Source of the DNA: Candidatus Thalassarchaeum sp.
Lineage (GTDB): Archaea; Thermoplasmatota; Poseidoniia; Poseidoniales; Thalassarchaeaceae
Reading direction: 5' to 3'
NCBI GenBank assembly: GCA_022449345.1
Contig: JAKURL010000002.1
Span: 36,302 to 100,301 of the forward strand
DNA: 64,000 nt
Each line of letters begins with the position of its first letter. Positions within the stretch are counted from its first letter, which is position 1. Below the pieces are notes generated by a model. The model searched no databases. It was not told where the DNA came from and saw only the letters and a list, made by a program, of their open reading frames with translations. The position numbers were made by a program, and so were the translations under genes. Below are positions 1 to 64,000 of this stretch, piece by piece.

Positions 1-24
1 GGAAGAGAGCAAATTCAACGCAGA

Positions 25-1287
25 TTGCCAGAGTTACGCACCACCAAGGTACTATTGCGAGAGCGTGGTGGAAATTTGTTGGAAGTTCGAGCCGATGAGG
101 CAGGCTCTCGCTTGGAGACAGGACTTACTTTACTACAGGTATTGATGCACGCTCAGCACGAAGGAGTCCTAAATTTCGGAGATATCCGCTTTGGTGCAAT
201 TGTTCGTGCTGATCCAGAAGAAACTCCAGCACCCGGCTCACTGAAGTTACTCTCGGGTGCTCACTCGACATACCACACCCGACCACCCGAAACTCGAACA
301 GTCCACGGAAGGGAGAGCGAGGTTGCAGCCCTCGACGAGTGGTTTTCCGGTGATGCTGCTATGGCGGTGATTTCTGGCATCGCAGGATGCGGTAAAACCA
401 CCCTTACCAGCCATTGGTTAGAACACGCTTTGGAGAGCAATCTTGACCTCGATGTGATGTATTATCCATGCCAGCCGTGGGATAGCAGTTTAGGTATTGC
501 AACAAGCCTTCTGCATCGGCTGAAAATAAGTTCAGAAGATAATGGTCAAGACCCCTACGGGGTCTTGGAGTCGCTTCCCTTGAAGCCAGGAGCACACTTC
601 GATCTGGATCAATATCGTCGTCGGCTAATCGCTCATCTAGTCGACGAAGAAGGTAGGCGAGGTGTACAAGAAGAAGATCTCCTAGTCATTTTGGATGACG
701 TTCACAACCTTGCATCAGACGGAGACCACTTGTTTGGTGTACTGCTTCAAGTAGCTGAGGCGACGAACATGCGTTTACTTCTCATATCCAGAACTAACTT
801 AGCCTTCTACGACCGTCGAGATGTTCACACCCGAGGAAGGGTAGTCGAACTGAGATTAACTGGCCTTTCAATTGAGGAAGTTGCAGAGTGGATCGCTTCA
901 ATCGACCTTCCTTCGGAAGCACCAGCGGAAGAAATTCACAGAGCCACAGGCGGTCACCCACTGGCTGTTGAACTACTGGAATTGTATGGGCAGACCCTTC
1001 ACGATGATTGGCTCAGATTCCTAGACGAGGAAATTCTAGACGTCCTACCCAAAGATCATCGCGAACTACTAGCTCTACTTGCTGTTGCCGACCGACCGAT
1101 TCCTTGGGAGAATTTGGCCTCAGCCGCGGGTTATGATGGAAAGCCACCAGAGGCTTTAGTTTCTCGTGGCCTTATGCTAGAACTCGATAGCGGAATGTGG
1201 CTACACGAGGCGCTACGCTCACGCTTGCTGCGGGAAGTAGGAGAGCCACTCGAAGAGCGCGCTCGAAAACTCAGAGAATCAGTCTGA
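25..1287 (+). CDS. P-loop NTPase of the archaeal-ATPase/AAA_16 (STAND-like) family; the reading frame is open to the window start, so the 5' end is uncertain
   Basis: Walker A GIAGCGKTTL preceded by a GRESE..L motif; Walker B ILDDVH; sensor-like LLISRTN; matches the Arch_ATPase layout. Confidence 0.6.
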   Translation: MPELRTTKVLLRERGGNLLEVRADEAGSRLETGLTLLQVLMHAQHEGVLNFGDIRFGAIVRADPEETPAPGSLKLLSGAHSTYHTRPPETRTVHGRESEVAALDEWFSGDAAMAVISGIAGCGKTTLTSHWLEHALESNLDLDVMYYPCQPWDSSLGIATSLLHRLKISSEDNGQDPYGVLESLPLKPGAHFDLDQYRRRLIAHLVDEEGRRGVQEEDLLVILDDVHNLASDGDHLFGVLLQVAEATNMRLLLISRTNLAFYDRRDVHTRGRVVELRLTGLSIEEVAEWIASIDLPSEAPAEEIHRATGGHPLAVELLELYGQTLHDDWLRFLDEEILDVLPKDHRELLALLAVADRPIPWENLASAAGYDGKPPEALVSRGLMLELDSGMWLHEALRSRLLREVGEPLEERARKLRESV

Positions 1288-1288
1288 A

Positions 1289-1606
1289 TTACGCCATATG
1301 GCGATCTAGCCATTGGTCAAACAGCGGCTTTGGCATTGCTCCAGCCTGTTGGTCTACCAACTGCCCATTGTGGAAAAGTAGCAGAGCAGGAATTCCACGA
1401 ATTCCGAACTTACCCGCTGAAAGCGGATTGATGTCAGTGTTGACTTTTGCAATCGTCATCTCTCGCTCGCCAGAGAGTTGTTCAAGCATGGGTGCAATCA
1501 TTTTGCAAGGTCCACACCAAGGAGCCCAAAAGTCAACAAGAACCCACTCATCACTCTGTGTTACCGCATCGAAATCGCCATCACTTGCCTCAATCAGCCT
1601 GCCCAT
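1289..1606 (-). CDS. trxA: thioredoxin
   Basis: WAPWCGPCKMIAP active-site motif, about 105 aa. Confidence 0.9.
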   Translation of the reverse strand: MGRLIEASDGDFDAVTQSDEWVLVDFWAPWCGPCKMIAPMLEQLSGEREMTIAKVNTDINPLSAGKFGIRGIPALLLFHNGQLVDQQAGAMPKPLFDQWLDRHMA

Positions 1607-1771
1607 TATGTCTCCCCATAGCGTCTGCCTCGTGGCGCTTTTATCAATGCTAGTATGGACCTTTGAGTAAGAACTGTTGAGAACCCTAGTCCATTCGCAT
1701 TAAGCGAGGGGAGCATCATCGAAATCACTCCGAGCATTCTGACGGCGGATTTTTCCCGACTCGGTGAGACT

Positions 1772-2398
1772 TTGGAAGAAGCTATCGATGCCGGAATAAA
1801 TTGGATACACATGGATGTCATGGATGGCAATTGGGTGGTCAACAAGACCATCACTTTCGGACCGGCATTGATTCGCTCGATACGGGATAGGCTTGGCCCG
1901 AATGTATTCATCGATTGTCATTTGATGATAACAAATGCAGAAGCAACTTCGTCGCAGTACGTTGATGCGGGAGTCGACCTAGTCATCGCTCACATAGAAG
2001 CAGTCGACGACCCAGCCGCGCTGATTTCCTCGCTTCATGCGGCTGGTTGTCAAGCCGGCCTAGTCCTAAACCCAGATACGTCGGCAGATACGATTCTACC
2101 TTATCTCGCAGACTTGGATCTAGTTCTAGTGATGTCGGTAGTTCCCGGAAAGGGCGGACAATCCTTCATACCAGAGGTGGAAGGTAAGGTGCGAGAATTC
2201 CGAGCCGCCATCGATCAGCAAATCAGTGATGGGGGAAGGGCAACTAAACTCATGATTGATGGTGGAATCAAACATCACAACGCTGCTATGGTATCTGAGT
2301 GGGGGATTGATGTGGCGGTCGTAGGAAGTGGCCTCATCAACGACAAAGCCAGCATCGCCGAGAATCTCGAGCAAATCAATTCGACCATCGGCCTTTGA
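1772..2398 (+). CDS. rpe: ribulose-phosphate 3-epimerase; the conserved N-terminus (IEITPSILTADFSRLGETL) lies in-frame upstream of the TTG at 1772, back to the stop at 1664-1666, with no ATG/GTG/TTG in between
   Basis: Rpe motifs PSILxADF, HxDVMDG, DxHLM, NPxT, VMSVxPGxGGQ and a C-terminal DGG; 208 aa from the TTG. Confidence 0.85.
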   Translation: MEEAIDAGINWIHMDVMDGNWVVNKTITFGPALIRSIRDRLGPNVFIDCHLMITNAEATSSQYVDAGVDLVIAHIEAVDDPAALISSLHAAGCQAGLVLNPDTSADTILPYLADLDLVLVMSVVPGKGGQSFIPEVEGKVREFRAAIDQQISDGGRATKLMIDGGIKHHNAAMVSEWGIDVAVVGSGLINDKASIAENLEQINSTIGL

Positions 2399-2446
2399 TT
2401 AATTCACGCGCGCGAGCATTCAAATCACAGCGGCCCGAGCAGGCGA

Positions 2447-2776
2447 TTGATGGTCACGGAGCAGTGGGTAGTCGAGGAAGTTCTGAAAGTAGTTCCAGAC
2501 GCTACCGTAGAAGCCAAGGACTTGCATGAAAGTGGTGATCACTTCCATGTTCGAGTAATCTCGGATACTTACGAGGGAGTTCGTCCATTACAGAGGCAAC
2601 GCCCAATTCTGAGCCACTTCAAGCCCTTCATTGCGCAAAATACAGTGCACGCACTAGACCTCAAATGCATGACACCTGAACAGGCTGAGCAGTTGGGCGA
2701 CACATCTTTCGACCCTCACGGGGAAAAAGAGATGCAATTCTTTGGAGTGCACATCCGCAGGCCGGATCAGGAGTGA
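2447..2776 (+). CDS. BolA-family protein
   Basis: About 100 aa; a GDHFHVRVISDTYEG...RQR..L...IHALDLKCMTPEQ pattern typical of BolA. Confidence 0.75.
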   Translation: MMVTEQWVVEEVLKVVPDATVEAKDLHESGDHFHVRVISDTYEGVRPLQRQRPILSHFKPFIAQNTVHALDLKCMTPEQAEQLGDTSFDPHGEKEMQFFGVHIRRPDQE

Positions 2777-2780
2777 TAGA

Positions 2781-3113
2781 ATGAGTTTTAATTGGACACC
2801 AGACGAACTAGAAGCCCTAGTCAATGAACACCGCATCGTTCTCTTCATGAAAGGGACACCGGATGAACCACGCTGTGGATTTAGCAATAGAGCCGCCATG
2901 GTATTGAATCAACTCGGAGAGCCTTTTGCGAGCGTTAATGTGCTCGCTGACAATCGAGCAATTCCATCTGTCTGCACTTGGGCAGACTTCCCTACCATGC
3001 CTCAAATATACGTCCATGGAGAACTCATTGGTGGATCCGATATCGCCCTCGAAATGTTTCAATCCGGCGAGCTTCAACAAATGATTGCCGATGGCGACTC
3101 AGCCTCTGAGTGA
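2781..3113 (+). CDS. grxD: monothiol glutaredoxin (Grx4/GrxD type, CGFS active site)
   Basis: PRCGFSNRAAMVLNQLG...IPQIYVHGELIGGSDI motif; starts at an internal ATG of the 2742 ORF. Confidence 0.85.
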   Translation: MSFNWTPDELEALVNEHRIVLFMKGTPDEPRCGFSNRAAMVLNQLGEPFASVNVLADNRAIPSVCTWADFPTMPQIYVHGELIGGSDIALEMFQSGELQQMIADGDSASE

Positions 3114-3122
3114 GGCGATAAT

Positions 3123-4046
3123 ATGGCGACGGTCGAGGACCGTCGCACGATGCTTATTGCCCTAGCAGGAGCGACGGTAATTTCCTTCGCTCCACTTCTG
3201 TATATTCGCTCCGACACCACTCCATTAACCGGAGCATTCTATCGAATGTTGTACGCTCTTCCTTTGCTGGGGCTGTTGGTTTGGACATCCAAAAAGGAAG
3301 ATCCTCGCAATTCCAATTCCCGCTGGCTTGCCTTTGGCGCAGGAGTTCTCCTCGCCATCGATTTCGTAGGCTATCACAGCGCTATCGACTACATCGGAAG
3401 CGGTATTGCAACGATGATTGGTAATTCTCAGGTCATCATCGTAACTTTGGTCAGTTGGTGGCTACTAGGAGAGCGACCAAATCGATTCATCCTCCTATCC
3501 TTACCCTTAGTTATGTTTGGATTAATACTGATTTCTGGAATATGGGACGATGCCCCCTATGGTGAAGATCCAGTCAAGGGAGTAATTGGAGGCATGGTTG
3601 CTGCAGTCTTCTACTCCTCATTCTTGATTGTTTATCGACAATCGAATAGGATAGGTGGGCCAGCGGTCAATGCGCAATTTGATGCGACCACTGGAGCAAC
3701 ACTCGGGATACTGATTCTAGGCTCTATGCCACTTACTTCAGTCGGTATCGAGGCCATCGATCATTCGATTACTTGGCCAAACCATGGTTGGTTGATTCTA
3801 TTGGCTCTTTCTTGCCAAGTAATCGGTTGGATTGCGATAACTTACGCGCTTCCTAGGCTTCCAGCAGCTCACACCTCTTTCGCAGTGCTATTACAACCGG
3901 TATTGACTATCATTTGGGGAGTCATTTTACTCAATGAATCCCCCTCCTTGCAGCAATCTGCAGGGATGGCTCTAATCTTCGCTGCTATCATCGCAGTCAC
4001 CTTGTTTGGAGCAACCGAAGACGCGATAATTCAAACGGATAATTGA
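3123..4046 (+). CDS. EamA/DMT-superfamily transporter (10-TM permease)
   Basis: Two hydrophobic halves of 4-5 TM each; EamA-like glycine-rich segments. Confidence 0.65.
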   Translation: MATVEDRRTMLIALAGATVISFAPLLYIRSDTTPLTGAFYRMLYALPLLGLLVWTSKKEDPRNSNSRWLAFGAGVLLAIDFVGYHSAIDYIGSGIATMIGNSQVIIVTLVSWWLLGERPNRFILLSLPLVMFGLILISGIWDDAPYGEDPVKGVIGGMVAAVFYSSFLIVYRQSNRIGGPAVNAQFDATTGATLGILILGSMPLTSVGIEAIDHSITWPNHGWLILLALSCQVIGWIAITYALPRLPAAHTSFAVLLQPVLTIIWGVILLNESPSLQQSAGMALIFAAIIAVTLFGATEDAIIQTDN

Positions 4047-4297
4047 GTCGCCAGAAACCTTGGCCAAAGCCTTCGCGTGGCCTGAAAAGGTGTACAGGGC
4101 GAGAGACACAAGCGAGGGGATGGGATGCACTCAGCGAGAACCTCAACGGCCCCGTACGGCGAGGTTTTGGGGCAGACGATAGATAATCGTTGTGTGGAAT
4201 AGACCTCTATAACTCAAGAACGCTACACTGAGCCTTAGTTTAATGAAATAATCAATATATTTCAATTCGAAGGAAAAAATCTCTAGAATTAACAAAA

Positions 4298-5311
4298 TCA
4301 CTCGACTGTGAGAACCTCAGGTCCACCTTCGGTAATCCAGACCGTATGTTCGAATTGACCGATTAAACCACGATCCTGGCAGCGCAAAGCTGCGTATGTC
4401 TCGAGGAATCTGATGGAGATTAGTTTCTTCACCAGGGCATTCCATTTCTTTCTCAGAGTTTCTTCATCTTCACCGGGGAATGGCTTCTCTAGCAGAGGGT
4501 AAGCCCACCTCTCCGCAAAGGGTAGAGTGTGGTAGCGCTCTTCGATGTACCGCGCCATTGTCGCACCTATTGGTTTGAGTTTGTTCTTTGCCATTGCTTT
4601 GCGGATTGTTATGTCTCCAGTAACTCGGTAGATATTGCTGGAGTTTGCGGGAGGGATATTCTCTATCATACCGGACTTTCCTGTTGTGTTAAACGGCTCA
4701 ACCGCGTATATCGACCCTAATTCAACCCCGCCTTTGAACCCAGGATTGTCGGCACCGCAGGCATGGGCAGGAATCGAAGTGCCTGCGTGTAGATTCCAGC
4801 GGGTTAATTCGTGTCCACAGAGGTTGCGAATAGGCTCGAAGCCAGCGTCTTTGTGAACCTGTTCTGAGGCGGCACCGACCTCATGCCACGGAGTTTCAGG
4901 ATGCATCTTCTCAATCGATGCATCTCTTGCTTCCTTTGCCGCCTTGATTTGCTCGGTGTGATTGCCACCATTGCCGACTTCAATAGTCATGGCGTTATCT
5001 GAGATGGCTCCCGCTACATGCACTCCAACATCGAGCTTTACCAAATCACCATTCTGGAAGGTCATTTCTCCTTCCCATCCTTCTGGGGCAGTCAGTCGAT
5101 GGTCACTGGTGTAGTGTGCCGCGATATCGTTGACAGAAATCGTCACTGGGAAAGCCGGAGTTCCTCCGTGCCGTCGAATGAATCTCTCAGCCGAGTCGAT
5201 GACTTCGTCCCAAGTTTTTCCTGCGACTATCTCGCCTTTGATTCCTTCAAGGGTTCGTCGAGCTACATGTCCGGCGTCTCGCCACTGCTTGAGATCTGAT
5301 TCTTCCACCAT
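4298..5311 (-). CDS. map: methionine aminopeptidase, type 2 (archaeal/eukaryotic)
   Basis: Pita-bread fold motifs (AFPVTISVNDIAAHYT, metal ligands D..D..H..E..E); about 300 aa; the N-terminus resembles archaeal MetAP. Confidence 0.9.
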   Translation of the reverse strand: MVEESDLKQWRDAGHVARRTLEGIKGEIVAGKTWDEVIDSAERFIRRHGGTPAFPVTISVNDIAAHYTSDHRLTAPEGWEGEMTFQNGDLVKLDVGVHVAGAISDNAMTIEVGNGGNHTEQIKAAKEARDASIEKMHPETPWHEVGAASEQVHKDAGFEPIRNLCGHELTRWNLHAGTSIPAHACGADNPGFKGGVELGSIYAVEPFNTTGKSGMIENIPPANSSNIYRVTGDITIRKAMAKNKLKPIGATMARYIEERYHTLPFAERWAYPLLEKPFPGEDEETLRKKWNALVKKLISIRFLETYAALRCQDRGLIGQFEHTVWITEGGPEVLTVE

Positions 5312-5931
5312 AACAGAACCTCCTCAGCCGGTATAATCCCCTCTCTCAGCACCTCTATGCTCGCGCTATCGGATGCATCACAGACCGAATACCACGCTAT
5401 CAAAGTACTGGGTGAGCCACCGGGCGTATCTCCAGCCACCAAACCGACATTGTGACCTGCCTTTTCTAACGCCGTAACGGCATCGAGGCAGGTGGTTTTC
5501 GGAGGTGTTCCACTGGTGTTTGCAGAGGTTGCGGTAAGTGGTCCGGTGGCTTTCAGTAGGGCTTTTGCGGTAGTATGAGCGACGACTCGAATAGCGATTT
5601 TATCCGAGCCGAGTCGACCATCAAGATTTTCCTTAGCTGGAAGTACCAAAGTCAGAGAACCCTCTGGAAATGAGGAAAGAAGGTCAGGAATATCATCTGT
5701 TAACTCGACCAAGGTGGAAGCCTGCTCTAAATCGGCCACACCGATACTTACCGGCATATGCGATGGCCTTTTTTTGATTTCATACAAATCATCGAGGGCG
5801 GCGGGTGTAGGTAAACAACCTAGGGCTGGTTGGGTTGAGGTAGGATAGACAATACAACCACCGGAAGCAACAATCGAGAGAGCCTCCGGAGAAATATCCT
5901 CTGAGTTTGATTCTGCTGAATCAGTAGACAA
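5263..5931 (-). CDS. L-threonylcarbamoyladenylate synthase (Sua5/YrdC/TsaC family)
   Basis: YrdC-domain motifs (IYPTSTQPALG, KKRPSHMPVSIGV, ATSANTSG). Confidence 0.85.
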   Translation of the reverse strand: MSTDSAESNSEDISPEALSIVASGGCIVYPTSTQPALGCLPTPAALDDLYEIKKRPSHMPVSIGVADLEQASTLVELTDDIPDLLSSFPEGSLTLVLPAKENLDGRLGSDKIAIRVVAHTTAKALLKATGPLTATSANTSGTPPKTTCLDAVTALEKAGHNVGLVAGDTPGGSPSTLIAWYSVCDASDSASIEVLREGIIPAEEVLLWWKNQISSSGETPDM

Positions 5932-5943
5932 CCTTTGACCTCC

Positions 5944-6552
5944 TCATTTGATGTGTTTCCTATTTGCAGGAGGAAGTGAATCAGCGTGTGCTACAATCGA
6001 ACCAACGTGTAGGTCGATATTCGATTGGTGTGTGTGTCTTTGTGAAATGCGACTCAATTCTCGAACTCCTTGCACGATATTGAGTATTGGAATCAAGAAT
6101 ACTAACTTCCGCAAAGCGCGTTGATCCCACATCTGACTTGTCATTGCTGAACCGTCTTCTGCAAGAACAGCGATTCCAAACATTCTCTGACCGAGAGAAC
6201 GAGAATATCGTAGTCCTGTCAATCGCCAATACAGCCAGTGGCTGACGAGAATTAATCCGGCCATTGCAAGTGCGTAGTGAAAGTTTGTTGAATTCCAAAG
6301 AGTCAGATTCCAAGCATCGATAATTTGACCCCTGCTAGCCACCATCAGAATGGTTGTTACAATAACAACATCCACGCTCAATGCAGCGATTCTACGAATT
6401 CCAGAAGCGAGAACTGTGCCTTCCGGAACGGGCCAATGACCACCTTCTTCTGCGGTGAGAATCTGCTTTGCAAGAGTTCCTCCACCTTGCAGAGAAATCG
6501 GCGAGTCGTGGTCAGCCATGGGTATCCTCAAGCCATTCCGAGAATGTGCCAC
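5944..6552 (-). CDS. RDD-family membrane protein
   Basis: RRIAALSVDVVIV... followed by 2-3 TM helices; about 200 aa. Confidence 0.5.
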   Translation of the reverse strand: MAHSRNGLRIPMADHDSPISLQGGGTLAKQILTAEEGGHWPVPEGTVLASGIRRIAALSVDVVIVTTILMVASRGQIIDAWNLTLWNSTNFHYALAMAGLILVSHWLYWRLTGLRYSRSLGQRMFGIAVLAEDGSAMTSQMWDQRALRKLVFLIPILNIVQGVRELSRISQRHTHQSNIDLHVGSIVAHADSLPPANRKHIK

Positions 6553-8489
6553 GCCTCAAGGTTGCGACTCCGTATGTATTCCAGCCAAGCCCCCCAAGTC
6601 TCGTCGTTACGTAGAGTGTCTGGGTCTCCTATTACGATGAGGCCACGCCTCGCACGGGTTAGGGCGACATTTAGGCGACGAGGATCTGCGAGGAAGCCGA
6701 CGTTACCATCAGCATTCGAGCGAACACAAGAGAAGATGATGACATCTTTCTCCCTACCTTGGTAACCATCCACTGTATGTACCTCAACGGCATCATTTCG
6801 CTCAGGTATCGCGTCTCGAATCGCTCTGACCTGACCCGCGTATGGTGTGATTATTCCGATATCGTCTTGCTGCAGGTCTCCGGCTTCAAGCAGGCTTTCG
6901 AGAATTCTAGCTACCCAACCCGCTTCAGACGGGTTTTCCTTTGATGCTCCGTCGGGTGAAAGAACCTCATCTCCATTCACAGGCAGGAAGGCGATTGGAA
7001 CTTCCCAATTATTCCAGAGTAGTCCAGCAGGGTTGGGTCGGTCGGCTGCATCTATGCCATCGACTAGTAGACCGTTGTAGAAGGTCTGATTGGGAAATTC
7101 TGAGATCGCAGGATGCATTCTATACTGTGTGTCAAGCAACATTGGCTCGATTCCCATGGCGACCATCCTTTCGAATAGAGAGCGCCGCAATCCATCGTTT
7201 TCCGCCCGTTGACTAATGACGGTGGGAGGTAATTGACGGTGGTCGCCAACCAAGACAATTTGTCTAGCTCCCCGTACCAGTGGAACGAGGCTTGCCGGCT
7301 CGGTTGCTTGGGTCGCCTCATCGAGTAATACACGAGTGAATTTCCTTCCATCTAGAAGTCGGTGTCCTACTCCGATGCAAGTGCAGCAGAGGACCTGCGC
7401 ACGATCCAAAATATCGTCGCGCATTTGGCGTTCAATGCGTCTAACTTCCTTCCAACCTCGATTCAAATCTCGGTGGGCCAGTCCCTTTTCCTTACCCTTC
7501 ATTCCCGGAATGCGCCGTGCTAACTTTTCATTCAGTTCGAGATGTTCCTCAAGGTCACGGCGCAGAGGGTGGCTTTCCATCTGAGCATCTACCGTGGCTT
7601 GGCGCAGTGACTCCCTCACCTTGACTGGTTGGCCCAGTCGAACAGCCCTCACTCCAAGCCCAAGGAGCCCCTCAAGGAGATTGTCTACCGCTACGTTGGA
7701 GTCGGCCACAGCGAGTATATTTCCTATATCTTGACTCGACCACGATTGTAGGATACGAACCGCGGTGTGGGTTTTGCCAGTTCCAGGTGGGCCTTGAATT
7801 AGAGTTAGTCGCTGTGCAATAGCGGCCTCACAGGCTTGTTTTTGTGACTCATTGAGGCCTTCTGGTTGGCTAGCAGGCCGTCGATTTGCTCCACCCAACT
7901 CAGGCCCCAATCCAGCCGTTCCAACAGGATCGTGAACCAATCCTAGCAGCAAATCCCGCAGTGGTGCTCCTCCTTCCTCTTCGAAAATAGAATTCAATGC
8001 GTCCCGCATTCGATCGAAGGCCACCTTATTTGCAGCTCTATCTATTCGCCAAAATCCGCTGCGAAGACCGCTAGGTAATTCCGGAAGCACGATTCGAATA
8101 CGGTTGCGAGTTCGGTCAGAAACGATGGCTTCTATCGGTTTCTCACCAATCGGATCTCCCCTACTCAGCATGACTATGTCGCCCTGACGAAATCGGTGCT
8201 GACCCATATCGGCCCGACCGTTTAATTCCAGTTTGACAATCCTCTGACCGAATAACCATCCATCCGGTCTTGCCTTTAGGTCAAAAAGGGCCAAACCATG
8301 AGCAGCTAACTTCGCACGCGACCAATTGCGTAATCTCTCGTCGGTCGCTCGCAATTCGTCGTCCAATTCCCATTGAATTAACTGTAGATACGCCTCATGG
8401 TGATCTTGGCTACGAGTAAACCTCGCAGGAAGCGCCCCATCAGAGTCCACAACTAGCCTGTGCGGGTGGCGACACATCAGATTTCGCAA
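6528..8489 (-). CDS. superfamily-1 helicase, UPF1/IGHMBP2-like (AAA_11/AAA_12)
   Basis: Motifs GPPGTGKT, DEATQ, VLVGDHRQLPP, YRMHPAISEFPNQTFY, DGYQGREKDVII and ALTRAR; an N-terminal beta-barrel-like region as in IGHMBP2. Confidence 0.85.
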   Translation of the reverse strand: MRNLMCRHPHRLVVDSDGALPARFTRSQDHHEAYLQLIQWELDDELRATDERLRNWSRAKLAAHGLALFDLKARPDGWLFGQRIVKLELNGRADMGQHRFRQGDIVMLSRGDPIGEKPIEAIVSDRTRNRIRIVLPELPSGLRSGFWRIDRAANKVAFDRMRDALNSIFEEEGGAPLRDLLLGLVHDPVGTAGLGPELGGANRRPASQPEGLNESQKQACEAAIAQRLTLIQGPPGTGKTHTAVRILQSWSSQDIGNILAVADSNVAVDNLLEGLLGLGVRAVRLGQPVKVRESLRQATVDAQMESHPLRRDLEEHLELNEKLARRIPGMKGKEKGLAHRDLNRGWKEVRRIERQMRDDILDRAQVLCCTCIGVGHRLLDGRKFTRVLLDEATQATEPASLVPLVRGARQIVLVGDHRQLPPTVISQRAENDGLRRSLFERMVAMGIEPMLLDTQYRMHPAISEFPNQTFYNGLLVDGIDAADRPNPAGLLWNNWEVPIAFLPVNGDEVLSPDGASKENPSEAGWVARILESLLEAGDLQQDDIGIITPYAGQVRAIRDAIPERNDAVEVHTVDGYQGREKDVIIFSCVRSNADGNVGFLADPRRLNVALTRARRGLIVIGDPDTLRNDETWGAWLEYIRSRNLEAWHILGMA

Positions 8490-8586
8490 ACCTTGGAATC
8501 TGATTGGGTGAAGGATGTAGTTTCCAACAGCACGTGAGGGTTATACGCGGAACGCGGCCGAACGGGCTCGTATTTGGGGGCTTGAG

Positions 8587-9933
8587 ATGGTATTTGACAA
8601 GTTCAAGAGTTGGCGAAAGGCTTCGGCAGGCCCAACCGTTGAGTGTCCACTTTGCCAGACCCAGAATCCCGAAGATGCCACTGAATGTTCTCAATGTATG
8701 TACCAATTAGGTAAGGCAGCATTCGAGCAAGTAGCCTCTGTTGACGAGAAAGAAGCGGGTAGTCTGTTCGATGAACTGCTCGCTGATTTTGAGGAGGATG
8801 AAGAAGATCAGGTCATCGATTGGTCAAAGGGCACCTTCACTATGGACGATGTCACAATCGATGTCGAACAGTATGGTGATGGTGATGCAATCAAACTAAG
8901 CGACAATCCTACTTTTGCAATGACTGTCGACAATCCAAACCCAGTTGAAAAAGATGATGAGAAGGATTACGAGTTGACCTCCGCCGACGCGCCTAAATTC
9001 GTAACTAAGTTTGAAGTTCCAGAAACAGAATTGAAACCATTGGAAGAGGTCAAATCTCAGAAAATTGAGTTGGTACAGCCGACGGCAACCGCTCCGAAGA
9101 CTGTAGCCGTTGTTGCTACCGATCAGATATCCGATAGCAACGGCGATGTTCTGGTCAAAGAGAAGGTATCAGAAACTCATCCGGAAGAAACCAAGCAGAC
9201 CGTTGAACAGGAAGAAACTCCTGAACCGGAAGAGCAAGTCGAAGAGATTAGCGAGGAGGAATCTTTGCTCGCACTGAAGAAGGTGGAATTGGTCGAAATA
9301 GCTTCAGAAAAGGACCTACCAATCTCCGGCACCAAAGCGGAAATAGTCTCTCGAATATTAGAAAACGATTCAGCAACTGAGGAAGAGGCAGCTCCTGAAC
9401 CAGAACCGACTCCACCTCCACCGATTGCTGTACCTTCAACACCCGCCGGTTTGCCAGTTCCCCCCCCAGTCTCAGCCAGACCAGTCGATCCAATGGACGC
9501 TGCATTCGATGGCGAGTCTCCAGAAATTCCACTCGCCGATGCAAAATCGGTAATGGACATGCCAACTCCACCGAAGATTCCTAAGATACCCAAGTTACCT
9601 CATATTAAGGAGGCCAATTCTGCTAAAGAAGACTCACATAGCAACGGATTTTGGCCTTGGCCTCAGCAAGAAGAATGGTCAAACCGAGATGTTGCAATGA
9701 AAATCAAGGAGGCCATGGAAGCGGCAAAGAGTCAAAATATGGCACAAAGCACAGTCTTGCTAGACGAGGTAGGACCTCATCTTGGGGATCGTACCAAACT
9801 GCTCTATCCAGTAGGCGCTTTACTGCAGAGAATTGGTAGGCCTTCGGCCGTGGATAGGATGCTTGAAGCGGCTATCCAAAGTGCCCCAGATGACTCTCAT
9901 GTGCAGACTGCAAAGGCCAAGTTGAGACCCTGA
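8587..9933 (+). CDS. acidic hypothetical protein: N-terminal C4 zinc ribbon, SAP-like motif, Pro-rich linker, helical C-terminus
   Basis: CPLCQT...CSQC ribbon; LLALKKVELVEIASEKDLPISGTKAEIVSRIL matches the SAP consensus; PEPEPTPPPP tract. Confidence 0.5.
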   Translation: MVFDKFKSWRKASAGPTVECPLCQTQNPEDATECSQCMYQLGKAAFEQVASVDEKEAGSLFDELLADFEEDEEDQVIDWSKGTFTMDDVTIDVEQYGDGDAIKLSDNPTFAMTVDNPNPVEKDDEKDYELTSADAPKFVTKFEVPETELKPLEEVKSQKIELVQPTATAPKTVAVVATDQISDSNGDVLVKEKVSETHPEETKQTVEQEETPEPEEQVEEISEEESLLALKKVELVEIASEKDLPISGTKAEIVSRILENDSATEEEAAPEPEPTPPPPIAVPSTPAGLPVPPPVSARPVDPMDAAFDGESPEIPLADAKSVMDMPTPPKIPKIPKLPHIKEANSAKEDSHSNGFWPWPQQEEWSNRDVAMKIKEAMEAAKSQNMAQSTVLLDEVGPHLGDRTKLLYPVGALLQRIGRPSAVDRMLEAAIQSAPDDSHVQTAKAKLRP

Positions 9934-9979
9934 TTCACTGCGCCGCAGTCCTCATTCGTCATTACCTTGAGGCAATAAC

Positions 9980-10564
9980 ATGCAACGGCGCGCGACGACG
10001 ACAATCAAGGTCGACGATGGCTTGCAGATGCGTCCTGCAAATACCACTCATTTAGATACCCTTCAGGAGGCTTTCGAGGAAACTTGGCCAGAGGTTAGCA
10101 GAGCCATGCCTTGGATTCTTCCAGAGAAGGAGATAGAGCCTCAGTTAGCCGATTTTCTCGACGAAACCGAACGCACCGGAAGAGTTGGCCGAATGCATCA
10201 TTGGGTACTAATTAGGCCATGGGATGAGGCCGTTCTAGGACTCTTAGGATTCGACAGGGTAACTCGCTCCGCAGAAGCCGAATGGAATCTCGGATACTGG
10301 GTCCGATCATCGGAACAACGCAGAGGGGTTGCTAGTCGAGCAATCGAGGCGGCACTAACTTGGATCGGAGAATTGGAATCGGTTTCGATTGAACTGAAAG
10401 TCGATCCCAATAACGCCGCCGGAAAGAGGACCGTGGAGAGAACGGTCCGGCGTTGGAAAGGCAGTCGTTGTGTATCTGGAGATTCGGCAATTACCGTCGC
10501 TGGAGTCCGCACACCTCATGAATGTCACCTCATTACAATTGGTCCCGAATCCGGTCCTCTATGA
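9980..10564 (+). CDS. GNAT-family N-acetyltransferase (RimJ/RimL-like)
   Basis: The NLGYW...RRGVASRA motif A pattern of GNAT. Confidence 0.65.
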   Translation: MQRRATTTIKVDDGLQMRPANTTHLDTLQEAFEETWPEVSRAMPWILPEKEIEPQLADFLDETERTGRVGRMHHWVLIRPWDEAVLGLLGFDRVTRSAEAEWNLGYWVRSSEQRRGVASRAIEAALTWIGELESVSIELKVDPNNAAGKRTVERTVRRWKGSRCVSGDSAITVAGVRTPHECHLITIGPESGPL

Positions 10565-10637
10565 GGACCGGTCTATAACACGACCATTCAAATCGGTAGG
10601 TATGTTCGGAAGTCTGCCCGGAGGGCAGGTGTTGGTG

Positions 10638-13292
10638 ATGTCAATCAATCACAGGCAACGACTTCCTGACATTGACCCTGAGGAAACCGACGAGTGGCTG
10701 GAGGCCCTGCGTTCGGTTGTGGATGCTCATGGAGTTGAGAGGGCGCGTCTGTTGTTACATGAACTAATGTCAGAGTCGGAGGATCTCGATGTAGAGATTG
10801 CTCCTATTGCTCAAACCCCCTATGTCAACACCATCGCTTGGGATCAACAGCCTCCTTATCCAGGCAATCTCGATACTGAGCAAGAAATTCAGAATTCGAT
10901 ACTTTGGAATTCGGCCTTGATGGTTTCAGATGCCAATCGTCGAATTGATGGAATCGGTGGACATATCTCCACCTATGCATCCTCTTCGACACTTTACGAG
11001 GTTGGATTTAACCACGTCTTCAGAGGTAAGGATAGCAACGGAATCGGCGATGCTCTTTACATCCAAGGCCATGGAAGTCCAGGGATTTATGCTAGGGCTT
11101 TCCTTGAAGGAAGATTGACTCGCGAACAATTGGCTAACTTTCGGCAAGAAGCATTTGCCGATGGTCTCTCATCGTATCCACATCCTCGCTTGATGTCTGA
11201 CTTCTGGGAGTACCCGACAGTCTCGATGGGGCTAGGTCCTCTATCGGCAGTGATGCACGCTCGATTCTGGAAGTACCTTCACAATCGAGGCTTGGCGGAC
11301 ACATCGGAATCGACTGTATTTGCATTCCTCGGCGATGGTGAGATGGACGAGCCGGAATCCATCGCCGCAATCGCTGTTGCCGGCCGAGAGAAGTTGGACA
11401 ATCTCATCACAATCGTCAACTGTAATCTGCAGCGATTGGACGGACCTGTTCGCGGCAACGCGAAGATTGTTCAAGAGTTGGAAGGCCTCTACAGAGGAGC
11501 CGGTTGGGAGGTATTCAAGGTCCTCTGGGATTCCAATTGGGATCGCCTCTTAGCTCAGGATAAGGACGGTGTTCTCCTTGCGCGCCTCGAGGAGATTACA
11601 GACGGCGACTTCCAGCGAATCAGCATTCTTGAGCCGGCTGAATTCAGAGCCGAAATTTTCGCCGGTAATCCTGCTCTAGTTGCGATGGGTCAGAACCTAT
11701 CTGATGAGGAAATCAGCAGATTGCGAAGGGGTGGCCATGATCCAATCAAGGTCTGGGCCGCCTATCATGCAGCCAAACAGTCGGACAAGCCAGCAGTCAT
11801 TCTAGCCCATACGGTGAAGGGTTGGGGAATCGATTCCTTTGAGGCTAGAAATAGCACTCATCAGAAGAAAAAGATGAGTCTTGACGACCTAAAACAATAC
11901 AGAGATGGACTCGGAATTGCAGTACCTGATGAAAACCTAGAGAATGACCCTTTCCACGAGTTTGACGAAGATAGTGATGCACTAGCATATATTCACCAGA
12001 GGAGACAGGCATTGGGAGGATACCTACCGAGTCGCCTTTCGCCAACTATCGAACAACCCCTGCCTAGAAACGAAACCTACGCAGCTTTCGATGAGGGCAC
12101 TCCAGAAGGTCAAGAGGTTTCAACAACCATGGTGTTTGTCCGTTTACTTCGAAATCTAATGAAGTCGGAAATTGGAGAAAAGATAGTTCCAATAATTCCC
12201 GACGAAGGACGAACATTTGGAATGGACCCGCTTTTTAGCGAGTTCGGAATTTACTCATCATTCGGTCAGCTGTACACTCCGGTTGACCACAAGATGCTGA
12301 TGAATTACAAAGAATTGACAAGCGGTCAGATTCTCCAAGAAGGAATTTCAGAAGCCAACTCAATCGCTTCTTGGATAGCCAGTGCAACTTCCTACGCCCA
12401 CGCAGGAATTCCTACCCTTCCATTCTATGTGTTCTACTCGATGTTTGGATTCCAGCGCGTCAACGACCAGATTTGGTCAGCGGCTGACGCGCGTGCGCGT
12501 GGCTTCCTAATGGGTGCAACCGCCGGGCGAACTACCCTGAATGGCGAAGGTCTGCAACACCAGGATGGGCACTCACTACTACACGCTAGTACTGTGCCAT
12601 CATGCCGTGCTTGGGATCCAGCTTATGCTTACGAGTTGGCGACCATAATCGAGCACGGCATCGATGAAATGTGGGGTAAAGACAAGGATGTCTTCCACTA
12701 TGTTATGCTCTACAATCAGAATGAGCAGCAGCCACCCAAGCCAAAGGGAATCGAGGCTGACTTGGTTAGAGGAGCGTATCGATATAGCGAGGCTGCTGAT
12801 GGAAACGGCCCTGTAATTCGCTTGCTTGGTTCGGGTCCGATTCTTTCCCACGTGCGAGAGGCCGCTGATATGTTGGCCGAGCACGGAGTAAGGGCAGAAG
12901 TCTGGTCTGTTCCTTCCTATGGTGAGTTGCGAAGAGCGGGACTTGCAGCTGAGAGAGCAACCCGCTTCGACCCTCAAAACCCTCAGACAGCCTTTGTCTC
13001 GGAGTGTTTTGGTGATGATGTCACAACCGTAGCGGCTTCCGATTATATCGCGGCCGTACCGGAGATGATTCAACGCTGGGTTGGAGGACGGTTCGTAGTG
13101 CTTGGAACCGATGGCTACGGCCGCTCCGACACCCGCGACTCATTACGCCGATTCTTTGAGATCGATACCGCCAGCATCGTCGTCGCGGCCCTCTCTGCTT
13201 TGGAGCAGGAAGGCTCGTTAGATTCCGGAACTACGAAGAAGGCAGCAAAGAAATTGGAAATCTCAGCCGATAGATTCGATAAGACGGAGTGA
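10638..13292 (+). CDS. aceE: pyruvate dehydrogenase E1 component, homodimeric AceE type
   Basis: N-terminal DIDPEETDEWLEALRSV, a ThDP motif GDGEMDEPES, and a length of 884 aa from the ATG at 10638; the ORF-track start at 10470 overlaps the GNAT gene and is rejected. Confidence 0.85.
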   Translation: MSINHRQRLPDIDPEETDEWLEALRSVVDAHGVERARLLLHELMSESEDLDVEIAPIAQTPYVNTIAWDQQPPYPGNLDTEQEIQNSILWNSALMVSDANRRIDGIGGHISTYASSSTLYEVGFNHVFRGKDSNGIGDALYIQGHGSPGIYARAFLEGRLTREQLANFRQEAFADGLSSYPHPRLMSDFWEYPTVSMGLGPLSAVMHARFWKYLHNRGLADTSESTVFAFLGDGEMDEPESIAAIAVAGREKLDNLITIVNCNLQRLDGPVRGNAKIVQELEGLYRGAGWEVFKVLWDSNWDRLLAQDKDGVLLARLEEITDGDFQRISILEPAEFRAEIFAGNPALVAMGQNLSDEEISRLRRGGHDPIKVWAAYHAAKQSDKPAVILAHTVKGWGIDSFEARNSTHQKKKMSLDDLKQYRDGLGIAVPDENLENDPFHEFDEDSDALAYIHQRRQALGGYLPSRLSPTIEQPLPRNETYAAFDEGTPEGQEVSTTMVFVRLLRNLMKSEIGEKIVPIIPDEGRTFGMDPLFSEFGIYSSFGQLYTPVDHKMLMNYKELTSGQILQEGISEANSIASWIASATSYAHAGIPTLPFYVFYSMFGFQRVNDQIWSAADARARGFLMGATAGRTTLNGEGLQHQDGHSLLHASTVPSCRAWDPAYAYELATIIEHGIDEMWGKDKDVFHYVMLYNQNEQQPPKPKGIEADLVRGAYRYSEAADGNGPVIRLLGSGPILSHVREAADMLAEHGVRAEVWSVPSYGELRRAGLAAERATRFDPQNPQTAFVSECFGDDVTTVAASDYIAAVPEMIQRWVGGRFVVLGTDGYGRSDTRDSLRRFFEIDTASIVVAALSALEQEGSLDSGTTKKAAKKLEISADRFDKTE

Positions 13293-13297
13293 ATTGT

Positions 13298-13396
13298 ATG
13301 GCCAAGCCATTGCGTGCAATTTTGGCTGTATTCAAGTTCATGGGTCGTATCGGTTTTATTCTTAGATTCGTTAAGCGTTTAGTTAGACGCAAATAA
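13298..13396 (+). CDS. possible 32-aa basic/hydrophobic micro-protein (MAKPLRAILAVFKFMGRIGFILRFVKRLVRRK)
   Basis: ATG-initiated ORF in the aceE/MBL intergenic gap; not in the ORF track because it is below 60 aa. Confidence 0.2.
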   Translation: MAKPLRAILAVFKFMGRIGFILRFVKRLVRRK

Positions 13397-13399
13397 AAT

Positions 13400-14152
13400 T
13401 CAAGCTGCGATATCATCATCGAATCTTTGGAATGGTAAATTTTCGAAGACTTCTAACTCTCTTGCATTCAATGCGTAGTTGTGAGCTAGGGCCTCAGCAA
13501 CCGTTACCCAGTCAGGGGTTGAGCCATCTATCCAATCATATCGATGTCCCGGAATCAATCTCCAATCTTGTGGCAAATCTCTCAGAATACCTCTGGCGCA
13601 TAATACTGACCACCACTGCGCGGTTGGGTCTGAGCCGGGTAGGTCGACTCTACCCGAAGCGGCTGTGAATAGCAGGTCTCCTGCGTGATAGATACCATGG
13701 CCGTGGAAGGTGCAATGTCCTGGGGCGTGACCGGGTGAATGGGTGACGCTGAGGGTAATTCCTCCTGCTGACCATTCAACGCTGGAGTTTGGATGATGAT
13801 TCCACTCATTTGTCAATGAGACATTTCCGAATACAAAGCGGCCGAGGAATGACTTGTGAATCGAGCCGTGATGTCCCCAGACCTCGGCCTCGGGTACCAA
13901 TTCCATCATTTTGGCATACCCTGCGGTATGGTCGCGGTGAGTATGCGTGTAGAGGATATGAGTGGGCTGCAGTCCCTCGCTTGCAAGCGCTTCAACCCAA
14001 CGTTCGGAATCAAATGGATCGGTGATTGCAACAATCCCGTTCTCTCTGTCAATCCATGCAGTATTCATGTTCATGTAAGCGCCCATCTGGGTAACCCAGA
14101 CCTCGATTCCAGCATCATCAGTGCGGACATCGAACTCGCCATCACCTAGCAT
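13400..14152 (-). CDS. MBL-fold metallo-hydrolase
   Basis: HTHRDH (HxHxDH) plus downstream His/Asp ligands. Confidence 0.8.
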   Translation of the reverse strand: MLGDGEFDVRTDDAGIEVWVTQMGAYMNMNTAWIDRENGIVAITDPFDSERWVEALASEGLQPTHILYTHTHRDHTAGYAKMMELVPEAEVWGHHGSIHKSFLGRFVFGNVSLTNEWNHHPNSSVEWSAGGITLSVTHSPGHAPGHCTFHGHGIYHAGDLLFTAASGRVDLPGSDPTAQWWSVLCARGILRDLPQDWRLIPGHRYDWIDGSTPDWVTVAEALAHNYALNARELEVFENLPFQRFDDDIAA

Positions 14153-14362
14153 CGCTATCGGGGAGGGGCTTCTGAGGCATAGCGATGGCGATTGATTACG
14201 GCCTCTATTGGAGTCTCAAGCCAATGATTGAAAGCGAGAAGGCTCGACGCGGAGTCATGGCTCGAACGCCTGCTACACCTTACTTCGCGGCTGGCGACTC
14301 ACTGAGCCTGCTGCTTAGCTTGGGAGTCTGAAAGGACTCCCATTTTCGAATGAGGTGAATAA

Positions 14363-17236
14363 ATGGCATACGATTCCGCAGACATTGAGACGCGCTGGCA
14401 GGCTCGCTGGCGAGACGCGCGCGTCTTTGATGCCGAAGTTGATGATTCTCGTCCGAAATTCTACTGTCTCGAGATGTTCCCATATCCATCTGGCTACATG
14501 CACATGGGTCACGTTAGGAATTACTCGATTGGAGACGCCATGGCACGCTTCCAACGCTTGATGGGCAAGAATGTACTCTATCCGATGGGATACGACTCGT
14601 TCGGAATGCCCGCCGAGAACGCTGCAAAGAAGGAAGGCGGGCATCCTCACACTGTAACTGAGCGAAATATCGAGATGATCCGTGCAGATCAGGAGAGAAT
14701 GGGATATTCCTACGACTGGCGACGTGTATTCGCTACTTCGACGCCAGAATATTACCGATGGAATCAGGAGTTATTCTTGCGATTCAACGAGGCTGGCTTG
14801 GTCGAAAGGCGATTTGCTCCAGTCAACTGGTGTGACGATTGTGATACCGTTCTTGCAAATGAACAGGTGAAGAATAATCGCTGCTGGCGATGTGGTCTTG
14901 AGGTAGTTCAGAAGGACATGGCACAGTGGTTCTTACGCATGACAAAGTACGCTGATGAACTATTGGACGAACTCGATCACATAGAATTCCCAGAGAATGT
15001 CAAGGCCATGCAACGCAATTGGATTGGTAGATCACATGGCGCGCATATCGAATTCCCTGTCGTCGGTGATGTTGACGGTCAATCAGCCAGTATAGGGGCG
15101 TTTACCACACGTCCGGACACTATCTTTGGAGTCACTTTCGTAACTCTGTCTCCAGAACATCCTCTCTGCGAACCGCTAGTTGCCGGAACAGAATTCGAGC
15201 AGGCTTGGAGAGACTTGGCAGAAGAGTGCGCTAGAATGTCAGAGTTTGAGAGAGTCAATATGCTGAAGGAGAAAAAGGGAGTTCCTCTCGGGCGATTCGC
15301 TACAAATCCACTAACCGGAGAGGAAGTTCCAATCTTTGCAGGCAATTTCGTTGTCGCCAGCTACGGAACAGGGGCTGTAATGGCGGTCCCAGGACATGAC
15401 CAACGAGATTACGACTTCGCCAAGAAGTACGGACTTGAAATCAAGCCAGTTCTATCCCGAAGCGAGGGTGGTGAAGGGATTGAGGAGAATCCCGTATTCG
15501 ATGGCTTAGGTTGGATGGTTAATTCAACTGCCGAGGGGTTCGACGGGCTCTTCGGTGATGACGCAAAGACCGCGGTAATTTCTGCCTTAGAAGCAAGGGA
15601 AACAGGCCATGGGTCGGTGGAGTATCGACTGAAGGATTGGTTACTCAGTCGCCAGCGCTTCTGGGGCACTCCGATTCCAATGCTCCACTGTGATGCCTGC
15701 GGCGTCGTTCCTGTTCCCTACGAAGAACTGCCCGTTGAGTTGCCGTTGGACGTTACTTTCAGTTGGGAAGAGAGTGGTAATCCGCTCGCGCGCAGTGAAT
15801 CATTCCTTGCAGCAACTTGTCCGCAGTGCAGCGCTCCTGCGCGTCGAGAAACCGATACGATGGATACTTTCTATGATTCATCTTGGTATTTTATGAGATT
15901 CGCTGATTCGTCCAACGAATCAGCTTCTTTCGATCGTCAAGCGGTTGATTATTGGATGAATTGCGGGGTCGATTTGTACATCGGTGGTATCGAACACGCC
16001 GTTATGCATCTGCTATATGCTCGCTTCTTCACCAAAGCAACTCGCGATCTCGGAATGAACGAGGTCGGTGAGCCATTCGGGCGCTTGGTCTGTCAGGGTA
16101 TGCTAAACGCTCCCGCGCCTTTCTGTGTCGTTTGTAACACAGAATATCATGTAGATAATTTCGGAGGAGATTGTCCGAATTGTGGGGGAGGTCTAGGCTC
16201 TCGATCTGCAAAGATGAGCAAGAGTCTCGGAAACACCGTTAGTCCGGGCGAGATGGTAGATCGATTCGGTGCTGATACCGTTCGCCTGTTCATTCTCTTC
16301 GGTGCGAATCCCGAGGCTGGAATGGATTGGTCAGATAATGCAGTAATCGCAAATCACAAACAGGTTTGTTCGATTATCGACGCTTTTGAGCACGGGATGT
16401 CGCTAGAAGATTCCTCCGGCCCAATGGATTCGTGGTTGTTGGCTCGCCTGCGAGTAAACCAGAATCGTTGGCGAGATTGCATGCAAGCAGTCAGCCTTAG
16501 AGAAGGTGTGATGGTGAGCCACTTTGAGATGCTTGCAGATTGGCAGTGGTATCTGCGAAGAGGAGGCTCTGATAGGGCAACTGCACACCAGTTCCTAAGT
16601 GGATGGGCGCCGATGTTAGCACCTGCGACACCGCATATTGCAGAAGAGTTCTGGGCAGCTCTTGGTGAGAGCGAATCAGCAAGTATGCTGGCAATTCAAG
16701 AGATGGAATTTTACTCTGGAGAAGAAGGTGATGCAGAAGCCCTTGCCCGAGAAGCCTACCTGCGTGGAGTCATTGAATCAGCTCGGAATTTGAGAGGCCT
16801 AGCAGAACGCCATTCGGATGCAGAAATTTCCGGAGTCGTCATCCAAACCGCTCCATCTTGGAAAGCAGACTTAGCCCGTGAAGCAGTCAAGTTAGCAACC
16901 GAGGACTTCGATTTCAAGGGCCAAGGTCAAGATTATCTAAAGTCGCTGGTGATTTTCGAAAATGAGTCATTGAGGGGAGAAATTTTCCAGACTTGGATGG
17001 CTCTTACCATGGGCTCAAAGAAGAAGCGAGGCCGAATTCACACTTGGGCTGACGGTGAGAAACAATTGGTCATGAGCGGCCTTGACGAGAGCGAGGTAAT
17101 CAATTCCGCAGCCGACTTCCTCACTGCTGCTTTGGGAGTCGATTCGGTAATCGCTTACCCTGTTGGAGAGGGTGAGGATGTCGCTGGTAAGGCGCGAGTT
17201 GCCTTCCCACTAGAGCCTGGTATCGCTTTTGTTTGA
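14363..17236 (+). CDS. leuS: leucyl-tRNA synthetase, archaeal/eukaryotic type
   Basis: HMGHVRNY (HIGH-type) and KMSKSLGN motifs, a CP1 editing domain, 957 aa. Confidence 0.95.
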   Translation: MAYDSADIETRWQARWRDARVFDAEVDDSRPKFYCLEMFPYPSGYMHMGHVRNYSIGDAMARFQRLMGKNVLYPMGYDSFGMPAENAAKKEGGHPHTVTERNIEMIRADQERMGYSYDWRRVFATSTPEYYRWNQELFLRFNEAGLVERRFAPVNWCDDCDTVLANEQVKNNRCWRCGLEVVQKDMAQWFLRMTKYADELLDELDHIEFPENVKAMQRNWIGRSHGAHIEFPVVGDVDGQSASIGAFTTRPDTIFGVTFVTLSPEHPLCEPLVAGTEFEQAWRDLAEECARMSEFERVNMLKEKKGVPLGRFATNPLTGEEVPIFAGNFVVASYGTGAVMAVPGHDQRDYDFAKKYGLEIKPVLSRSEGGEGIEENPVFDGLGWMVNSTAEGFDGLFGDDAKTAVISALEARETGHGSVEYRLKDWLLSRQRFWGTPIPMLHCDACGVVPVPYEELPVELPLDVTFSWEESGNPLARSESFLAATCPQCSAPARRETDTMDTFYDSSWYFMRFADSSNESASFDRQAVDYWMNCGVDLYIGGIEHAVMHLLYARFFTKATRDLGMNEVGEPFGRLVCQGMLNAPAPFCVVCNTEYHVDNFGGDCPNCGGGLGSRSAKMSKSLGNTVSPGEMVDRFGADTVRLFILFGANPEAGMDWSDNAVIANHKQVCSIIDAFEHGMSLEDSSGPMDSWLLARLRVNQNRWRDCMQAVSLREGVMVSHFEMLADWQWYLRRGGSDRATAHQFLSGWAPMLAPATPHIAEEFWAALGESESASMLAIQEMEFYSGEEGDAEALAREAYLRGVIESARNLRGLAERHSDAEISGVVIQTAPSWKADLAREAVKLATEDFDFKGQGQDYLKSLVIFENESLRGEIFQTWMALTMGSKKKRGRIHTWADGEKQLVMSGLDESEVINSAADFLTAALGVDSVIAYPVGEGEDVAGKARVAFPLEPGIAFV

Positions 17237-17245
17237 GGGCTAGCG

Positions 17246-17602
17246 ATGGACGCGCAATACACCGTTCTCATCGACGGATTCTGTCCTGTTTGCACCGGCT
17301 GGGCGGTCTTTATCAACAAGAGAGATTCATCGGGACGTTTCTCAATCGTTGCTCAGGAAACTCCAGAAGGAGAGCGGATTTTAACTAGCCGTCCGGAAAC
17401 AATGTCGGACCTTGATTCAGTATTCTTCATCGATGAATCGGGTAAATGGTATGCTCAGTCGTCAGCGGTTATTCGGATTCTTCTTGGCCTTGGCTTTCCG
17501 TATAATCTAGGGGCAGTTATTTGGTTGATTCCAAGTCCAGTACGAAACTTCGCTTACGGTCTCTATGCTCGCCATCGTAAGCGAAACCCAAGCGACTCGT
17601 GA
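17246..17602 (+). CDS. DCC-family thiol-disulfide oxidoreductase (DUF393)
   Basis: LIDGFCPVCTGW motif, about 118 aa. Confidence 0.7.
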   Translation: MDAQYTVLIDGFCPVCTGWAVFINKRDSSGRFSIVAQETPEGERILTSRPETMSDLDSVFFIDESGKWYAQSSAVIRILLGLGFPYNLGAVIWLIPSPVRNFAYGLYARHRKRNPSDS

Positions 17603-17662
17603 TAGAGAATTGGACATCTTCAGCGCGAGGGTTCATGGGCGGTCGACCGGTCGCACGCTTCG

Positions 17663-18718
17663 TTGAGCGAGAATAAGGAAGGTAGAGGCCGTCGCAGAAG
17701 GCGACGTCCGCGAAGGAAGCCGGCCAATGCTGCCGAATCTCGGCCATGGTCGCAAGGAGATTCCGAGGCGGTAGATCGAGCCTTAGCGCGCTTTCAACAA
17801 AACCCTCCTCCGATGGGGATGCCGGATTCGCTAGATCCTCCACCGAGGGAAAGGCAACTCCGATGGAGAACAAATTCTGTTCCCAAAGATATCCAAAAGA
17901 AGGTCGCTGACATCGTCTGCAGACCGGGTGAATTTGGCTTCCTTCCTGAAGAAAGGGTTGAGGAAATTAAAAGTCAAATAGACCATCTTCCGATTACTGT
18001 CGAACAAGCACTATCGCTTCGCGGTGCATTGAATCAGGAGAAGAGCGTACATTCTCATGGCCGTCTGATGCGTAATGCAAATCAGTTACGACGGCGCTAT
18101 GACAAGGGCGAAGGAGTTCTGACTCTCTCTCAACGATTTGACGCCCCGCCAGTCAATACATTCAGAGCCATACTTAGCGGACGGGGCTGGTCAAAGAATC
18201 GAATCAAAGAGACACTGAAAAATCCCAAGAGGTTGAACGAGCGAGACCGAGAGGAATTTTCCAAAGCCGAGGAAGCAGACAAAGTCAGTTCAGTCAATCA
18301 GGCCGATACTCATACCGCTGCAGAGGTATTCGAGGACATTTTGTGCGCACACTTTGATTTCCTAGACATACGCTTCCGAAGGCAAGAGGATTTACTCCGT
18401 GAGCAAAAACAATCCGAAGGCCGAGCGGTTTTGACTCCCGACCTTCTGCTATTGGATGATGTTAGAATCAATGGTGTACCATGCGCTTGGATTGATGCCA
18501 AGCATTTCTACGGTGCTGACTTGAGATTCCCACGAAAGAAGACTCAGAAACAGGTTGATCGATACGTCAAGGAATATGGCCAAGGAGCAATCGTATATCG
18601 ACACGGATTCAGCGGCTCATTGGTTCAGAAAGGAGCAATTTTACTCGACGCTAGTCCGCTGGATTTGACTCCGCTTGACGAATTCCACGAAAGTCGAGCC
18701 GGCGGTTCACACTCATGA
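17663..18718 (+). CDS. hypothetical protein with a poly-Arg N-terminus and a C-terminal TPD-motif PD-(D/E)xK nuclease-like domain (CDIN1/C15orf41-like)
   Basis: GRGRRRRRRPRRK at the N-terminus; ...VLTPDLLLLDDVRINGVPCAWIDAKHFYG shows the TPD motif and a D...(D/E)xK pattern. Confidence 0.4.
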   Translation: MSENKEGRGRRRRRRPRRKPANAAESRPWSQGDSEAVDRALARFQQNPPPMGMPDSLDPPPRERQLRWRTNSVPKDIQKKVADIVCRPGEFGFLPEERVEEIKSQIDHLPITVEQALSLRGALNQEKSVHSHGRLMRNANQLRRRYDKGEGVLTLSQRFDAPPVNTFRAILSGRGWSKNRIKETLKNPKRLNERDREEFSKAEEADKVSSVNQADTHTAAEVFEDILCAHFDFLDIRFRRQEDLLREQKQSEGRAVLTPDLLLLDDVRINGVPCAWIDAKHFYGADLRFPRKKTQKQVDRYVKEYGQGAIVYRHGFSGSLVQKGAILLDASPLDLTPLDEFHESRAGGSHS

Positions 18719-19687
18719 GACGGATCCGACGTAAGTCAGGGTAGAATCCAACCCTTCTTCAGCCAGTTCAGTCAATAATGAATCTAGAGTGATTGACCCA
18801 GAAAGCTCCCTTGGTACTATGGCAATACTTTCACCTAACATACAGAGCAAGACAGTGGTATCTGAGCCTAAACCAGTTCTCTGTGCTGCGTTTTGGCCTG
18901 ACTTTACCAAGGCGGAGCGGGATGCATCTTCGCTGAGTCCAGAATGTTTTGCAAAGGCCTCTGCTGAATCTAGAAGTTCTTTCCATCGAGAATTATCCCA
19001 AACACCCTCTGAAAGATGGTTCATCTGATTTATTCCAGCTTCTGTTATCGACTGTTTCCAATCTACATCATCGATATACTCAGATGTATGTCGTCCAGGA
19101 CTAGCACGCCAAGCTAAGACCACAGGTATCGACTTACTCCAACCTTCGGCTTTGCCAGGTCCATTTAGCAAATCTGCTCCCGAATAGGGAGCACCCGGAA
19201 TCAGTCTGCGCTCAACTCCACCAGCAGCTAATGCGGTAACGTCACCGAGGCCGGTTGAATTGTGTCTCTCTACCAAGTGAGCGATAGCGAAGGATCGACG
19301 CATACTCTCCTCGTGTGGTAACCCTAGCGCTCTTTGGAAGGCGACTGCGGCAGCGACTGCACCAGCCGCCGACATTCCGAATCCTTGCGAGGATGGTAAT
19401 TGGTTTCGAATGGCAATTTCCCAACTATGCTCTGTAATTGCAGGAATATCTTCTCTCAGCAGGTCCAAGACCTGCTGGAACATACTTGAATCACCATTTC
19501 CATCTAGGAATTTGACTTTTAGAGAATATTCTCCGGATTCGGCTCGTGCGATTGCCTCAGCCCCATCCGCGAGGCATAATCCAGCTCCGAGGCTGCCTTG
19601 CTTCATCGGGTCATCTTCGAGGTCATCTACTGTGAACAATAGGGTGACGTGCCCACCGCAGGTCCCGCGACCCAACACCGCAGTCAT
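18713..19687 (-). CDS. GHMP-kinase family protein (pantoate-kinase-like)
   Basis: PSSQGFGMSAAGAVAAAVA matches the GHMP ATP-binding motif PxGSGLGSSAA; about 320 aa. Confidence 0.65.
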   Translation of the reverse strand: MTAVLGRGTCGGHVTLLFTVDDLEDDPMKQGSLGAGLCLADGAEAIARAESGEYSLKVKFLDGNGDSSMFQQVLDLLREDIPAITEHSWEIAIRNQLPSSQGFGMSAAGAVAAAVAFQRALGLPHEESMRRSFAIAHLVERHNSTGLGDVTALAAGGVERRLIPGAPYSGADLLNGPGKAEGWSKSIPVVLAWRASPGRHTSEYIDDVDWKQSITEAGINQMNHLSEGVWDNSRWKELLDSAEAFAKHSGLSEDASRSALVKSGQNAAQRTGLGSDTTVLLCMLGESIAIVPRELSGSITLDSLLTELAEEGLDSTLTYVGSVS

Positions 19688-19729
19688 ATGACCTCATCTC
19701 CTAGGCACTGCAAGAATGCTGCGCCGGCA

Positions 19730-20719
19730 TCAGAGAACAGCTTTCAGGTCCACGCCTAGAGATCCGAAGATCTCTGCGAGAGAAGCCGAAGCCATTTCCA
19801 GCGCAGTCTGAGGACTCATCGAACCATCGGTTTCGAAACTGAAGATGAATTCTCCAGGTACGTCCTCAATGGTGATTGCTTCCTTGAAATCGACCTTATT
19901 CTCGGTTCCATCGCCAACGTGGTATAGTTCCCTTGCGAGTGTCTCAACCTTCTCCTGATCCTCAAGGCGTCCGTTCTTGTCGAAGTCCTTTGCATTGATT
20001 TTGAGATTCAAATCCCAGAGAATCTTTGCCTTGGTCTTGTTATTCAAGATTCCAACTTGTCGAGGAACGAAAGCGGTACCACAAACCGGCGACCATTTTG
20101 CGTGCTGGCTACCGCGACCCATAACTGCGGTCGCGTAGAACTCCAACATCTGTCCCTTGTACAACTTGGTAATTGGAATATCTCGGTAATGCTCTGGAAT
20201 CTCTAGACTCTGGTCACCTAGGTAAATCATATCACCAGCAGTTACGGTGATTCCCTCTTCTGTACCGAATGCTTTGCAGGTGTAAATCATGTTACAGGCA
20301 GGACATCCACGATCTTCTGGAACCAACTCCTTGCAATTCGGACAGGTTTCCTCATAGTGGAACTGCTTGTGATCGGTTGGGATTGGAATCATCGCAAGTC
20401 GTTGAGCGACCATCTCATCGGGTAGTGAACCGTTCGTTTCCCATACCGTGAAATCAACGCCTTCCTTCTCCAACTTCTTCTCACACTGGTTACACCCTGA
20501 ACCGCCAGCGGATTCACGGGCTGCAGCAGCAGGATTCAGGTGTCCGCAGGACAAACATAGATCGAAAGAGCCCATTTGGAATCTAACGGTCTCGATTGCC
20601 ATCTTCGGAGTTTCCGACATTAGAGTTCGACGCAGTGCATTTGCAAATGCGCGGTCGCAATCTTTGAGCAGGAGTTTGATATTCTCCATTCCTTCTTCGA
20701 GAACTTGTATCTTTACCAT
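19730..20719 (-). CDS. rpoD: DNA-directed RNA polymerase subunit D (Rpo3) with a Cys-rich insertion
   Basis: N-terminal MVKIQVLEE...DCDRAFANALRR; sits in the S13-S4-S11-RpoD block; two Cys clusters (CLSCGH...CNQC and CPNC...CPAC); start at the internal Met to avoid overlapping rps11. Confidence 0.85.
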   Translation of the reverse strand: MVKIQVLEEGMENIKLLLKDCDRAFANALRRTLMSETPKMAIETVRFQMGSFDLCLSCGHLNPAAAARESAGGSGCNQCEKKLEKEGVDFTVWETNGSLPDEMVAQRLAMIPIPTDHKQFHYEETCPNCKELVPEDRGCPACNMIYTCKAFGTEEGITVTAGDMIYLGDQSLEIPEHYRDIPITKLYKGQMLEFYATAVMGRGSQHAKWSPVCGTAFVPRQVGILNNKTKAKILWDLNLKINAKDFDKNGRLEDQEKVETLARELYHVGDGTENKVDFKEAITIEDVPGEFIFSFETDGSMSPQTALEMASASLAEIFGSLGVDLKAVL

Positions 20720-20729
20720 TACAATCACC

Positions 20730-21113
20730 TCAGACCCTACGGCCTCTTCGGCCGCCCTTTTTCTTAGTCCCATTAGTTGGGATTGGAGTTACGTCTTCGA
20801 TACGGGTGATTTGGACACCAGCACGAGTAAGTGCACGTATAGCCGCAGTAGCGCCAGGTGCACTGTGTGATCGGTTTCCACCTGCTCCTCGATACTTGAC
20901 GACAACTTGGTCGAATTCTTTCTCTGCTAGCATTTCAGCGATTCGTTCAGCAGCTCTGGTTGCGGCGAATTGGCCACCAGCATCGCTGCCCTTCTTGGTT
21001 ACCATTCCACCGGAGACCTTGGCCAAAGTCTCAGCTCCGGTAAGGTCAGTGGCGGTAATCAACACGTTGTTGTAGGTGCTGAAGATGTGTAAAACAGCCT
21101 TGTGCCCCATCAC
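20730..21113 (-). CDS. rps11: 30S ribosomal protein S11 (uS11)
   Basis: ...[25 protein letters not shown]-terminus; about 127 aa. Confidence 0.9.
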
Positions 21114-21802
21114 TCATCGCCTCCTTCTGGAATTGTTTCCTCGACTGTAGGTGCTTCTTCAGCGTCAGCCTTGATTTGTTGCACGAACTCATCGTTGTCT
21201 GTGGTAGCTCTAACTCCGCCAATTTCCTCGAGTTCTTCTTCCTCGGTCTGTCGAGTCATCCGTAGTGTCTCCATCTCGACACGGAAGGGGTGGTTTTCAT
21301 CTTGGTACGGTGAAGTCGCGCTGTACTGGAGAATTTCCTCCTCTTGGCGGCGAATCTTGTAGCCGGGAACTGTCATTCTCTGGTCACCGATTGAGATGTG
21401 TCCGTGGACAATCATGTTTCGAGCAGCGCGCATAGATGGCGCTAGACCACGGTAGTAGACAACTGATTGCAGTCTGCGAGCAAGCATGTGCTCGACAGAA
21501 ATCTGTAGAACATCGTCAACACTGGATCCCTTTGCTAGGAGACCCTTGCGGACAAGTGCGTCGACCAAATTGGCTTTCTCTTGAGCGTAGTGTCCTTCTG
21601 AGGACTCTACTCTACCGATGATTTTCATCGCTTGGTTTCTGTGTCGGCGTAGTGCGGACTTCTCTCGCCAGATCTCACGCATTCCACCGACCTTCTTCAG
21701 GCCGAATTGGTCCTTGAGAGCGTGCTCTTCCTCGATACGAGCAGCCTTCCAAGGGTGAGTGGGAGTCTGTGTCTTAGGTCTTGCAAACTTAGGATGCCCC
21801 AT
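21110..21802 (-). CDS. rps4: 30S ribosomal protein S4 (uS4)
   Basis: Archaeal S4 N-terminus [10 protein letters not shown]... and an S4 RNA-binding domain; 4-nt overlap with rps11. Confidence 0.9.
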
Positions 21803-21813
21803 GCTTCATCACC

Positions 21814-22281
21814 TCACTTCTTCCTCTGCACACCGAGTGTGCTACCACTGCGCCCATTGCTGCGTAGGCGCTGTCCGCGCACTTTGTGGCCGCTTCGGTG
21901 GCGCATTCCGCGGTAGGTCTTGATTGCAGCCAAGCGTGCTACATCGTCGTTGCGGGTCAATCTGACCTCAGTTCCGATGATGTGCGCATCTTCGTTAGAC
22001 TGCAAATCGCGTTGTCTGTTGACGAGCCACCAAGGCACGTTCAACGCATATTCATCAATAGTTGTTCGAATCTTGTCTTGCTCCTCGTCGGTCAGATGAC
22101 CACCGAGTTTGTTGCTGTCGATTCCTGCCATGCGGCAAATCTGGCCGGCCGCGCGTTTTCCAACCCCGTTGATGGAAGTCAGACCCTGTGCTATCGGACG
22201 GAGACCATCGATATCAGAGTCAGCAAGTCTCAGGATGTAGGAGAAATCCTCTCCTAGTTCTGCTTCATTCACTTTTGCCAT
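21814..22281 (-). CDS. rps13: 30S ribosomal protein S13 (uS13)
   Basis: IRLADSDIDGLRPIAQGLTSINGVGKRAA...TYRGMRHRSGHKVRGQR. Confidence 0.9.
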   Translation of the reverse strand: MAKVNEAELGEDFSYILRLADSDIDGLRPIAQGLTSINGVGKRAAGQICRMAGIDSNKLGGHLTDEEQDKIRTTIDEYALNVPWWLVNRQRDLQSNEDAHIIGTEVRLTRNDDVARLAAIKTYRGMRHRSGHKVRGQRLRSNGRSGSTLGVQRKK

Positions 22282-22367
22282 AGTACGGTTCCCCCGTGTT
22301 CATCGGTTGCCCGATGGCCCTCATAGGGCATCCCGCCGACCTGCCCTCCATATTTGAAGGAGACGGC

Positions 22368-22382
22368 CGCCCCTACGGGGCG
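22368..22382 (-). terminator. 6-bp GC hairpin (cgcccc-tac-ggggcg) 3' of the methyltransferase gene; the same 13-nt core recurs at 48142-48156
   Basis: Perfect stem visible in the sequence; lies 22 nt downstream of the stop codon at 22404 in the gene's orientation. Confidence 0.3.
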
Positions 22383-22403
22383 TTAAAGCGACCAATCGCC
22401 TTA

Positions 22404-23705
22404 CTACTCCTTACAAACGATGTACAGAGTATGACTGCCGCTTCCTCTTTCCAACTCTAGGTCGACTATGAATCCACGAGCCCCTTCAAACTCCTTCATT
22501 GCCTTGTCCAATCTGCGTTGAAGGGTCGGATGCAAGTCTGGGTCGAGGCTGCATCGAAGAGTCACTTTTCCCACTTCATTTCGAGCAGCCGCGGCCGCTG
22601 TTTGTTCGATAGTGTGTAGTTCAGGAGGAGTGAGTCTGTGTTGAACAATTTCACCACTGGCGATTACAAAGGCATCGATTTCATCATCTCTGGTTAGTGG
22701 ATCGGTGCTGATTAGCAGTGGTCTTCTACCATCTAGCCGTAGCCATGAATGGCCTGCACTTTTGGGAAGAGCTCTGTCTAGCCAAGCCTCGTGCAGGCCA
22801 GATTGAACCAGCGCAGGGTCAACGATTGTTAGGTATGCACCAAAAGGTGGCGGACTACTCATCGAAACCAATTCTGATTTGGCTACCCTGCCCTCTATCG
22901 TCGCCATGATGTTCTTTTTCCCCATTCTTACACATCGAGAGGGTTCTTTGGAGGAAAGAGAGCCAATCCAAACCGACAGCCGGTCAATCCTCCCTCCGCC
23001 TTGGCTAAGGTATTCCCAAGTCCTTGCGATTCCAGGGAAAGAAGTCTCGATTACCGCATCGACCAATGAGCGTTGTTCCTCATTAAGTCGAGGTGAAAGA
23101 TCGAGTAAAATTGCAGGTCCACGTGGTCCGGTTTCAAGGTGATTTGCCCAAGACTTCAGTAGTGGGGCAAGAGCAGGTTCCATTTCGTCGATTTCATGTC
23201 TCTGCGCATCTTTTGGACGGGCGGGGTCAAGGTGCAACATACCGATTGGTGGATGCGCCCTAGTTCCTGCCTCCCTGAGGCTATTCCAGTACGAAACGAT
23301 TGCATCCTCTGCATCTGTTCCATCACCAATCAGAACGCGATCCATGGTTCTCTGTAGATCTTCTTCCCCTCCTGAAATATGCATATTCGCGGCGCAGAGT
23401 AACCCCACATTGGGATCCACTTCTATCGCCAATCCCGGCCGCTTGAGTCTAGTGGTGAATGCAATGAGTTGTACACCACTCCCGGCCGCCGCATCAAGGA
23501 TTACTCCTGCTGGAAGGTCAGCGGCTTCAATCTGCTCTGCTCTAATTTGAGCAACAGACCACGGAGTGGACAATCTTCGCATATCCTCCGTCATGTGGAA
23601 TTTAGGTTCACCCTTCCTGGCTGATTTGGCCTTAGCAACCTTGGAAGCCCTCTTTACAATGTCAGAAGAGGGGTTCAGAGCGTAGTGGCTTGGGCTCTCA
23701 TTCAT
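22404..23705 (-). CDS. class I SAM-dependent methyltransferase; motif I resembles the RNA cap guanine-N2 (Tgs1-like) family
   Basis: VILDAAAGSGVQLIAFTTRLKRPGLAIEVDPN (DxFxGxGxxxIxFA...AI(D/E)xDP pattern). Confidence 0.45.
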   Translation of the reverse strand: MNESPSHYALNPSSDIVKRASKVAKAKSARKGEPKFHMTEDMRRLSTPWSVAQIRAEQIEAADLPAGVILDAAAGSGVQLIAFTTRLKRPGLAIEVDPNVGLLCAANMHISGGEEDLQRTMDRVLIGDGTDAEDAIVSYWNSLREAGTRAHPPIGMLHLDPARPKDAQRHEIDEMEPALAPLLKSWANHLETGPRGPAILLDLSPRLNEEQRSLVDAVIETSFPGIARTWEYLSQGGGRIDRLSVWIGSLSSKEPSRCVRMGKKNIMATIEGRVAKSELVSMSSPPPFGAYLTIVDPALVQSGLHEAWLDRALPKSAGHSWLRLDGRRPLLISTDPLTRDDEIDAFVIASGEIVQHRLTPPELHTIEQTAAAAARNEVGKVTLRCSLDPDLHPTLQRRLDKAMKEFEGARGFIVDLELERGSGSHTLYIVCKE

Positions 23706-23754
23706 GCACTCCGCTCCTTTGTCGAACTCAAGTCCTTTTCGCGTCTAGAGGTTC

Positions 23755-24741
23755 TCATATGGTTGCTCTATCAACCTTCAACTCAAATCGCAACCAAGAC
23801 TCTTGCAGTTCGTGCCCGTCGCTATTTCCGTAGGCGATTGGGGGTGGTAAGAGAGTAACGTGAGTGGTTCCAGTATCTATACCGGGAATTAGTCCTCTAT
23901 CTCCATCGATGTCGAGTCCAATTGCTGACCATCCGAATCCCTGAATGAAATTGTCGTCATCACCCGCGGTGACGATTAGATCACCTTCGTCAAGAAGTTC
24001 ATCAGTGTCGGCATCCCATACCTTGTAATGGACCTCAAGAGTATCTCCATCACTTGCATGCAAATCTCTTGGATTAGAACCTTCGAAGATGTGCACGTCT
24101 AGAATAACTTTAGCCTCTGGAACACGTAGGTGGGAAGCCTGAATCTGGATATCGTGCTCGGTTACCGCATTATTCAGTTCAATCTCGACAATTACAGTTT
24201 CATTTACCCCAATTTCATTTAGGGTTAGATCTGTATCTCCTTCTGAGGCAAATACGACCTCTCCACCAGTTATTTCAAGAACAATATCTAGCGTTTGGTT
24301 ACCTCTATTGTAAACTGCAACACTGGCTCTGTCGTCATCTCCTTGATGCTCCCAATCACATCGCAATTCGCCAGGATAGAGGAAGACTTCGTCCTGTTCA
24401 GAGAGAACATCCGGCCAATCCCAGTCTCCTAATCTAGAGTCACAGGTGTCGAATAACAAGTCAACTTCCCAATACCATCGATCATTTTCATCCTTAAACA
24501 GGTCTTCGTCAGTCATGGAAAATGCATCCTCATTGACCTTTGTGAATACATATACGCTGTATCCAACAACGATTGTTGAAACGATTAGCAGGGCAGCGGT
24601 AGCTAAAGAGAGCAAAATTGCTGCCCGCGGAATCGCCATTTCGTTGATACCAAGCGGTACAGTGGGGTGCTCGACCTCATCGGGAGTATCTGAGATCCAA
24701 CTGCGGGACACGATATGCGACCATACCCCGTCAGTCATCAA
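23755..24741 (-). CDS. membrane-anchored FKBP-type peptidyl-prolyl cis-trans isomerase
   Basis: N-terminal TM (AAILLSLATAALLIVSTIVVGY); C-terminal FKBP domain (GDTLEVHYKVWDADTDELLDEGDL...PGIDTG...PPPIAYG). Confidence 0.7.
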   Translation of the reverse strand: MMTDGVWSHIVSRSWISDTPDEVEHPTVPLGINEMAIPRAAILLSLATAALLIVSTIVVGYSVYVFTKVNEDAFSMTDEDLFKDENDRWYWEVDLLFDTCDSRLGDWDWPDVLSEQDEVFLYPGELRCDWEHQGDDDRASVAVYNRGNQTLDIVLEITGGEVVFASEGDTDLTLNEIGVNETVIVEIELNNAVTEHDIQIQASHLRVPEAKVILDVHIFEGSNPRDLHASDGDTLEVHYKVWDADTDELLDEGDLIVTAGDDDNFIQGFGWSAIGLDIDGDRGLIPGIDTGTTHVTLLPPPIAYGNSDGHELQESWLRFELKVDRATI

Positions 24742-24756
24742 GGTTAGTGTCAGAAG

Positions 24757-27700
24757 TCAATCCTGTAGCAATGCTTCCTCGTTTCTTTGCCCCAGCCAAG
24801 TAACTAGAGCTAATTCAGCGCCTACTACCGCTAGCAATAGGAACAATCCTCCCGCATTAAGTGAAGACGCAGCACCCAGCATTAGCAGTGATGCCCCCAC
24901 TCCTGCCAGAAGATTTCCAAATCCCCAAACACGTAAAATTCGTCGCAAATCAAGAATTCCAACGACCCAAAGGGTCGTTGATATTGAAAACAAGGCAATC
25001 GGATAAAGTAACCATTCATTGACCAATGTTAGGCCAGCTAACATCAGAATGTGGCAATCGATTGCCGCCATCATCGTCCAATGACCATTTCGCATTGGAA
25101 CGGATGCGGCAACTAATCCGAGCATACCAAATCCACCTGCTAGAATTATCCAGTCTAGGTAGTCGAGAATTTGTGGAATTAGGGTGCTCATTGAGTATAG
25201 AACAAGCGGCACGCAAAGTATAGCCAACCCGACACCTTCGACTTGCCGATGTTTGCGTCCAGCATATATTGCATTAGCAACAGCAAGAACTCCAGCAGGG
25301 CCCCAAGACACCATGACGTAAGCCAATGCTCGTAGGCCTCTCCCCGAACTTCCCAAATGTGTCTCTCGACCCACGCTGGATCTTCGTGCATCAATCATTG
25401 CATCGATGATGATTGTGAAGATTAACAAGGCCTCAAGTATTAACCAAGGAATTTGCCATAGGATGAGGTCTCCATCGAAAGGATCTACCGTGAATGGGAA
25501 TGGAAGAGATTCAACCAACAAGGCTCCAATCAACCTTCCCAGAACTAGAGGTAGAACAAACCAATCAATTGCAATCGGAATGCGGTCGAGTAGGTTGTCC
25601 CTTTGGTAGAGAGAAATAATTACGAATTGTAGAATTAGAATTGTCACCACTGCCAAGTCAAGTAATTCTTTGTTACTCGCCCCAGGGCCTAGATGCCCAG
25701 AAATCAAGGCTAGAATCAATCCGATAATCGCGTAGGCAATTGGCATCTCGATTCCCATCACGGTTGGTAAATCGAGGTCTAGTTGTTTGGTTCGCAGTCT
25801 TGCTATTGCAACCAGCACAGTGGCGAAGATTCCCGCAGTAAGAAGAATGAATGGAGAAGAAGAGAAAATTAGTCCCCAAACGATTACAGTGCCAAGGACC
25901 AGAATTAGAACCAGTAGAACGATTGTTGGCCTATGAGATATGTCTGTAGTGTACAACTCAGAGTCATCATCTGTTGCAGTGAGATGCCTTTTCTTCTTGC
26001 GTTTTTGTTCTAATTCGATTCTTTTTGGGTCGAAAGTCGCCAATTCCCCAGTACCTAGGCTTAGTTTTCCGACCTTATCCTGACCAGCCATGGCCAAGAG
26101 TTGGTCTCTTTTGGTCATAGTTCTCAATTCGGCTCTAATTTCTCCTCGTGCGACAAGCCATAGGGTGCTGAGTATGAACAAACCGATACCCGCCATAGCC
26201 GAGGTTTCATTTTCCAATTGTATCGAAAGCCCGATTGTAATCACAAGCAGCCAGAGAGCTGCCGCCGCTGGTTTGAGCAATTTTTCCATCTTCTCCGCGC
26301 GCGGGAGATAGAAAGCCATCACTAGACCAGTGCAGGCGACTGAAGTCATTGACAGATCTAACTCTGGGATTGAGTCCGTCGATTCGAGAATACGGCCTGG
26401 ATCCTTGGAGTAAAGGGCGATGATTAGTGGTAGGGACATCAGAGCCATACCGTTGGTGAAAACCGGCTCATCCTCAGGGTTGCCACGATAGAGTATTGAA
26501 GCGGTGGCGACAAGCATCAGAATTATCCACATTTCATCTAATCCATGCTTCCAACCGAGCGTTGCCACGCTTACTGCAATTATTCCCATAAGCGCAACCG
26601 GTCCACCCAGTCTTCTTCCAACAAATTCGGCTCCAAGGTGGGATAACGATACAGCCCAAACCACCGCTAACAGAGTGATAGCGGTAAATCCACCCGCATG
26701 GGCCATGACGATGATTGTGACCATTGGTAGCCACAATCCCATGGACCACAATTGCAGCACCCCAGAATCACGAATAGATGCTGAAATTTCTGTTATTCCA
26801 AGGAATCCAGATGCGAGATTTACACCTATTTCTCCCAATTGCAAATTGACAATTAGCATCAGTACTACCGAGACGATTAGGTAGGCTGCGAACGGAGTTG
26901 ATGCGAGCTCTATGACATTCCCAGGATCAGTCCAACCATTGCTAATCATCACGGTTCTGAATGATTCGACAACAAACTCCTGTAGCAATACCCAAGTCCA
27001 TGGTAGCAATACTGTAGCACCTGCCAAAGAAGGTGCTTGCCGTATAATCGCAAGGATTGCAGTACCTATGTGTAGGGTGGTTAGAAGTGCAAGGAGTGCA
27101 ATTCCGCCATCGCCTCCGTCCGCCTCTGCTTCTGCAGGAATTAGAATTACCAATAGTAAGAGAACACCTACCGAGCCGACCCATAATACACGGTCAGTAA
27201 CGCGATTCTGATCTCGTAATATAACAAATCCAGTCAGAATCGAGGCAAAAATTGTGAAGGTCTCGTAACGGTCGAAAGGAGATAACGATTCAGTAAATTC
27301 GCCCATAATCAGCAATAGAGAAAACAGTGCTGCTCCGGATAGCAAAGGAATCGCTACTCTGAGCTTTTCAACCCCCCTAACGACTAGGTATGACCCACCA
27401 AATGCCCCCGCGAGGAAGGTGACCATTCCCAAAGCGTATCCAGAGTCCTCTCGACTCGAGGCTACTGCCATTAGTGCCCCAACCATACCTAAGGAAATCG
27501 ATACCCCCCAAAGCCCAGGTTGTCCGAGGCCGGCGACCTTGAATCCCTTTGAGAACCAATTGTCCTCACGCGCGAAGCGCGCGGCCATACTGGCATTGAT
27601 TCCAGATACAATCATCAACAGTAGGAAGAGAATTAGCGGCGTATCTAGAGGTTCAATAATCAATGAACCTGCGGTAAAACCACTAGTAATCGCATGCATA

Positions 27701-28551
27701 CCTATCCAGAGATTGGAGGCAGCGACTCCGAGCGCTGCGAGGTTTCCAGAGCCTCGATGCAGCGCTAGACCATGAAGAAGTAAAGTAGCGATTAGAATCA
27801 TCACTGCGACTCCAATCTCTCCACCGATTGAGCCAGCAGTGGAGCCGATTGCCAAGAGAACTAGAGTCGCTTGGGCGGCAATCGCGTCGTGGTCGTGACG
27901 ATAGGCAACGAATACGTTGAGTGCAACCAGTAAAAGCAACAGAATCGCCAATACTTCTACTGATATCGGAAGGAAACCACCTAATTCCCAGTGGTTTAAC
28001 TCGATTGCAAGACCATAGAGAACTTTCATCGAAATTATGACCCAAGAGACTCCAAGCAAATGCAGATTCTTGTCAGGAACCCATCGCTCACCAAGGGTGA
28101 ATCCGACAGTGGCGAGAACTAGAAGTAACGCTAAGGATACAGCGGGAGGGAATGTTGTACCAGCAACCACACTCAGGGCACTGAAGACGAATATCATCGA
28201 TACCATCAGTGACCAATTGACTCGACGCTCTCCCTCCTTTGCCATCGAAGTCACTATGTCATCCTCTGGAGCACTCAGCACACTCCCATCAGCGGCTATT
28301 GAGCCCGGTTCCTTTCCAGTAGTTTCTTTGAATGGATCGAAGACATCACCTAGGGCATCATCATCTTGAATATTCTCTTCAGCCTCGGACGGTGTGATGC
28401 CGGAATCAACCTCTTCTTTGCCAGCATCACCTAAACCGAGATCACCAATGTCGATGTTTGCACCAATTTTGAATCGACGTTCGCGAATCACGCTGTCGTC
28501 CTTCTCATCGTTCACGCGCCTACGAGGAACGGCATTCGGCGATAACCGCAT
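24757..28551 (-). CDS. very large polytopic integral membrane protein (1264 aa, more than 30 predicted TM segments), function unknown
   Basis: Continuous ORF; hydrophobic helices throughout; hydrophilic acidic N-terminal region of about 110 aa. Confidence 0.7.
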   Translation of the reverse strand: MRLSPNAVPRRRVNDEKDDSVIRERRFKIGANIDIGDLGLGDAGKEEVDSGITPSEAEENIQDDDALGDVFDPFKETTGKEPGSIAADGSVLSAPEDDIVTSMAKEGERRVNWSLMVSMIFVFSALSVVAGTTFPPAVSLALLLVLATVGFTLGERWVPDKNLHLLGVSWVIISMKVLYGLAIELNHWELGGFLPISVEVLAILLLLLVALNVFVAYRHDHDAIAAQATLVLLAIGSTAGSIGGEIGVAVMILIATLLLHGLALHRGSGNLAALGVAASNLWIGMHAITSGFTAGSLIIEPLDTPLILFLLLMIVSGINASMAARFAREDNWFSKGFKVAGLGQPGLWGVSISLGMVGALMAVASSREDSGYALGMVTFLAGAFGGSYLVVRGVEKLRVAIPLLSGAALFSLLLIMGEFTESLSPFDRYETFTIFASILTGFVILRDQNRVTDRVLWVGSVGVLLLLVILIPAEAEADGGDGGIALLALLTTLHIGTAILAIIRQAPSLAGATVLLPWTWVLLQEFVVESFRTVMISNGWTDPGNVIELASTPFAAYLIVSVVLMLIVNLQLGEIGVNLASGFLGITEISASIRDSGVLQLWSMGLWLPMVTIIVMAHAGGFTAITLLAVVWAVSLSHLGAEFVGRRLGGPVALMGIIAVSVATLGWKHGLDEMWIILMLVATASILYRGNPEDEPVFTNGMALMSLPLIIALYSKDPGRILESTDSIPELDLSMTSVACTGLVMAFYLPRAEKMEKLLKPAAAALWLLVITIGLSIQLENETSAMAGIGLFILSTLWLVARGEIRAELRTMTKRDQLLAMAGQDKVGKLSLGTGELATFDPKRIELEQKRKKKRHLTATDDDSELYTTDISHRPTIVLLVLILVLGTVIVWGLIFSSSPFILLTAGIFATVLVAIARLRTKQLDLDLPTVMGIEMPIAYAIIGLILALISGHLGPGASNKELLDLAVVTILILQFVIISLYQRDNLLDRIPIAIDWFVLPLVLGRLIGALLVESLPFPFTVDPFDGDLILWQIPWLILEALLIFTIIIDAMIDARRSSVGRETHLGSSGRGLRALAYVMVSWGPAGVLAVANAIYAGRKHRQVEGVGLAILCVPLVLYSMSTLIPQILDYLDWIILAGGFGMLGLVAASVPMRNGHWTMMAAIDCHILMLAGLTLVNEWLLYPIALFSISTTLWVVGILDLRRILRVWGFGNLLAGVGASLLMLGAASSLNAGGLFLLLAVVGAELALVTWLGQRNEEALLQD

Positions 28552-28626
28552 CCCCGTCGAGCACAGTTGGATTTCAATATCCAGCAGAATTTCTCTCGGC
28601 GGTTATCCGCAATGGTTGAAAGGTGA

Positions 28627-30261
28627 ATGTCTGAGCCGGACCGCATGGAGAGCACCTCGGGCTCGTCCACAACAGCCGTTTCGGCAACCCCTATGTCTTC
28701 TCATGGACTGAAACCTAGCGGCTCAGTGCATTGGAATCTAAGCTCCAGTGAATTGCACCAGCGGGCAGTAGAGCGTGGAGAAGCAGAAATGAGCGCCCAT
28801 GGTGTACTACTAGCCACAACCGGAGACCGCACTGGGCGCTCGCCAAATGACCGATTCATCGTCGATGAATCCGGATATGCTGACCATGTTTGGTGGGGTA
28901 AAGTGAATCTCCCAACAAGCCGCTGGGTCTTCGATAATCTTCTCAAGAAAGTGCAATCGCACCTCGATGCCGCAGACCAACTCTTCGTCAAAGACGCGCA
29001 TTGCGGTGCAGATCCAAATTACGCCATGCCAGTACGTCTAGTTACCGAGAAGGCTTGGCATGCTGCGTTCTTCCACAATATGTTCGTTCGTAGCGACCCA
29101 TCTGAATTACACGACCATGTTCCAGAATACACGATTCTTCACGCCCCCGACTTCCTAGCCGACCCAGAGTCTGATGGAGTAAACTCAGATGCATTCGTAA
29201 TCCTCGCTTTGGACAGAGGTTTGGTAATCATCGGTGGAACCCACTACGCAGGCGAGATAAAGAAGGCGATTTTCACTATCATGAATCACATTCTGCCTGA
29301 AAGAGGAATCATGCCAATGCATTGCTCTGCCAATACGGATGAAAAAGAATCGGCTCTTTTCTTTGGACTATCTGGGACCGGTAAGACTACTCTTTCAGCG
29401 GACCCTCACAGGGCTTTGGTCGGAGATGACGAACATGGATGGTCCGATGATGGTGTGTTCAATTTCGAAGGCGGATGTTATGCCAAACTAATCGGTTTGT
29501 CTCAGGAGGACGAACCGGAAATTTATGCTACAACTCGTATGCCTGGAACAATATTGGAGAATGTCATTCTCGATTCAAGTGGAGTTCCAGATTTCGATGA
29601 TGGAACTTTGACCCAAAACACCCGAGCTTCCTACCCTATTGAAGCGATAGAAAACAGGACTGAAGATTCCACAGCCGGTCATCCAAAGAATGTGGTTTTC
29701 CTTACCTGTGATGCCTTCGGTGTTCTACCTCCACTGTCCCGACTAACTCCTGACCAAGCCGCATACCACTTCATGTCAGGTTACACTGCGAAAGTTGCCG
29801 GAACTGAGGTCGGTGTTATCGAGCCTCAGGCAACATTCTCAACTTGTTTTGGAGCACCATTCATGCCTCGACATCCGAGCATTTACGCTGACTTGTTATC
29901 CAAGAAAATCAGCGAGCATAATGCCAATTGTTGGCTGATTAACACCGGCTGGGTTGCAGGCGGCTATGGCGAGTCCAACCGAATCAAAATCCGCTGGACT
30001 CGCGCCCTCCTAAACGCAGCACTGCACGGTGATTTAGAAAATGTAGTATTCGTCGAAGACGAACGCTTTGGCTTTGCAGTACCGACTGAGTGTGAAGGTG
30101 TTCCTAGCAATATTCTACAGCCTCGTGAAACTTGGTCAGACAAGAATAGATACGACAATGTTGCAAACCTTCTAGCACAGATGTTCACAGAAAATTTCCA
30201 GCAGTATGAAGATGGTTGTAGCGAGGAAGTTTTAGCATCCTCCCCCAAGGTTCTGTTTTGA
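28627..30261 (+). CDS. pckA: phosphoenolpyruvate carboxykinase (ATP)
   Basis: FFGLSGTGKTTLS kinase-1a motif; HYAGEIKK. Confidence 0.9.
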   Translation: MSEPDRMESTSGSSTTAVSATPMSSHGLKPSGSVHWNLSSSELHQRAVERGEAEMSAHGVLLATTGDRTGRSPNDRFIVDESGYADHVWWGKVNLPTSRWVFDNLLKKVQSHLDAADQLFVKDAHCGADPNYAMPVRLVTEKAWHAAFFHNMFVRSDPSELHDHVPEYTILHAPDFLADPESDGVNSDAFVILALDRGLVIIGGTHYAGEIKKAIFTIMNHILPERGIMPMHCSANTDEKESALFFGLSGTGKTTLSADPHRALVGDDEHGWSDDGVFNFEGGCYAKLIGLSQEDEPEIYATTRMPGTILENVILDSSGVPDFDDGTLTQNTRASYPIEAIENRTEDSTAGHPKNVVFLTCDAFGVLPPLSRLTPDQAAYHFMSGYTAKVAGTEVGVIEPQATFSTCFGAPFMPRHPSIYADLLSKKISEHNANCWLINTGWVAGGYGESNRIKIRWTRALLNAALHGDLENVVFVEDERFGFAVPTECEGVPSNILQPRETWSDKNRYDNVANLLAQMFTENFQQYEDGCSEEVLASSPKVLF

Positions 30262-30285
30262 TTCAAAGATAGGTGTCTAATCACA

Positions 30286-31215
30286 ATGACATCTGAACTC
30301 CACGTAGTAACCGGAGCCTTCGGTTATAGTGGCAGATGGATAGCTAAGCAACTTCTAGCTGAGGGTAAACAGGTTCGCACCCTTACCAATGCAGCTGCTC
30401 GTGATGACCCATTCGATGGAGCGGTTGAGGTCCATCCACTGAATTTCGATAATTACGATGCATTGGTAGAGTCTCTTCGAGGAGCGGACGTCCTCTACAA
30501 CACATATTGGGTTCGTTACAACGATAATGAGCGCAATTTTGGCCATGGAATCGCGGTTGAAAATTGCAAGAAACTGTTCGCCGCTGCTGCGGAGGCTGAG
30601 GTTAGAAGAATCGTGCATTTCAGCGTCGCAAAACCAGACCAAGCACCAGGTTGGACTTACTTTCAAGGTAAGGTGGAGACCGAGAGGTTACTCAGGGATT
30701 CGGATCAATCCTATGCCATAGTTCGCCCCACAGTATTATTTGGCGGAGGCAGAAATGTTCTGATCAACAACATCGCTTGGATACTGAGAAAATTTCCCGT
30801 ATTCGGAGTGTTTGGTTTTGGAAGATATCCAATTCAGCCGGTTCACATCCGTGATGTAGCAAGGGTAGCGATAGAACTCGGTACTAGTAACGAAAACATA
30901 ACTCGAGACATTGCAGGTCCGGAGAAATACTCCTACCGCGAATTTGTTTCCTTGATTGCAAAGAGTATGGGAGTCCGCCGTCTGATTATTCCAATTCCTC
31001 CTCTAATGGGTTGGCTAGCCGGACAAATGATGGGAATTTTCCTTCAAGATCGAGTAATCACAAGGGCAGAAATTCGCGGATTGATGAATGGCTTAGTTGC
31101 ATCTGATGAAGAGCCGATAGGAGAGATTGCATTCAGTGAATGGATTGCAGAAAACGGTTCAGAATTGGGTAGGGAATATCAGAACGACTTGCAAGAAAGA
31201 AGGTACAACAAATAG
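30286..31215 (+). CDS. NAD(P)-binding Rossmann-fold protein, NmrA/NDUFA9-like atypical SDR (epimerase/dehydratase family)
   Basis: N-terminal VVTGAFGYSGRWIA glycine motif; about 300 aa. Confidence 0.7.
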   Translation: MTSELHVVTGAFGYSGRWIAKQLLAEGKQVRTLTNAAARDDPFDGAVEVHPLNFDNYDALVESLRGADVLYNTYWVRYNDNERNFGHGIAVENCKKLFAAAAEAEVRRIVHFSVAKPDQAPGWTYFQGKVETERLLRDSDQSYAIVRPTVLFGGGRNVLINNIAWILRKFPVFGVFGFGRYPIQPVHIRDVARVAIELGTSNENITRDIAGPEKYSYREFVSLIAKSMGVRRLIIPIPPLMGWLAGQMMGIFLQDRVITRAEIRGLMNGLVASDEEPIGEIAFSEWIAENGSELGREYQNDLQERRYNK

Positions 31216-31281
31216 AGTATATTGACTAGAGTGGAAATCATCCCAAAATCGTAATATATTCATCATAAAATAACTCCGTTT

Positions 31282-31605
31282 ATGCCCAAATACATGTTTT
31301 CGGGGAGCTATACTACTGAAGGCGTGGCTGGACTGCTAAAGGAAGGTGGAACAGCCCGTAGAGACGAGGCCGTGAGGATTGCAGAATTACTCGGTGGAAC
31401 TCTAGAAGCGTACTACTGGTGCTATGGAGATACAGACTTCATGTGCATCATGGATGTACCAGACAGTGCTAAAATCGCTAAACTATCGCTCTCTATCGGA
31501 GCATCAGGTACCTTCAATGGAAAGCTGACTCCACTAATCACAGTAGAAGAGATGGACGACATCTGCGACGCAGATATCGGAGATTTCAGACTACCTGGTC
31601 AATGA
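31282..31605 (+). CDS. GYD-domain protein
   Basis: About 100 aa with the GYD-family pattern (...YWCYGDTDFMCIMDVPD...). Confidence 0.7.
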   Translation: MPKYMFSGSYTTEGVAGLLKEGGTARRDEAVRIAELLGGTLEAYYWCYGDTDFMCIMDVPDSAKIAKLSLSIGASGTFNGKLTPLITVEEMDDICDADIGDFRLPGQ

Positions 31606-31638
31606 ATCAACATAGGTTTCAAGATTGACACTCATCCC

Positions 31639-33204
31639 TTGAATGGCATGAGCCGGCGAGTCCTAACCGGTTTCTTTCTTGTCTGCCTGATGTTTCTATC
31701 GACCTCGCTTCCGATTAGTCTAGCAGAAGTTGAGGAGCCAAACCCTACTTGGGTCGATTGCTGGGCGAGCAGTGAAGACCAGATTACAGAAGAAATGTAC
31801 GAATTCTGTAATGAACATCATTCTACAGCCCCCGATAACAGACTTTATGGCATCCGTTGGGTGTTCCTTAATGTATCACAGGATGAGATTCCTAGTGACT
31901 GGGTAGATATCCAACTCAACAATCTAAATGCCGTCTTTTCAAAGTGGAATTTTCGCTTCCAAACCAGTGAACAGATAGTCATTGAAGATGCCGTTGCAGA
32001 ATCCAATGATTATCATCAAAAGTGGCCATTGCGCCAAATTTTACCCGATCTTCGCGCCCAACTTGGTCTATCCGATGAAGAGGACCAAGCGCTAATTGAC
32101 CTCAAGGCGCAGTTGGCGGAAAGGCACGTATCTCAAGAGTCTCTAGATGATTTAACACTCGATGAAGAATTCAACACCGCCGCCGCATTCCGCCTCGCCT
32201 CAAGGGCACGTTCAGAGGACATCACAGTGGTCATTAGACCAAATTTAGACGTAGGAGGAAAGAGCGGAGGTCCCAATGATGAATTCCAATCAATCAATGG
32301 CGGTGCAGTCGAGTTAAGCACAAGTTTGTTTAGCAGTGGTACACTAACCACATTACCGCACGAAATGGGCCACTATTTTGGCCTCAGTCATACTCATGTC
32401 TTAGGCTTCAATACTCCTGAAGCCGAGTTCGATTTCAACAACTTGTGGAGCCGGATGGAGTTCGGTGGAGATGCCCTCCGTCGTGCAGTTGGAGACGATT
32501 ACTCTCAGCCATTCGGAGAACAATGGATTCCATACTCTGCAAGCGATCAGGAATTAGAGGAATTCAATCAGTTGATCCCAGAGTCATTGGTATGGCCAGT
32601 GTGGAGATTGACCTATCACGGCGATCATCAGGATTTTGATAACCTTGCAGAATTCATCGCCGCTGGCGAAGCAGGAGATACGATTTATCGCAAGAACTTC
32701 CAACGCAATTATGTCTTAGACGATAAAGCACCTGAATGGTGGGGTAACAACTGCATCTGGAATGATCTGGAACAACAAGGTGAATGCCGTTACCACGAAC
32801 CGATGCAAGTGTTTGACTATAATGATTCAACAATACAAGATGTCATGTTTTTCGAGAATGGAACTGCTTCCAATTTGATGAGTTACATTACTCCCGATTA
32901 TGACAATGTATCATCTCGTAACGGCTTGTCCAGCGAACAGATAGACAAAATGAGATTTGGAGCCAACACACCTACTCGTCTGCTTCTACGAAACCATTGC
33001 TTGGGAACTTCACTATGTGATGGATGGCCAGAACAAATCGACCCTTCAGAAGACGAGGAAATTGTCGAGGAACCAGCCAATGAATCAACTCCCGTAATCG
33101 AATTAGTCGCAGCAATAATTGCTATTCTCCTAATTATTCCAGGTTGGGCAGTTGCACTCCTTGCAATATTCGCATATTTCTGGAGAAAATCTAGGAATAA
33201 ATAG
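31639..33204 (+). CDS. secreted, C-terminally membrane-anchored metzincin zinc metalloprotease (M43/pappalysin-like)
   Basis: Signal peptide; HEMGHYFGLSHTH (HExxHxxGxxH); C-terminal TM followed by a basic tail. Confidence 0.7.
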   Translation: MNGMSRRVLTGFFLVCLMFLSTSLPISLAEVEEPNPTWVDCWASSEDQITEEMYEFCNEHHSTAPDNRLYGIRWVFLNVSQDEIPSDWVDIQLNNLNAVFSKWNFRFQTSEQIVIEDAVAESNDYHQKWPLRQILPDLRAQLGLSDEEDQALIDLKAQLAERHVSQESLDDLTLDEEFNTAAAFRLASRARSEDITVVIRPNLDVGGKSGGPNDEFQSINGGAVELSTSLFSSGTLTTLPHEMGHYFGLSHTHVLGFNTPEAEFDFNNLWSRMEFGGDALRRAVGDDYSQPFGEQWIPYSASDQELEEFNQLIPESLVWPVWRLTYHGDHQDFDNLAEFIAAGEAGDTIYRKNFQRNYVLDDKAPEWWGNNCIWNDLEQQGECRYHEPMQVFDYNDSTIQDVMFFENGTASNLMSYITPDYDNVSSRNGLSSEQIDKMRFGANTPTRLLLRNHCLGTSLCDGWPEQIDPSEDEEIVEEPANESTPVIELVAAIIAILLIIPGWAVALLAIFAYFWRKSRNK

Positions 33205-33254
33205 TTAGAACCGCCCTGCAGAGTTCAAATACCCTCGAAGAGTTTTATGTTCTT

Positions 33255-33548
33255 ATGAGAGTTTTCGAAACGGTGGAAATTGTTGCCGCCTCATTGCCAT
33301 TTATTGCGTTGGGCCTCTCGGGGGACTTGTATTCCACCTTCAAGGTGGCCAAATGGGCCTACCAAGGGGTGGATCAAGTCATTCAAAATTCGGATGGCAC
33401 CAGGACATACAAGTGTGGTTTCTGTGGTGAAGAAGGGCACAACAGACGTACGTGTGATGAAAATGTGTCTTGTGATGGCTGTGGTAACAAAGAGCCAGAT
33501 GAAGTTTGGGAAAAAGACGGCAACACTGTGTGCAATGACTGCATCTGA
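33255..33548 (+). CDS. small Cys-rich protein with a CCHC zinc-knuckle-like motif
   Basis: CGFCGEEGHNRRTC matches CX2CX4HX4C, plus a CDGC...CNDC ribbon; sits in the gap before the maeB stop. Confidence 0.35.
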   Translation: MRVFETVEIVAASLPFIALGLSGDLYSTFKVAKWAYQGVDQVIQNSDGTRTYKCGFCGEEGHNRRTCDENVSCDGCGNKEPDEVWEKDGNTVCNDCI

Positions 33549-33558
33549 GTTGATTAAC

Positions 33559-35868
33559 TCACAAACGCTGTCTAGCGTGTCTTTGTGCATCAACTGCCGT
33601 GATTGCTGCCATATGCACAACTTGTCTAACCGAGTCTCCGCGCTGTAGAACGTGGGCTGGCTTTGCTAGTCCTTCCAAAATCGGTCCAGTCATTTCTGCT
33701 CCTGCAATCCTTTGTAGTAACTTGTAGGCGATATTCGCGGATGCAAGGTTAGGGCAGACCAGTACATTTGCCGGTCCTTCGAATTCCATGAATGGGAACT
33801 CCTTCTGTCGGTCAGGCACCAGTGCGGTATCCGCCTGCATTGGTCCGTCGATAACTAGACCTCGATCCATCTCCCGTGCCATTGTGATTGCTTCCTCAAT
33901 TCTGTCTGTTCGGAGTTCATTTGAGGTTCCGAAGTTGGAGAATGAAAGCATAGCGACCTTTGGAGTAACTCCGAATCTGCGAGCAACCCTAGCGGTTTGC
34001 AGTGCGATTTCTGCAAGTGTTCTTGCATCTGGATAAATATTGATTGTTGCATCAGCGATAAACATCAGTTGACCGTTTACTGTCATCATGTACAGACCTA
34101 CAATTCGGTGAGCGGATGGGTCAGGACCAATTGTCTGAAGACATGGTTTGACGATGTCCGGATAGTGATGTGCGATTCCACCGAGATATCCGTCAGCATC
34201 GCCACAATGAACCATCATTGGACCGAAGTAATTTGGAGACTTTAGTAGGCTAATCGCATCTCTGCGAGTCAATCCCTTGCGTCCACGCAGTTTGTGTAAT
34301 TCGTCAGCGTAGTCGCCGCGCCTGCGCGGGTCGTATCTTACATCGATGACTTCGCAATCGAATGAAAGACCCAATTCTTCCTTGACTGCTTCAATTCGCT
34401 CAGGGTGTCCGAGAAGGATTGGATCACAGATTCCTTCAACCATGCATTGGGCTGCAGCCTTGATGATGGTCGGCTCTTCACCTTCAGAGAAGACAACCTT
34501 CTTCCTGTCCTTCTTTGCTATGTTAATCACATGACGCATTATCGAGCGGGTTAGTCCAAGTCTCGCTTCTAGATTTTCTCGGTACTTGTCAACATCGAAA
34601 TCCTTTGCACTAATTCGTGCCATTCCCTCATCGACAGCCGCTTGTGCAACCGCGCTGGCTTCCCAAATCAATACACGCGCATCGAATGGCTTTGGAATCA
34701 GGTATTCCGGTCCGAACTGCATCTGTTCGCCACCGTATGCGGCTGCGACATCGTCGGGCACAGGCTCTTTTGCCAAAGTTGCAAGTGCCTTTGTTGCGGC
34801 CATCTTCATTCCTTCAGTGATTTCTTTAGCACGAACGTCTAGAGCTCCACGGAAGATGTATGGAAATCCGAGAACGTTGTTAATCTGGTTTGGATAATCC
34901 GAGCGACCAGTTGCGATGATAGCATCGTCTCGGACCGCTTGGACCTCGGTCGGAAGAATCTCAGGGTCTGGATTTGCAAGAGCGAAAATCATCGGTCTTT
35001 CGGCCATAGATTTGACCATATCACCAGAGACCAATCCTCCTTTTGAGAGGCCGAGGAACACATCGGCATCGATCATGGCCTCTACCAATCCGCCTTCATC
35101 GACATCCCTAGCAAAAGTGAGTTTGTATGGATTCAATTCACCGGCGTCAGCGCGCGATTTGGTGAGGATTCCCTTACTATCACACATCAGTAGATTATCC
35201 GCGCTGACCCCGAGACGGAGATAGTGTTCTGCACAAGAGATTGCACTTGCACCCGCGCCGGAAATTACCACCTTAATTTCGGAAATCTCCTTTTCGACTA
35301 CTTCCAATCCATTTAGTAGAGCAGCACCGGAAATTATCGCAGTACCGTGCTGGTCGTCATGCATTACAGGAATATCTAGTTCGGCGACGAGCCTGCGCTC
35401 AATCTCGAAGCATTCTGGAGCCTTGATGTCCTCAAGGTTGATCCCTCCGAAAGTAGGGGCAATCGCCTTTACCGCTTCGACGAATTCGTCGACATCTGTT
35501 CTGTCAACCTCAATATCGAACACGTCAATGTCTGCGAATGCCTTGAACAAAAGCCCCTTTCCTTCCATTACCGGTTTTCCAGCAAGAGCCCCAATGTCCC
35601 CTAATCCTAGAACTGCGGTACCGTTGCTGACTACTGCTACCAAGTTGCCCTTTGAGGTGTACTTGTAGGCATCATCAGGGTTCTCAGCAATTTCCTCACA
35701 AGGATATGCTACACCAGGTGAATAAGCCAATGATAACTCACGAGCTGTGCCATGTGGTTTTGTTGGCACAATACGAATCTTTCCCGCTGGCTCAGCAGCG
35801 TGGTATTCGAGCGCCTCCTCGCGCAGTCGGTCTTCATCCATGCCGATACCTCGAGAATCGTCGGCCAT
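33559..35868 (-). CDS. maeB: NADP-dependent malic enzyme with a C-terminal phosphotransacetylase-like domain (MaeB type)
   Basis: Malic enzyme NAD-binding and catalytic motifs plus a PTA-like C-terminal half; 769 aa. Confidence 0.9.
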
Positions 35869-36029
35869 ACACCCCCCTTTGATGCTATCCTACAGAATTT
35901 GAGTTATTTATCGGCCCACTGAAATGCGTTTTTGATTGACTAAACTCCCTCCTATAGAGGGAGAGTCATGACCAACTCAACAACCCACTCCTTTCTTAAT
36001 GGGTAAAAGTAGGCCGATGGTTCGTAGCC

Positions 36030-39000
36030 ATGTCTATACCTCCTCAACTGCCGAGCAAGCGCAGGTATGCCTTGCTTCTTGCTGCATTGATGATTTTGTT
36101 GCCTTGGTCGGCATATTCTAGTGTAAATGAGTTAGATTCTGAGTTAGAAACTCGCGAGGTTTCGCAGGCGGCATGGGGTGCTTCCGGAAGCAACGACACC
36201 GGATGGATAGATTTGATCGCGACCGGAGCAGACCCTGTTAACGGAAGTTATGCGTACAGTGACCTATTCCTACCGTTTGCTCCGGGCGCTGAAATTTCCA
36301 ATTTAACCTTCGAGATAGCCGTCAACGGCTCGGCTGGTTATTGGGCTAACGAGCCACAACTGACTCTAATGGATACACAAACTCCAATCCTTGATTGGAG
36401 AGGTTATGGTGACCTTGGTCGGCAGGATGAGATGGAGAATAATCCGCCGACCGTACTCAATGGTACACTTAGCACTCATTTGAGACCCAACTCAATCTCA
36501 GATGCTTCTTGGGAACTGCCGGCCGGAGTGACACTCACAGATATGGTAATCGAGGCATTAAGGCCTGCCGATCCAAAGATATCCTACTCAGCAGTAGACA
36601 TAGAGATTCACGACACAGCGGTAAATCCAGTAGATGGCCGATTGTATCTATTGCTAGACGATGATCTTCTTCATCTAGACGCAAGGGCTCACAAGCAAAT
36701 TGTCGATATCGAAACAGGAATCATGGGAAGATCTCTAGCAATCGACGATGATTCTGGAATACTATTGATTGGAACAGAAGATGGCTCAGTGCTTTCACGC
36801 AGTTTGTCGAATTCTGCAATTCTGCCAGACCTGCGTACTAGTGATGGTTCTCAAAACGCCGGAATCTATGCCATAACAGTAGATGATCATGGAACAATTT
36901 GGGCGGCAGGAAATTGTACCATTTACTACAAGCCGATGGGGAATGTCGACTGGAGTGATTACGATTATTGCCAGTCGTTTAACATAGAGACTCCATCTGA
37001 CATTCTCATTATTGGCGATAGTGTCTACCTTGCAACCACTAGTTCTGGAGTACACATCATCAACTACATCACCGCTTCTTCTTCAGGCAGTGTTTCAGTC
37101 TCAATAGACTCTCAAATAGATTGGAGTACTCAGAATTTCCTTTCCTCAAACCTGATTACAGACCTCGAGATAGTTGGTAATAATCTTCTAATCGCGACCT
37201 ATGACACTGGAATCAATCGTAGAGACCTTACCTCACAATCTTGGATAGCCACTTGGTCAACAAATAACTGGTTGGCATCCAATCAGATTCACGGCTTGTC
37301 GCTTACCCCCGGCTGGCTTCATATCCTTGCTGGTACGACCATTCACGCCTATGATACCAATTCACTAATCTTCCAATCACAAAATCAACTTACTTCCCTC
37401 GGTTTGTATGGAAATGGTGCTATGGCCATTCCATGGCCTTCACATTCGGTTAGAGGCCCAATCACCTCCACAGCTCTGTTTAGCGATGGTTCTGGCACTT
37501 TGGGAATGCAGATTGGTGAGAACCCAGCAGGCGCTCTTACTCTTGTCAGTAGCCCATCTGTCGAAGGCATGGCGGTAGTCTCACGCATCAATGATGGTGC
37601 GTCGGGTGAGATTTGGGTTGCTGGGGGTAAAATAATCGATCGATTTGACGAATCAGATCGGGCTTGGGAGATTCCAATCGACATTAGTGACTACGTCAAC
37701 AATCCAGGTCAGATCGTTGCGATTGAACAGGATGGCAACGAGAAGGTTTGGATTGGAACGACTAATGCCGGAGTTCTGAGGCTAGAAAATACCGATGGAA
37801 CCTACATCGGAACTGTTTCAGGACTAAGTTCAACTCATGTTACTTCCTTATCTTACGACGATATCAACGGTTACTTGGTAGTAGGGCATAGCCAATCTGG
37901 AATTTCCATAATCGATACCAACCAGATGACATTAGTAGATACGATAACCACTTCCGATGGTTTAGATTCTGACTTCATAAATTCAGTTACAACTCGTTTT
38001 GGAATCGCCTACATCGCTACTCCGGATAAGGGAGTAATGCGTATCGAATTATCGACTTCGACAATCATCGGCTCGTGGCAATCACTCGGTGCCGATAATT
38101 TGGATGCAACACCGGTTGCAGTCGATGGTGACGTTGTTTACATCGGACTCTATGAGTTCGGTATTCTAGTCGTCGATAGACTAACTGGAGATATCTCAGA
38201 CCATTGGACACAGGATACCAACACTCTACCTGACGACGACGTTCTATCATTGGAAATGGACGATTTCGGTGGTCTATTAGTCGGCTCAGAGGGCTCCTTC
38301 TCCCGTTACGATGGCAGTACTTGGACCACTATGACAAGCAGTGGCCAATGGTGGAATCAACCTAGTGTATTCTACGATGTCACCAGCGACGGAGATGGGC
38401 TGTACGCTGGAACTAACAGAGGTGCTTGCAAGTGGGATTGGCAGTATCAATTCCAAGATTGTGTAAGCTCTGGTGATGGCCTCGAGAGTCGTTTCGTGTA
38501 TACCATAGAGATGCTAGCACCAAACCGTGCTTACACGGGTGGAAACTCCGGAGCTGGTATCGTCAATATGGATAATTTCTCAGTAATTGAGACTTGGACC
38601 GCCGGCGACAACACACAGCGCTCGCGTACGGTCAAGGTTGACGATATTCTCTACCTTGGATTCGAGAACACCGGCATAGCCCGATATGATTTGACAAATA
38701 ATCAGTGGTTGACTACTTGGGACGGAGATCAAGGATACATCAACGACGATGATGTAACCGCCTTAGTTCCAGGGGAAACATACGGAACAATTTGGGCAGG
38801 CGGAGATTTTGGTCTGACATTAATCGATGTCGTGAATGACGTAGTATTGATTGCTTGGGATAGAGGTTCGAATACCAACGGCCCTACACTTTCTAATTCA
38901 ATTCCTGCAGATATAGAAATCTACGGAGATGTATTGCATTACTCCACACAACGCTCAACCGGTTGGTGGGGCGGTGGCTCTGACAGCATCTATCGCATCA

Positions 39001-42000
39001 ATCTGACAACAAATTCTAGCATGACCACGCTTGAGGTTAACGATCAAACAGGTTGGACTGGAGTGGTGAACGGAATTGGAGTTGTAAACGACCAATTGTG
39101 GATTGGCATTAGACCTTCTCAGACTTGGAACGATGGAGATGGAACAATTGCTCGCTGGAATATGACCAACGAATCTTGGGAGGAAGATCTGGCAACAATC
39201 GGAAATGTTCTACGCGTTAATGCTCGATTCCTAGGTGATTGTTTCCCATTGAACACAAGTTCTTGTGAACTTTGGGTGGCGTATGGGAATTACATTCTAA
39301 GACGATTCAATGCAGATACAATGATGCTTCTAGATGAGTGGGTCGACGTTGACGGTCCAATTCGAGGAATGACCGAATTCGAAGGAGAATACCTATTCGC
39401 TAGCATGAATGGTATTCTTCGATGGAATCCAGTAAACGAAACTTGGCTAGATTCTTGGACTCCTGGAGACGGCTTACCATCGAGTTCTGAGGAAGAGTTC
39501 TACTCGATGGCGGTTATCGAAAACGATCTTTGGTTGGGTACAATGGAGTCCAGTGGCTGGAACTCAAACGCTCAGGTACTGAGAAAGAACGGAACAGACG
39601 GGAATTGGACATCTTGGGATTTAGGAACAGGAGACATCCCTGACGGATATCCAGCCGACATCAAGTTGTGTGATGATATTGTCCACATTGCTATCGGCGC
39701 TCGATTTTTCTGGGGCAATCAAGGTGGTGTTGCCCGTTATGACTTCGCAGACCATGATTCAGATTCCTTGACCAATGAATGGATTAGTGCGATGACTTCT
39801 GGTAGCTCGGGTTTATCCAATAATGATCCAAGGGCCGTGGCTTGCGATGAGAGCAACGACATTTTGTACATTGCATACGATACTGAGGGTGTAGGCATCG
39901 ATCGCTATAACTACAATACGGACACATACCTTTCCACCCTTACTTCAGTCGATGGAATCAGCGAGGACAGAATATTCCCTGGTGGATTGTTACATGACAA
40001 CAACGTCCTCTTGGCCGCTCACCAATTCGATAACCATGGAGGAATTTCTCGTTTGATTACTTCCGGAACAGCAACCGCAAATGGCCAAATCCTAGACCCC
40101 GGAATGGACGGCTGTTCTATCGAAAGAGCTCCTTCGTCTACAGGTCAAGTAGCCTACGCTGTGGGGCGCTCAGGTCAGACAACAGGACTGAACAGAGTCG
40201 ATAGGCTAGACAGTTCAGGATTAATCGCAAGTGGCTATGATGAACTCACTGGACTAACCAGTGGCCGCGTGATGGAAATAATCTCCAATGACACACATGT
40301 ATGGGTTACCTCATCCTTGGACTCTAACTCCTACTACGGGTCCTCGATTCTTCAGGGAGAAATTCTCTCGAATGGCTCTGTTAGATGGGAATTTGGTTAC
40401 AATTTCCGAGAGGATATAGTCAATGAAATGATGTTGGATGGTGAGACTCTATGGGTCACCACGGCAGGCCGAGGCCTGAAGGCAATTGACTTGAAACAGC
40501 GCCGTGTAACCTCCACTCCGCCGGCACTACACGCACAGATGGATGGAATGGTGTTGGAGAACGGTACGATGTATGTTGGACTAATGGGTAATCAAGGTTC
40601 AGCGGCCGGATTCCAGATGTTCAATACCCAAAATGCTCAGTGGGGTCATGGCAGTCTAATCGCCGGATTACCGAGCAACCTTGTGCGAGATTTCATCATT
40701 TACGGTGACCACATCATGATCGCTACCCATGGTGGAATTGGAATGTACAATACCACCCGTGACGATTGGGATAATCCGATAACCACAATCGATGGATTAC
40801 CTTCACCGATAATCACCCATTTACACGCCCTCAACACAACCATCCAGGGCGGTGGAAAGGTTCTGGCTGGCGGTGCAGCAGGTATGACGGTCCTGCATCA
40901 ACACAACCTTTCGGTCCTCAACACATTAGGATTCAATGATGGACTGATGGGTAATACCGTGAGTGGAATAGTAGAGGCAGGACCGAGTTCCCGCGTCGTT
41001 CAAAACGCCGATGGAACGAACACCACTCTTTACCACGACGCGTCGATATTCATCTCACACAATGGACAAGGGCCAACTCGACCCGGTGTAGCGGCCTGGG
41101 ATTTGGCCACCGATATGGCAAATGGTACTTACAATATCGACATGGTTCCAAGTAATGACATTAGGGCGATTGTTGCTGATGACTGGGGAGTTCACATCGC
41201 TACCGACGTCGCTCCTTTGGTACATTGGAACGGTAGCATGATGCAGATGGAAACTGGAGTTAGTACCAGTTCCTTACTTTCTTGGCCTCCATACGAGATG
41301 CACAGTGACGGCCAGCACATCGTGGTGATGAGTCCTCGTGGTCTCGACGTTGTAGATGTAGACGGAAGACACAATGTGGTGACTAGCCGAGTGATTACTG
41401 GTCTGCAAGGTGGATATGTCGACTTCAGCGGTTTCTATGCTGTTGGGAATGACGGTCTTCATGTCTACAAACCAGTAATTAGTCTGCAAGAGAATTCACG
41501 TGAGCATCAACGCCGTGCAGATCCGCTAACAGTATTGTATAGTGGCCGAAATTGGGATATTACCAATACAACTCATCCAGGAATGTCAACGGTTTTGGTA
41601 ACTCCTGATAATCCGATTGAGATTCCTGAGACCTCTAATGTTGCTGCCCCTGGTAAACTTCCGATGCACGTCGGAACAATGACGATGATGGCACCTCAAC
41701 GAGGTGCCTGGGTGTGGGCTCAGTCTACGTCGTTGAATTATACTGGAAGTTGGGATTTGGCTACCTCTAATGGAGGAATTCAACAGGCCTTCCAGTCAGC
41801 CATTTCTGCAGTAGGGCCTGGTACCTCTTCTGCAATTCTTCATGTCCAAATGCAGTCACCTCAGGATGGAGCCATTCAGGTTAGGTTGACTTATGATTGG
41901 GAGCGAATCGAGGCTCCAACTGTCATTACCAAACTTGAGGATAGACCCAATGATGGTGGAGGCGTAATCGAAGCCTCTTGGCTACCTGCAGAGGATGCTG

Positions 42001-44618
42001 CTTGGCATGCCTATAGATTGTATGTATGGGATTCGTCGGTTGACCCACTATGGGAACCAACTCAGGAAGACCTAGATTCATTCTCTACCTACATGAGATC
42101 CAACTTCTGGTCTCGCACAAATGCCACCATTACCCGAGCGGATAATGATGGACTAACCGAGCAATTGCGAGATGACCGTCAATACCGAGCAGCGGTGGTT
42201 ATCGAATATGCAGATGGCTCACTAGGTGTACCGATGGCATATCCTCACAATGTAACTCCGACTGATGAGATTCCAGCAGCCCCTGCTTGGATGACAGCTA
42301 ATCCAGTATCGGGAGGAGCAGCGGGTACCATCTTCCTAGAATGGGCCGCCTGTACAGAACTAGATCCGGATAGAGTAAGAATTTGGGCGGTCCAGCAGGA
42401 GATTACCAGTGCAGTAGGACTTTCTGACCCATTCGAATTCCATTGGAGTACCGGAAATACAACCGCCCTGCAGCTAGAAGGCGGAGTTGCTTACTGGTTT
42501 GCTGCAGTTTGTGTTGATGAGGCTGGACAGTCATCAATCGAGAACGCCACAATAATCGGACCTGTTGTTACTGCGGGTGGTTTGGATGATGGAATTCCAC
42601 CTGTTCCTATCACTGGAACAACAGCCATCGACGTTCCTAACGACGAAGGTGGTAGAATCAACGTCACTTGGGATGCAAATACCGAGGAGGACTGTACCTA
42701 CTACACGGTCTACACCTTGCCAGCCTCTGGCTGGCAACCCCCTTCAACGGTCGATGGTTGGCCAGTTGCAGGATATACAGACAGTTGTGAAACGACTTCG
42801 ATTATCATCGACTCTATAGGAGAAAGTAGTCTAATCGATGGAACGGTCTACTGGATAGGAGTAGTCGCTTACGATGATTGGGGCAATGGGGATGTCGACA
42901 ATGTATTGGTTGTCGACGCCACTCCTGAGGCAGATTTCGATGGTGAAGCGATACCACCAGACCGCGTAACTGGCCTCGAAGCTTGGGATTACCCAGATGA
43001 TGATGGAACGGCCATAGATATCCGTTGGAATCGCTCAGCCGCCGATGATTTCTCATTCTATACAGTCTGGGTATCCGAATACCCGTTGAATAATGTAACC
43101 GAGATATGGGAATTGTGTAGTGAAAATCCATCCTCGTGTGGTCTCGTTATCATTAACCAGCGTCAGTTTGGGGCAAATTTCCAGTTAGAATACACCGCGG
43201 AGAGAGCCCTTTACGGTAGTTCGGCAGATACCTTAGAGGCGACTCCAATCCACTCGATGATTCCGCTCTACGTGACAATCACCATTCACGATATCAGTGG
43301 AAATGTGCACCTAAGCGATCTTTCGGAACATATGGTCTTGGTCACTCCAATGGATAACCGTGGAGATATTTCTCCGCCAGACCGCCTAGAAGCGCCGGTA
43401 CTGAGAGATAGGCCCAACGATGCCGGAAATGCGATGTTCGTAGAATTCCAACAAAGTGATGCTTCTGACATTGCGGAATATTGGATTTACGCGGTAATTG
43501 ACACTCCAGTTCTATTGGAGAGAACCGATGACTTACACCCCGCGATGGTTATCGACAGGGAACAAGGTCTACCAGTTCTGCTAACCGAGTTCTCTGCTCA
43601 TGGAGATGACGAGGCGACACCACTGGTGCCAAACCGCCGAATTTACGTGGCGGTAGTCGCCGTTGATTCATCTGGCAATGCTTGGATGGACAACCTCGCT
43701 AGCACATGGATCGAGTTGTCCGACGAACTCTCCGCAGATCCATGTCCAGAGTGCCCAGATGTTAGTGGGCTACGGGCTAGTTGGAATGCTGCGGGTTCAC
43801 TGATTGAGGTAAATTGGGATAATGTCGAAGACCCGAAGTATGCAAGCTACTACGCCTTTGTCAGCCTTGACACATTCGATGATACACGTAACGCAACTTT
43901 GGTCAAGTCTGGAATGAGAGACACTATTTTGATTCTCAACGAATTCAACGGCGAGATGATTGACCGTGAAGAGAGATATTGGATTGAGATTGTAACTTGG
44001 AACGGCCAAGTCCACACATATCACGCCGACCCGATTGAGGTTTCACCTTGGGAGGAATCTTCCTTTGGTACAACCCAACCAGGAGATGATTCAGCAGGAG
44101 AGTCTTGGGTTGAGAGAATACTTGCAGGGGAGATGAACATGGTAATCCTCGCGCTATCGGTAGTAATGCTGCTAATCGGCGCACTGATGTTCATCAGACC
44201 AAGAGGAGAAGCGGCTCCAGAACCTTGGGAGATGGGCGCGCTCGAGGTCGAATTGGAAGAACAACTAGAGCGCGAGGCGGCAGGTCTCAGCGACGACGAA
44301 GAATTCGGCGTTGATGATTTGGAGATTGATGGTGGCTTGGTAGCCAATGCTCGGCGCAAAGACGGAGATGCTCCTGATTCAAGCGAGAGCGATTATACAG
44401 AGACAGCGGCGAGTGCTGGAGTACCTGTAGAAGAAGACCTCGGCCCAACACCATCTGCTGAAAGCGAGGTCATCGACGAATTACTCGGTGCCGAGGAAGA
44501 AGAATTAGATCTCGGCGATCTAGATGATATGGCCGATGACCTAAACTTGGATGAAAAGCCTGATGATGATTCCGAAGACGAGGATATTGACACCTCCTTC
44601 CTCGACGAGATGCTCTGA
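36030..44618 (+). CDS. giant secreted surface protein (2862 aa): signal peptide, many beta-propeller (Reg_prop/YVTN-like) repeats, FN3-like modules, a C-terminal TM anchor and an acidic cytoplasmic tail
   Basis: N-terminal signal; a repeating G..vW.GT..G.. pattern; C-terminal MVILALSVVMLLIGALMFI followed by a D/E-rich tail. Confidence 0.85.
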   Translation: MSIPPQLPSKRRYALLLAALMILLPWSAYSSVNELDSELETREVSQAAWGASGSNDTGWIDLIATGADPVNGSYAYSDLFLPFAPGAEISNLTFEIAVNGSAGYWANEPQLTLMDTQTPILDWRGYGDLGRQDEMENNPPTVLNGTLSTHLRPNSISDASWELPAGVTLTDMVIEALRPADPKISYSAVDIEIHDTAVNPVDGRLYLLLDDDLLHLDARAHKQIVDIETGIMGRSLAIDDDSGILLIGTEDGSVLSRSLSNSAILPDLRTSDGSQNAGIYAITVDDHGTIWAAGNCTIYYKPMGNVDWSDYDYCQSFNIETPSDILIIGDSVYLATTSSGVHIINYITASSSGSVSVSIDSQIDWSTQNFLSSNLITDLEIVGNNLLIATYDTGINRRDLTSQSWIATWSTNNWLASNQIHGLSLTPGWLHILAGTTIHAYDTNSLIFQSQNQLTSLGLYGNGAMAIPWPSHSVRGPITSTALFSDGSGTLGMQIGENPAGALTLVSSPSVEGMAVVSRINDGASGEIWVAGGKIIDRFDESDRAWEIPIDISDYVNNPGQIVAIEQDGNEKVWIGTTNAGVLRLENTDGTYIGTVSGLSSTHVTSLSYDDINGYLVVGHSQSGISIIDTNQMTLVDTITTSDGLDSDFINSVTTRFGIAYIATPDKGVMRIELSTSTIIGSWQSLGADNLDATPVAVDGDVVYIGLYEFGILVVDRLTGDISDHWTQDTNTLPDDDVLSLEMDDFGGLLVGSEGSFSRYDGSTWTTMTSSGQWWNQPSVFYDVTSDGDGLYAGTNRGACKWDWQYQFQDCVSSGDGLESRFVYTIEMLAPNRAYTGGNSGAGIVNMDNFSVIETWTAGDNTQRSRTVKVDDILYLGFENTGIARYDLTNNQWLTTWDGDQGYINDDDVTALVPGETYGTIWAGGDFGLTLIDVVNDVVLIAWDRGSNTNGPTLSNSIPADIEIYGDVLHYSTQRSTGWWGGGSDSIYRINLTTNSSMTTLEVNDQTGWTGVVNGIGVVNDQLWIGIRPSQTWNDGDGTIARWNMTNESWEEDLATIGNVLRVNARFLGDCFPLNTSSCELWVAYGNYILRRFNADTMMLLDEWVDVDGPIRGMTEFEGEYLFASMNGILRWNPVNETWLDSWTPGDGLPSSSEEEFYSMAVIENDLWLGTMESSGWNSNAQVLRKNGTDGNWTSWDLGTGDIPDGYPADIKLCDDIVHIAIGARFFWGNQGGVARYDFADHDSDSLTNEWISAMTSGSSGLSNNDPRAVACDESNDILYIAYDTEGVGIDRYNYNTDTYLSTLTSVDGISEDRIFPGGLLHDNNVLLAAHQFDNHGGISRLITSGTATANGQILDPGMDGCSIERAPSSTGQVAYAVGRSGQTTGLNRVDRLDSSGLIASGYDELTGLTSGRVMEIISNDTHVWVTSSLDSNSYYGSSILQGEILSNGSVRWEFGYNFREDIVNEMMLDGETLWVTTAGRGLKAIDLKQRRVTSTPPALHAQMDGMVLENGTMYVGLMGNQGSAAGFQMFNTQNAQWGHGSLIAGLPSNLVRDFIIYGDHIMIATHGGIGMYNTTRDDWDNPITTIDGLPSPIITHLHALNTTIQGGGKVLAGGAAGMTVLHQHNLSVLNTLGFNDGLMGNTVSGIVEAGPSSRVVQNADGTNTTLYHDASIFISHNGQGPTRPGVAAWDLATDMANGTYNIDMVPSNDIRAIVADDWGVHIATDVAPLVHWNGSMMQMETGVSTSSLLSWPPYEMHSDGQHIVVMSPRGLDVVDVDGRHNVVTSRVITGLQGGYVDFSGFYAVGNDGLHVYKPVISLQENSREHQRRADPLTVLYSGRNWDITNTTHPGMSTVLVTPDNPIEIPETSNVAAPGKLPMHVGTMTMMAPQRGAWVWAQSTSLNYTGSWDLATSNGGIQQAFQSAISAVGPGTSSAILHVQMQSPQDGAIQVRLTYDWERIEAPTVITKLEDRPNDGGGVIEASWLPAEDAAWHAYRLYVWDSSVDPLWEPTQEDLDSFSTYMRSNFWSRTNATITRADNDGLTEQLRDDRQYRAAVVIEYADGSLGVPMAYPHNVTPTDEIPAAPAWMTANPVSGGAAGTIFLEWAACTELDPDRVRIWAVQQEITSAVGLSDPFEFHWSTGNTTALQLEGGVAYWFAAVCVDEAGQSSIENATIIGPVVTAGGLDDGIPPVPITGTTAIDVPNDEGGRINVTWDANTEEDCTYYTVYTLPASGWQPPSTVDGWPVAGYTDSCETTSIIIDSIGESSLIDGTVYWIGVVAYDDWGNGDVDNVLVVDATPEADFDGEAIPPDRVTGLEAWDYPDDDGTAIDIRWNRSAADDFSFYTVWVSEYPLNNVTEIWELCSENPSSCGLVIINQRQFGANFQLEYTAERALYGSSADTLEATPIHSMIPLYVTITIHDISGNVHLSDLSEHMVLVTPMDNRGDISPPDRLEAPVLRDRPNDAGNAMFVEFQQSDASDIAEYWIYAVIDTPVLLERTDDLHPAMVIDREQGLPVLLTEFSAHGDDEATPLVPNRRIYVAVVAVDSSGNAWMDNLASTWIELSDELSADPCPECPDVSGLRASWNAAGSLIEVNWDNVEDPKYASYYAFVSLDTFDDTRNATLVKSGMRDTILILNEFNGEMIDREERYWIEIVTWNGQVHTYHADPIEVSPWEESSFGTTQPGDDSAGESWVERILAGEMNMVILALSVVMLLIGALMFIRPRGEAAPEPWEMGALEVELEEQLEREAAGLSDDEEFGVDDLEIDGGLVANARRKDGDAPDSSESDYTETAASAGVPVEEDLGPTPSAESEVIDELLGAEEEELDLGDLDDMADDLNLDEKPDDDSEDEDIDTSFLDEML

Positions 44619-44662
44619 TTGCATCAACATCGGATTGAAGCCCTCTTCATCTATCGAGGCCC

Positions 44663-45442
44663 ATGACCGGTGATCCGCGTTCCGAGATATTCACCACAGT
44701 CGCTTGGGATGGAGGAACGCGCTTGTTAGCAGCGGATTTGCATTTTGCTCGCTTTCACAGACACGCTGAGAGACTAGAATTCAATCTTCCAGATAACCTT
44801 CCAGAAATCGTCTTCGAAGCTCTCTCCATGGCAGAGATTCCTGGTGAGCCGGTGGTTGTAGAAAACCAAGCCCCATACCTAGTAAAAATCGGAATCAAAC
44901 CGAGTGGAGAGGTGGAATTAATCCCTCGCGTAAATGGGAAATGGCCGAGTCTAATGACTGCGATAAGTCGTGCAGCACCTCTCTGGGATGGTGAAGGTCG
45001 AGGTACTAAACATGGTGATTGGCAGCCATATATCGATGCCCGTGAGATTGCCAAAGAACACGGAGCAGAGATCTCCCTTCTATTCGATGAGGACAGTCTT
45101 GTAGACGGCGACCGCTGTATGCCAGTCTTGTTAGATAGCGATGGCGTAGCCTACTATCCCAAGCCGTCAGAAGGTGCTCTAGATTCGATAACACTGGAAC
45201 AAATCAGAGAGGGAATTGAGAGCGCTGGAATACCAATTCGCGAGGCGAGATTGACTCTCTCGATGTTACTTCGAGCCTCTGAAATGGTTGTATTAGGAAG
45301 CGGTCTTGGAGTTCAGGCATTAGGTGAAATTGATGGACGAGTAATCGGTCAACCGCATGGTAGATTGTATCAGGTGGCACTCGCTGCTTGGATGAAGAGA
45401 TTGCAAACCGCATGGATGAGTTTGGAAGATTTGGAGGGCTGA
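44663..45442 (+). CDS. pabC: class IV aminotransferase-fold protein, aminodeoxychorismate lyase-like
   Basis: FExxR..., TKHGDW..Y and LpGI..-like patterns; lies immediately upstream of pabBA. Confidence 0.55.
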   Translation: MTGDPRSEIFTTVAWDGGTRLLAADLHFARFHRHAERLEFNLPDNLPEIVFEALSMAEIPGEPVVVENQAPYLVKIGIKPSGEVELIPRVNGKWPSLMTAISRAAPLWDGEGRGTKHGDWQPYIDAREIAKEHGAEISLLFDEDSLVDGDRCMPVLLDSDGVAYYPKPSEGALDSITLEQIREGIESAGIPIREARLTLSMLLRASEMVVLGSGLGVQALGEIDGRVIGQPHGRLYQVALAAWMKRLQTAWMSLEDLEG

Positions 45443-45443
45443 G

Positions 45444-47690
45444 ATGCAGGTTGTTGAACGCGTTGAGAACACCTCGCATGAATCTCCACTAATTGCGATG
45501 GTAAAGGCAGGAAATCGCGACCGCGATGAATTGCTCCTTCACTCGGGCGGGCCGGTCACCGACTTATCACAAAACTCGATGCTACCCGCCTTGGACAGCA
45601 TTCGCTTTCTATTCTTTGAGCCACATGGTGAAGACACACCCGAAGGCTCTCCACTGCAGGGTGAAGTCTGCCTAGGTTCTCCTCCTCCTCTGAATTTGGT
45701 TCGCCAACGCTTAGTGGATGGGCGCTGGCAGACTGAGGAAGAGTACAACCCATCCACATTGGAGCAAGCACTGTCCATTGTGGCTGAACAGGAAATCGCA
45801 GCACAGGTCAGCGAAAACTATCCGATTACTCCGGGTGGATTCGCTGGCTTGCTTGGATATGATCTCGGTCGCTGGTCAAATGTAATTCGATTGAGTAATA
45901 CACCACAACCCGGCATCCTGCTTGGTGTATTGTGGAGATGCGATGCGTGGTGGATACACGAGCGCGAGAGGGAACAATTGCGACTTCTAGCTCTCGAAGG
46001 TCATGATTGGTTGAATCAAGAATTGCCGGAACTTGCCGAATTGCAAATTCCATCAAAACTCGAATCGCGAGTTCCGGACAGCGAGAGCGATTCCGACCAT
46101 GCTAGAAAGGTAGAGCGAATACGTGAGGCGATTCGTGGCGGCCATCTCTACCAAGTTAACTACGGTCGCAGATGGCAAGGAGAAATGCAAGGTCATCCGT
46201 GGGACACATTCCTGCGAATGACTCGTTCTAACCCCGCTCCATTCGCCTCTTGGCTGCACTTAGCCGACCACGGCTGGGCGGTCGCGTCCGCCTCTCCAGA
46301 ACGATTGATGAGACTAGATTTCGGAGTCGTCTCAACACGACCGATTAAGGGAACTCGAGCAAGGGGTTCAAGCGAGGAGGAAGATTCTGCATTACGTCTT
46401 GAATTAGCCTCGTCAGAAAAAGAAATGGCGGAGCATTTGATGCTGGTAGATTTGGAGCGCCATGACCTTTCATCGGTTTGTGAATCCGGATCCGTACATT
46501 GGTCAGAATGTCGCATTGAAGCGCTGGCAAATGTTCAGCATTTGGTATCTGGAGTCGAAGGAAAACTTAGTTCGAAATCGAGCGCTGGAAAGTCTCTCGC
46601 TGCCCTTTTCCCAGGCGGCTCAATTACAGGTTGTCCAAAGGTTGTAACAATGGCTGCTATCGACCAACTTGAGGGGACTCCGCGTAGTGCTTGGACAGGT
46701 TCTGTCGGCCACCTTAATCAAGGCGCGGGACAGGCCGATTGGAACATACTAATTCGCACTATGGAGGCTCACAGTGGTCCAGATTCATGGTATGCTACGG
46801 TTCAGGCCGGCGGCGGTGTTGTAATTGATTCTAATCCCGCCGCCGAGGTCGAGGAAGCTCGCTGGAAGGCAGCTGCAGTTACCGAAGCGACATGGGGATT
46901 CCGTACTGGATTTAGCAGTGAAGAACTGCCGGAGAGAAAAGTAGGAATCCTCCCTCTCCCGAAAGTCGAAGGTGCATTGGGCAGAATCACCCCAGGGCTG
47001 CTAAAGAAATTCGAGTCGCAAACGGATGCCCATGTCCTATTGGTAGACAATCTCGATTCCTTTACCAATAATATCGCCGAATCACTACACAGACTTGGAG
47101 CAAGGGTTACTATTGTCGAAGGGCGGCCTGCTCAAGACCTCGATGTGAGTGCCCAAGTCGACACTTGGCTCACCACCCATCGTCCAACTCACATCGTACT
47201 AGGGCCGGGACCATCTCGGCCAGAGGTGTCTCCACTAAGTATGGAAATTGCCGACAGAGCATTACAAAATCGACTGAGTATTTCGGACTCACCAATTCCA
47301 CTTCTAGGTTGGTGCTTAGGCCACCAAGCGATTGGTCTTGCAGCAGGATGGGATCTGATTGAATCTCCTATGGGGGCCGTTCATGGAGTTCCTTCAAGAA
47401 TCACACATGACGGCTCAGGCCTATTCCAAAGCGCCCCTGAAAATGTTGTAATGATGCGCTACAATAGTCTGGTACTGGAATCAACAAATGACTATATCAG
47501 AGCAAATTCATGGGATGAGTCTGGCTCTCTCATTATGGGAATAAGTCACCCTCATCTTCCGATTGAGGGAGTTCAATTTCATCCCGAATCAGTGGGTAGC
47601 CCTGATGGGCTTGCTCTGCTAAAATCATTCCTCAATATCTCAACCGAAGTTAGCAAGCCCGAGGCCAAGAAACAGGTTAGACAACCGTAG
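45444..47690 (+). CDS. pabBA: aminodeoxychorismate/anthranilate synthase fusion: chorismate-binding component I plus a class-I glutamine amidotransferase (PabB-PabA)
   Basis: Chorismate-binding motifs (LVDLERHD, PGGSITGCPK); C-terminal GATase (GWCLGHQAIG, HPES). Confidence 0.75.
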   Translation: MQVVERVENTSHESPLIAMVKAGNRDRDELLLHSGGPVTDLSQNSMLPALDSIRFLFFEPHGEDTPEGSPLQGEVCLGSPPPLNLVRQRLVDGRWQTEEEYNPSTLEQALSIVAEQEIAAQVSENYPITPGGFAGLLGYDLGRWSNVIRLSNTPQPGILLGVLWRCDAWWIHEREREQLRLLALEGHDWLNQELPELAELQIPSKLESRVPDSESDSDHARKVERIREAIRGGHLYQVNYGRRWQGEMQGHPWDTFLRMTRSNPAPFASWLHLADHGWAVASASPERLMRLDFGVVSTRPIKGTRARGSSEEEDSALRLELASSEKEMAEHLMLVDLERHDLSSVCESGSVHWSECRIEALANVQHLVSGVEGKLSSKSSAGKSLAALFPGGSITGCPKVVTMAAIDQLEGTPRSAWTGSVGHLNQGAGQADWNILIRTMEAHSGPDSWYATVQAGGGVVIDSNPAAEVEEARWKAAAVTEATWGFRTGFSSEELPERKVGILPLPKVEGALGRITPGLLKKFESQTDAHVLLVDNLDSFTNNIAESLHRLGARVTIVEGRPAQDLDVSAQVDTWLTTHRPTHIVLGPGPSRPEVSPLSMEIADRALQNRLSISDSPIPLLGWCLGHQAIGLAAGWDLIESPMGAVHGVPSRITHDGSGLFQSAPENVVMMRYNSLVLESTNDYIRANSWDESGSLIMGISHPHLPIEGVQFHPESVGSPDGLALLKSFLNISTEVSKPEAKKQVRQP

Positions 47691-47692
47691 CG

Positions 47693-48091
47693 TTGAAGGA
47701 GCGGTATTCGCTGGCTGGGTTGACGTCTATGCCAGTCTGTCGAATGTGCACCCAAAACTACCCGAACTCTCAGTTCGTAAGTGGTAATGGCCCACGCTAC
47801 CAAGTTTGCGTTCGCTGCGCTACCGAGAATGATATGCTGGCTGAGGGAGAGGAGACAGCACTCTACTCAGACGAACTAGTTCGAGCTCGCTCGGCACTAT
47901 TCGCTCGACGCTACAGACCGTGGGCTTTTCTTGGAGCAGGATGGTTACTCTTCTTCACCTATGGATCTGGAATCGAATTGTGGTCGAACATACTGCTAGG
48001 CACTCTAGTTCTCGGAACACTGGCAACTCCAGTGCTTCACTTCATGACATCGACGAAATTCAAGGCAGAACTCGCCGGACTAACTCCCTGA
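47693..48091 (+). CDS. small membrane protein with an N-terminal zinc ribbon
   Basis: CRMC...CVRC followed by two TM helices. Confidence 0.45.
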   Translation: MKERYSLAGLTSMPVCRMCTQNYPNSQFVSGNGPRYQVCVRCATENDMLAEGEETALYSDELVRARSALFARRYRPWAFLGAGWLLFFTYGSGIELWSNILLGTLVLGTLATPVLHFMTSTKFKAELAGLTP

Positions 48092-48141
48092 GGGTAAATT
48101 ATCCAGTTTCCTACCCAATCAGCCTCGGGAACTCTTGAAAT

Positions 48142-48156
48142 AGCCCCGTAGGGGCT
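48142..48156 (+). terminator. 6-bp GC hairpin (agcccc-gta-ggggct) 3' of the 47693-48091 gene; same 13-nt core as at 22368-22382
   Basis: Perfect stem; about 50 nt after the stop codon. Confidence 0.3.
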
Positions 48157-48431
48157 GAGAATTCAGAGGGAACGGTGGGTTCCCTATGAAAGCCCGTGAG
48201 ATTGGATGCGTAAAAGAGGAGGAGCAAACGAAGTAATACAGCAGTTCCACAATAACCGTGAATGGAGCGCAGTGCAGCGTTTAGAACGGTCGTGGAAGGC
48301 ATACCCAGTGGGCTCCCAAATAGCATCCATCACTCCCGGACGAATCGGCTTCGCGCAAGGACGAGCGCGAGCATTCGCTGGAAAGAGAGAACAGCGGGTT
48401 CTCTGAACTGATTTTTGGAAGTGAAAAGAAA

Positions 48432-49850
48432 ATGCAGAAAACAAAGAATGCGAGCATGATGATTGCGCTGCTCCTTGTTTTGATGGCTGGTTCCGTTGGC
48501 GTTTCCGCCGATGGTTCTGACCCACTCGACCCCTCCGACGGAGGGGCCGACTGGGACGGAGACGGCCTGACAAACGCAGAGGAGACAGCTGAAGGCACGG
48601 ACCCCACCAACCCCGACACTGACAACGATGGTCTACCGGACGGTTGGGAGGTTGCATACGGACTAAATCCAAACTCGGCTAGTGACGCTAACGCGGACCC
48701 AGACGGTGATGGATTGACGAACTCTCAGGAGTACGCGTCCGGAACCAACCCCAACGCGGCTGACACCGACGGTGATGGGCAGAACGACGCAAGCGATCCT
48801 TTCCCGAACGATCCGAACAACGGATCGATGTCGGATTCGGATGGCGACGGTATCCCAGATGCGTATGATCCGGACTACGGTGACAACGGAGAGGGAACTG
48901 GAGACGGCGGAACTGACGGTGGCGGAGATTCCGACCAAGACGGAGAGGGCCAAGGTCAGAACCAAGGATCCCAATCCGGTCAAGACGGTCAGCAGGGCAG
49001 CGGTCAGCAGGGTGGAGAACAATCCAACCAGCAAGACAACGGCCAAGGCCAGCAGCAAGGCGGAGAACAATCCGGCCAGCAGGGTGACCAAGAGAGTCAA
49101 GACCAGAATGGTAACAACCAGAATGGTCAGAACCAGCAGCAGCAAGGCCAGACCCAAGACAACAGTCAGGGTCAGCAGGGCCAGCAGTCCGACCAGCAGC
49201 AGAGTCAGCAGCTCGACAACCAAGACCAGAACGGTGAGAACGACAACGATGGCGATGGTATCCCAGACGACCTGGACTTCGATGATGACCAGGACGGCAT
49301 CCCCGACAATGTGGATGAATTCCCTGAGGACCACGACAACGACGGCATCAATGACGCTGAGGATGATGATGACGATGGCGACGGCATAGACGACCGCGAG
49401 GAAGTCAATGACGGCGATCCTAACTCAGATATCTACGATCACGACAACGATGGCGTTCGCGACAACATCGATTTCGACATCGACAATGACGGCATCGACA
49501 ATTGGAATGACGTTGGACCGAACGGTGAGGACTACTCACGCGATCACGACAACGACGGACTAAATGACGGAGTCGACCCAGACGACGATAACGACGACAT
49601 CCTAGATGTCGACGAGATCGACGGCGCTATCGGTCTCTGGAGATACGACCACGACAACGATGGTCTAACCGACAGAGTCGATACCGATGACGACAACGAC
49701 GGACTTTCCGACTGGTTCGAGCAGAACGATGGCTGGGATAACACCGGCCAGTTCGATCACGACAACGACGGCATCCCAGATCATCTGGATGACGACGATG
49801 ACGCCGACGGCATCCTCGATGAGGATGAAAACGACGGCAGCCTACTGTGA
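48432..49850 (+). CDS. secreted, highly acidic protein with thrombospondin-type-3-like Ca-binding Asp repeats (DxDxDGxxDxxD) flanking a Q/G/N-rich low-complexity core
   Basis: Signal peptide; at least 12 repeats of the DHDNDG..D..D / DTDGDG type; a roughly 100-aa Q/G/N/S tract. Confidence 0.75.
   Translation: MQKTKNASMMIALLLVLMAGSVGVSADGSDPLDPSDGGADWDGDGLTNAEETAEGTDPTNPDTDNDGLPDGWEVAYGLNPNSASDANADPDGDGLTNSQEYASGTNPNAADTDGDGQNDASDPFPNDPNNGSMSDSDGDGIPDAYDPDYGDNGEGTGDGGTDGGGDSDQDGEGQGQNQGSQSGQDGQQGSGQQGGEQSNQQDNGQGQQQGGEQSGQQGDQESQDQNGNNQNGQNQQQQGQTQDNSQGQQGQQSDQQQSQQLDNQDQNGENDNDGDGIPDDLDFDDDQDGIPDNVDEFPEDHDNDGINDAEDDDDDGDGIDDREEVNDGDPNSDIYDHDNDGVRDNIDFDIDNDGIDNWNDVGPNGEDYSRDHDNDGLNDGVDPDDDNDDILDVDEIDGAIGLWRYDHDNDGLTDRVDTDDDNDGLSDWFEQNDGWDNTGQFDHDNDGIPDHLDDDDDADGILDEDENDGSLL
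49240..49840 (+). repeat. DNA-level tandem degenerate repeats (gaccacgacaacgacggc...) encoding the Asp-repeat units
   Basis: The gacaacgacgg / gatgacgacg motifs recur many times; explains the spurious antisense ORFs. Confidence 0.6.
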
Positions 49851-49958
49851 TACAGTAGCGCTGGTCGATTATTGCTCAGGCCCGCGGTCCGTTGATTCGC
49901 GGTGACAGGTTCCCTAGGGGTGATTCAGTCCCTAGGCGAACCGCCCCTTTTTCCATCC

Positions 49959-50972
49959 TCAGAAATCGAAGAGGGTTGGTTGATTTTCGGACTTCAGATG
50001 ATTTGCTGATGCTAGTCTGTCTAGGGCTCTCTGCAATCTACCATCAGAGAATCCATATTCACCTTGTAGGAATTCACGTAAGTCCTTCTCAACGGCACGC
50101 TGCGCTTGGGGAATAGGATCTGGATGAACAGGATGATTGAGAAATAACCCTCGTATAGTTTCGATATCCTCTGGCATTTCGAATTCCTTCACTTCAGCAA
50201 CCGCTTCCATTGTACCATGTTCTTTGATTAGTTTCAGACCAGTTTTTGGACCAATTCCCTTGATTCCAGGGTGGAAGTCGGTTCCAATCATTATCGCAAG
50301 GTCAACCAGTTGCTCTTTAGTAATCTCGTGAGTGTCGAGCATTTCCTTCAATACAACCTTCTCAGCGGTTAGTACACGGCCGAATTTCTTGCGTCCGTGA
50401 CTGGTTAGATTCCGAATCATTACAGGAGATCCATACAGAAGAGTGTCCCAATCTTGGCTAGCAACAGCGGCTACCTCTCCATTCGCACAACGAACCGCTC
50501 CTGCGCCTTCAGCTTCCATCGGTGCCTCAATCCAGACTAGGCCTAGGCAATCGAATAGCCGCTTGGTCTCGGCGACCATGGCACGAGTGTATTCAGCGGT
50601 CTGTGGGCCGAGTTTCTTTGCGAGAGCCATGTCTCCCGCCTCAACGGCAGCTTCCCACTTTTCTACAGCCTCGACTTTACGCTCCTTTCTTCCGGCAAGT
50701 GTTTCCAACTTCAGGTCATGTGGACGACCATCAAAGATGAATACCGGCTCGATTCCATTCTCTAGCATCCAGGTCGCTCGATCAAGAAATCCCATCAGAT
50801 GAGCAACAGGCTTTCCATTGAAGGAAAGCGGCTTACCATCTTGGCCGACAAGGCTAGTGATGAATTGGTAGGCATTCAGGAATACGTCGACGGCAATTTT
50901 CTGACCCGCCATCTCATTCAATTCTAGAGGGTGTGCGGTTGCTAAATCTCTCAAATTACAGCCCAGATTCAC
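49959..50972 (-). CDS. fen: flap endonuclease 1
   Basis: XPG-N and XPG-I domains; N-terminus ...LAGKKIAIDALNAIYQF-like (here MAGQKIAVDVFLNAYQF). Confidence 0.9.
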   Translation of the reverse strand: MNLGCNLRDLATAHPLELNEMAGQKIAVDVFLNAYQFITSLVGQDGKPLSFNGKPVAHLMGFLDRATWMLENGIEPVFIFDGRPHDLKLETLAGRKERKVEAVEKWEAAVEAGDMALAKKLGPQTAEYTRAMVAETKRLFDCLGLVWIEAPMEAEGAGAVRCANGEVAAVASQDWDTLLYGSPVMIRNLTSHGRKKFGRVLTAEKVVLKEMLDTHEITKEQLVDLAIMIGTDFHPGIKGIGPKTGLKLIKEHGTMEAVAEVKEFEMPEDIETIRGLFLNHPVHPDPIPQAQRAVEKDLREFLQGEYGFSDGRLQRALDRLASANHLKSENQPTLFDF

Positions 50973-50995
50973 TCCCCCCTGCCGATGGCTAGCCT

Positions 50996-52210
50996 ATGCT
51001 AACCGTCGAGGCATTTAGGGTTGAAGTCGGGCGCGAGGAGGCGGGAGGAACGGACTTGAGCGGGCTAACTCTAGTTGGAAGCGGCTGGCATCCAGCACTG
51101 TTCCGCTCAGAGGCAGAGGCATTAGTTGGTCCAGTCGGTTTTGTTCATCCAAGGGTTGTAATTACTAATTCGATAGATGAGGAAGCGCTCAATCGTCTAA
51201 GCAGATCAGCTCTAGTTGACGAAGTGCTTTGCAAAGCAGAACATAGCGAGGTTATTGAACCAACAAGAATAATCCAACGAATTACAGATTGGGCAAGCAA
51301 GAATCTACCAAACGGAAGCTTTGCGGTCAGAGTCAGAGTAATCGGTTCGGGTTTAGCAGGCTTTTCGCGGTCCGCTATCGCACAGGGTGTGGGAGGAGAA
51401 CTCTCTAGTGATTCGCATCCAGTAGATTTGGAAAACCCAGAAAATGAAATTGTAGTAATTCTAGCAGGCCCAGAAGACCCACCAAACCATCCTGACCCAT
51501 TATACCTCTCACCACCGATGATAATCTGGGGATTGAAACAAGAAAATTGGCAGCGTTCAGGTTGGGGAGGTCGTTCACCGATGGACCGCCCATTTTTCCA
51601 ACCGGTGTCTTTGGAACCAAGATTGGCGCGACTGATGATTTCTCTTGGTCATCGCTCCGACACAGAACCTACAACAGTAATCGATCCGTTCTGCGGAACC
51701 GGTGGAATAGCAATTGAAGCCATGTTAGCAGGATTGAATGTCCTCGCAAGTGATCTTGACCCGAAGATGGTCAAAGGCACCAAGGAGAATTTGCAATGGG
51801 CATCTGAAGACCTCTGTAGCGGCTATTCTGCAACATGGGATGTGCAAGAGTCTGGCGTCGGGCTTACTCCTGATGTTTGGGGCAAGGTAGGTGGTGCAAT
51901 CTTTGCTTTCGACCCTCCATATGGCCGCAATGCTTGGAAGTCTGATGATGGTTACCAACTATTCCTCAAGGCCTGTTCTGCTGCTAGAACAATTGACCAT
52001 TCAGGCTCTCTATGTACACTTCTTCCAACTGACCCAGCGATTCTGAAAGATAATTCAGACGAACCGTTAGACTATCTCGTTATGGGCAAGCCTTGGTCAA
52101 AGGTGGTTGACGAAATGCTCGACCGTGGGTGGAAAGTAGCCCTGACTGCACCGGTCAAAGTTCACCGCTCGTTGGCACGATTATTGGTTGTCGCGCACCC
52201 GTCGCATTGA
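50996..52210 (+). CDS. THUMP-domain tRNA (guanine-N2) methyltransferase, Trm11/Trm-G10 family
   Basis: Motif I VIDPFCGTGGIAIEA; motif IV FAFDPPYG; an N-terminal THUMP-like region. Confidence 0.7.
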   Translation: MLTVEAFRVEVGREEAGGTDLSGLTLVGSGWHPALFRSEAEALVGPVGFVHPRVVITNSIDEEALNRLSRSALVDEVLCKAEHSEVIEPTRIIQRITDWASKNLPNGSFAVRVRVIGSGLAGFSRSAIAQGVGGELSSDSHPVDLENPENEIVVILAGPEDPPNHPDPLYLSPPMIIWGLKQENWQRSGWGGRSPMDRPFFQPVSLEPRLARLMISLGHRSDTEPTTVIDPFCGTGGIAIEAMLAGLNVLASDLDPKMVKGTKENLQWASEDLCSGYSATWDVQESGVGLTPDVWGKVGGAIFAFDPPYGRNAWKSDDGYQLFLKACSAARTIDHSGSLCTLLPTDPAILKDNSDEPLDYLVMGKPWSKVVDEMLDRGWKVALTAPVKVHRSLARLLVVAHPSH

Positions 52211-52236
52211 AATTCTGCGGGCTTTCGTCAGCGGCT

Positions 52237-52313
52237 GGGCGATTGGTGTAGTCTGGATATCATCTGGCGCTTCGGACGCTAGGACACGGGTTCGAATCCT
52301 GTATCGCCCACCA
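52237..52313 (+). tRNA. tRNA-Arg (anticodon TCG), CCA encoded
   Basis: Cloverleaf folded by hand: acceptor GGGCGAT/ATCGCCC, anticodon stem TGGCG/CGCTA with loop CTTCGGA, T-arm ACGGG-TTCGAAT-CCTGT, discriminator A, then CCA. Confidence 0.85.
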
Positions 52314-52317
52314 CTAA
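52302..52317. repeat. attL-like copy of a 16-bp direct repeat (tatcgcccaccactaa) overlapping the 3' end of tRNA-Arg
   Basis: Exact 16/16 match to 54016-54031. Confidence 0.8.
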
Positions 52318-52341
52318 TCATTTCCAAGTCAGAATGAACAT

Positions 52342-53382
52342 TCAAAGCAAATCCGAGTATGGAATTAAGTGCTTAATTTCCCCATACAAATTATTTCTTT
52401 GTTGTTTAAGTTCTTTGATTTCGATACTAACCGTTTCTTTGTATTTCTGCATTTTTCCTATATTTTTGGTTAGTTTTTGAATTTCCTCATCATTCTTTTT
52501 TATCTTGTCCTGTTTCCTTTCTTCTTTCCGCAATAATAGATTTGCATCTCGTACTTCCCTCTCAGCTTTTGCAACCTTGTCCGCTAATTTGCCTTCCTTC
52601 TTTTTGTTCATTTCTCGAGCGCTATCATTTCTAGCCTCTGCAGCACCATAACCAATGCCCAAGACAATAATACTTCCACAACAGCCCAACACAGGCATAG
52701 GCTCGTCCATGCTGTAACTTTCAGCGGCACTACTGGTAAACCAATTTGTTCTTTCATCATTTCCGTTGGAACAATCTTCTTTGTCATCTAGAACCTTAGA
52801 ACCATGAATCGTCTCTCCATTTCCACAATCAAATCCTTGCTCAAAATATGAATCCCTTTGAGTTTCCCAGTGCATCATACCGAGAGCCAAAATAATAATC
52901 GCTGCGATCCACCATCCAAGCAAGAATCCCTCGGAATCAACATAGACTGGATGTCTGTTAAGTTCTCTTCTCTTTTCATCCAATTGAACCTTTTTTGTTA
53001 CTTTTTTTACATTTTCTCTCAGTTCAACAAGTGTCCCAGAACTGATAGTTTTTTCTGCCCTACTTGTCCTTGAATAACGGATGATTCTCTTCTTTAATTC
53101 CTTTTTATTTCCAGAGACCGGCAGTCCATATCCGTGTAATATATCCTTCAATTGATTTACAGTTAGAGAATCGGGGATCGAGTCTCCCCACAACTGAGTT
53201 AAGTCATCAAGATCAAGTTGCTGGAATTGATTGTCAGATTCTAACTTCTCAATAAGTTTCTTTGATTTAGCCAATTCTTTAGAGTTAATTTTCTTCTTTT
53301 CTTGCAATTTAGCAATTTCTGCATTTTTTTTATAGATTTCTTTGAGAGATTTTTTGAGGAATTTCAGGTCTCTTTTCCCCAT
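52342..53382 (-). CDS. element cargo: coiled-coil protein with a SAP-like motif, two TM helices flanking a Cys-containing extracytoplasmic loop, and a K/E-rich C-terminal coiled coil
   Basis: LTVNQLKDILHGYGLPVSGNKKELKKRI SAP-like; TMs FLLGWWIAAIIILALGMM and VLGCCGSIIVLGIGYGAA; low-GC codon usage. Confidence 0.6.
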   Translation of the reverse strand: MGKRDLKFLKKSLKEIYKKNAEIAKLQEKKKINSKELAKSKKLIEKLESDNQFQQLDLDDLTQLWGDSIPDSLTVNQLKDILHGYGLPVSGNKKELKKRIIRYSRTSRAEKTISSGTLVELRENVKKVTKKVQLDEKRRELNRHPVYVDSEGFLLGWWIAAIIILALGMMHWETQRDSYFEQGFDCGNGETIHGSKVLDDKEDCSNGNDERTNWFTSSAAESYSMDEPMPVLGCCGSIIVLGIGYGAAEARNDSAREMNKKKEGKLADKVAKAEREVRDANLLLRKEERKQDKIKKNDEEIQKLTKNIGKMQKYKETVSIEIKELKQQRNNLYGEIKHLIPYSDLL

Positions 53383-53931
53383 TCAATCACCTAATCTCTT
53401 GTTTAATTGGAAATGAGCATCATCAACCGATTCGATAACTTGTTTCGCCTGTTTAATGTCCGCAAAGGACAATTTTGAGAAATGTTCAACTTTGACATCG
53501 TGGTCCTTAATTATGGTTTGAAGGTCCTCTATCTGGACAATTGCATATTCAGGATATTTTTTTGAATATTCCAATATTTTTTCTAATTCATCTTCGATTC
53601 CAAGGATAATCATTTTCAAATCTCCGACGAAATTTTCTTCCTTTTCTTTTCTCTCCAAATATCCTTTTACGTCCCATGCAATACTAGATAATGTGTCCAA
53701 TTTATTATCCAATTCAACAAGTCCACTCATGGTAGCAATTTGAAGTTCAGCGACGGATCCAATTGAATTTAGGATTAAATTTGTTGAACGTCTAATATCT
53801 TCAGATGTTTCTCTTTGCATAGCCCTCATTCTTCCGATGTCGGACTTCATTGACCTTAATTTGACGGAATTATACCCTGAGAATCCAAGACCGAAACCGC
53901 TACCCCAAGAGGTCTTTGGACGCTTGCTCAT
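53383..53931 (-). CDS. element cargo: 182-aa predicted helical cytoplasmic protein, unknown function
   Basis: ORF abuts the downstream gene with a 0-nt gap, which suggests an operon; same low GC. Confidence 0.55.
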   Translation of the reverse strand: MSKRPKTSWGSGFGLGFSGYNSVKLRSMKSDIGRMRAMQRETSEDIRRSTNLILNSIGSVAELQIATMSGLVELDNKLDTLSSIAWDVKGYLERKEKEENFVGDLKMIILGIEDELEKILEYSKKYPEYAIVQIEDLQTIIKDHDVKVEHFSKLSFADIKQAKQVIESVDDAHFQLNKRLGD

Positions 53932-54015
53932 TGATTATGCGTTAGTCCTTTCAAACTTAATCTCACCGCAATGTAATTTCTAGTCGGTGTAACTCATAAT
54001 TTGAACTGTAATCAT

Positions 54016-54031
54016 TATCGCCCACCACTAA
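54016..54031. repeat. attR-like copy of the 16-bp direct repeat (tatcgcccaccactaa)
   Basis: Exact match to 52302-52317. Confidence 0.8.
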
Positions 54032-54277
54032 CTCTCCACGGGGTCTTCCTTAGACCTCACTTTCTTTATCCAGCGGAATAGTAGTCTCGAGAATACCATT
54101 GAGAATGCTAGGAAAACTAGTGAGTACCACCAGGGGTTATTCTCGCTAGTGGCGATGAAATAGGTCACAATTAGAATGCCCATTCCGTAGAAGGCTCGAA
54201 AGATCGAGTAGGCAATGAATGACTTGACCAATGGATTTGCAAGAAACCGTTGCAACCAAGTTTGCTCAGGCAATTGG

Positions 54278-55408
54278 CTAATCCTCTCGCCTCCAATGAC
54301 TAATCTTGTCTCCACCGACCTCAATTTCTCTGAATTGTTGCAGACCAGCGGAAACCAATTCGGATTCAGAGAACACCGTTCCGTTTCCACTCAACTCGAT
54401 AGGCGATTGGCATAGGTGAGCTCTGTCGACTAATCCAGCTGCCAAGAATCTCCTCCATGTGTTTGGGCCGCCTTCAACGAGAAGTGATTGGGTTCCTCGA
54501 TCGCCAAGGAAATCTAGGATGCGAGCGATTGGGATTTCACCATCATCAGCCGCTAGGACTGCTCGCTCGACGTTTTCTGCATCCGAATCTGGTAATTCGA
54601 ATGGCTCGGCGTGAATCAGCAGTGTAGGTGCATGGCCATCATTCAGTAATTTGCAATCTGAGGGAGTTCTACCATTAGGATCAATGATAATGCGTGTAGG
54701 TGGATTTCGTGGCCCAATATCTGGTCCGCGTACCGTCAAAGAGGGGTCATCTCGAACCACTGTGTCAACCCCAACTAGAATCGCCATAGAATCAGCCCGA
54801 AGAGCATGAACAATCTCCAATGATTCCGCAGAGGAAAATCGCTGGGCAGGCTCGTTGGGATCACAATCAACTCTTCCATTTGCATCAATTGCAGCCTTCA
54901 ACAGAATCTCCGGGCGCATATTTTCGCACCAATGCATGAATTCACTCATCTGAGCATTGCATTCGTCAGCCAGAAGCCCAGAATCGACCTCAACTTCTGA
55001 TTTCATCAGTGTTGCAGCACCATCTCCACGAACTGTTGGGTTTGGATCATCAGCACCGATTACAACTCTCTTGACTCCTGCCCAAAGTAAGGCCTCAGTG
55101 CAAGGAGGAGTTCTCCCAAAGTGATTGCATGGCTCTAATGTAACATAGGCTGTAGAGCCCTGAGTTGGGACACCCTTTGCCTCAGCATCGGCAATCGCCA
55201 TTTGTTCTGCGTGCAAACCCCCCAAGTGGTCGTGCCACCCCTCAGCGATGATTTCTCCATTCTGAACTAGCACACATCCAACTAACGGGTTAGGCATTAC
55301 TCGATGCCTACCACGCTCGGCGAGCTCGATGGCTCGCCACATGAATTGTGCATCATCGTCCATGCTGTTCGGACCTTGCGAATGCCCCATCACACTTGAT
55401 TCCTCCAT
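54278..55408 (-). CDS. ribD: bifunctional riboflavin biosynthesis protein RibD (pyrimidine deaminase plus reductase), bacterial type
   Basis: CMP/dCMP-type deaminase zinc motif HAE...PCxxC (HAEQMAI...EPCNHFGRTPPC) and a RibD_C reductase half. Confidence 0.85.
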   Translation of the reverse strand: MEESSVMGHSQGPNSMDDDAQFMWRAIELAERGRHRVMPNPLVGCVLVQNGEIIAEGWHDHLGGLHAEQMAIADAEAKGVPTQGSTAYVTLEPCNHFGRTPPCTEALLWAGVKRVVIGADDPNPTVRGDGAATLMKSEVEVDSGLLADECNAQMSEFMHWCENMRPEILLKAAIDANGRVDCDPNEPAQRFSSAESLEIVHALRADSMAILVGVDTVVRDDPSLTVRGPDIGPRNPPTRIIIDPNGRTPSDCKLLNDGHAPTLLIHAEPFELPDSDAENVERAVLAADDGEIPIARILDFLGDRGTQSLLVEGGPNTWRRFLAAGLVDRAHLCQSPIELSGNGTVFSESELVSAGLQQFREIEVGGDKISHWRRED

Positions 55409-55447
55409 TCGCGAGGATTCAAGTTTAGTTCGGGCCCTCAGATAACT

Positions 55448-56479
55448 ATGCCGCGTATAGCCTGCATCCTCAATCCAAAGGCCAGAGACGGAATATCATC
55501 GAAAAGTTGGCCGGAATTTGAGACAGCACTTACAGCAGCAGGATTCGAAATCGACATTCACGAAACTCAGCATGTCGGCCATGCCATGTCAATCGCTCAC
55601 GATCTACTTTCTGACGACCACGATATGATTGTAGCAGTAGGAGGCGATGGTACAGCCCACGAAGTCGCCTCGGGCTTACGGGACAGCGGTCGTACCTTGG
55701 GTATCCTGCCGATTGGAAGTGGCAATGATTTCGCTCGCGCCTTAGGAATTCCACTCTTTGATGTTCAGGGCGCAGTGGATTTGCTGTCAAACGGAACTGA
55801 TCATTCAGTCGGGGCAGTTCGCGCTGAAGGACCGGCTGCAAGCGATCTGCCGCAATACAAGATACCACCACCTCACCCATGCAATGGAGAACCGAATCGA
55901 GAAGGTAATCTAGTCCGCTGGTCCTTCCTAGAAATCGATGGAGGGGTCACAAGCAGCGTAAATCGGATGAAGATTGCAGGTAAATTCAGTTGGATTCGCG
56001 GCCAAGCCAAGTACACCGCATTAGGTATTCGTGCAATTCTTGGATGGAAGACTCAACCTGCTTGGATGCGAATTAATGGAGGAGAGACGCAAACCGTTCC
56101 CCTTCAGGGCCTCTTCGTCCTCAGCCAGTGTGAAACTTTCGGGGGCGGATTCAGGGTTGCTCCAGGCGCTCATCCAAAGCGTGATTGTGCCTCACTCATC
56201 ATCGGTTTAGGATTGTCAAAACTACAGATGCTAGCAGTCATGGGTCCACTTGAGAAGGGTAAGCACATCGGCAAGTGGGGTAAGATTACTATGGAGGATT
56301 GCACATCATTCGAGATTGGTGCAGTAGATTCCGAAGGACAACCAAGCCAAACTCAACCACATAATCCTCCGTTATTCATTAATGTGGATGGAGAAGCTTG
56401 CCTAACGACTCCTTGCAGCCTCGAGTTTCATCCTCATCAACTAATTGTGCGCGGCGGCACTACAATTCCCAATGAATGA
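55448..56479 (+). CDS. lipid kinase with a diacylglycerol-kinase catalytic domain (YegS/BmrU-like)
   Basis: MIVAVGGDGTAHEV...LGILPIGSGNDFARALGIP. Confidence 0.8.
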   Translation: MPRIACILNPKARDGISSKSWPEFETALTAAGFEIDIHETQHVGHAMSIAHDLLSDDHDMIVAVGGDGTAHEVASGLRDSGRTLGILPIGSGNDFARALGIPLFDVQGAVDLLSNGTDHSVGAVRAEGPAASDLPQYKIPPPHPCNGEPNREGNLVRWSFLEIDGGVTSSVNRMKIAGKFSWIRGQAKYTALGIRAILGWKTQPAWMRINGGETQTVPLQGLFVLSQCETFGGGFRVAPGAHPKRDCASLIIGLGLSKLQMLAVMGPLEKGKHIGKWGKITMEDCTSFEIGAVDSEGQPSQTQPHNPPLFINVDGEACLTTPCSLEFHPHQLIVRGGTTIPNE

Positions 56480-56482
56480 TAG

Positions 56483-56568
56483 TGGCGCAGACGGAGAGAT
56501 TTGAACTCCCGAGTCCAAGGGACACCGGATTTCAAATCCGGCGCAATACCAGGCTATGCGACGTCTGC
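56483..56568 (-). tRNA. tRNA-Ser (anticodon TGA), type II with a long variable arm, CCA encoded
   Basis: Reverse complement folds as: acceptor GCAGACG/CGTCTGC, D-loop AGCCTGGTA, anticodon stem CCGGA/TCCGG with loop TTTGAAA, variable arm GTCC-ctt-GGAC, T-arm GGGAG-TTCAAAT-CTCTC, discriminator G, then CCA. Confidence 0.85.
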
Positions 56569-56622
56569 AGTAATCAGCCGTAGCGGCTACTTTTCATGAA
56601 TCTATGCGGTGGCTAAATCCAC

Positions 56623-56985
56623 TCAAAACTCGTAATATCCTGGTCTACACCATGCTGGAAGGCTTGTTGCAGCATCTGGATGAGTCAGGCCAACAAACAG
56701 AACCATGACGATGATGAAGAAGGCAGGGAATAGGGCTGTGAGCGTCAGGATTCCAGAATCCGCATCACCGTACAAGTGCATGAAAATCGCTGCTATCATG
56801 ATGAATTTTGGAATTGCAATGAAAGTTAGAATCCACAATGTCAAGACCTTCTCTGTAGTGTCATAGTCAGCGGCAAACTCGGATAGGTCTAATCCGACCG
56901 CCGCCACTTCAATGAAAGTCAAAATCATCAAGCCGTAGAAATTCATCCAGTAGGGGTCTTGCCCCAAAATCTTGTAATGCGCCAT
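56623..56985 (-). CDS. small 3-4 TM membrane protein in the cox operon (possible subunit IV-like)
   Basis: 120 aa, hydrophobic, directly downstream of coxC. Confidence 0.45.
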   Translation of the reverse strand: MAHYKILGQDPYWMNFYGLMILTFIEVAAVGLDLSEFAADYDTTEKVLTLWILTFIAIPKFIMIAAIFMHLYGDADSGILTLTALFPAFFIIVMVLFVGLTHPDAATSLPAWCRPGYYEF

Positions 56986-56996
56986 ATCTAATCACC

Positions 56997-58067
56997 TCAA
57001 TACAGATAGAAGAATGGGAACACCAGTACCCAAACCAGGTCAACAAAGTGCCAATAGAGACCGAAGTACTCAATCGATACAGCGTTATTAGGAGTGTAAA
57101 GTCCCTTCCAAGCCTTGAATGTCATGTAGCTCAAACCAATGATTCCACCCGCAACGTGAGCACCGTGAGTTCCGGTAGTCACGTAGAACAGGGATGCGGA
57201 GACTTGGATGTTCGCCACCATGTGTGCGCCTGTGGCCTCATCGACGTAGGAGTGGTGTTGGTAGTGGTCGGCATTGATTGTGTAGCCTTCGTCGACTAAG
57301 GAGATGATGTCGTGCTCGTGAAGGCCGATGGCGCTGATTTCTGGAACATAGAATCCAATGAACCACTCGATCATCTTCAGGGTAAGGAACAGACATGCGA
57401 GGAACCAAGTTGCCCCCAGGTATCGATATACCTTCTTTCGGCGTGCCTCGTCATCTAAGTCAGGCATCTTGGCATAGCGAAGTGCCTGTACAATTGTGAA
57501 TGAGGACAAAATCAGTGCGAATGTGTTGATTGCTCCGGGTGCTAGATGCCACCAGCTGGAAGCGATTAGATGGCTTGCTGGTTCGAAGCAAGTTACTGCA
57601 ACACCTTCCTGCCATCCGGTTGGATTTGTCGCTGGGTCGAACATTCCGCGATCGAAAACTGTGCCACAGTTCTCGATTCCGAGTCGGTATCTCATGTAGG
57701 TGCTGAATAGAGATGTGAATACCATCATCTCCGACATTAGGAAGACCCAAACTCCTACTTTTCGAATCTGGACTCCACGGAATGGAACTCCTGTGGCTAA
57801 TGGCTCGTAATGTCCGTCAAAGGACAGGTCCTGCCTCCACCAGATGAATAGAGCAAATCCGATTACTAACAATCCTAGCAGAATCATCGGAATGTTACCG
57901 GGGTTGTAAGTTCCGTACGACCAAGCTTCGGCCATAGCGAAGAGGAAAATCGCGATACCAATGGAGAGGAATATTGGGGAGAACGAATTGTGTGGAGCAC
58001 CATGGCCCCAGTCGTGTGGACCCCATGGCTCAGGAGTATGATAGTCATGGTCGTAATCGCCGCTCAA
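56997..58067 (-). CDS. coxC: cytochrome c oxidase subunit III
   Basis: 7-TM protein ending ...YWHFVDLVWVLVFPFFYLY; conserved His residues. Confidence 0.85.
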   Translation of the reverse strand: MSGDYDHDYHTPEPWGPHDWGHGAPHNSFSPIFLSIGIAIFLFAMAEAWSYGTYNPGNIPMILLGLLVIGFALFIWWRQDLSFDGHYEPLATGVPFRGVQIRKVGVWVFLMSEMMVFTSLFSTYMRYRLGIENCGTVFDRGMFDPATNPTGWQEGVAVTCFEPASHLIASSWWHLAPGAINTFALILSSFTIVQALRYAKMPDLDDEARRKKVYRYLGATWFLACLFLTLKMIEWFIGFYVPEISAIGLHEHDIISLVDEGYTINADHYQHHSYVDEATGAHMVANIQVSASLFYVTTGTHGAHVAGGIIGLSYMTFKAWKGLYTPNNAVSIEYFGLYWHFVDLVWVLVFPFFYLY

Positions 58068-60421
58068 TGGCTCACCTCCTCGTGGTCTTCAGGCACCATC
58101 AAGCGACTGAACCACTTTCCAACTCGACCAGGCTCGTTAGCAATGTGCTCGTTTGCATCCTTCAATACTGGCAGGTTGTGCCAATCGAAGGAAGGAGTTG
58201 GTGGAGGCGAGGAAGTCATCCACTCGAATGACCATCCACCCCATGGGTCTGCCGGTGCCTTATCTCCTCTAACTAAACTGAGTAGCATATTTGCAACCAA
58301 AATGAAGTTCGAGAAGAAGAACAAGAATGCACTAACCGAGATGAATAGATTCCAGTCGGCGGCCCACTCAGGCAGGTTGGTGAAATCTTCAGTGGTGATG
58401 AAGTAAGTGTGTGTTCGTCGAGGCATTCCAACTACACCTAGTCGGTGCATTGGCCAGAAGATGCCATTGTAGGTGACGAATGCGGTTAGGAAGTGTAGGG
58501 TTCCTAACTTCTCGTCTAGCATTCGTCCAGTCATCTTTGGATACCAGTAATAGATTGCAGCGAAGAATCCGAAGACGGTTCCTCCGACCAATACGTAGTG
58601 GAAGTGAGCTACTACGAAGTATGTCTCGTGAAGGTGGGTGTCCATAGCGATTGAAGGGAAGAACATGCCTGAAATTCCGCCAAGGGTGAAAGTTACTATG
58701 AAGCCGAGCGCCCACAATGTATGCGTACGATAGACAAGCGAACCTCCGTGCATTGTTTTCAGCCAATTGAAAATCTTTATTCCGGTTGGAACAGCAACCA
58801 ACATTGTAGTCATCATCGTAACAAATCGCAAGGTGGGCGACATTCCAGATGTCAACATGTGGTGACCATAGACAATGAAAGATAAGATTCCAATTCCGGC
58901 CAACGCGTAAACCATCGAGCGGTAGCCGAAGATTGAGCGTCGTGCAGATGTCGCAAGCACCTCAGATATTACTCCGAATGCAGGCACGATAACCACGTAT
59001 ACCTCAGGATGACCGAAGTACCAGAACAAGTGACTCCATAGCAATGGATCTCCACCTGCAGAAATATCGTAGAATGCTGTTGAAATCGTTCTGTCTAGAT
59101 AAACTTGAATCAATCCAACTCCGAATGCTGGAATCGAAAGGAATAGCATGAGGTTGGCAACTAAGATTGACCAAGTGAACAATGGCATCTGCATCCAACC
59201 CATTCCTTCAGCACGCATGACTGCCATTGTGGTAAGGAAGTTGATTCCAGTTAGGGTTGAGGAAGCAACCAACATGATTTGTCCTGCAACCCACATTGTT
59301 ACTCCTGTGTGTGCTCCAGCGGTGACGATGTATGGTGCGTAACCCGTCCAACCTGTATCCGCGCCTTCTCCAGAGAAAACTCCGGTGAAGATTAGTAGGG
59401 CAGCGAATGGCTGTAGCCAGAAGGATAGCGCATTGAGTCTCGGCATTGCAAGGTCCGGTGCACCGATTTGTAGTGGTACAATCCAATTTGCAAATCCAGC
59501 GATTAGTGGCATCGCAGCCAAGAAAATCATCGTGGTTCCGTGCAATGTGAAAAACTGATTATACTGGTCTTGAGATATGAATCCCATCTCGGGTCCGGCT
59601 AATTGTAAGCGAATCATCATTGCAAGAATTCCACCGATGCCGAGGAAGAACATACCCTGAACGAAATACAGAGTTCCAATCTTCTTGTGGTCGGTACTAG
59701 TAAGCCACTCGGTAATCCATGGAGCTAGATGCTCCCAGTCGAAAGCATCTGGATTAGTTCTGTAAAATCCGTATAGTATTGTAATTACCAGTAAGATACC
59801 TGAGATGATAATCAACGTCGCTAGGACAGTGAACGGGTCTGCTGGGTCTAGAGCAGCACCGAGCGATCCCGCAACGGTAATGCTTAGGCGATTCCACTTA
59901 TCTTCAGGGCCTTGCACACCATCTCCGTTTACGGAATTGACGTGGAGGACGAAGTCGACATTTCGTCCATGGCTAGGTGCAGTCCATTCAACGGTCCAAC
60001 TGCGGTAGTCATTACCCGCCTCTGTATGGGTTACTTCTGAAGAATCACGTGATTGTACGGTGGCATCCACTGGAGTGATTTCGCCGCCAGATGCCCAGAG
60101 ATTGAATCCACCAAGGTTAGCTGCACCATCGGTTGAAGGCCCACCAGTGAATGAAATTGTAAGTTCATAGGTTTCTGAGACGTTATATTGCTCAGGGAGT
60201 CCATCTAGGGCAACTACAACTCCTGTATCGGCAACTCCGTTGTGGCAATTACAGCCGCCCGATTTCACCTGTTCATAGCCAATACCATTCGGCAGGGAGT
60301 TGACTGCCGGTGATACCACCATTGCAATCGAAATCAGGATTAGTACAACCATACTTCTCGTGATGAGTGTCTTCTTCTCCATCCTATTTACCTCCTCAAG
60401 CGTGAACGTTGACTCCCGCAA
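58064..60421 (-). CDS. coxA: cytochrome c oxidase subunit I (heme-copper oxidase) fused to an N-terminal ~200-aa extracytoplasmic reeler-like domain
   Basis: Core CoxI motifs (GHPEVY, WAHHMF-like, multi-TM); the N-terminal extension has a signal/anchor, GGCNCHNG, ...GGFNLWA..., VTHTE...WTVEWTAPSHG...VDFVLHV. Confidence 0.9.
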   Translation of the reverse strand: MRESTFTLEEVNRMEKKTLITRSMVVLILISIAMVVSPAVNSLPNGIGYEQVKSGGCNCHNGVADTGVVVALDGLPEQYNVSETYELTISFTGGPSTDGAANLGGFNLWASGGEITPVDATVQSRDSSEVTHTEAGNDYRSWTVEWTAPSHGRNVDFVLHVNSVNGDGVQGPEDKWNRLSITVAGSLGAALDPADPFTVLATLIIISGILLVITILYGFYRTNPDAFDWEHLAPWITEWLTSTDHKKIGTLYFVQGMFFLGIGGILAMMIRLQLAGPEMGFISQDQYNQFFTLHGTTMIFLAAMPLIAGFANWIVPLQIGAPDLAMPRLNALSFWLQPFAALLIFTGVFSGEGADTGWTGYAPYIVTAGAHTGVTMWVAGQIMLVASSTLTGINFLTTMAVMRAEGMGWMQMPLFTWSILVANLMLFLSIPAFGVGLIQVYLDRTISTAFYDISAGGDPLLWSHLFWYFGHPEVYVVIVPAFGVISEVLATSARRSIFGYRSMVYALAGIGILSFIVYGHHMLTSGMSPTLRFVTMMTTMLVAVPTGIKIFNWLKTMHGGSLVYRTHTLWALGFIVTFTLGGISGMFFPSIAMDTHLHETYFVVAHFHYVLVGGTVFGFFAAIYYWYPKMTGRMLDEKLGTLHFLTAFVTYNGIFWPMHRLGVVGMPRRTHTYFITTEDFTNLPEWAADWNLFISVSAFLFFFSNFILVANMLLSLVRGDKAPADPWGGWSFEWMTSSPPPTPSFDWHNLPVLKDANEHIANEPGRVGKWFSRLMVPEDHEEVSH

Positions 60422-61181
60422 TCATGTATGCGTGGTCGTCACCACAATACTCTGTGCAGAGTAGTAGAAAGTCCTCGACCTCATCTGCAAGAACCCACTG
60501 AGTAGTAACCTGACCAGGCTGAGTATCTTCCTTGATTCCTAAAGATACGAACCAAGGTGCATGAGTGACGTCCTCGGAGGTCATAATTGCAAGATAAGCC
60601 TCACCTGCCTTCAAAGAAATAAGTGGGCTGTCCCTTCCCTCAATTTGTGCGAATCCTGTATCACATATGTCCGCATCTAAATCATAACAATCGAAACTCC
60701 AAACCCACTGTTTTCCAGAAATTCCAATCTCGTGATAACAATCAGCTTCGTACAATCCTTCGGATTGATTGAAGATTAGATTAGAAGATTCTCCGACGAC
60801 ACACTCATCACCAAAGAATCCGTCTTCCTCATTTGCAGCGGACCAGATATTATCCAAGGGCGCCCAAGAGATGAATGTAAGATAGACGATTAAAATAAAT
60901 GGCACTACAGTCCAAGTTATTTCCAATTTCATATTGTCATAATGAGCAGGGAAAACCCCCACTTTTAGGTCGTCAACATTGGGATTTTGACCGTCCTCTG
61001 AACGATAGAAAAATGAGTGGTGATACAACCATCCGAAGGTGAATAATCCGACCAAGGCGGACCATACAAGATACTCGTTCCAGAGGTCATCGTATAGAGG
61101 CGTGATGAGACCCATCGCAATCTCCAATCCAACCGCGTGCGAAAGCCCCTCATAAGTGTGAGGTAGGTCAGTCCTGAGCAA
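60396..61181 (-). CDS. coxB: cytochrome c oxidase subunit II (CuA)
   Basis: Two N-terminal TMs and the CuA motif H...CTEYCGDDHAYM. Confidence 0.85.
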   Translation of the reverse strand: MLRTDLPHTYEGLSHAVGLEIAMGLITPLYDDLWNEYLVWSALVGLFTFGWLYHHSFFYRSEDGQNPNVDDLKVGVFPAHYDNMKLEITWTVVPFILIVYLTFISWAPLDNIWSAANEEDGFFGDECVVGESSNLIFNQSEGLYEADCYHEIGISGKQWVWSFDCYDLDADICDTGFAQIEGRDSPLISLKAGEAYLAIMTSEDVTHAPWFVSLGIKEDTQPGQVTTQWVLADEVEDFLLLCTEYCGDDHAYMIAGVNVHA

Positions 61182-61293
61182 AGGTCCGACGTAGTCGGAA
61201 ATGACTTCAAACGACCTAGTTCAGAAGGCTGATTGGGAGGAGGCCTGATTTGTTCAGGTTATACTTCAATTTTGCTCGAATGGATGAAGAGTT

Positions 61294-61803
61294 ATGGGTG
61301 CTAGTGATTGGATTCAAGAGAGAGCAAAAACAGCCGGTCCTCCAGGCCGAGCAATACGCTTCGAGATGGCCGCTCGGGCCTTCGCAGAGAGCCAACTTCG
61401 CAATCGTATGCCGTTAGATGGTGGAGCAGGATGCCCAATAGTTGTCGAAGGTAAGAAAGACGAAGTTGCCCTACGAGCACTCGGCTTTGAGGGACCCATT
61501 GAACTAATCAATCGAGGCTGGGATAGATCCCGACTCGTCGCATATTTCTACGATACTTACGGAACTCGAAATACAATCGATGGTGGCCCTCCTCTGATGT
61601 TATTGATGGATTGGGATCGAACCGGAGGCCGTATCCAAACCTCATTGAGAGATCGACTAAATTCACTAGATGTTCCAGTCGATGAAAATCTCAGAAAGGT
61701 CCTGTTGAGAGCCATGAAGCCTGAGGGTAAAACCGTCGAAGCACTGGCTCCACATGCAAAGATTCTCAAGTCGATGATTGAAGATCAATTTGACAGAGTC
61801 TGA
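61294..61803 (+). CDS. small Toprim-domain protein
   Basis: IVVEGKKDEVAL ... LLMDWDRTG (E...DxD Toprim signature). Confidence 0.5.
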   Translation: MGASDWIQERAKTAGPPGRAIRFEMAARAFAESQLRNRMPLDGGAGCPIVVEGKKDEVALRALGFEGPIELINRGWDRSRLVAYFYDTYGTRNTIDGGPPLMLLMDWDRTGGRIQTSLRDRLNSLDVPVDENLRKVLLRAMKPEGKTVEALAPHAKILKSMIEDQFDRV

Positions 61804-61805
61804 AC

Positions 61806-62255
61806 CTATTTCTTCGGAAATGAGGTGGGACTCTCTTTGACAGCATTCAGTACCAAGTGAGTAACTGAGCGAACCACTCCATCCACCGATAGTAGATTCT
61901 TTGAGAGGTCATCCAAATCACTCCTATCGCTGGCTCTAGCGATTATCATCGAGTCGAATTCACCGGTCACATCGTAGACACCGTAGACCCTAGGGTCGCG
62001 AGCAATTTTCTCTTGGATTTCGATTAGGCGCCCCTTCTGAATTCTAAGTCCGATGACTACGTTAAGTCCCCATCCGACCTTTTCCGAATCGAGAATTACT
62101 CGATATCCCTTGATGATTGCCTTTTCTTCTAGTTTCTTGACTCGATTACTGACTGTTCCAAGTGATACTCCAACCTCCTCAGCGATGCGGCGCAGCGATG
62201 TTCGGGCATCGCGTTCGAGCACCTCAATGATGCTGCGGTCGGTATCGTCGAGCAT
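61806..62255 (-). CDS. Lrp/AsnC-family transcriptional regulator
   Basis: N-terminal HTH (DRSIIEVLERDARTSLRRIAEEVGVSLGTVSNRVKKL) plus a RAM domain. Confidence 0.85.
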   Translation of the reverse strand: MLDDTDRSIIEVLERDARTSLRRIAEEVGVSLGTVSNRVKKLEEKAIIKGYRVILDSEKVGWGLNVVIGLRIQKGRLIEIQEKIARDPRVYGVYDVTGEFDSMIIARASDRSDLDDLSKNLLSVDGVVRSVTHLVLNAVKESPTSFPKK

Positions 62256-62337
62256 GAATCTCCCTCGGGAGACCGCCCTTGAGTCACTCGGCTATTGAAC
62301 ATTCACCTCGAAAAACGCCTCTAAATTGAACGTATGT

Positions 62338-63984
62338 TCACTCTTCTTCGTTGACTTCGATGCCCCTAATTATCCGTAAAACATGCAGTTCACTGGCCCT
62401 CATCATTAGGCTGACTCGCCCACCAATCCAAACTGGAATTGTCGTCCCATCCGACTCGTCCACCAGTAGGCGGTTGCCTCTAATTGGAGCAAGTGAAATG
62501 TTGACTAAAGATGGGTCTGGCTCGTCTCCTGATAGTAAGGAATCGATTATTTTCGACGGCACCTCAGTGTACCCTTTGTTGACTGTTCCAGCGATTATTT
62601 TCGCTGCGGAGCCAACAACGCGTTCAAACTCACCGCGTCGTAAATGAATCGCCTCAAGACCGAGGTATACCACTTTCAGCGGCCGCCATCGTTTGCCCGG
62701 AATTCGAGTCCTTCCTCCCCTCCGGCTTCTTTCAGATGCCCAAATTTCGTGTGCCTCTGGTGTTGACCAAAGAATTTTCTTTCCACGCATCCATAACTCA
62801 TCAGGCAGCGATCCCAAATCATCTTGCAATAGAGATCTAACTTCTCGAATAATTGGTTGTGGGACATCCTCGTTATCCGCAGGTGCCTTATCCTCGGTGA
62901 GTATCTGCTCTACCTGCACACTTGTTTGTTCTCCGGTCTCAGAATGTTTCTCAAGAACCGCTAGGAAAAATCCTCCAGCCTCGGATTCATCATTCCATAC
63001 GCGCATGCATAATGGTAATACGTCGATAATTTCGTTTTCAGATGGTGAATGGAAGCTGTCTCGCAAATCTTCATCCTGAACGATTGAACAGTCATAGGAA
63101 AGGTTAGGCCATTGTTTCATTCCCTCTGATGCACTCAGATTTGGAATCAAATCGTGCGCTGAAATTAGACTTAATGTTGAGTCTCGCCGAAGAACTTCTG
63201 CGACTACGGCTTCGTTTTCAATCGGGTCGAGTGAGCAAGTCGAGTAGACAACTCTTCCACCAGATTTCACTAGTTGAGTCGCCCTGCTCAGTATGTCTAT
63301 CTGCAACTTCTGCATCGAACGCCCGTCGTCCGGTTTCCAACGAGTCCAGACATCAGGATTCTTTCGAGTGGTTCCGATTCCTGTGCAAGGTACATCAACC
63401 AATGCGCGGTCGTAACCAAACTCTGGAACTTTGGGAAAATGACGAGCATCATGATTGACTATGATATTACTTCGCGAACGATGTCTCTGCATATTCGATA
63501 CCAGTAGATTGACTCTACCTCTGACAATTTCGTTCGCTACAACCACACCCGAATTGTTGAGGTGCTCTGCAATCTGCGAGGTCTTTGATCCTGGGCTGGC
63601 GCAGACATCGAGAATATACTCTCCCGATTGTGGCTGCAAAGCCAGCACAGGGAGCATCGAAACCGCCTCTTGTTTGGTCAGCCTTCCAGTCTCATGTAAT
63701 GCGGATAAGGTGGATTTCACCTTGCCTTCCGCCTTACCTCTGTCAAACGGCATGATCCAAGCAGAGCCTGGACCCTTGAACCACTCGATTGGCTTGCAAT
63801 CTAACGATTGCAACCATTCTTCAACCCATCTTTGATCTCCAGAAAGTGGGTTGACGCGCACGGTTTCTGGTAGCCTTTCGTATGCGTGCGCGAACCAAGA
63901 TTCAGAATTATCTCGCCAGCAGCCAACCGCCTTCAGCAGCAGGCTGCTTCGCGCGGCCTCATCCCAATCGACCTCCTCTCGCAC
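62338..63984 (-). CDS. NOL1/NOP2/Sun-family RNA cytosine-C5 methyltransferase; the N-terminus is near the window edge and may be incomplete
   Basis: Motifs ILDVCASPGSKT, DRALVDVPCTGIGT and VYSTCSL; a C-terminal PUA-like extension. Confidence 0.85.
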   Translation of the reverse strand: MREEVDWDEAARSSLLLKAVGCWRDNSESWFAHAYERLPETVRVNPLSGDQRWVEEWLQSLDCKPIEWFKGPGSAWIMPFDRGKAEGKVKSTLSALHETGRLTKQEAVSMLPVLALQPQSGEYILDVCASPGSKTSQIAEHLNNSGVVVANEIVRGRVNLLVSNMQRHRSRSNIIVNHDARHFPKVPEFGYDRALVDVPCTGIGTTRKNPDVWTRWKPDDGRSMQKLQIDILSRATQLVKSGGRVVYSTCSLDPIENEAVVAEVLRRDSTLSLISAHDLIPNLSASEGMKQWPNLSYDCSIVQDEDLRDSFHSPSENEIIDVLPLCMRVWNDESEAGGFFLAVLEKHSETGEQTSVQVEQILTEDKAPADNEDVPQPIIREVRSLLQDDLGSLPDELWMRGKKILWSTPEAHEIWASERSRRGGRTRIPGKRWRPLKVVYLGLEAIHLRRGEFERVVGSAAKIIAGTVNKGYTEVPSKIIDSLLSGDEPDPSLVNISLAPIRGNRLLVDESDGTTIPVWIGGRVSLMMRASELHVLRIIRGIEVNEEE

Positions 63985-64000
63985 AGGGCCGCGTCAATCA

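What the first reader, a model, noticed from the sequence alone, without database searches (positions are those of the whole stretch)
58064..60421. Cytochrome oxidase subunit I carries an N-terminal reeler-like extracytoplasmic domain
The 785-aa CoxI has a signal/anchor followed by about 170 aa whose motif order (GGCNCHNG ... ELTISFTGG ... GGFNLWA ... VTHTE ... WTVEWTAPSHG ... VDFVLHV) parallels reeler/DOMON-type beta-sandwich domains (C..H..G; GF.l.A; vTHt...W.AP...v.F...v). The canonical CoxI core then starts at HKKIGTLYF. Reeler and DOMON domains in other systems accompany ferric reductases and cytochrome b561. Attaching one to the terminal oxidase could mean an unusual electron-donor or metal-handling interface, given that coxB with CuA is still present.
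Basis: inference. Interest (0 to 1): 0.6.

Follow-up and report, generated by a model that had tools for sequence, protein, structure and literature searches.

The report
Cytochrome-f-like domain fused to oxidase
The main subunit of the oxygen-reducing respiratory enzyme of a Marine Group II archaeon carries an extra outward-facing domain, shaped like plant cytochrome f and animal 'reeler' domains, that probably feeds electrons into the enzyme and may explain how these abundant ocean archaea respire without ordinary cytochrome c.

Summary
One continuous gene encodes a signal peptide, a ~145-aa beta-sandwich domain, one extra membrane helix and an intact A-type CoxI. It probably starts at ATG 60382, giving 772 aa. 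About 43 species-level Marine Group II genomes keep the same continuous fusion, so it is not an assembly error.

Of 261 relatives, all keep Cys59-His60, 260 keep Cys57 and 257 keep His132. The motif sits where cytochrome f has its haem-binding CxxCH. Rare relatives carry CxxCH or Cx4CH instead.

A paralogous subfamily is the first gene of the Marine Group II Rieske/cytochrome b6-like operon, the slot of cytochrome f or c1. Other relatives are fused to plastocyanin-like or b561-like modules, or lie beside a blue copper protein and a cox operon.

Best reading: a built-in electron-entry module, probably haem-bearing, possibly copper. The cofactor is untested, and profile comparison with cytochrome f is not significant.

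The parts
58064..60382 (-). coxA fusion gene. Probable ATG start at 60382 (772 aa); the maximal ORF starts at TTG 60421 (785 aa). The aa numbers in the other rows use the 785-aa frame.
60296..60382 (-). Sec-type signal peptide MEKKTLITRSMVVLILISIAMVVSPAVNS (aa 14-42). The predicted cleavage leaves the mature N-terminus LPNGIG. There is no conserved twin-arginine motif.
   Evidence: The site pattern P-[AS]-[AVT]-x-[SA] | x-P-x-G-I is conserved in the family.
59867..60295 (-). Choice-of-anchor V domain (reeler / cytochrome-f fold), aa 43-185, extracytoplasmic.
60242..60253 (-). Cys57-Asn-Cys59-His60 (CxCH), the candidate cofactor site.
   Evidence: C59 and H60 in 261/261 relatives, C57 in 260/261. 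Spacing variants CxxCH, Cx4CH, longer forms and one single-Cys form exist. hhalign places it on cytochrome f CANCH.
60026..60028 (-). His132 (of 'THT'), the second conserved histidine and a candidate distal ligand.
   Evidence: 257/261 conserved; Gln in 3 and Ala in 1
59756..59833 (-). Extra transmembrane helix ('TM0', aa 197-222) that returns the chain to the cytoplasm ahead of CoxI helix 1.
58184..59707 (-). Canonical haem-copper oxidase subunit I core (aa 239-746).
   Evidence: TIGR02891 622 bits; Pfam COX1 480 bits; ligand motifs
60396..61181 (-). coxB (subunit II) with an intact CuA motif CTEYCGDDHAYM (60423..60458) and the QWVW electron-entry tryptophan.
56997..58067 (-). coxC (subunit III).
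56623..56985 (-). Prokaryotic subunit IV (COX4_pro).

Best explanation
The N-terminal domain is a Sec-exported redox module held at the outer face of the oxidase by its own membrane helix. It acts as a built-in electron-entry centre for the aa3-type oxidase, as the cytochrome c domain does in caa3 oxidases, although here it is fused to subunit I and has a cytochrome-f/reeler fold. I commit to this mechanism. A cofactor sits at the conserved Gly-Cys-x-Cys-His site. It is most likely a covalently bound haem, with His60 as proximal ligand and His132 or the mature N-terminal amine as distal ligand. Electrons leave the Marine Group II b6f-like Rieske/cytochrome b complex through that complex's own subunit of the same family, which occupies the cytochrome f/c1 slot. 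They then pass directly, or through a PGF-CTERM-anchored plastocyanin-like protein, to the domain on CoxI, and on to CuA, haem a and haem a3-CuB. Shown here: the fusion, the topology, the fold, the conserved residues and the gene contexts. Inferred: redox activity (about 0.6-0.7), haem as the cofactor (about 0.4 overall), and the order of electron transfer.
Against: No cofactor has been demonstrated. To my knowledge CxCH is not an established haem-c attachment motif. No CcmC/CcmF/CcsA-type WWD motif and no CxxCH were found in the window, and no WWD motif in about 0.93 Mb of Marine Group II sequence held here. That sequence is only a small, redundant part of the genomes. Profile-profile comparison with cytochrome f is not significant (P 0.004 with 3 sequences, P 0.03 and probability 1.6% with 123), so homology to cytochrome f is unproven and the fold is a common beta-sandwich type. 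Eukaryotic reeler domains have no known cofactor (PMC10691727). His132 is replaced in 4 of 261 relatives. CuA is intact, so a soluble donor could reduce the oxidase without help.
Confidence: 0.58

Rival explanations
1. The domain binds copper rather than haem. Either it is a redox centre built from Cys57, Cys59, His60 and His132, or it is a built-in metallochaperone that hands Cu to CuA, CuB or the blue copper carrier (Cox11, PCuAC and Sco are the analogues).
For: Two Cys and two His are near-invariant. Export is Sec-type, which suits metal loading outside the cell with no maturation machinery, and no Ccm-type genes were seen. Marine Group II chains rely on blue copper proteins, and the family is fused or adjacent to plastocyanin-like domains. 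Cox11 is an Ig-like domain with a CFCF motif (own knowledge).
Confidence: 0.17
2. The domain carries no cofactor. It is a structural, docking or adhesion module: for example a landing pad for the blue copper carrier, a supercomplex or S-layer contact, or an assembly factor. The CxC would then form a disulfide or a structural site, as befits an 'adhesion-type' reeler domain.
For: Eukaryotic reeler domains are treated as adhesion modules with no known cofactor. 'Choice-of-anchor' families are typical surface proteins. Relatives occur with Ig-like, CARDB and fn3 arrays. Many stand-alone copies sit in unrelated neighbourhoods, next to ribosomal genes, ftsZ or transporters.
Against: An invariant Cys-His dipeptide plus a second histidine in 257 of 261 relatives is unusual for a purely structural site. 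The Rieske protein needs a redox acceptor, and the operon encodes no other outward-facing candidate. The repeated fusion to three different kinds of redox module is not explained.
Confidence: 0.2
3. The fusion is an artefact: a separate upstream gene joined to coxA by a sequencing or assembly error.
For: Two public contigs call the domain as a separate gene (L001, L006).
Against: In L001 the 'separate' gene runs on into COX1 helix 1 (…HKKIGTLYFVAGLFFLGVGGIMAMII*), and COX1 resumes in another frame. That is a frameshift within the fusion. L006 is a 0.1x-coverage contig with many split genes. About 43 independent species genomes, including a long-read contig, have the continuous frame. The extra helix makes the topology consistent.
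Confidence: 0.01

Closest known systems
NCBIfam NF041895, choice-of-anchor V domain (and NF041894, MXAN_6652 family)
   Same: Significant full-length match (93-97 bits, cutoff 42). Typical members are about 200-230 aa: signal peptide, this domain, then a C-terminal anchor such as PGF-CTERM.
   Different: The family has a name but no assigned function. Here the 'anchor' is a whole cytochrome oxidase subunit I. I found no paper using the family name.
Reeler domain (Pfam PF02014; F-spondin reelin-N, PDB 3COO/2ZOT/2ZOU)
   Different: The query scores below the Pfam cutoff (15.3 against 21 bits). It is prokaryotic and carries a CxCH motif. Reeler domains have no known cofactor or redox role.
Cytochrome f (PetA) of the b6f complex
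   Different: The motif is CxCH, not CxxCH. The small domain of cytochrome f is absent. There is no Pfam PetA hit, and profile comparison is not significant. Haem binding is untested. Here the domain is fused to an oxidase.
caa3-type cytochrome oxidases (cytochrome c domain fused to subunit II)
   Same: Same logic: the terminal oxidase carries its own donor-side electron-transfer domain next to CuA (own knowledge).
   Different: The fusion is to the N-terminus of subunit I through an extra helix. The domain is a beta-sandwich, not a class I cytochrome c.
CYBDOM proteins (SDR2/FRRS1, Drosophila CG8399: reeler-DOMON-cytochrome b561)
   Same: A reeler-type domain joined to a membrane electron-transfer module. 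The archaeal relative P0126 joins this domain to DUF4079, which has a weak prokaryotic b561 match.
   Different: There is no DOMON domain here, and the partner is a haem-copper oxidase. The role of the eukaryotic reeler domain is itself unknown (PMC10691727).

Membership tests
NCBIfam NF041895 choice-of-anchor V | Score above the curated cutoff over the full model | tested here: met
   93.3 bits (whole protein) and 96.8 bits (N-terminus alone) against a cutoff of 42; model positions 3-147 of 150
Pfam Reeler PF02014 | Score at or above the gathering threshold (21 bits) | tested here: not met
   Query 15.3 bits, E 0.029. Twelve of 19 relatives hit at E<=10 (best 7.4e-5), and relative P0074 scores 25.4 bits
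Pfam Reeler PF02014 | Reeler beta-sandwich fold | tested here: met
Cytochrome f (PetA) | Large-domain fold | tested here: met
Cytochrome f (PetA) | CxxCH haem attachment near the mature N-terminus | tested here: not met
   The query has CxCH at the corresponding place. Only 2 of 185 relatives surveyed have CxxCH
Cytochrome f (PetA) | Detectable sequence or profile homology | tested here: not met
   No Pfam PetA hit. No PDB sequence hit at E<=10. hhalign P 0.004 and 0.03, probability 8% and 1.6%
Cytochrome f (PetA) | Small-domain insertion | tested here: not met
   The domain is about 145 aa, a single sandwich
Cytochrome f (PetA) | Subunit of a Rieske / cytochrome b6 / subunit IV complex | tested here: inconclusive
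   Met by operon context for the paralogous subfamily, not for the CoxI-fused copy. No biochemical evidence.
c-type cytochrome (any) | Covalently bound haem | not testable with these tools
   Needs spectroscopy or mass spectrometry. No maturation genes were seen in the limited sequence available.
DOMON superfamily | DOMON profile or fold match | tested here: not met
A-type haem-copper oxidase subunit I | COX1 profile and metal-ligand histidines | tested here: met
   Pfam COX1 480 bits. HPEVY, HH and HFHY present. TIGR02891 scores 622 bits, below its equivalog cutoff of 670.75.
caa3-type oxidase | Class I cytochrome c domain (CxxCH) at the C-terminus of subunit II | tested here: not met
   coxB is 261 aa and matches only COX2 and COX2_TM in Pfam (COX2_TM below its cutoff). 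No CxxCH in any window ORF of 80 aa or more.
Cox11/CtaG copper chaperone | Cox11 profile and CFCF motif | tested here: not met
   No Pfam hit. The motif is G-C-x-C-H, at the N-terminal edge of the domain.

The most novel reading that the evidence does not exclude
The choice-of-anchor V / prokaryotic reeler family is a previously unrecognised class of c-type cytochrome with a contracted Cys-x-Cys-His haem site, and it is truly homologous to cytochrome f. Marine Group II archaea would then run a b6f-like complex with a cytochrome-f-type subunit and an oxidase carrying a second copy. This would fill the 'missing c1 / missing cytochrome c' gap in their respiratory chain, give cytochrome f its first relatives outside oxygenic phototrophs, and hint at a redox origin for animal reeler domains.
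Probability: 0.3. Interest if true: 0.9.

Novelty: new variant of a known kind. Interest (0 to 1): 0.74.

Why it matters
Marine Group II archaea are among the most abundant archaea of the surface ocean and remain uncultured. Published genome surveys note that they have a cytochrome b, a Rieske protein and a cytochrome c oxidase, but no cytochrome c1 and no canonical cytochrome c. How electrons reach the oxidase is therefore open. This finding supplies a concrete candidate: one domain family that heads the b6f-like operon and is also welded onto oxidase subunit I. The proposal can be tested by expressing a 145-aa domain. It would also give a first functional lead for a named but uncharacterised family with about 3,250 cluster representatives. 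It bears on the unknown role of reeler domains in eukaryotic b561 ferric reductases and on the obscure ancestry of cytochrome f.

Tried and rejected
- **DOMON relationship.** No profile or fold support.
- **Rieske-type [2Fe-2S] site, suggested by CxCH-G.** Rejected. There is no box I, the signal is Sec-type rather than a conserved Tat signal, and the Cys spacing varies.
- **Cox11-like CxC chaperone.** No profile or fold support; kept only within the copper rival.
- **Separate upstream gene or frameshift.** Rejected.
- **Sequence search of the PDB with the family profile.** No hits at E<=10.
- **hhalign against cytochrome f.** Run with 3 and then 123 sequences. The alignment is collinear and places C-NCH on CANCH, but it is not significant. 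The 120 cytochrome f sequences retrieved were all green-algal, at 82% identity or more, so the profile stayed shallow.
- **AlphaFold-database fold search.** The library was unavailable.
- **The search for related loci with the family alignment.** Failed because no stretch was conserved enough. It was rerun with the single protein.
- **Second copy of the domain in the window.** None.
- **Cytochrome c maturation, Rieske, cytochrome b or blue-copper genes in the window.** None found.
- **Pfam on the Rieske-like protein.** No hit. Identification rests on motifs, the Tat signal and the literature.
- **Site geometry.** Model coordinates are not exposed by the tools, so distances between Cys57, Cys59, His60 and His132 could not be measured.
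- **Literature.** Searches for CxCH haem motifs, cytochrome f-like proteins and choice-of-anchor V found no precedent.
Full report
**The observation**

The minus-strand ORF 58064..60421 is uninterrupted and lies in a coxB-coxA-coxC-coxIV operon. The 785-aa figure counts from a TTG inside coxB. The sequence after the coxB stop reads TGA-GGAGG-taaatagg-ATG, so the likely start is ATG 60382 and the product is 772 aa. This matches the N-termini of homologues.

Pfam COX1 covers aa 247-699 (480 bits) and TIGR02891 covers aa 239-746. The CuB and haem ligand motifs are present. coxB keeps its CuA motif.

In front of the core lie a signal peptide (aa 14-42), about 145 aa of hydrophilic sequence, one hydrophobic helix (aa ~197-222) and a short linker. 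One extra helix is exactly what is needed to place the domain outside the cell and still deliver the CoxI N-terminus to the cytoplasm.

**Not an artefact**

The first homologue search returned Marine Group II (Thalassarchaeaceae) fragments. Every CoxI-linked hit (37-73% identity to the query) that was long enough ran on into '...TDHKKIGTLYF...' of the COX1 core.

Two public contigs call the domain as a separate gene:
- In L001 that 'gene' already contains COX1 helix 1 and then changes frame, so it is a frameshift within the fusion.
- L006 is a 0.1x-coverage contig full of split genes.

A scan of one genome per species found 57 loci, all from Marine Group II. About 43 have a single 745-796-aa frame from the domain into COX1, including a 1.6-Mb long-read contig. 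More diverged fusions also exist: P0055, P0057 (a different cox gene order, L007), P0090, P0114 and the 760-aa CoxI of L066.

**What the domain is**

NCBIfam assigns aa 34-179 to NF041895, 'choice-of-anchor V' (93-97 bits, cutoff 42). Pfam gives only a sub-threshold Reeler match for the query (15.3 bits). However, 12 of 19 relatives hit Reeler and one passes the cutoff.

An exhaustive HMMER search found 3,249 cluster representatives. Most are 200-230-aa proteins made of a signal peptide, the domain and a C-terminal anchor, often PGF-CTERM-like.

AlphaFold2 gives a confident beta-sandwich (pLDDT 84, pTM 0.80). Foldseek against the PDB ranks the F-spondin reeler domains first (E 7e-7 to 6e-6).

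**The conserved site**

Counts in 261 aligned relatives:

| Residue (785-aa frame) | Conserved |
|---|---|
| Gly56 | 258 |
| Cys57 | 260 |
| Cys59 | 261 |
| His60 | 261 |
| His132 | 257 |

The 'CH' pair never moves, but the distance to the first cysteine varies:
- CxCH in most members.
- CxxCH in P0129 and P0168.
- Cx4CH in four members.
- Longer loops in two members.
- No first cysteine in one member.

This is the pattern known for haem-c attachment motifs (own knowledge). It fits a rigid metal site poorly.

The signal peptidase site and the mature N-terminus (x-P-x-G-I, 8-11 residues before the first Cys) are conserved. There is no conserved twin-arginine motif, so any cofactor must be added outside the cell.

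Profile-profile alignment with cytochrome f is collinear and places GC-NCH on VCANCH. It also places 'TAPS' on 'LAPD', His132 beside Pro117 of cytochrome f, and 'VNSVNGDG' on 'GGNRGRGQ'. It is not statistically significant (P 0.004 and 0.03). The link to cytochrome f is therefore one of fold and motif position, not demonstrated homology.

**Context in other genomes**

1. A subfamily of 267-274 aa has a conserved C-terminal helix and tail. In three lineages (44-60% identity) it is the first gene of an operon containing, in order:
   - the V-protein;
   - a ~150-aa membrane protein;
   - a Rieske-like protein with a Tat signal (DRRxFM) and invariant CxHLCC...CICHSS boxes;
   - cytochrome b (PF00033, 143 bits);
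   - a 926-1334-aa protein with the Qo 'PDWY' motif plus Fer4 and CCG domains;
   - a ferredoxin.

This is a b6f-type complex with the V-protein where cytochrome f or c1 would be encoded.
2. In L066 a stand-alone V-protein sits beside a PGF-CTERM plastocyanin-like protein. The pair is divergent from a ctaB-coxB-(V-coxA)-coxC-coxIV operon.
3. P0054 joins the domain to CARDB repeats and a plastocyanin domain. P0126 joins it to Ig repeats and DUF4079, a membrane domain with a weak prokaryotic b561 match.
4. Tully (2019) noted that Marine Group II has cytochrome b and Rieske but lacks a canonical bc1. Sheridan et al. (2022) found no canonical cytochrome c Pfam families in any Thermoplasmatota.

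**Interpretation**

The simplest account is that this family is the outward-facing electron-transfer module of the Marine Group II respiratory chain. One copy accepts electrons from the Rieske protein. A second copy, fused to CoxI, hands them to CuA, probably with a lipid-anchored blue copper protein in between. The CoxI fusion would be the functional counterpart of the cytochrome c domain of caa3 oxidases.

I rate redox function at about 0.6-0.7 and haem as the cofactor at about 0.4.

The main caveats:
- CxCH has no precedent as a haem site.
- No maturation genes were seen, although only about 0.93 Mb of redundant sequence could be checked.
- Reeler domains have no known cofactor.
- The fold is a common type.

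Copper binding, and a cofactor-free docking or structural role, remain live alternatives.

**Novelty**

The domain family is named but uncharacterised. I found no paper describing the CoxI fusion, the V-protein in the Rieske/cytochrome b operon, or a cytochrome-f-like protein in archaea. I class it as a new variant of a known kind: a haem-copper oxidase with a fused donor-side domain. There is a credible route to something more novel if the CxCH site binds haem.

Noticed in passing
L070:8001-14443 (also L074:5686-12178, L076:7001-14649): The Marine Group II 'complex III' operon has an unusual member. The PDWY (Qo-site, subunit-IV-like) membrane protein is fused to a large extracytoplasmic region and a C-terminal Fer4+CCG (HdrD-like) module (926-1334 aa), and a 2x[4Fe-4S] ferredoxin follows. 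This suggests a link between the bc-type complex and a cytoplasmic thiol/disulfide or ferredoxin pool.
   Followed up: partly
L070:10121-10999, L074:7805-8668, L076:9118-9984: The Marine Group II cytochrome b is the short b6 type. That implies a b6f-type rather than a bc1-type complex.
   Followed up: partly
L070:9259-10119, L074:6947-7795, L076:8272-9105: The Rieske-like protein has a Tat signal and invariant CxHLCC and CICHSS boxes, but it gives no Pfam Rieske hit at E<=0.01. Automated annotation may therefore miss it.
   Followed up: partly
P0054 (647 aa) and P0126 (798 aa), found by the exhaustive search: Two other architectures of the same domain in archaea. One is the domain + 3 CARDB + a plastocyanin/azurin domain + a PGF-CTERM-like tail. 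The other is the domain + 5 Big_7 Ig repeats + the DUF4079 membrane domain, which has a weak prokaryotic cytochrome b561 similarity.
   Followed up: partly
L001:6001-8337 and L006:4138-6302: Public gene calls split the fusion into a 'hypothetical protein' plus a truncated COX1, because of a frameshift (L001) or a very low-coverage, error-rich contig (L006). Such calls hide the fusion in protein databases.
   Followed up: yes
window 60382-60421: The longest ORF starts at a TTG that overlaps the end of coxB by 26 nt. The real start is almost certainly ATG 60382, which is preceded by GGAGG.
   Followed up: yes
window 22404-28551 (-): Three consecutive ORFs of 433, 328 and 1264 aa have no Pfam match at E<=1e-4.
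   Followed up: no
window 36030-44618 (+): A 2862-aa ORF has only weak beta-propeller matches (PorZ_N, EML). It is probably a giant surface protein. A protein with bacterial TSP3 calcium-binding repeats lies at 48432-49850.
   Followed up: no
L002-L005, L008, L072: Stand-alone ~205-211-aa paralogues recur in fixed but non-respiratory neighbourhoods: next to ftsZ/radA, or directly after ribosomal S24e-S27e genes. Not every family member is encoded with respiratory genes.
   Followed up: partly
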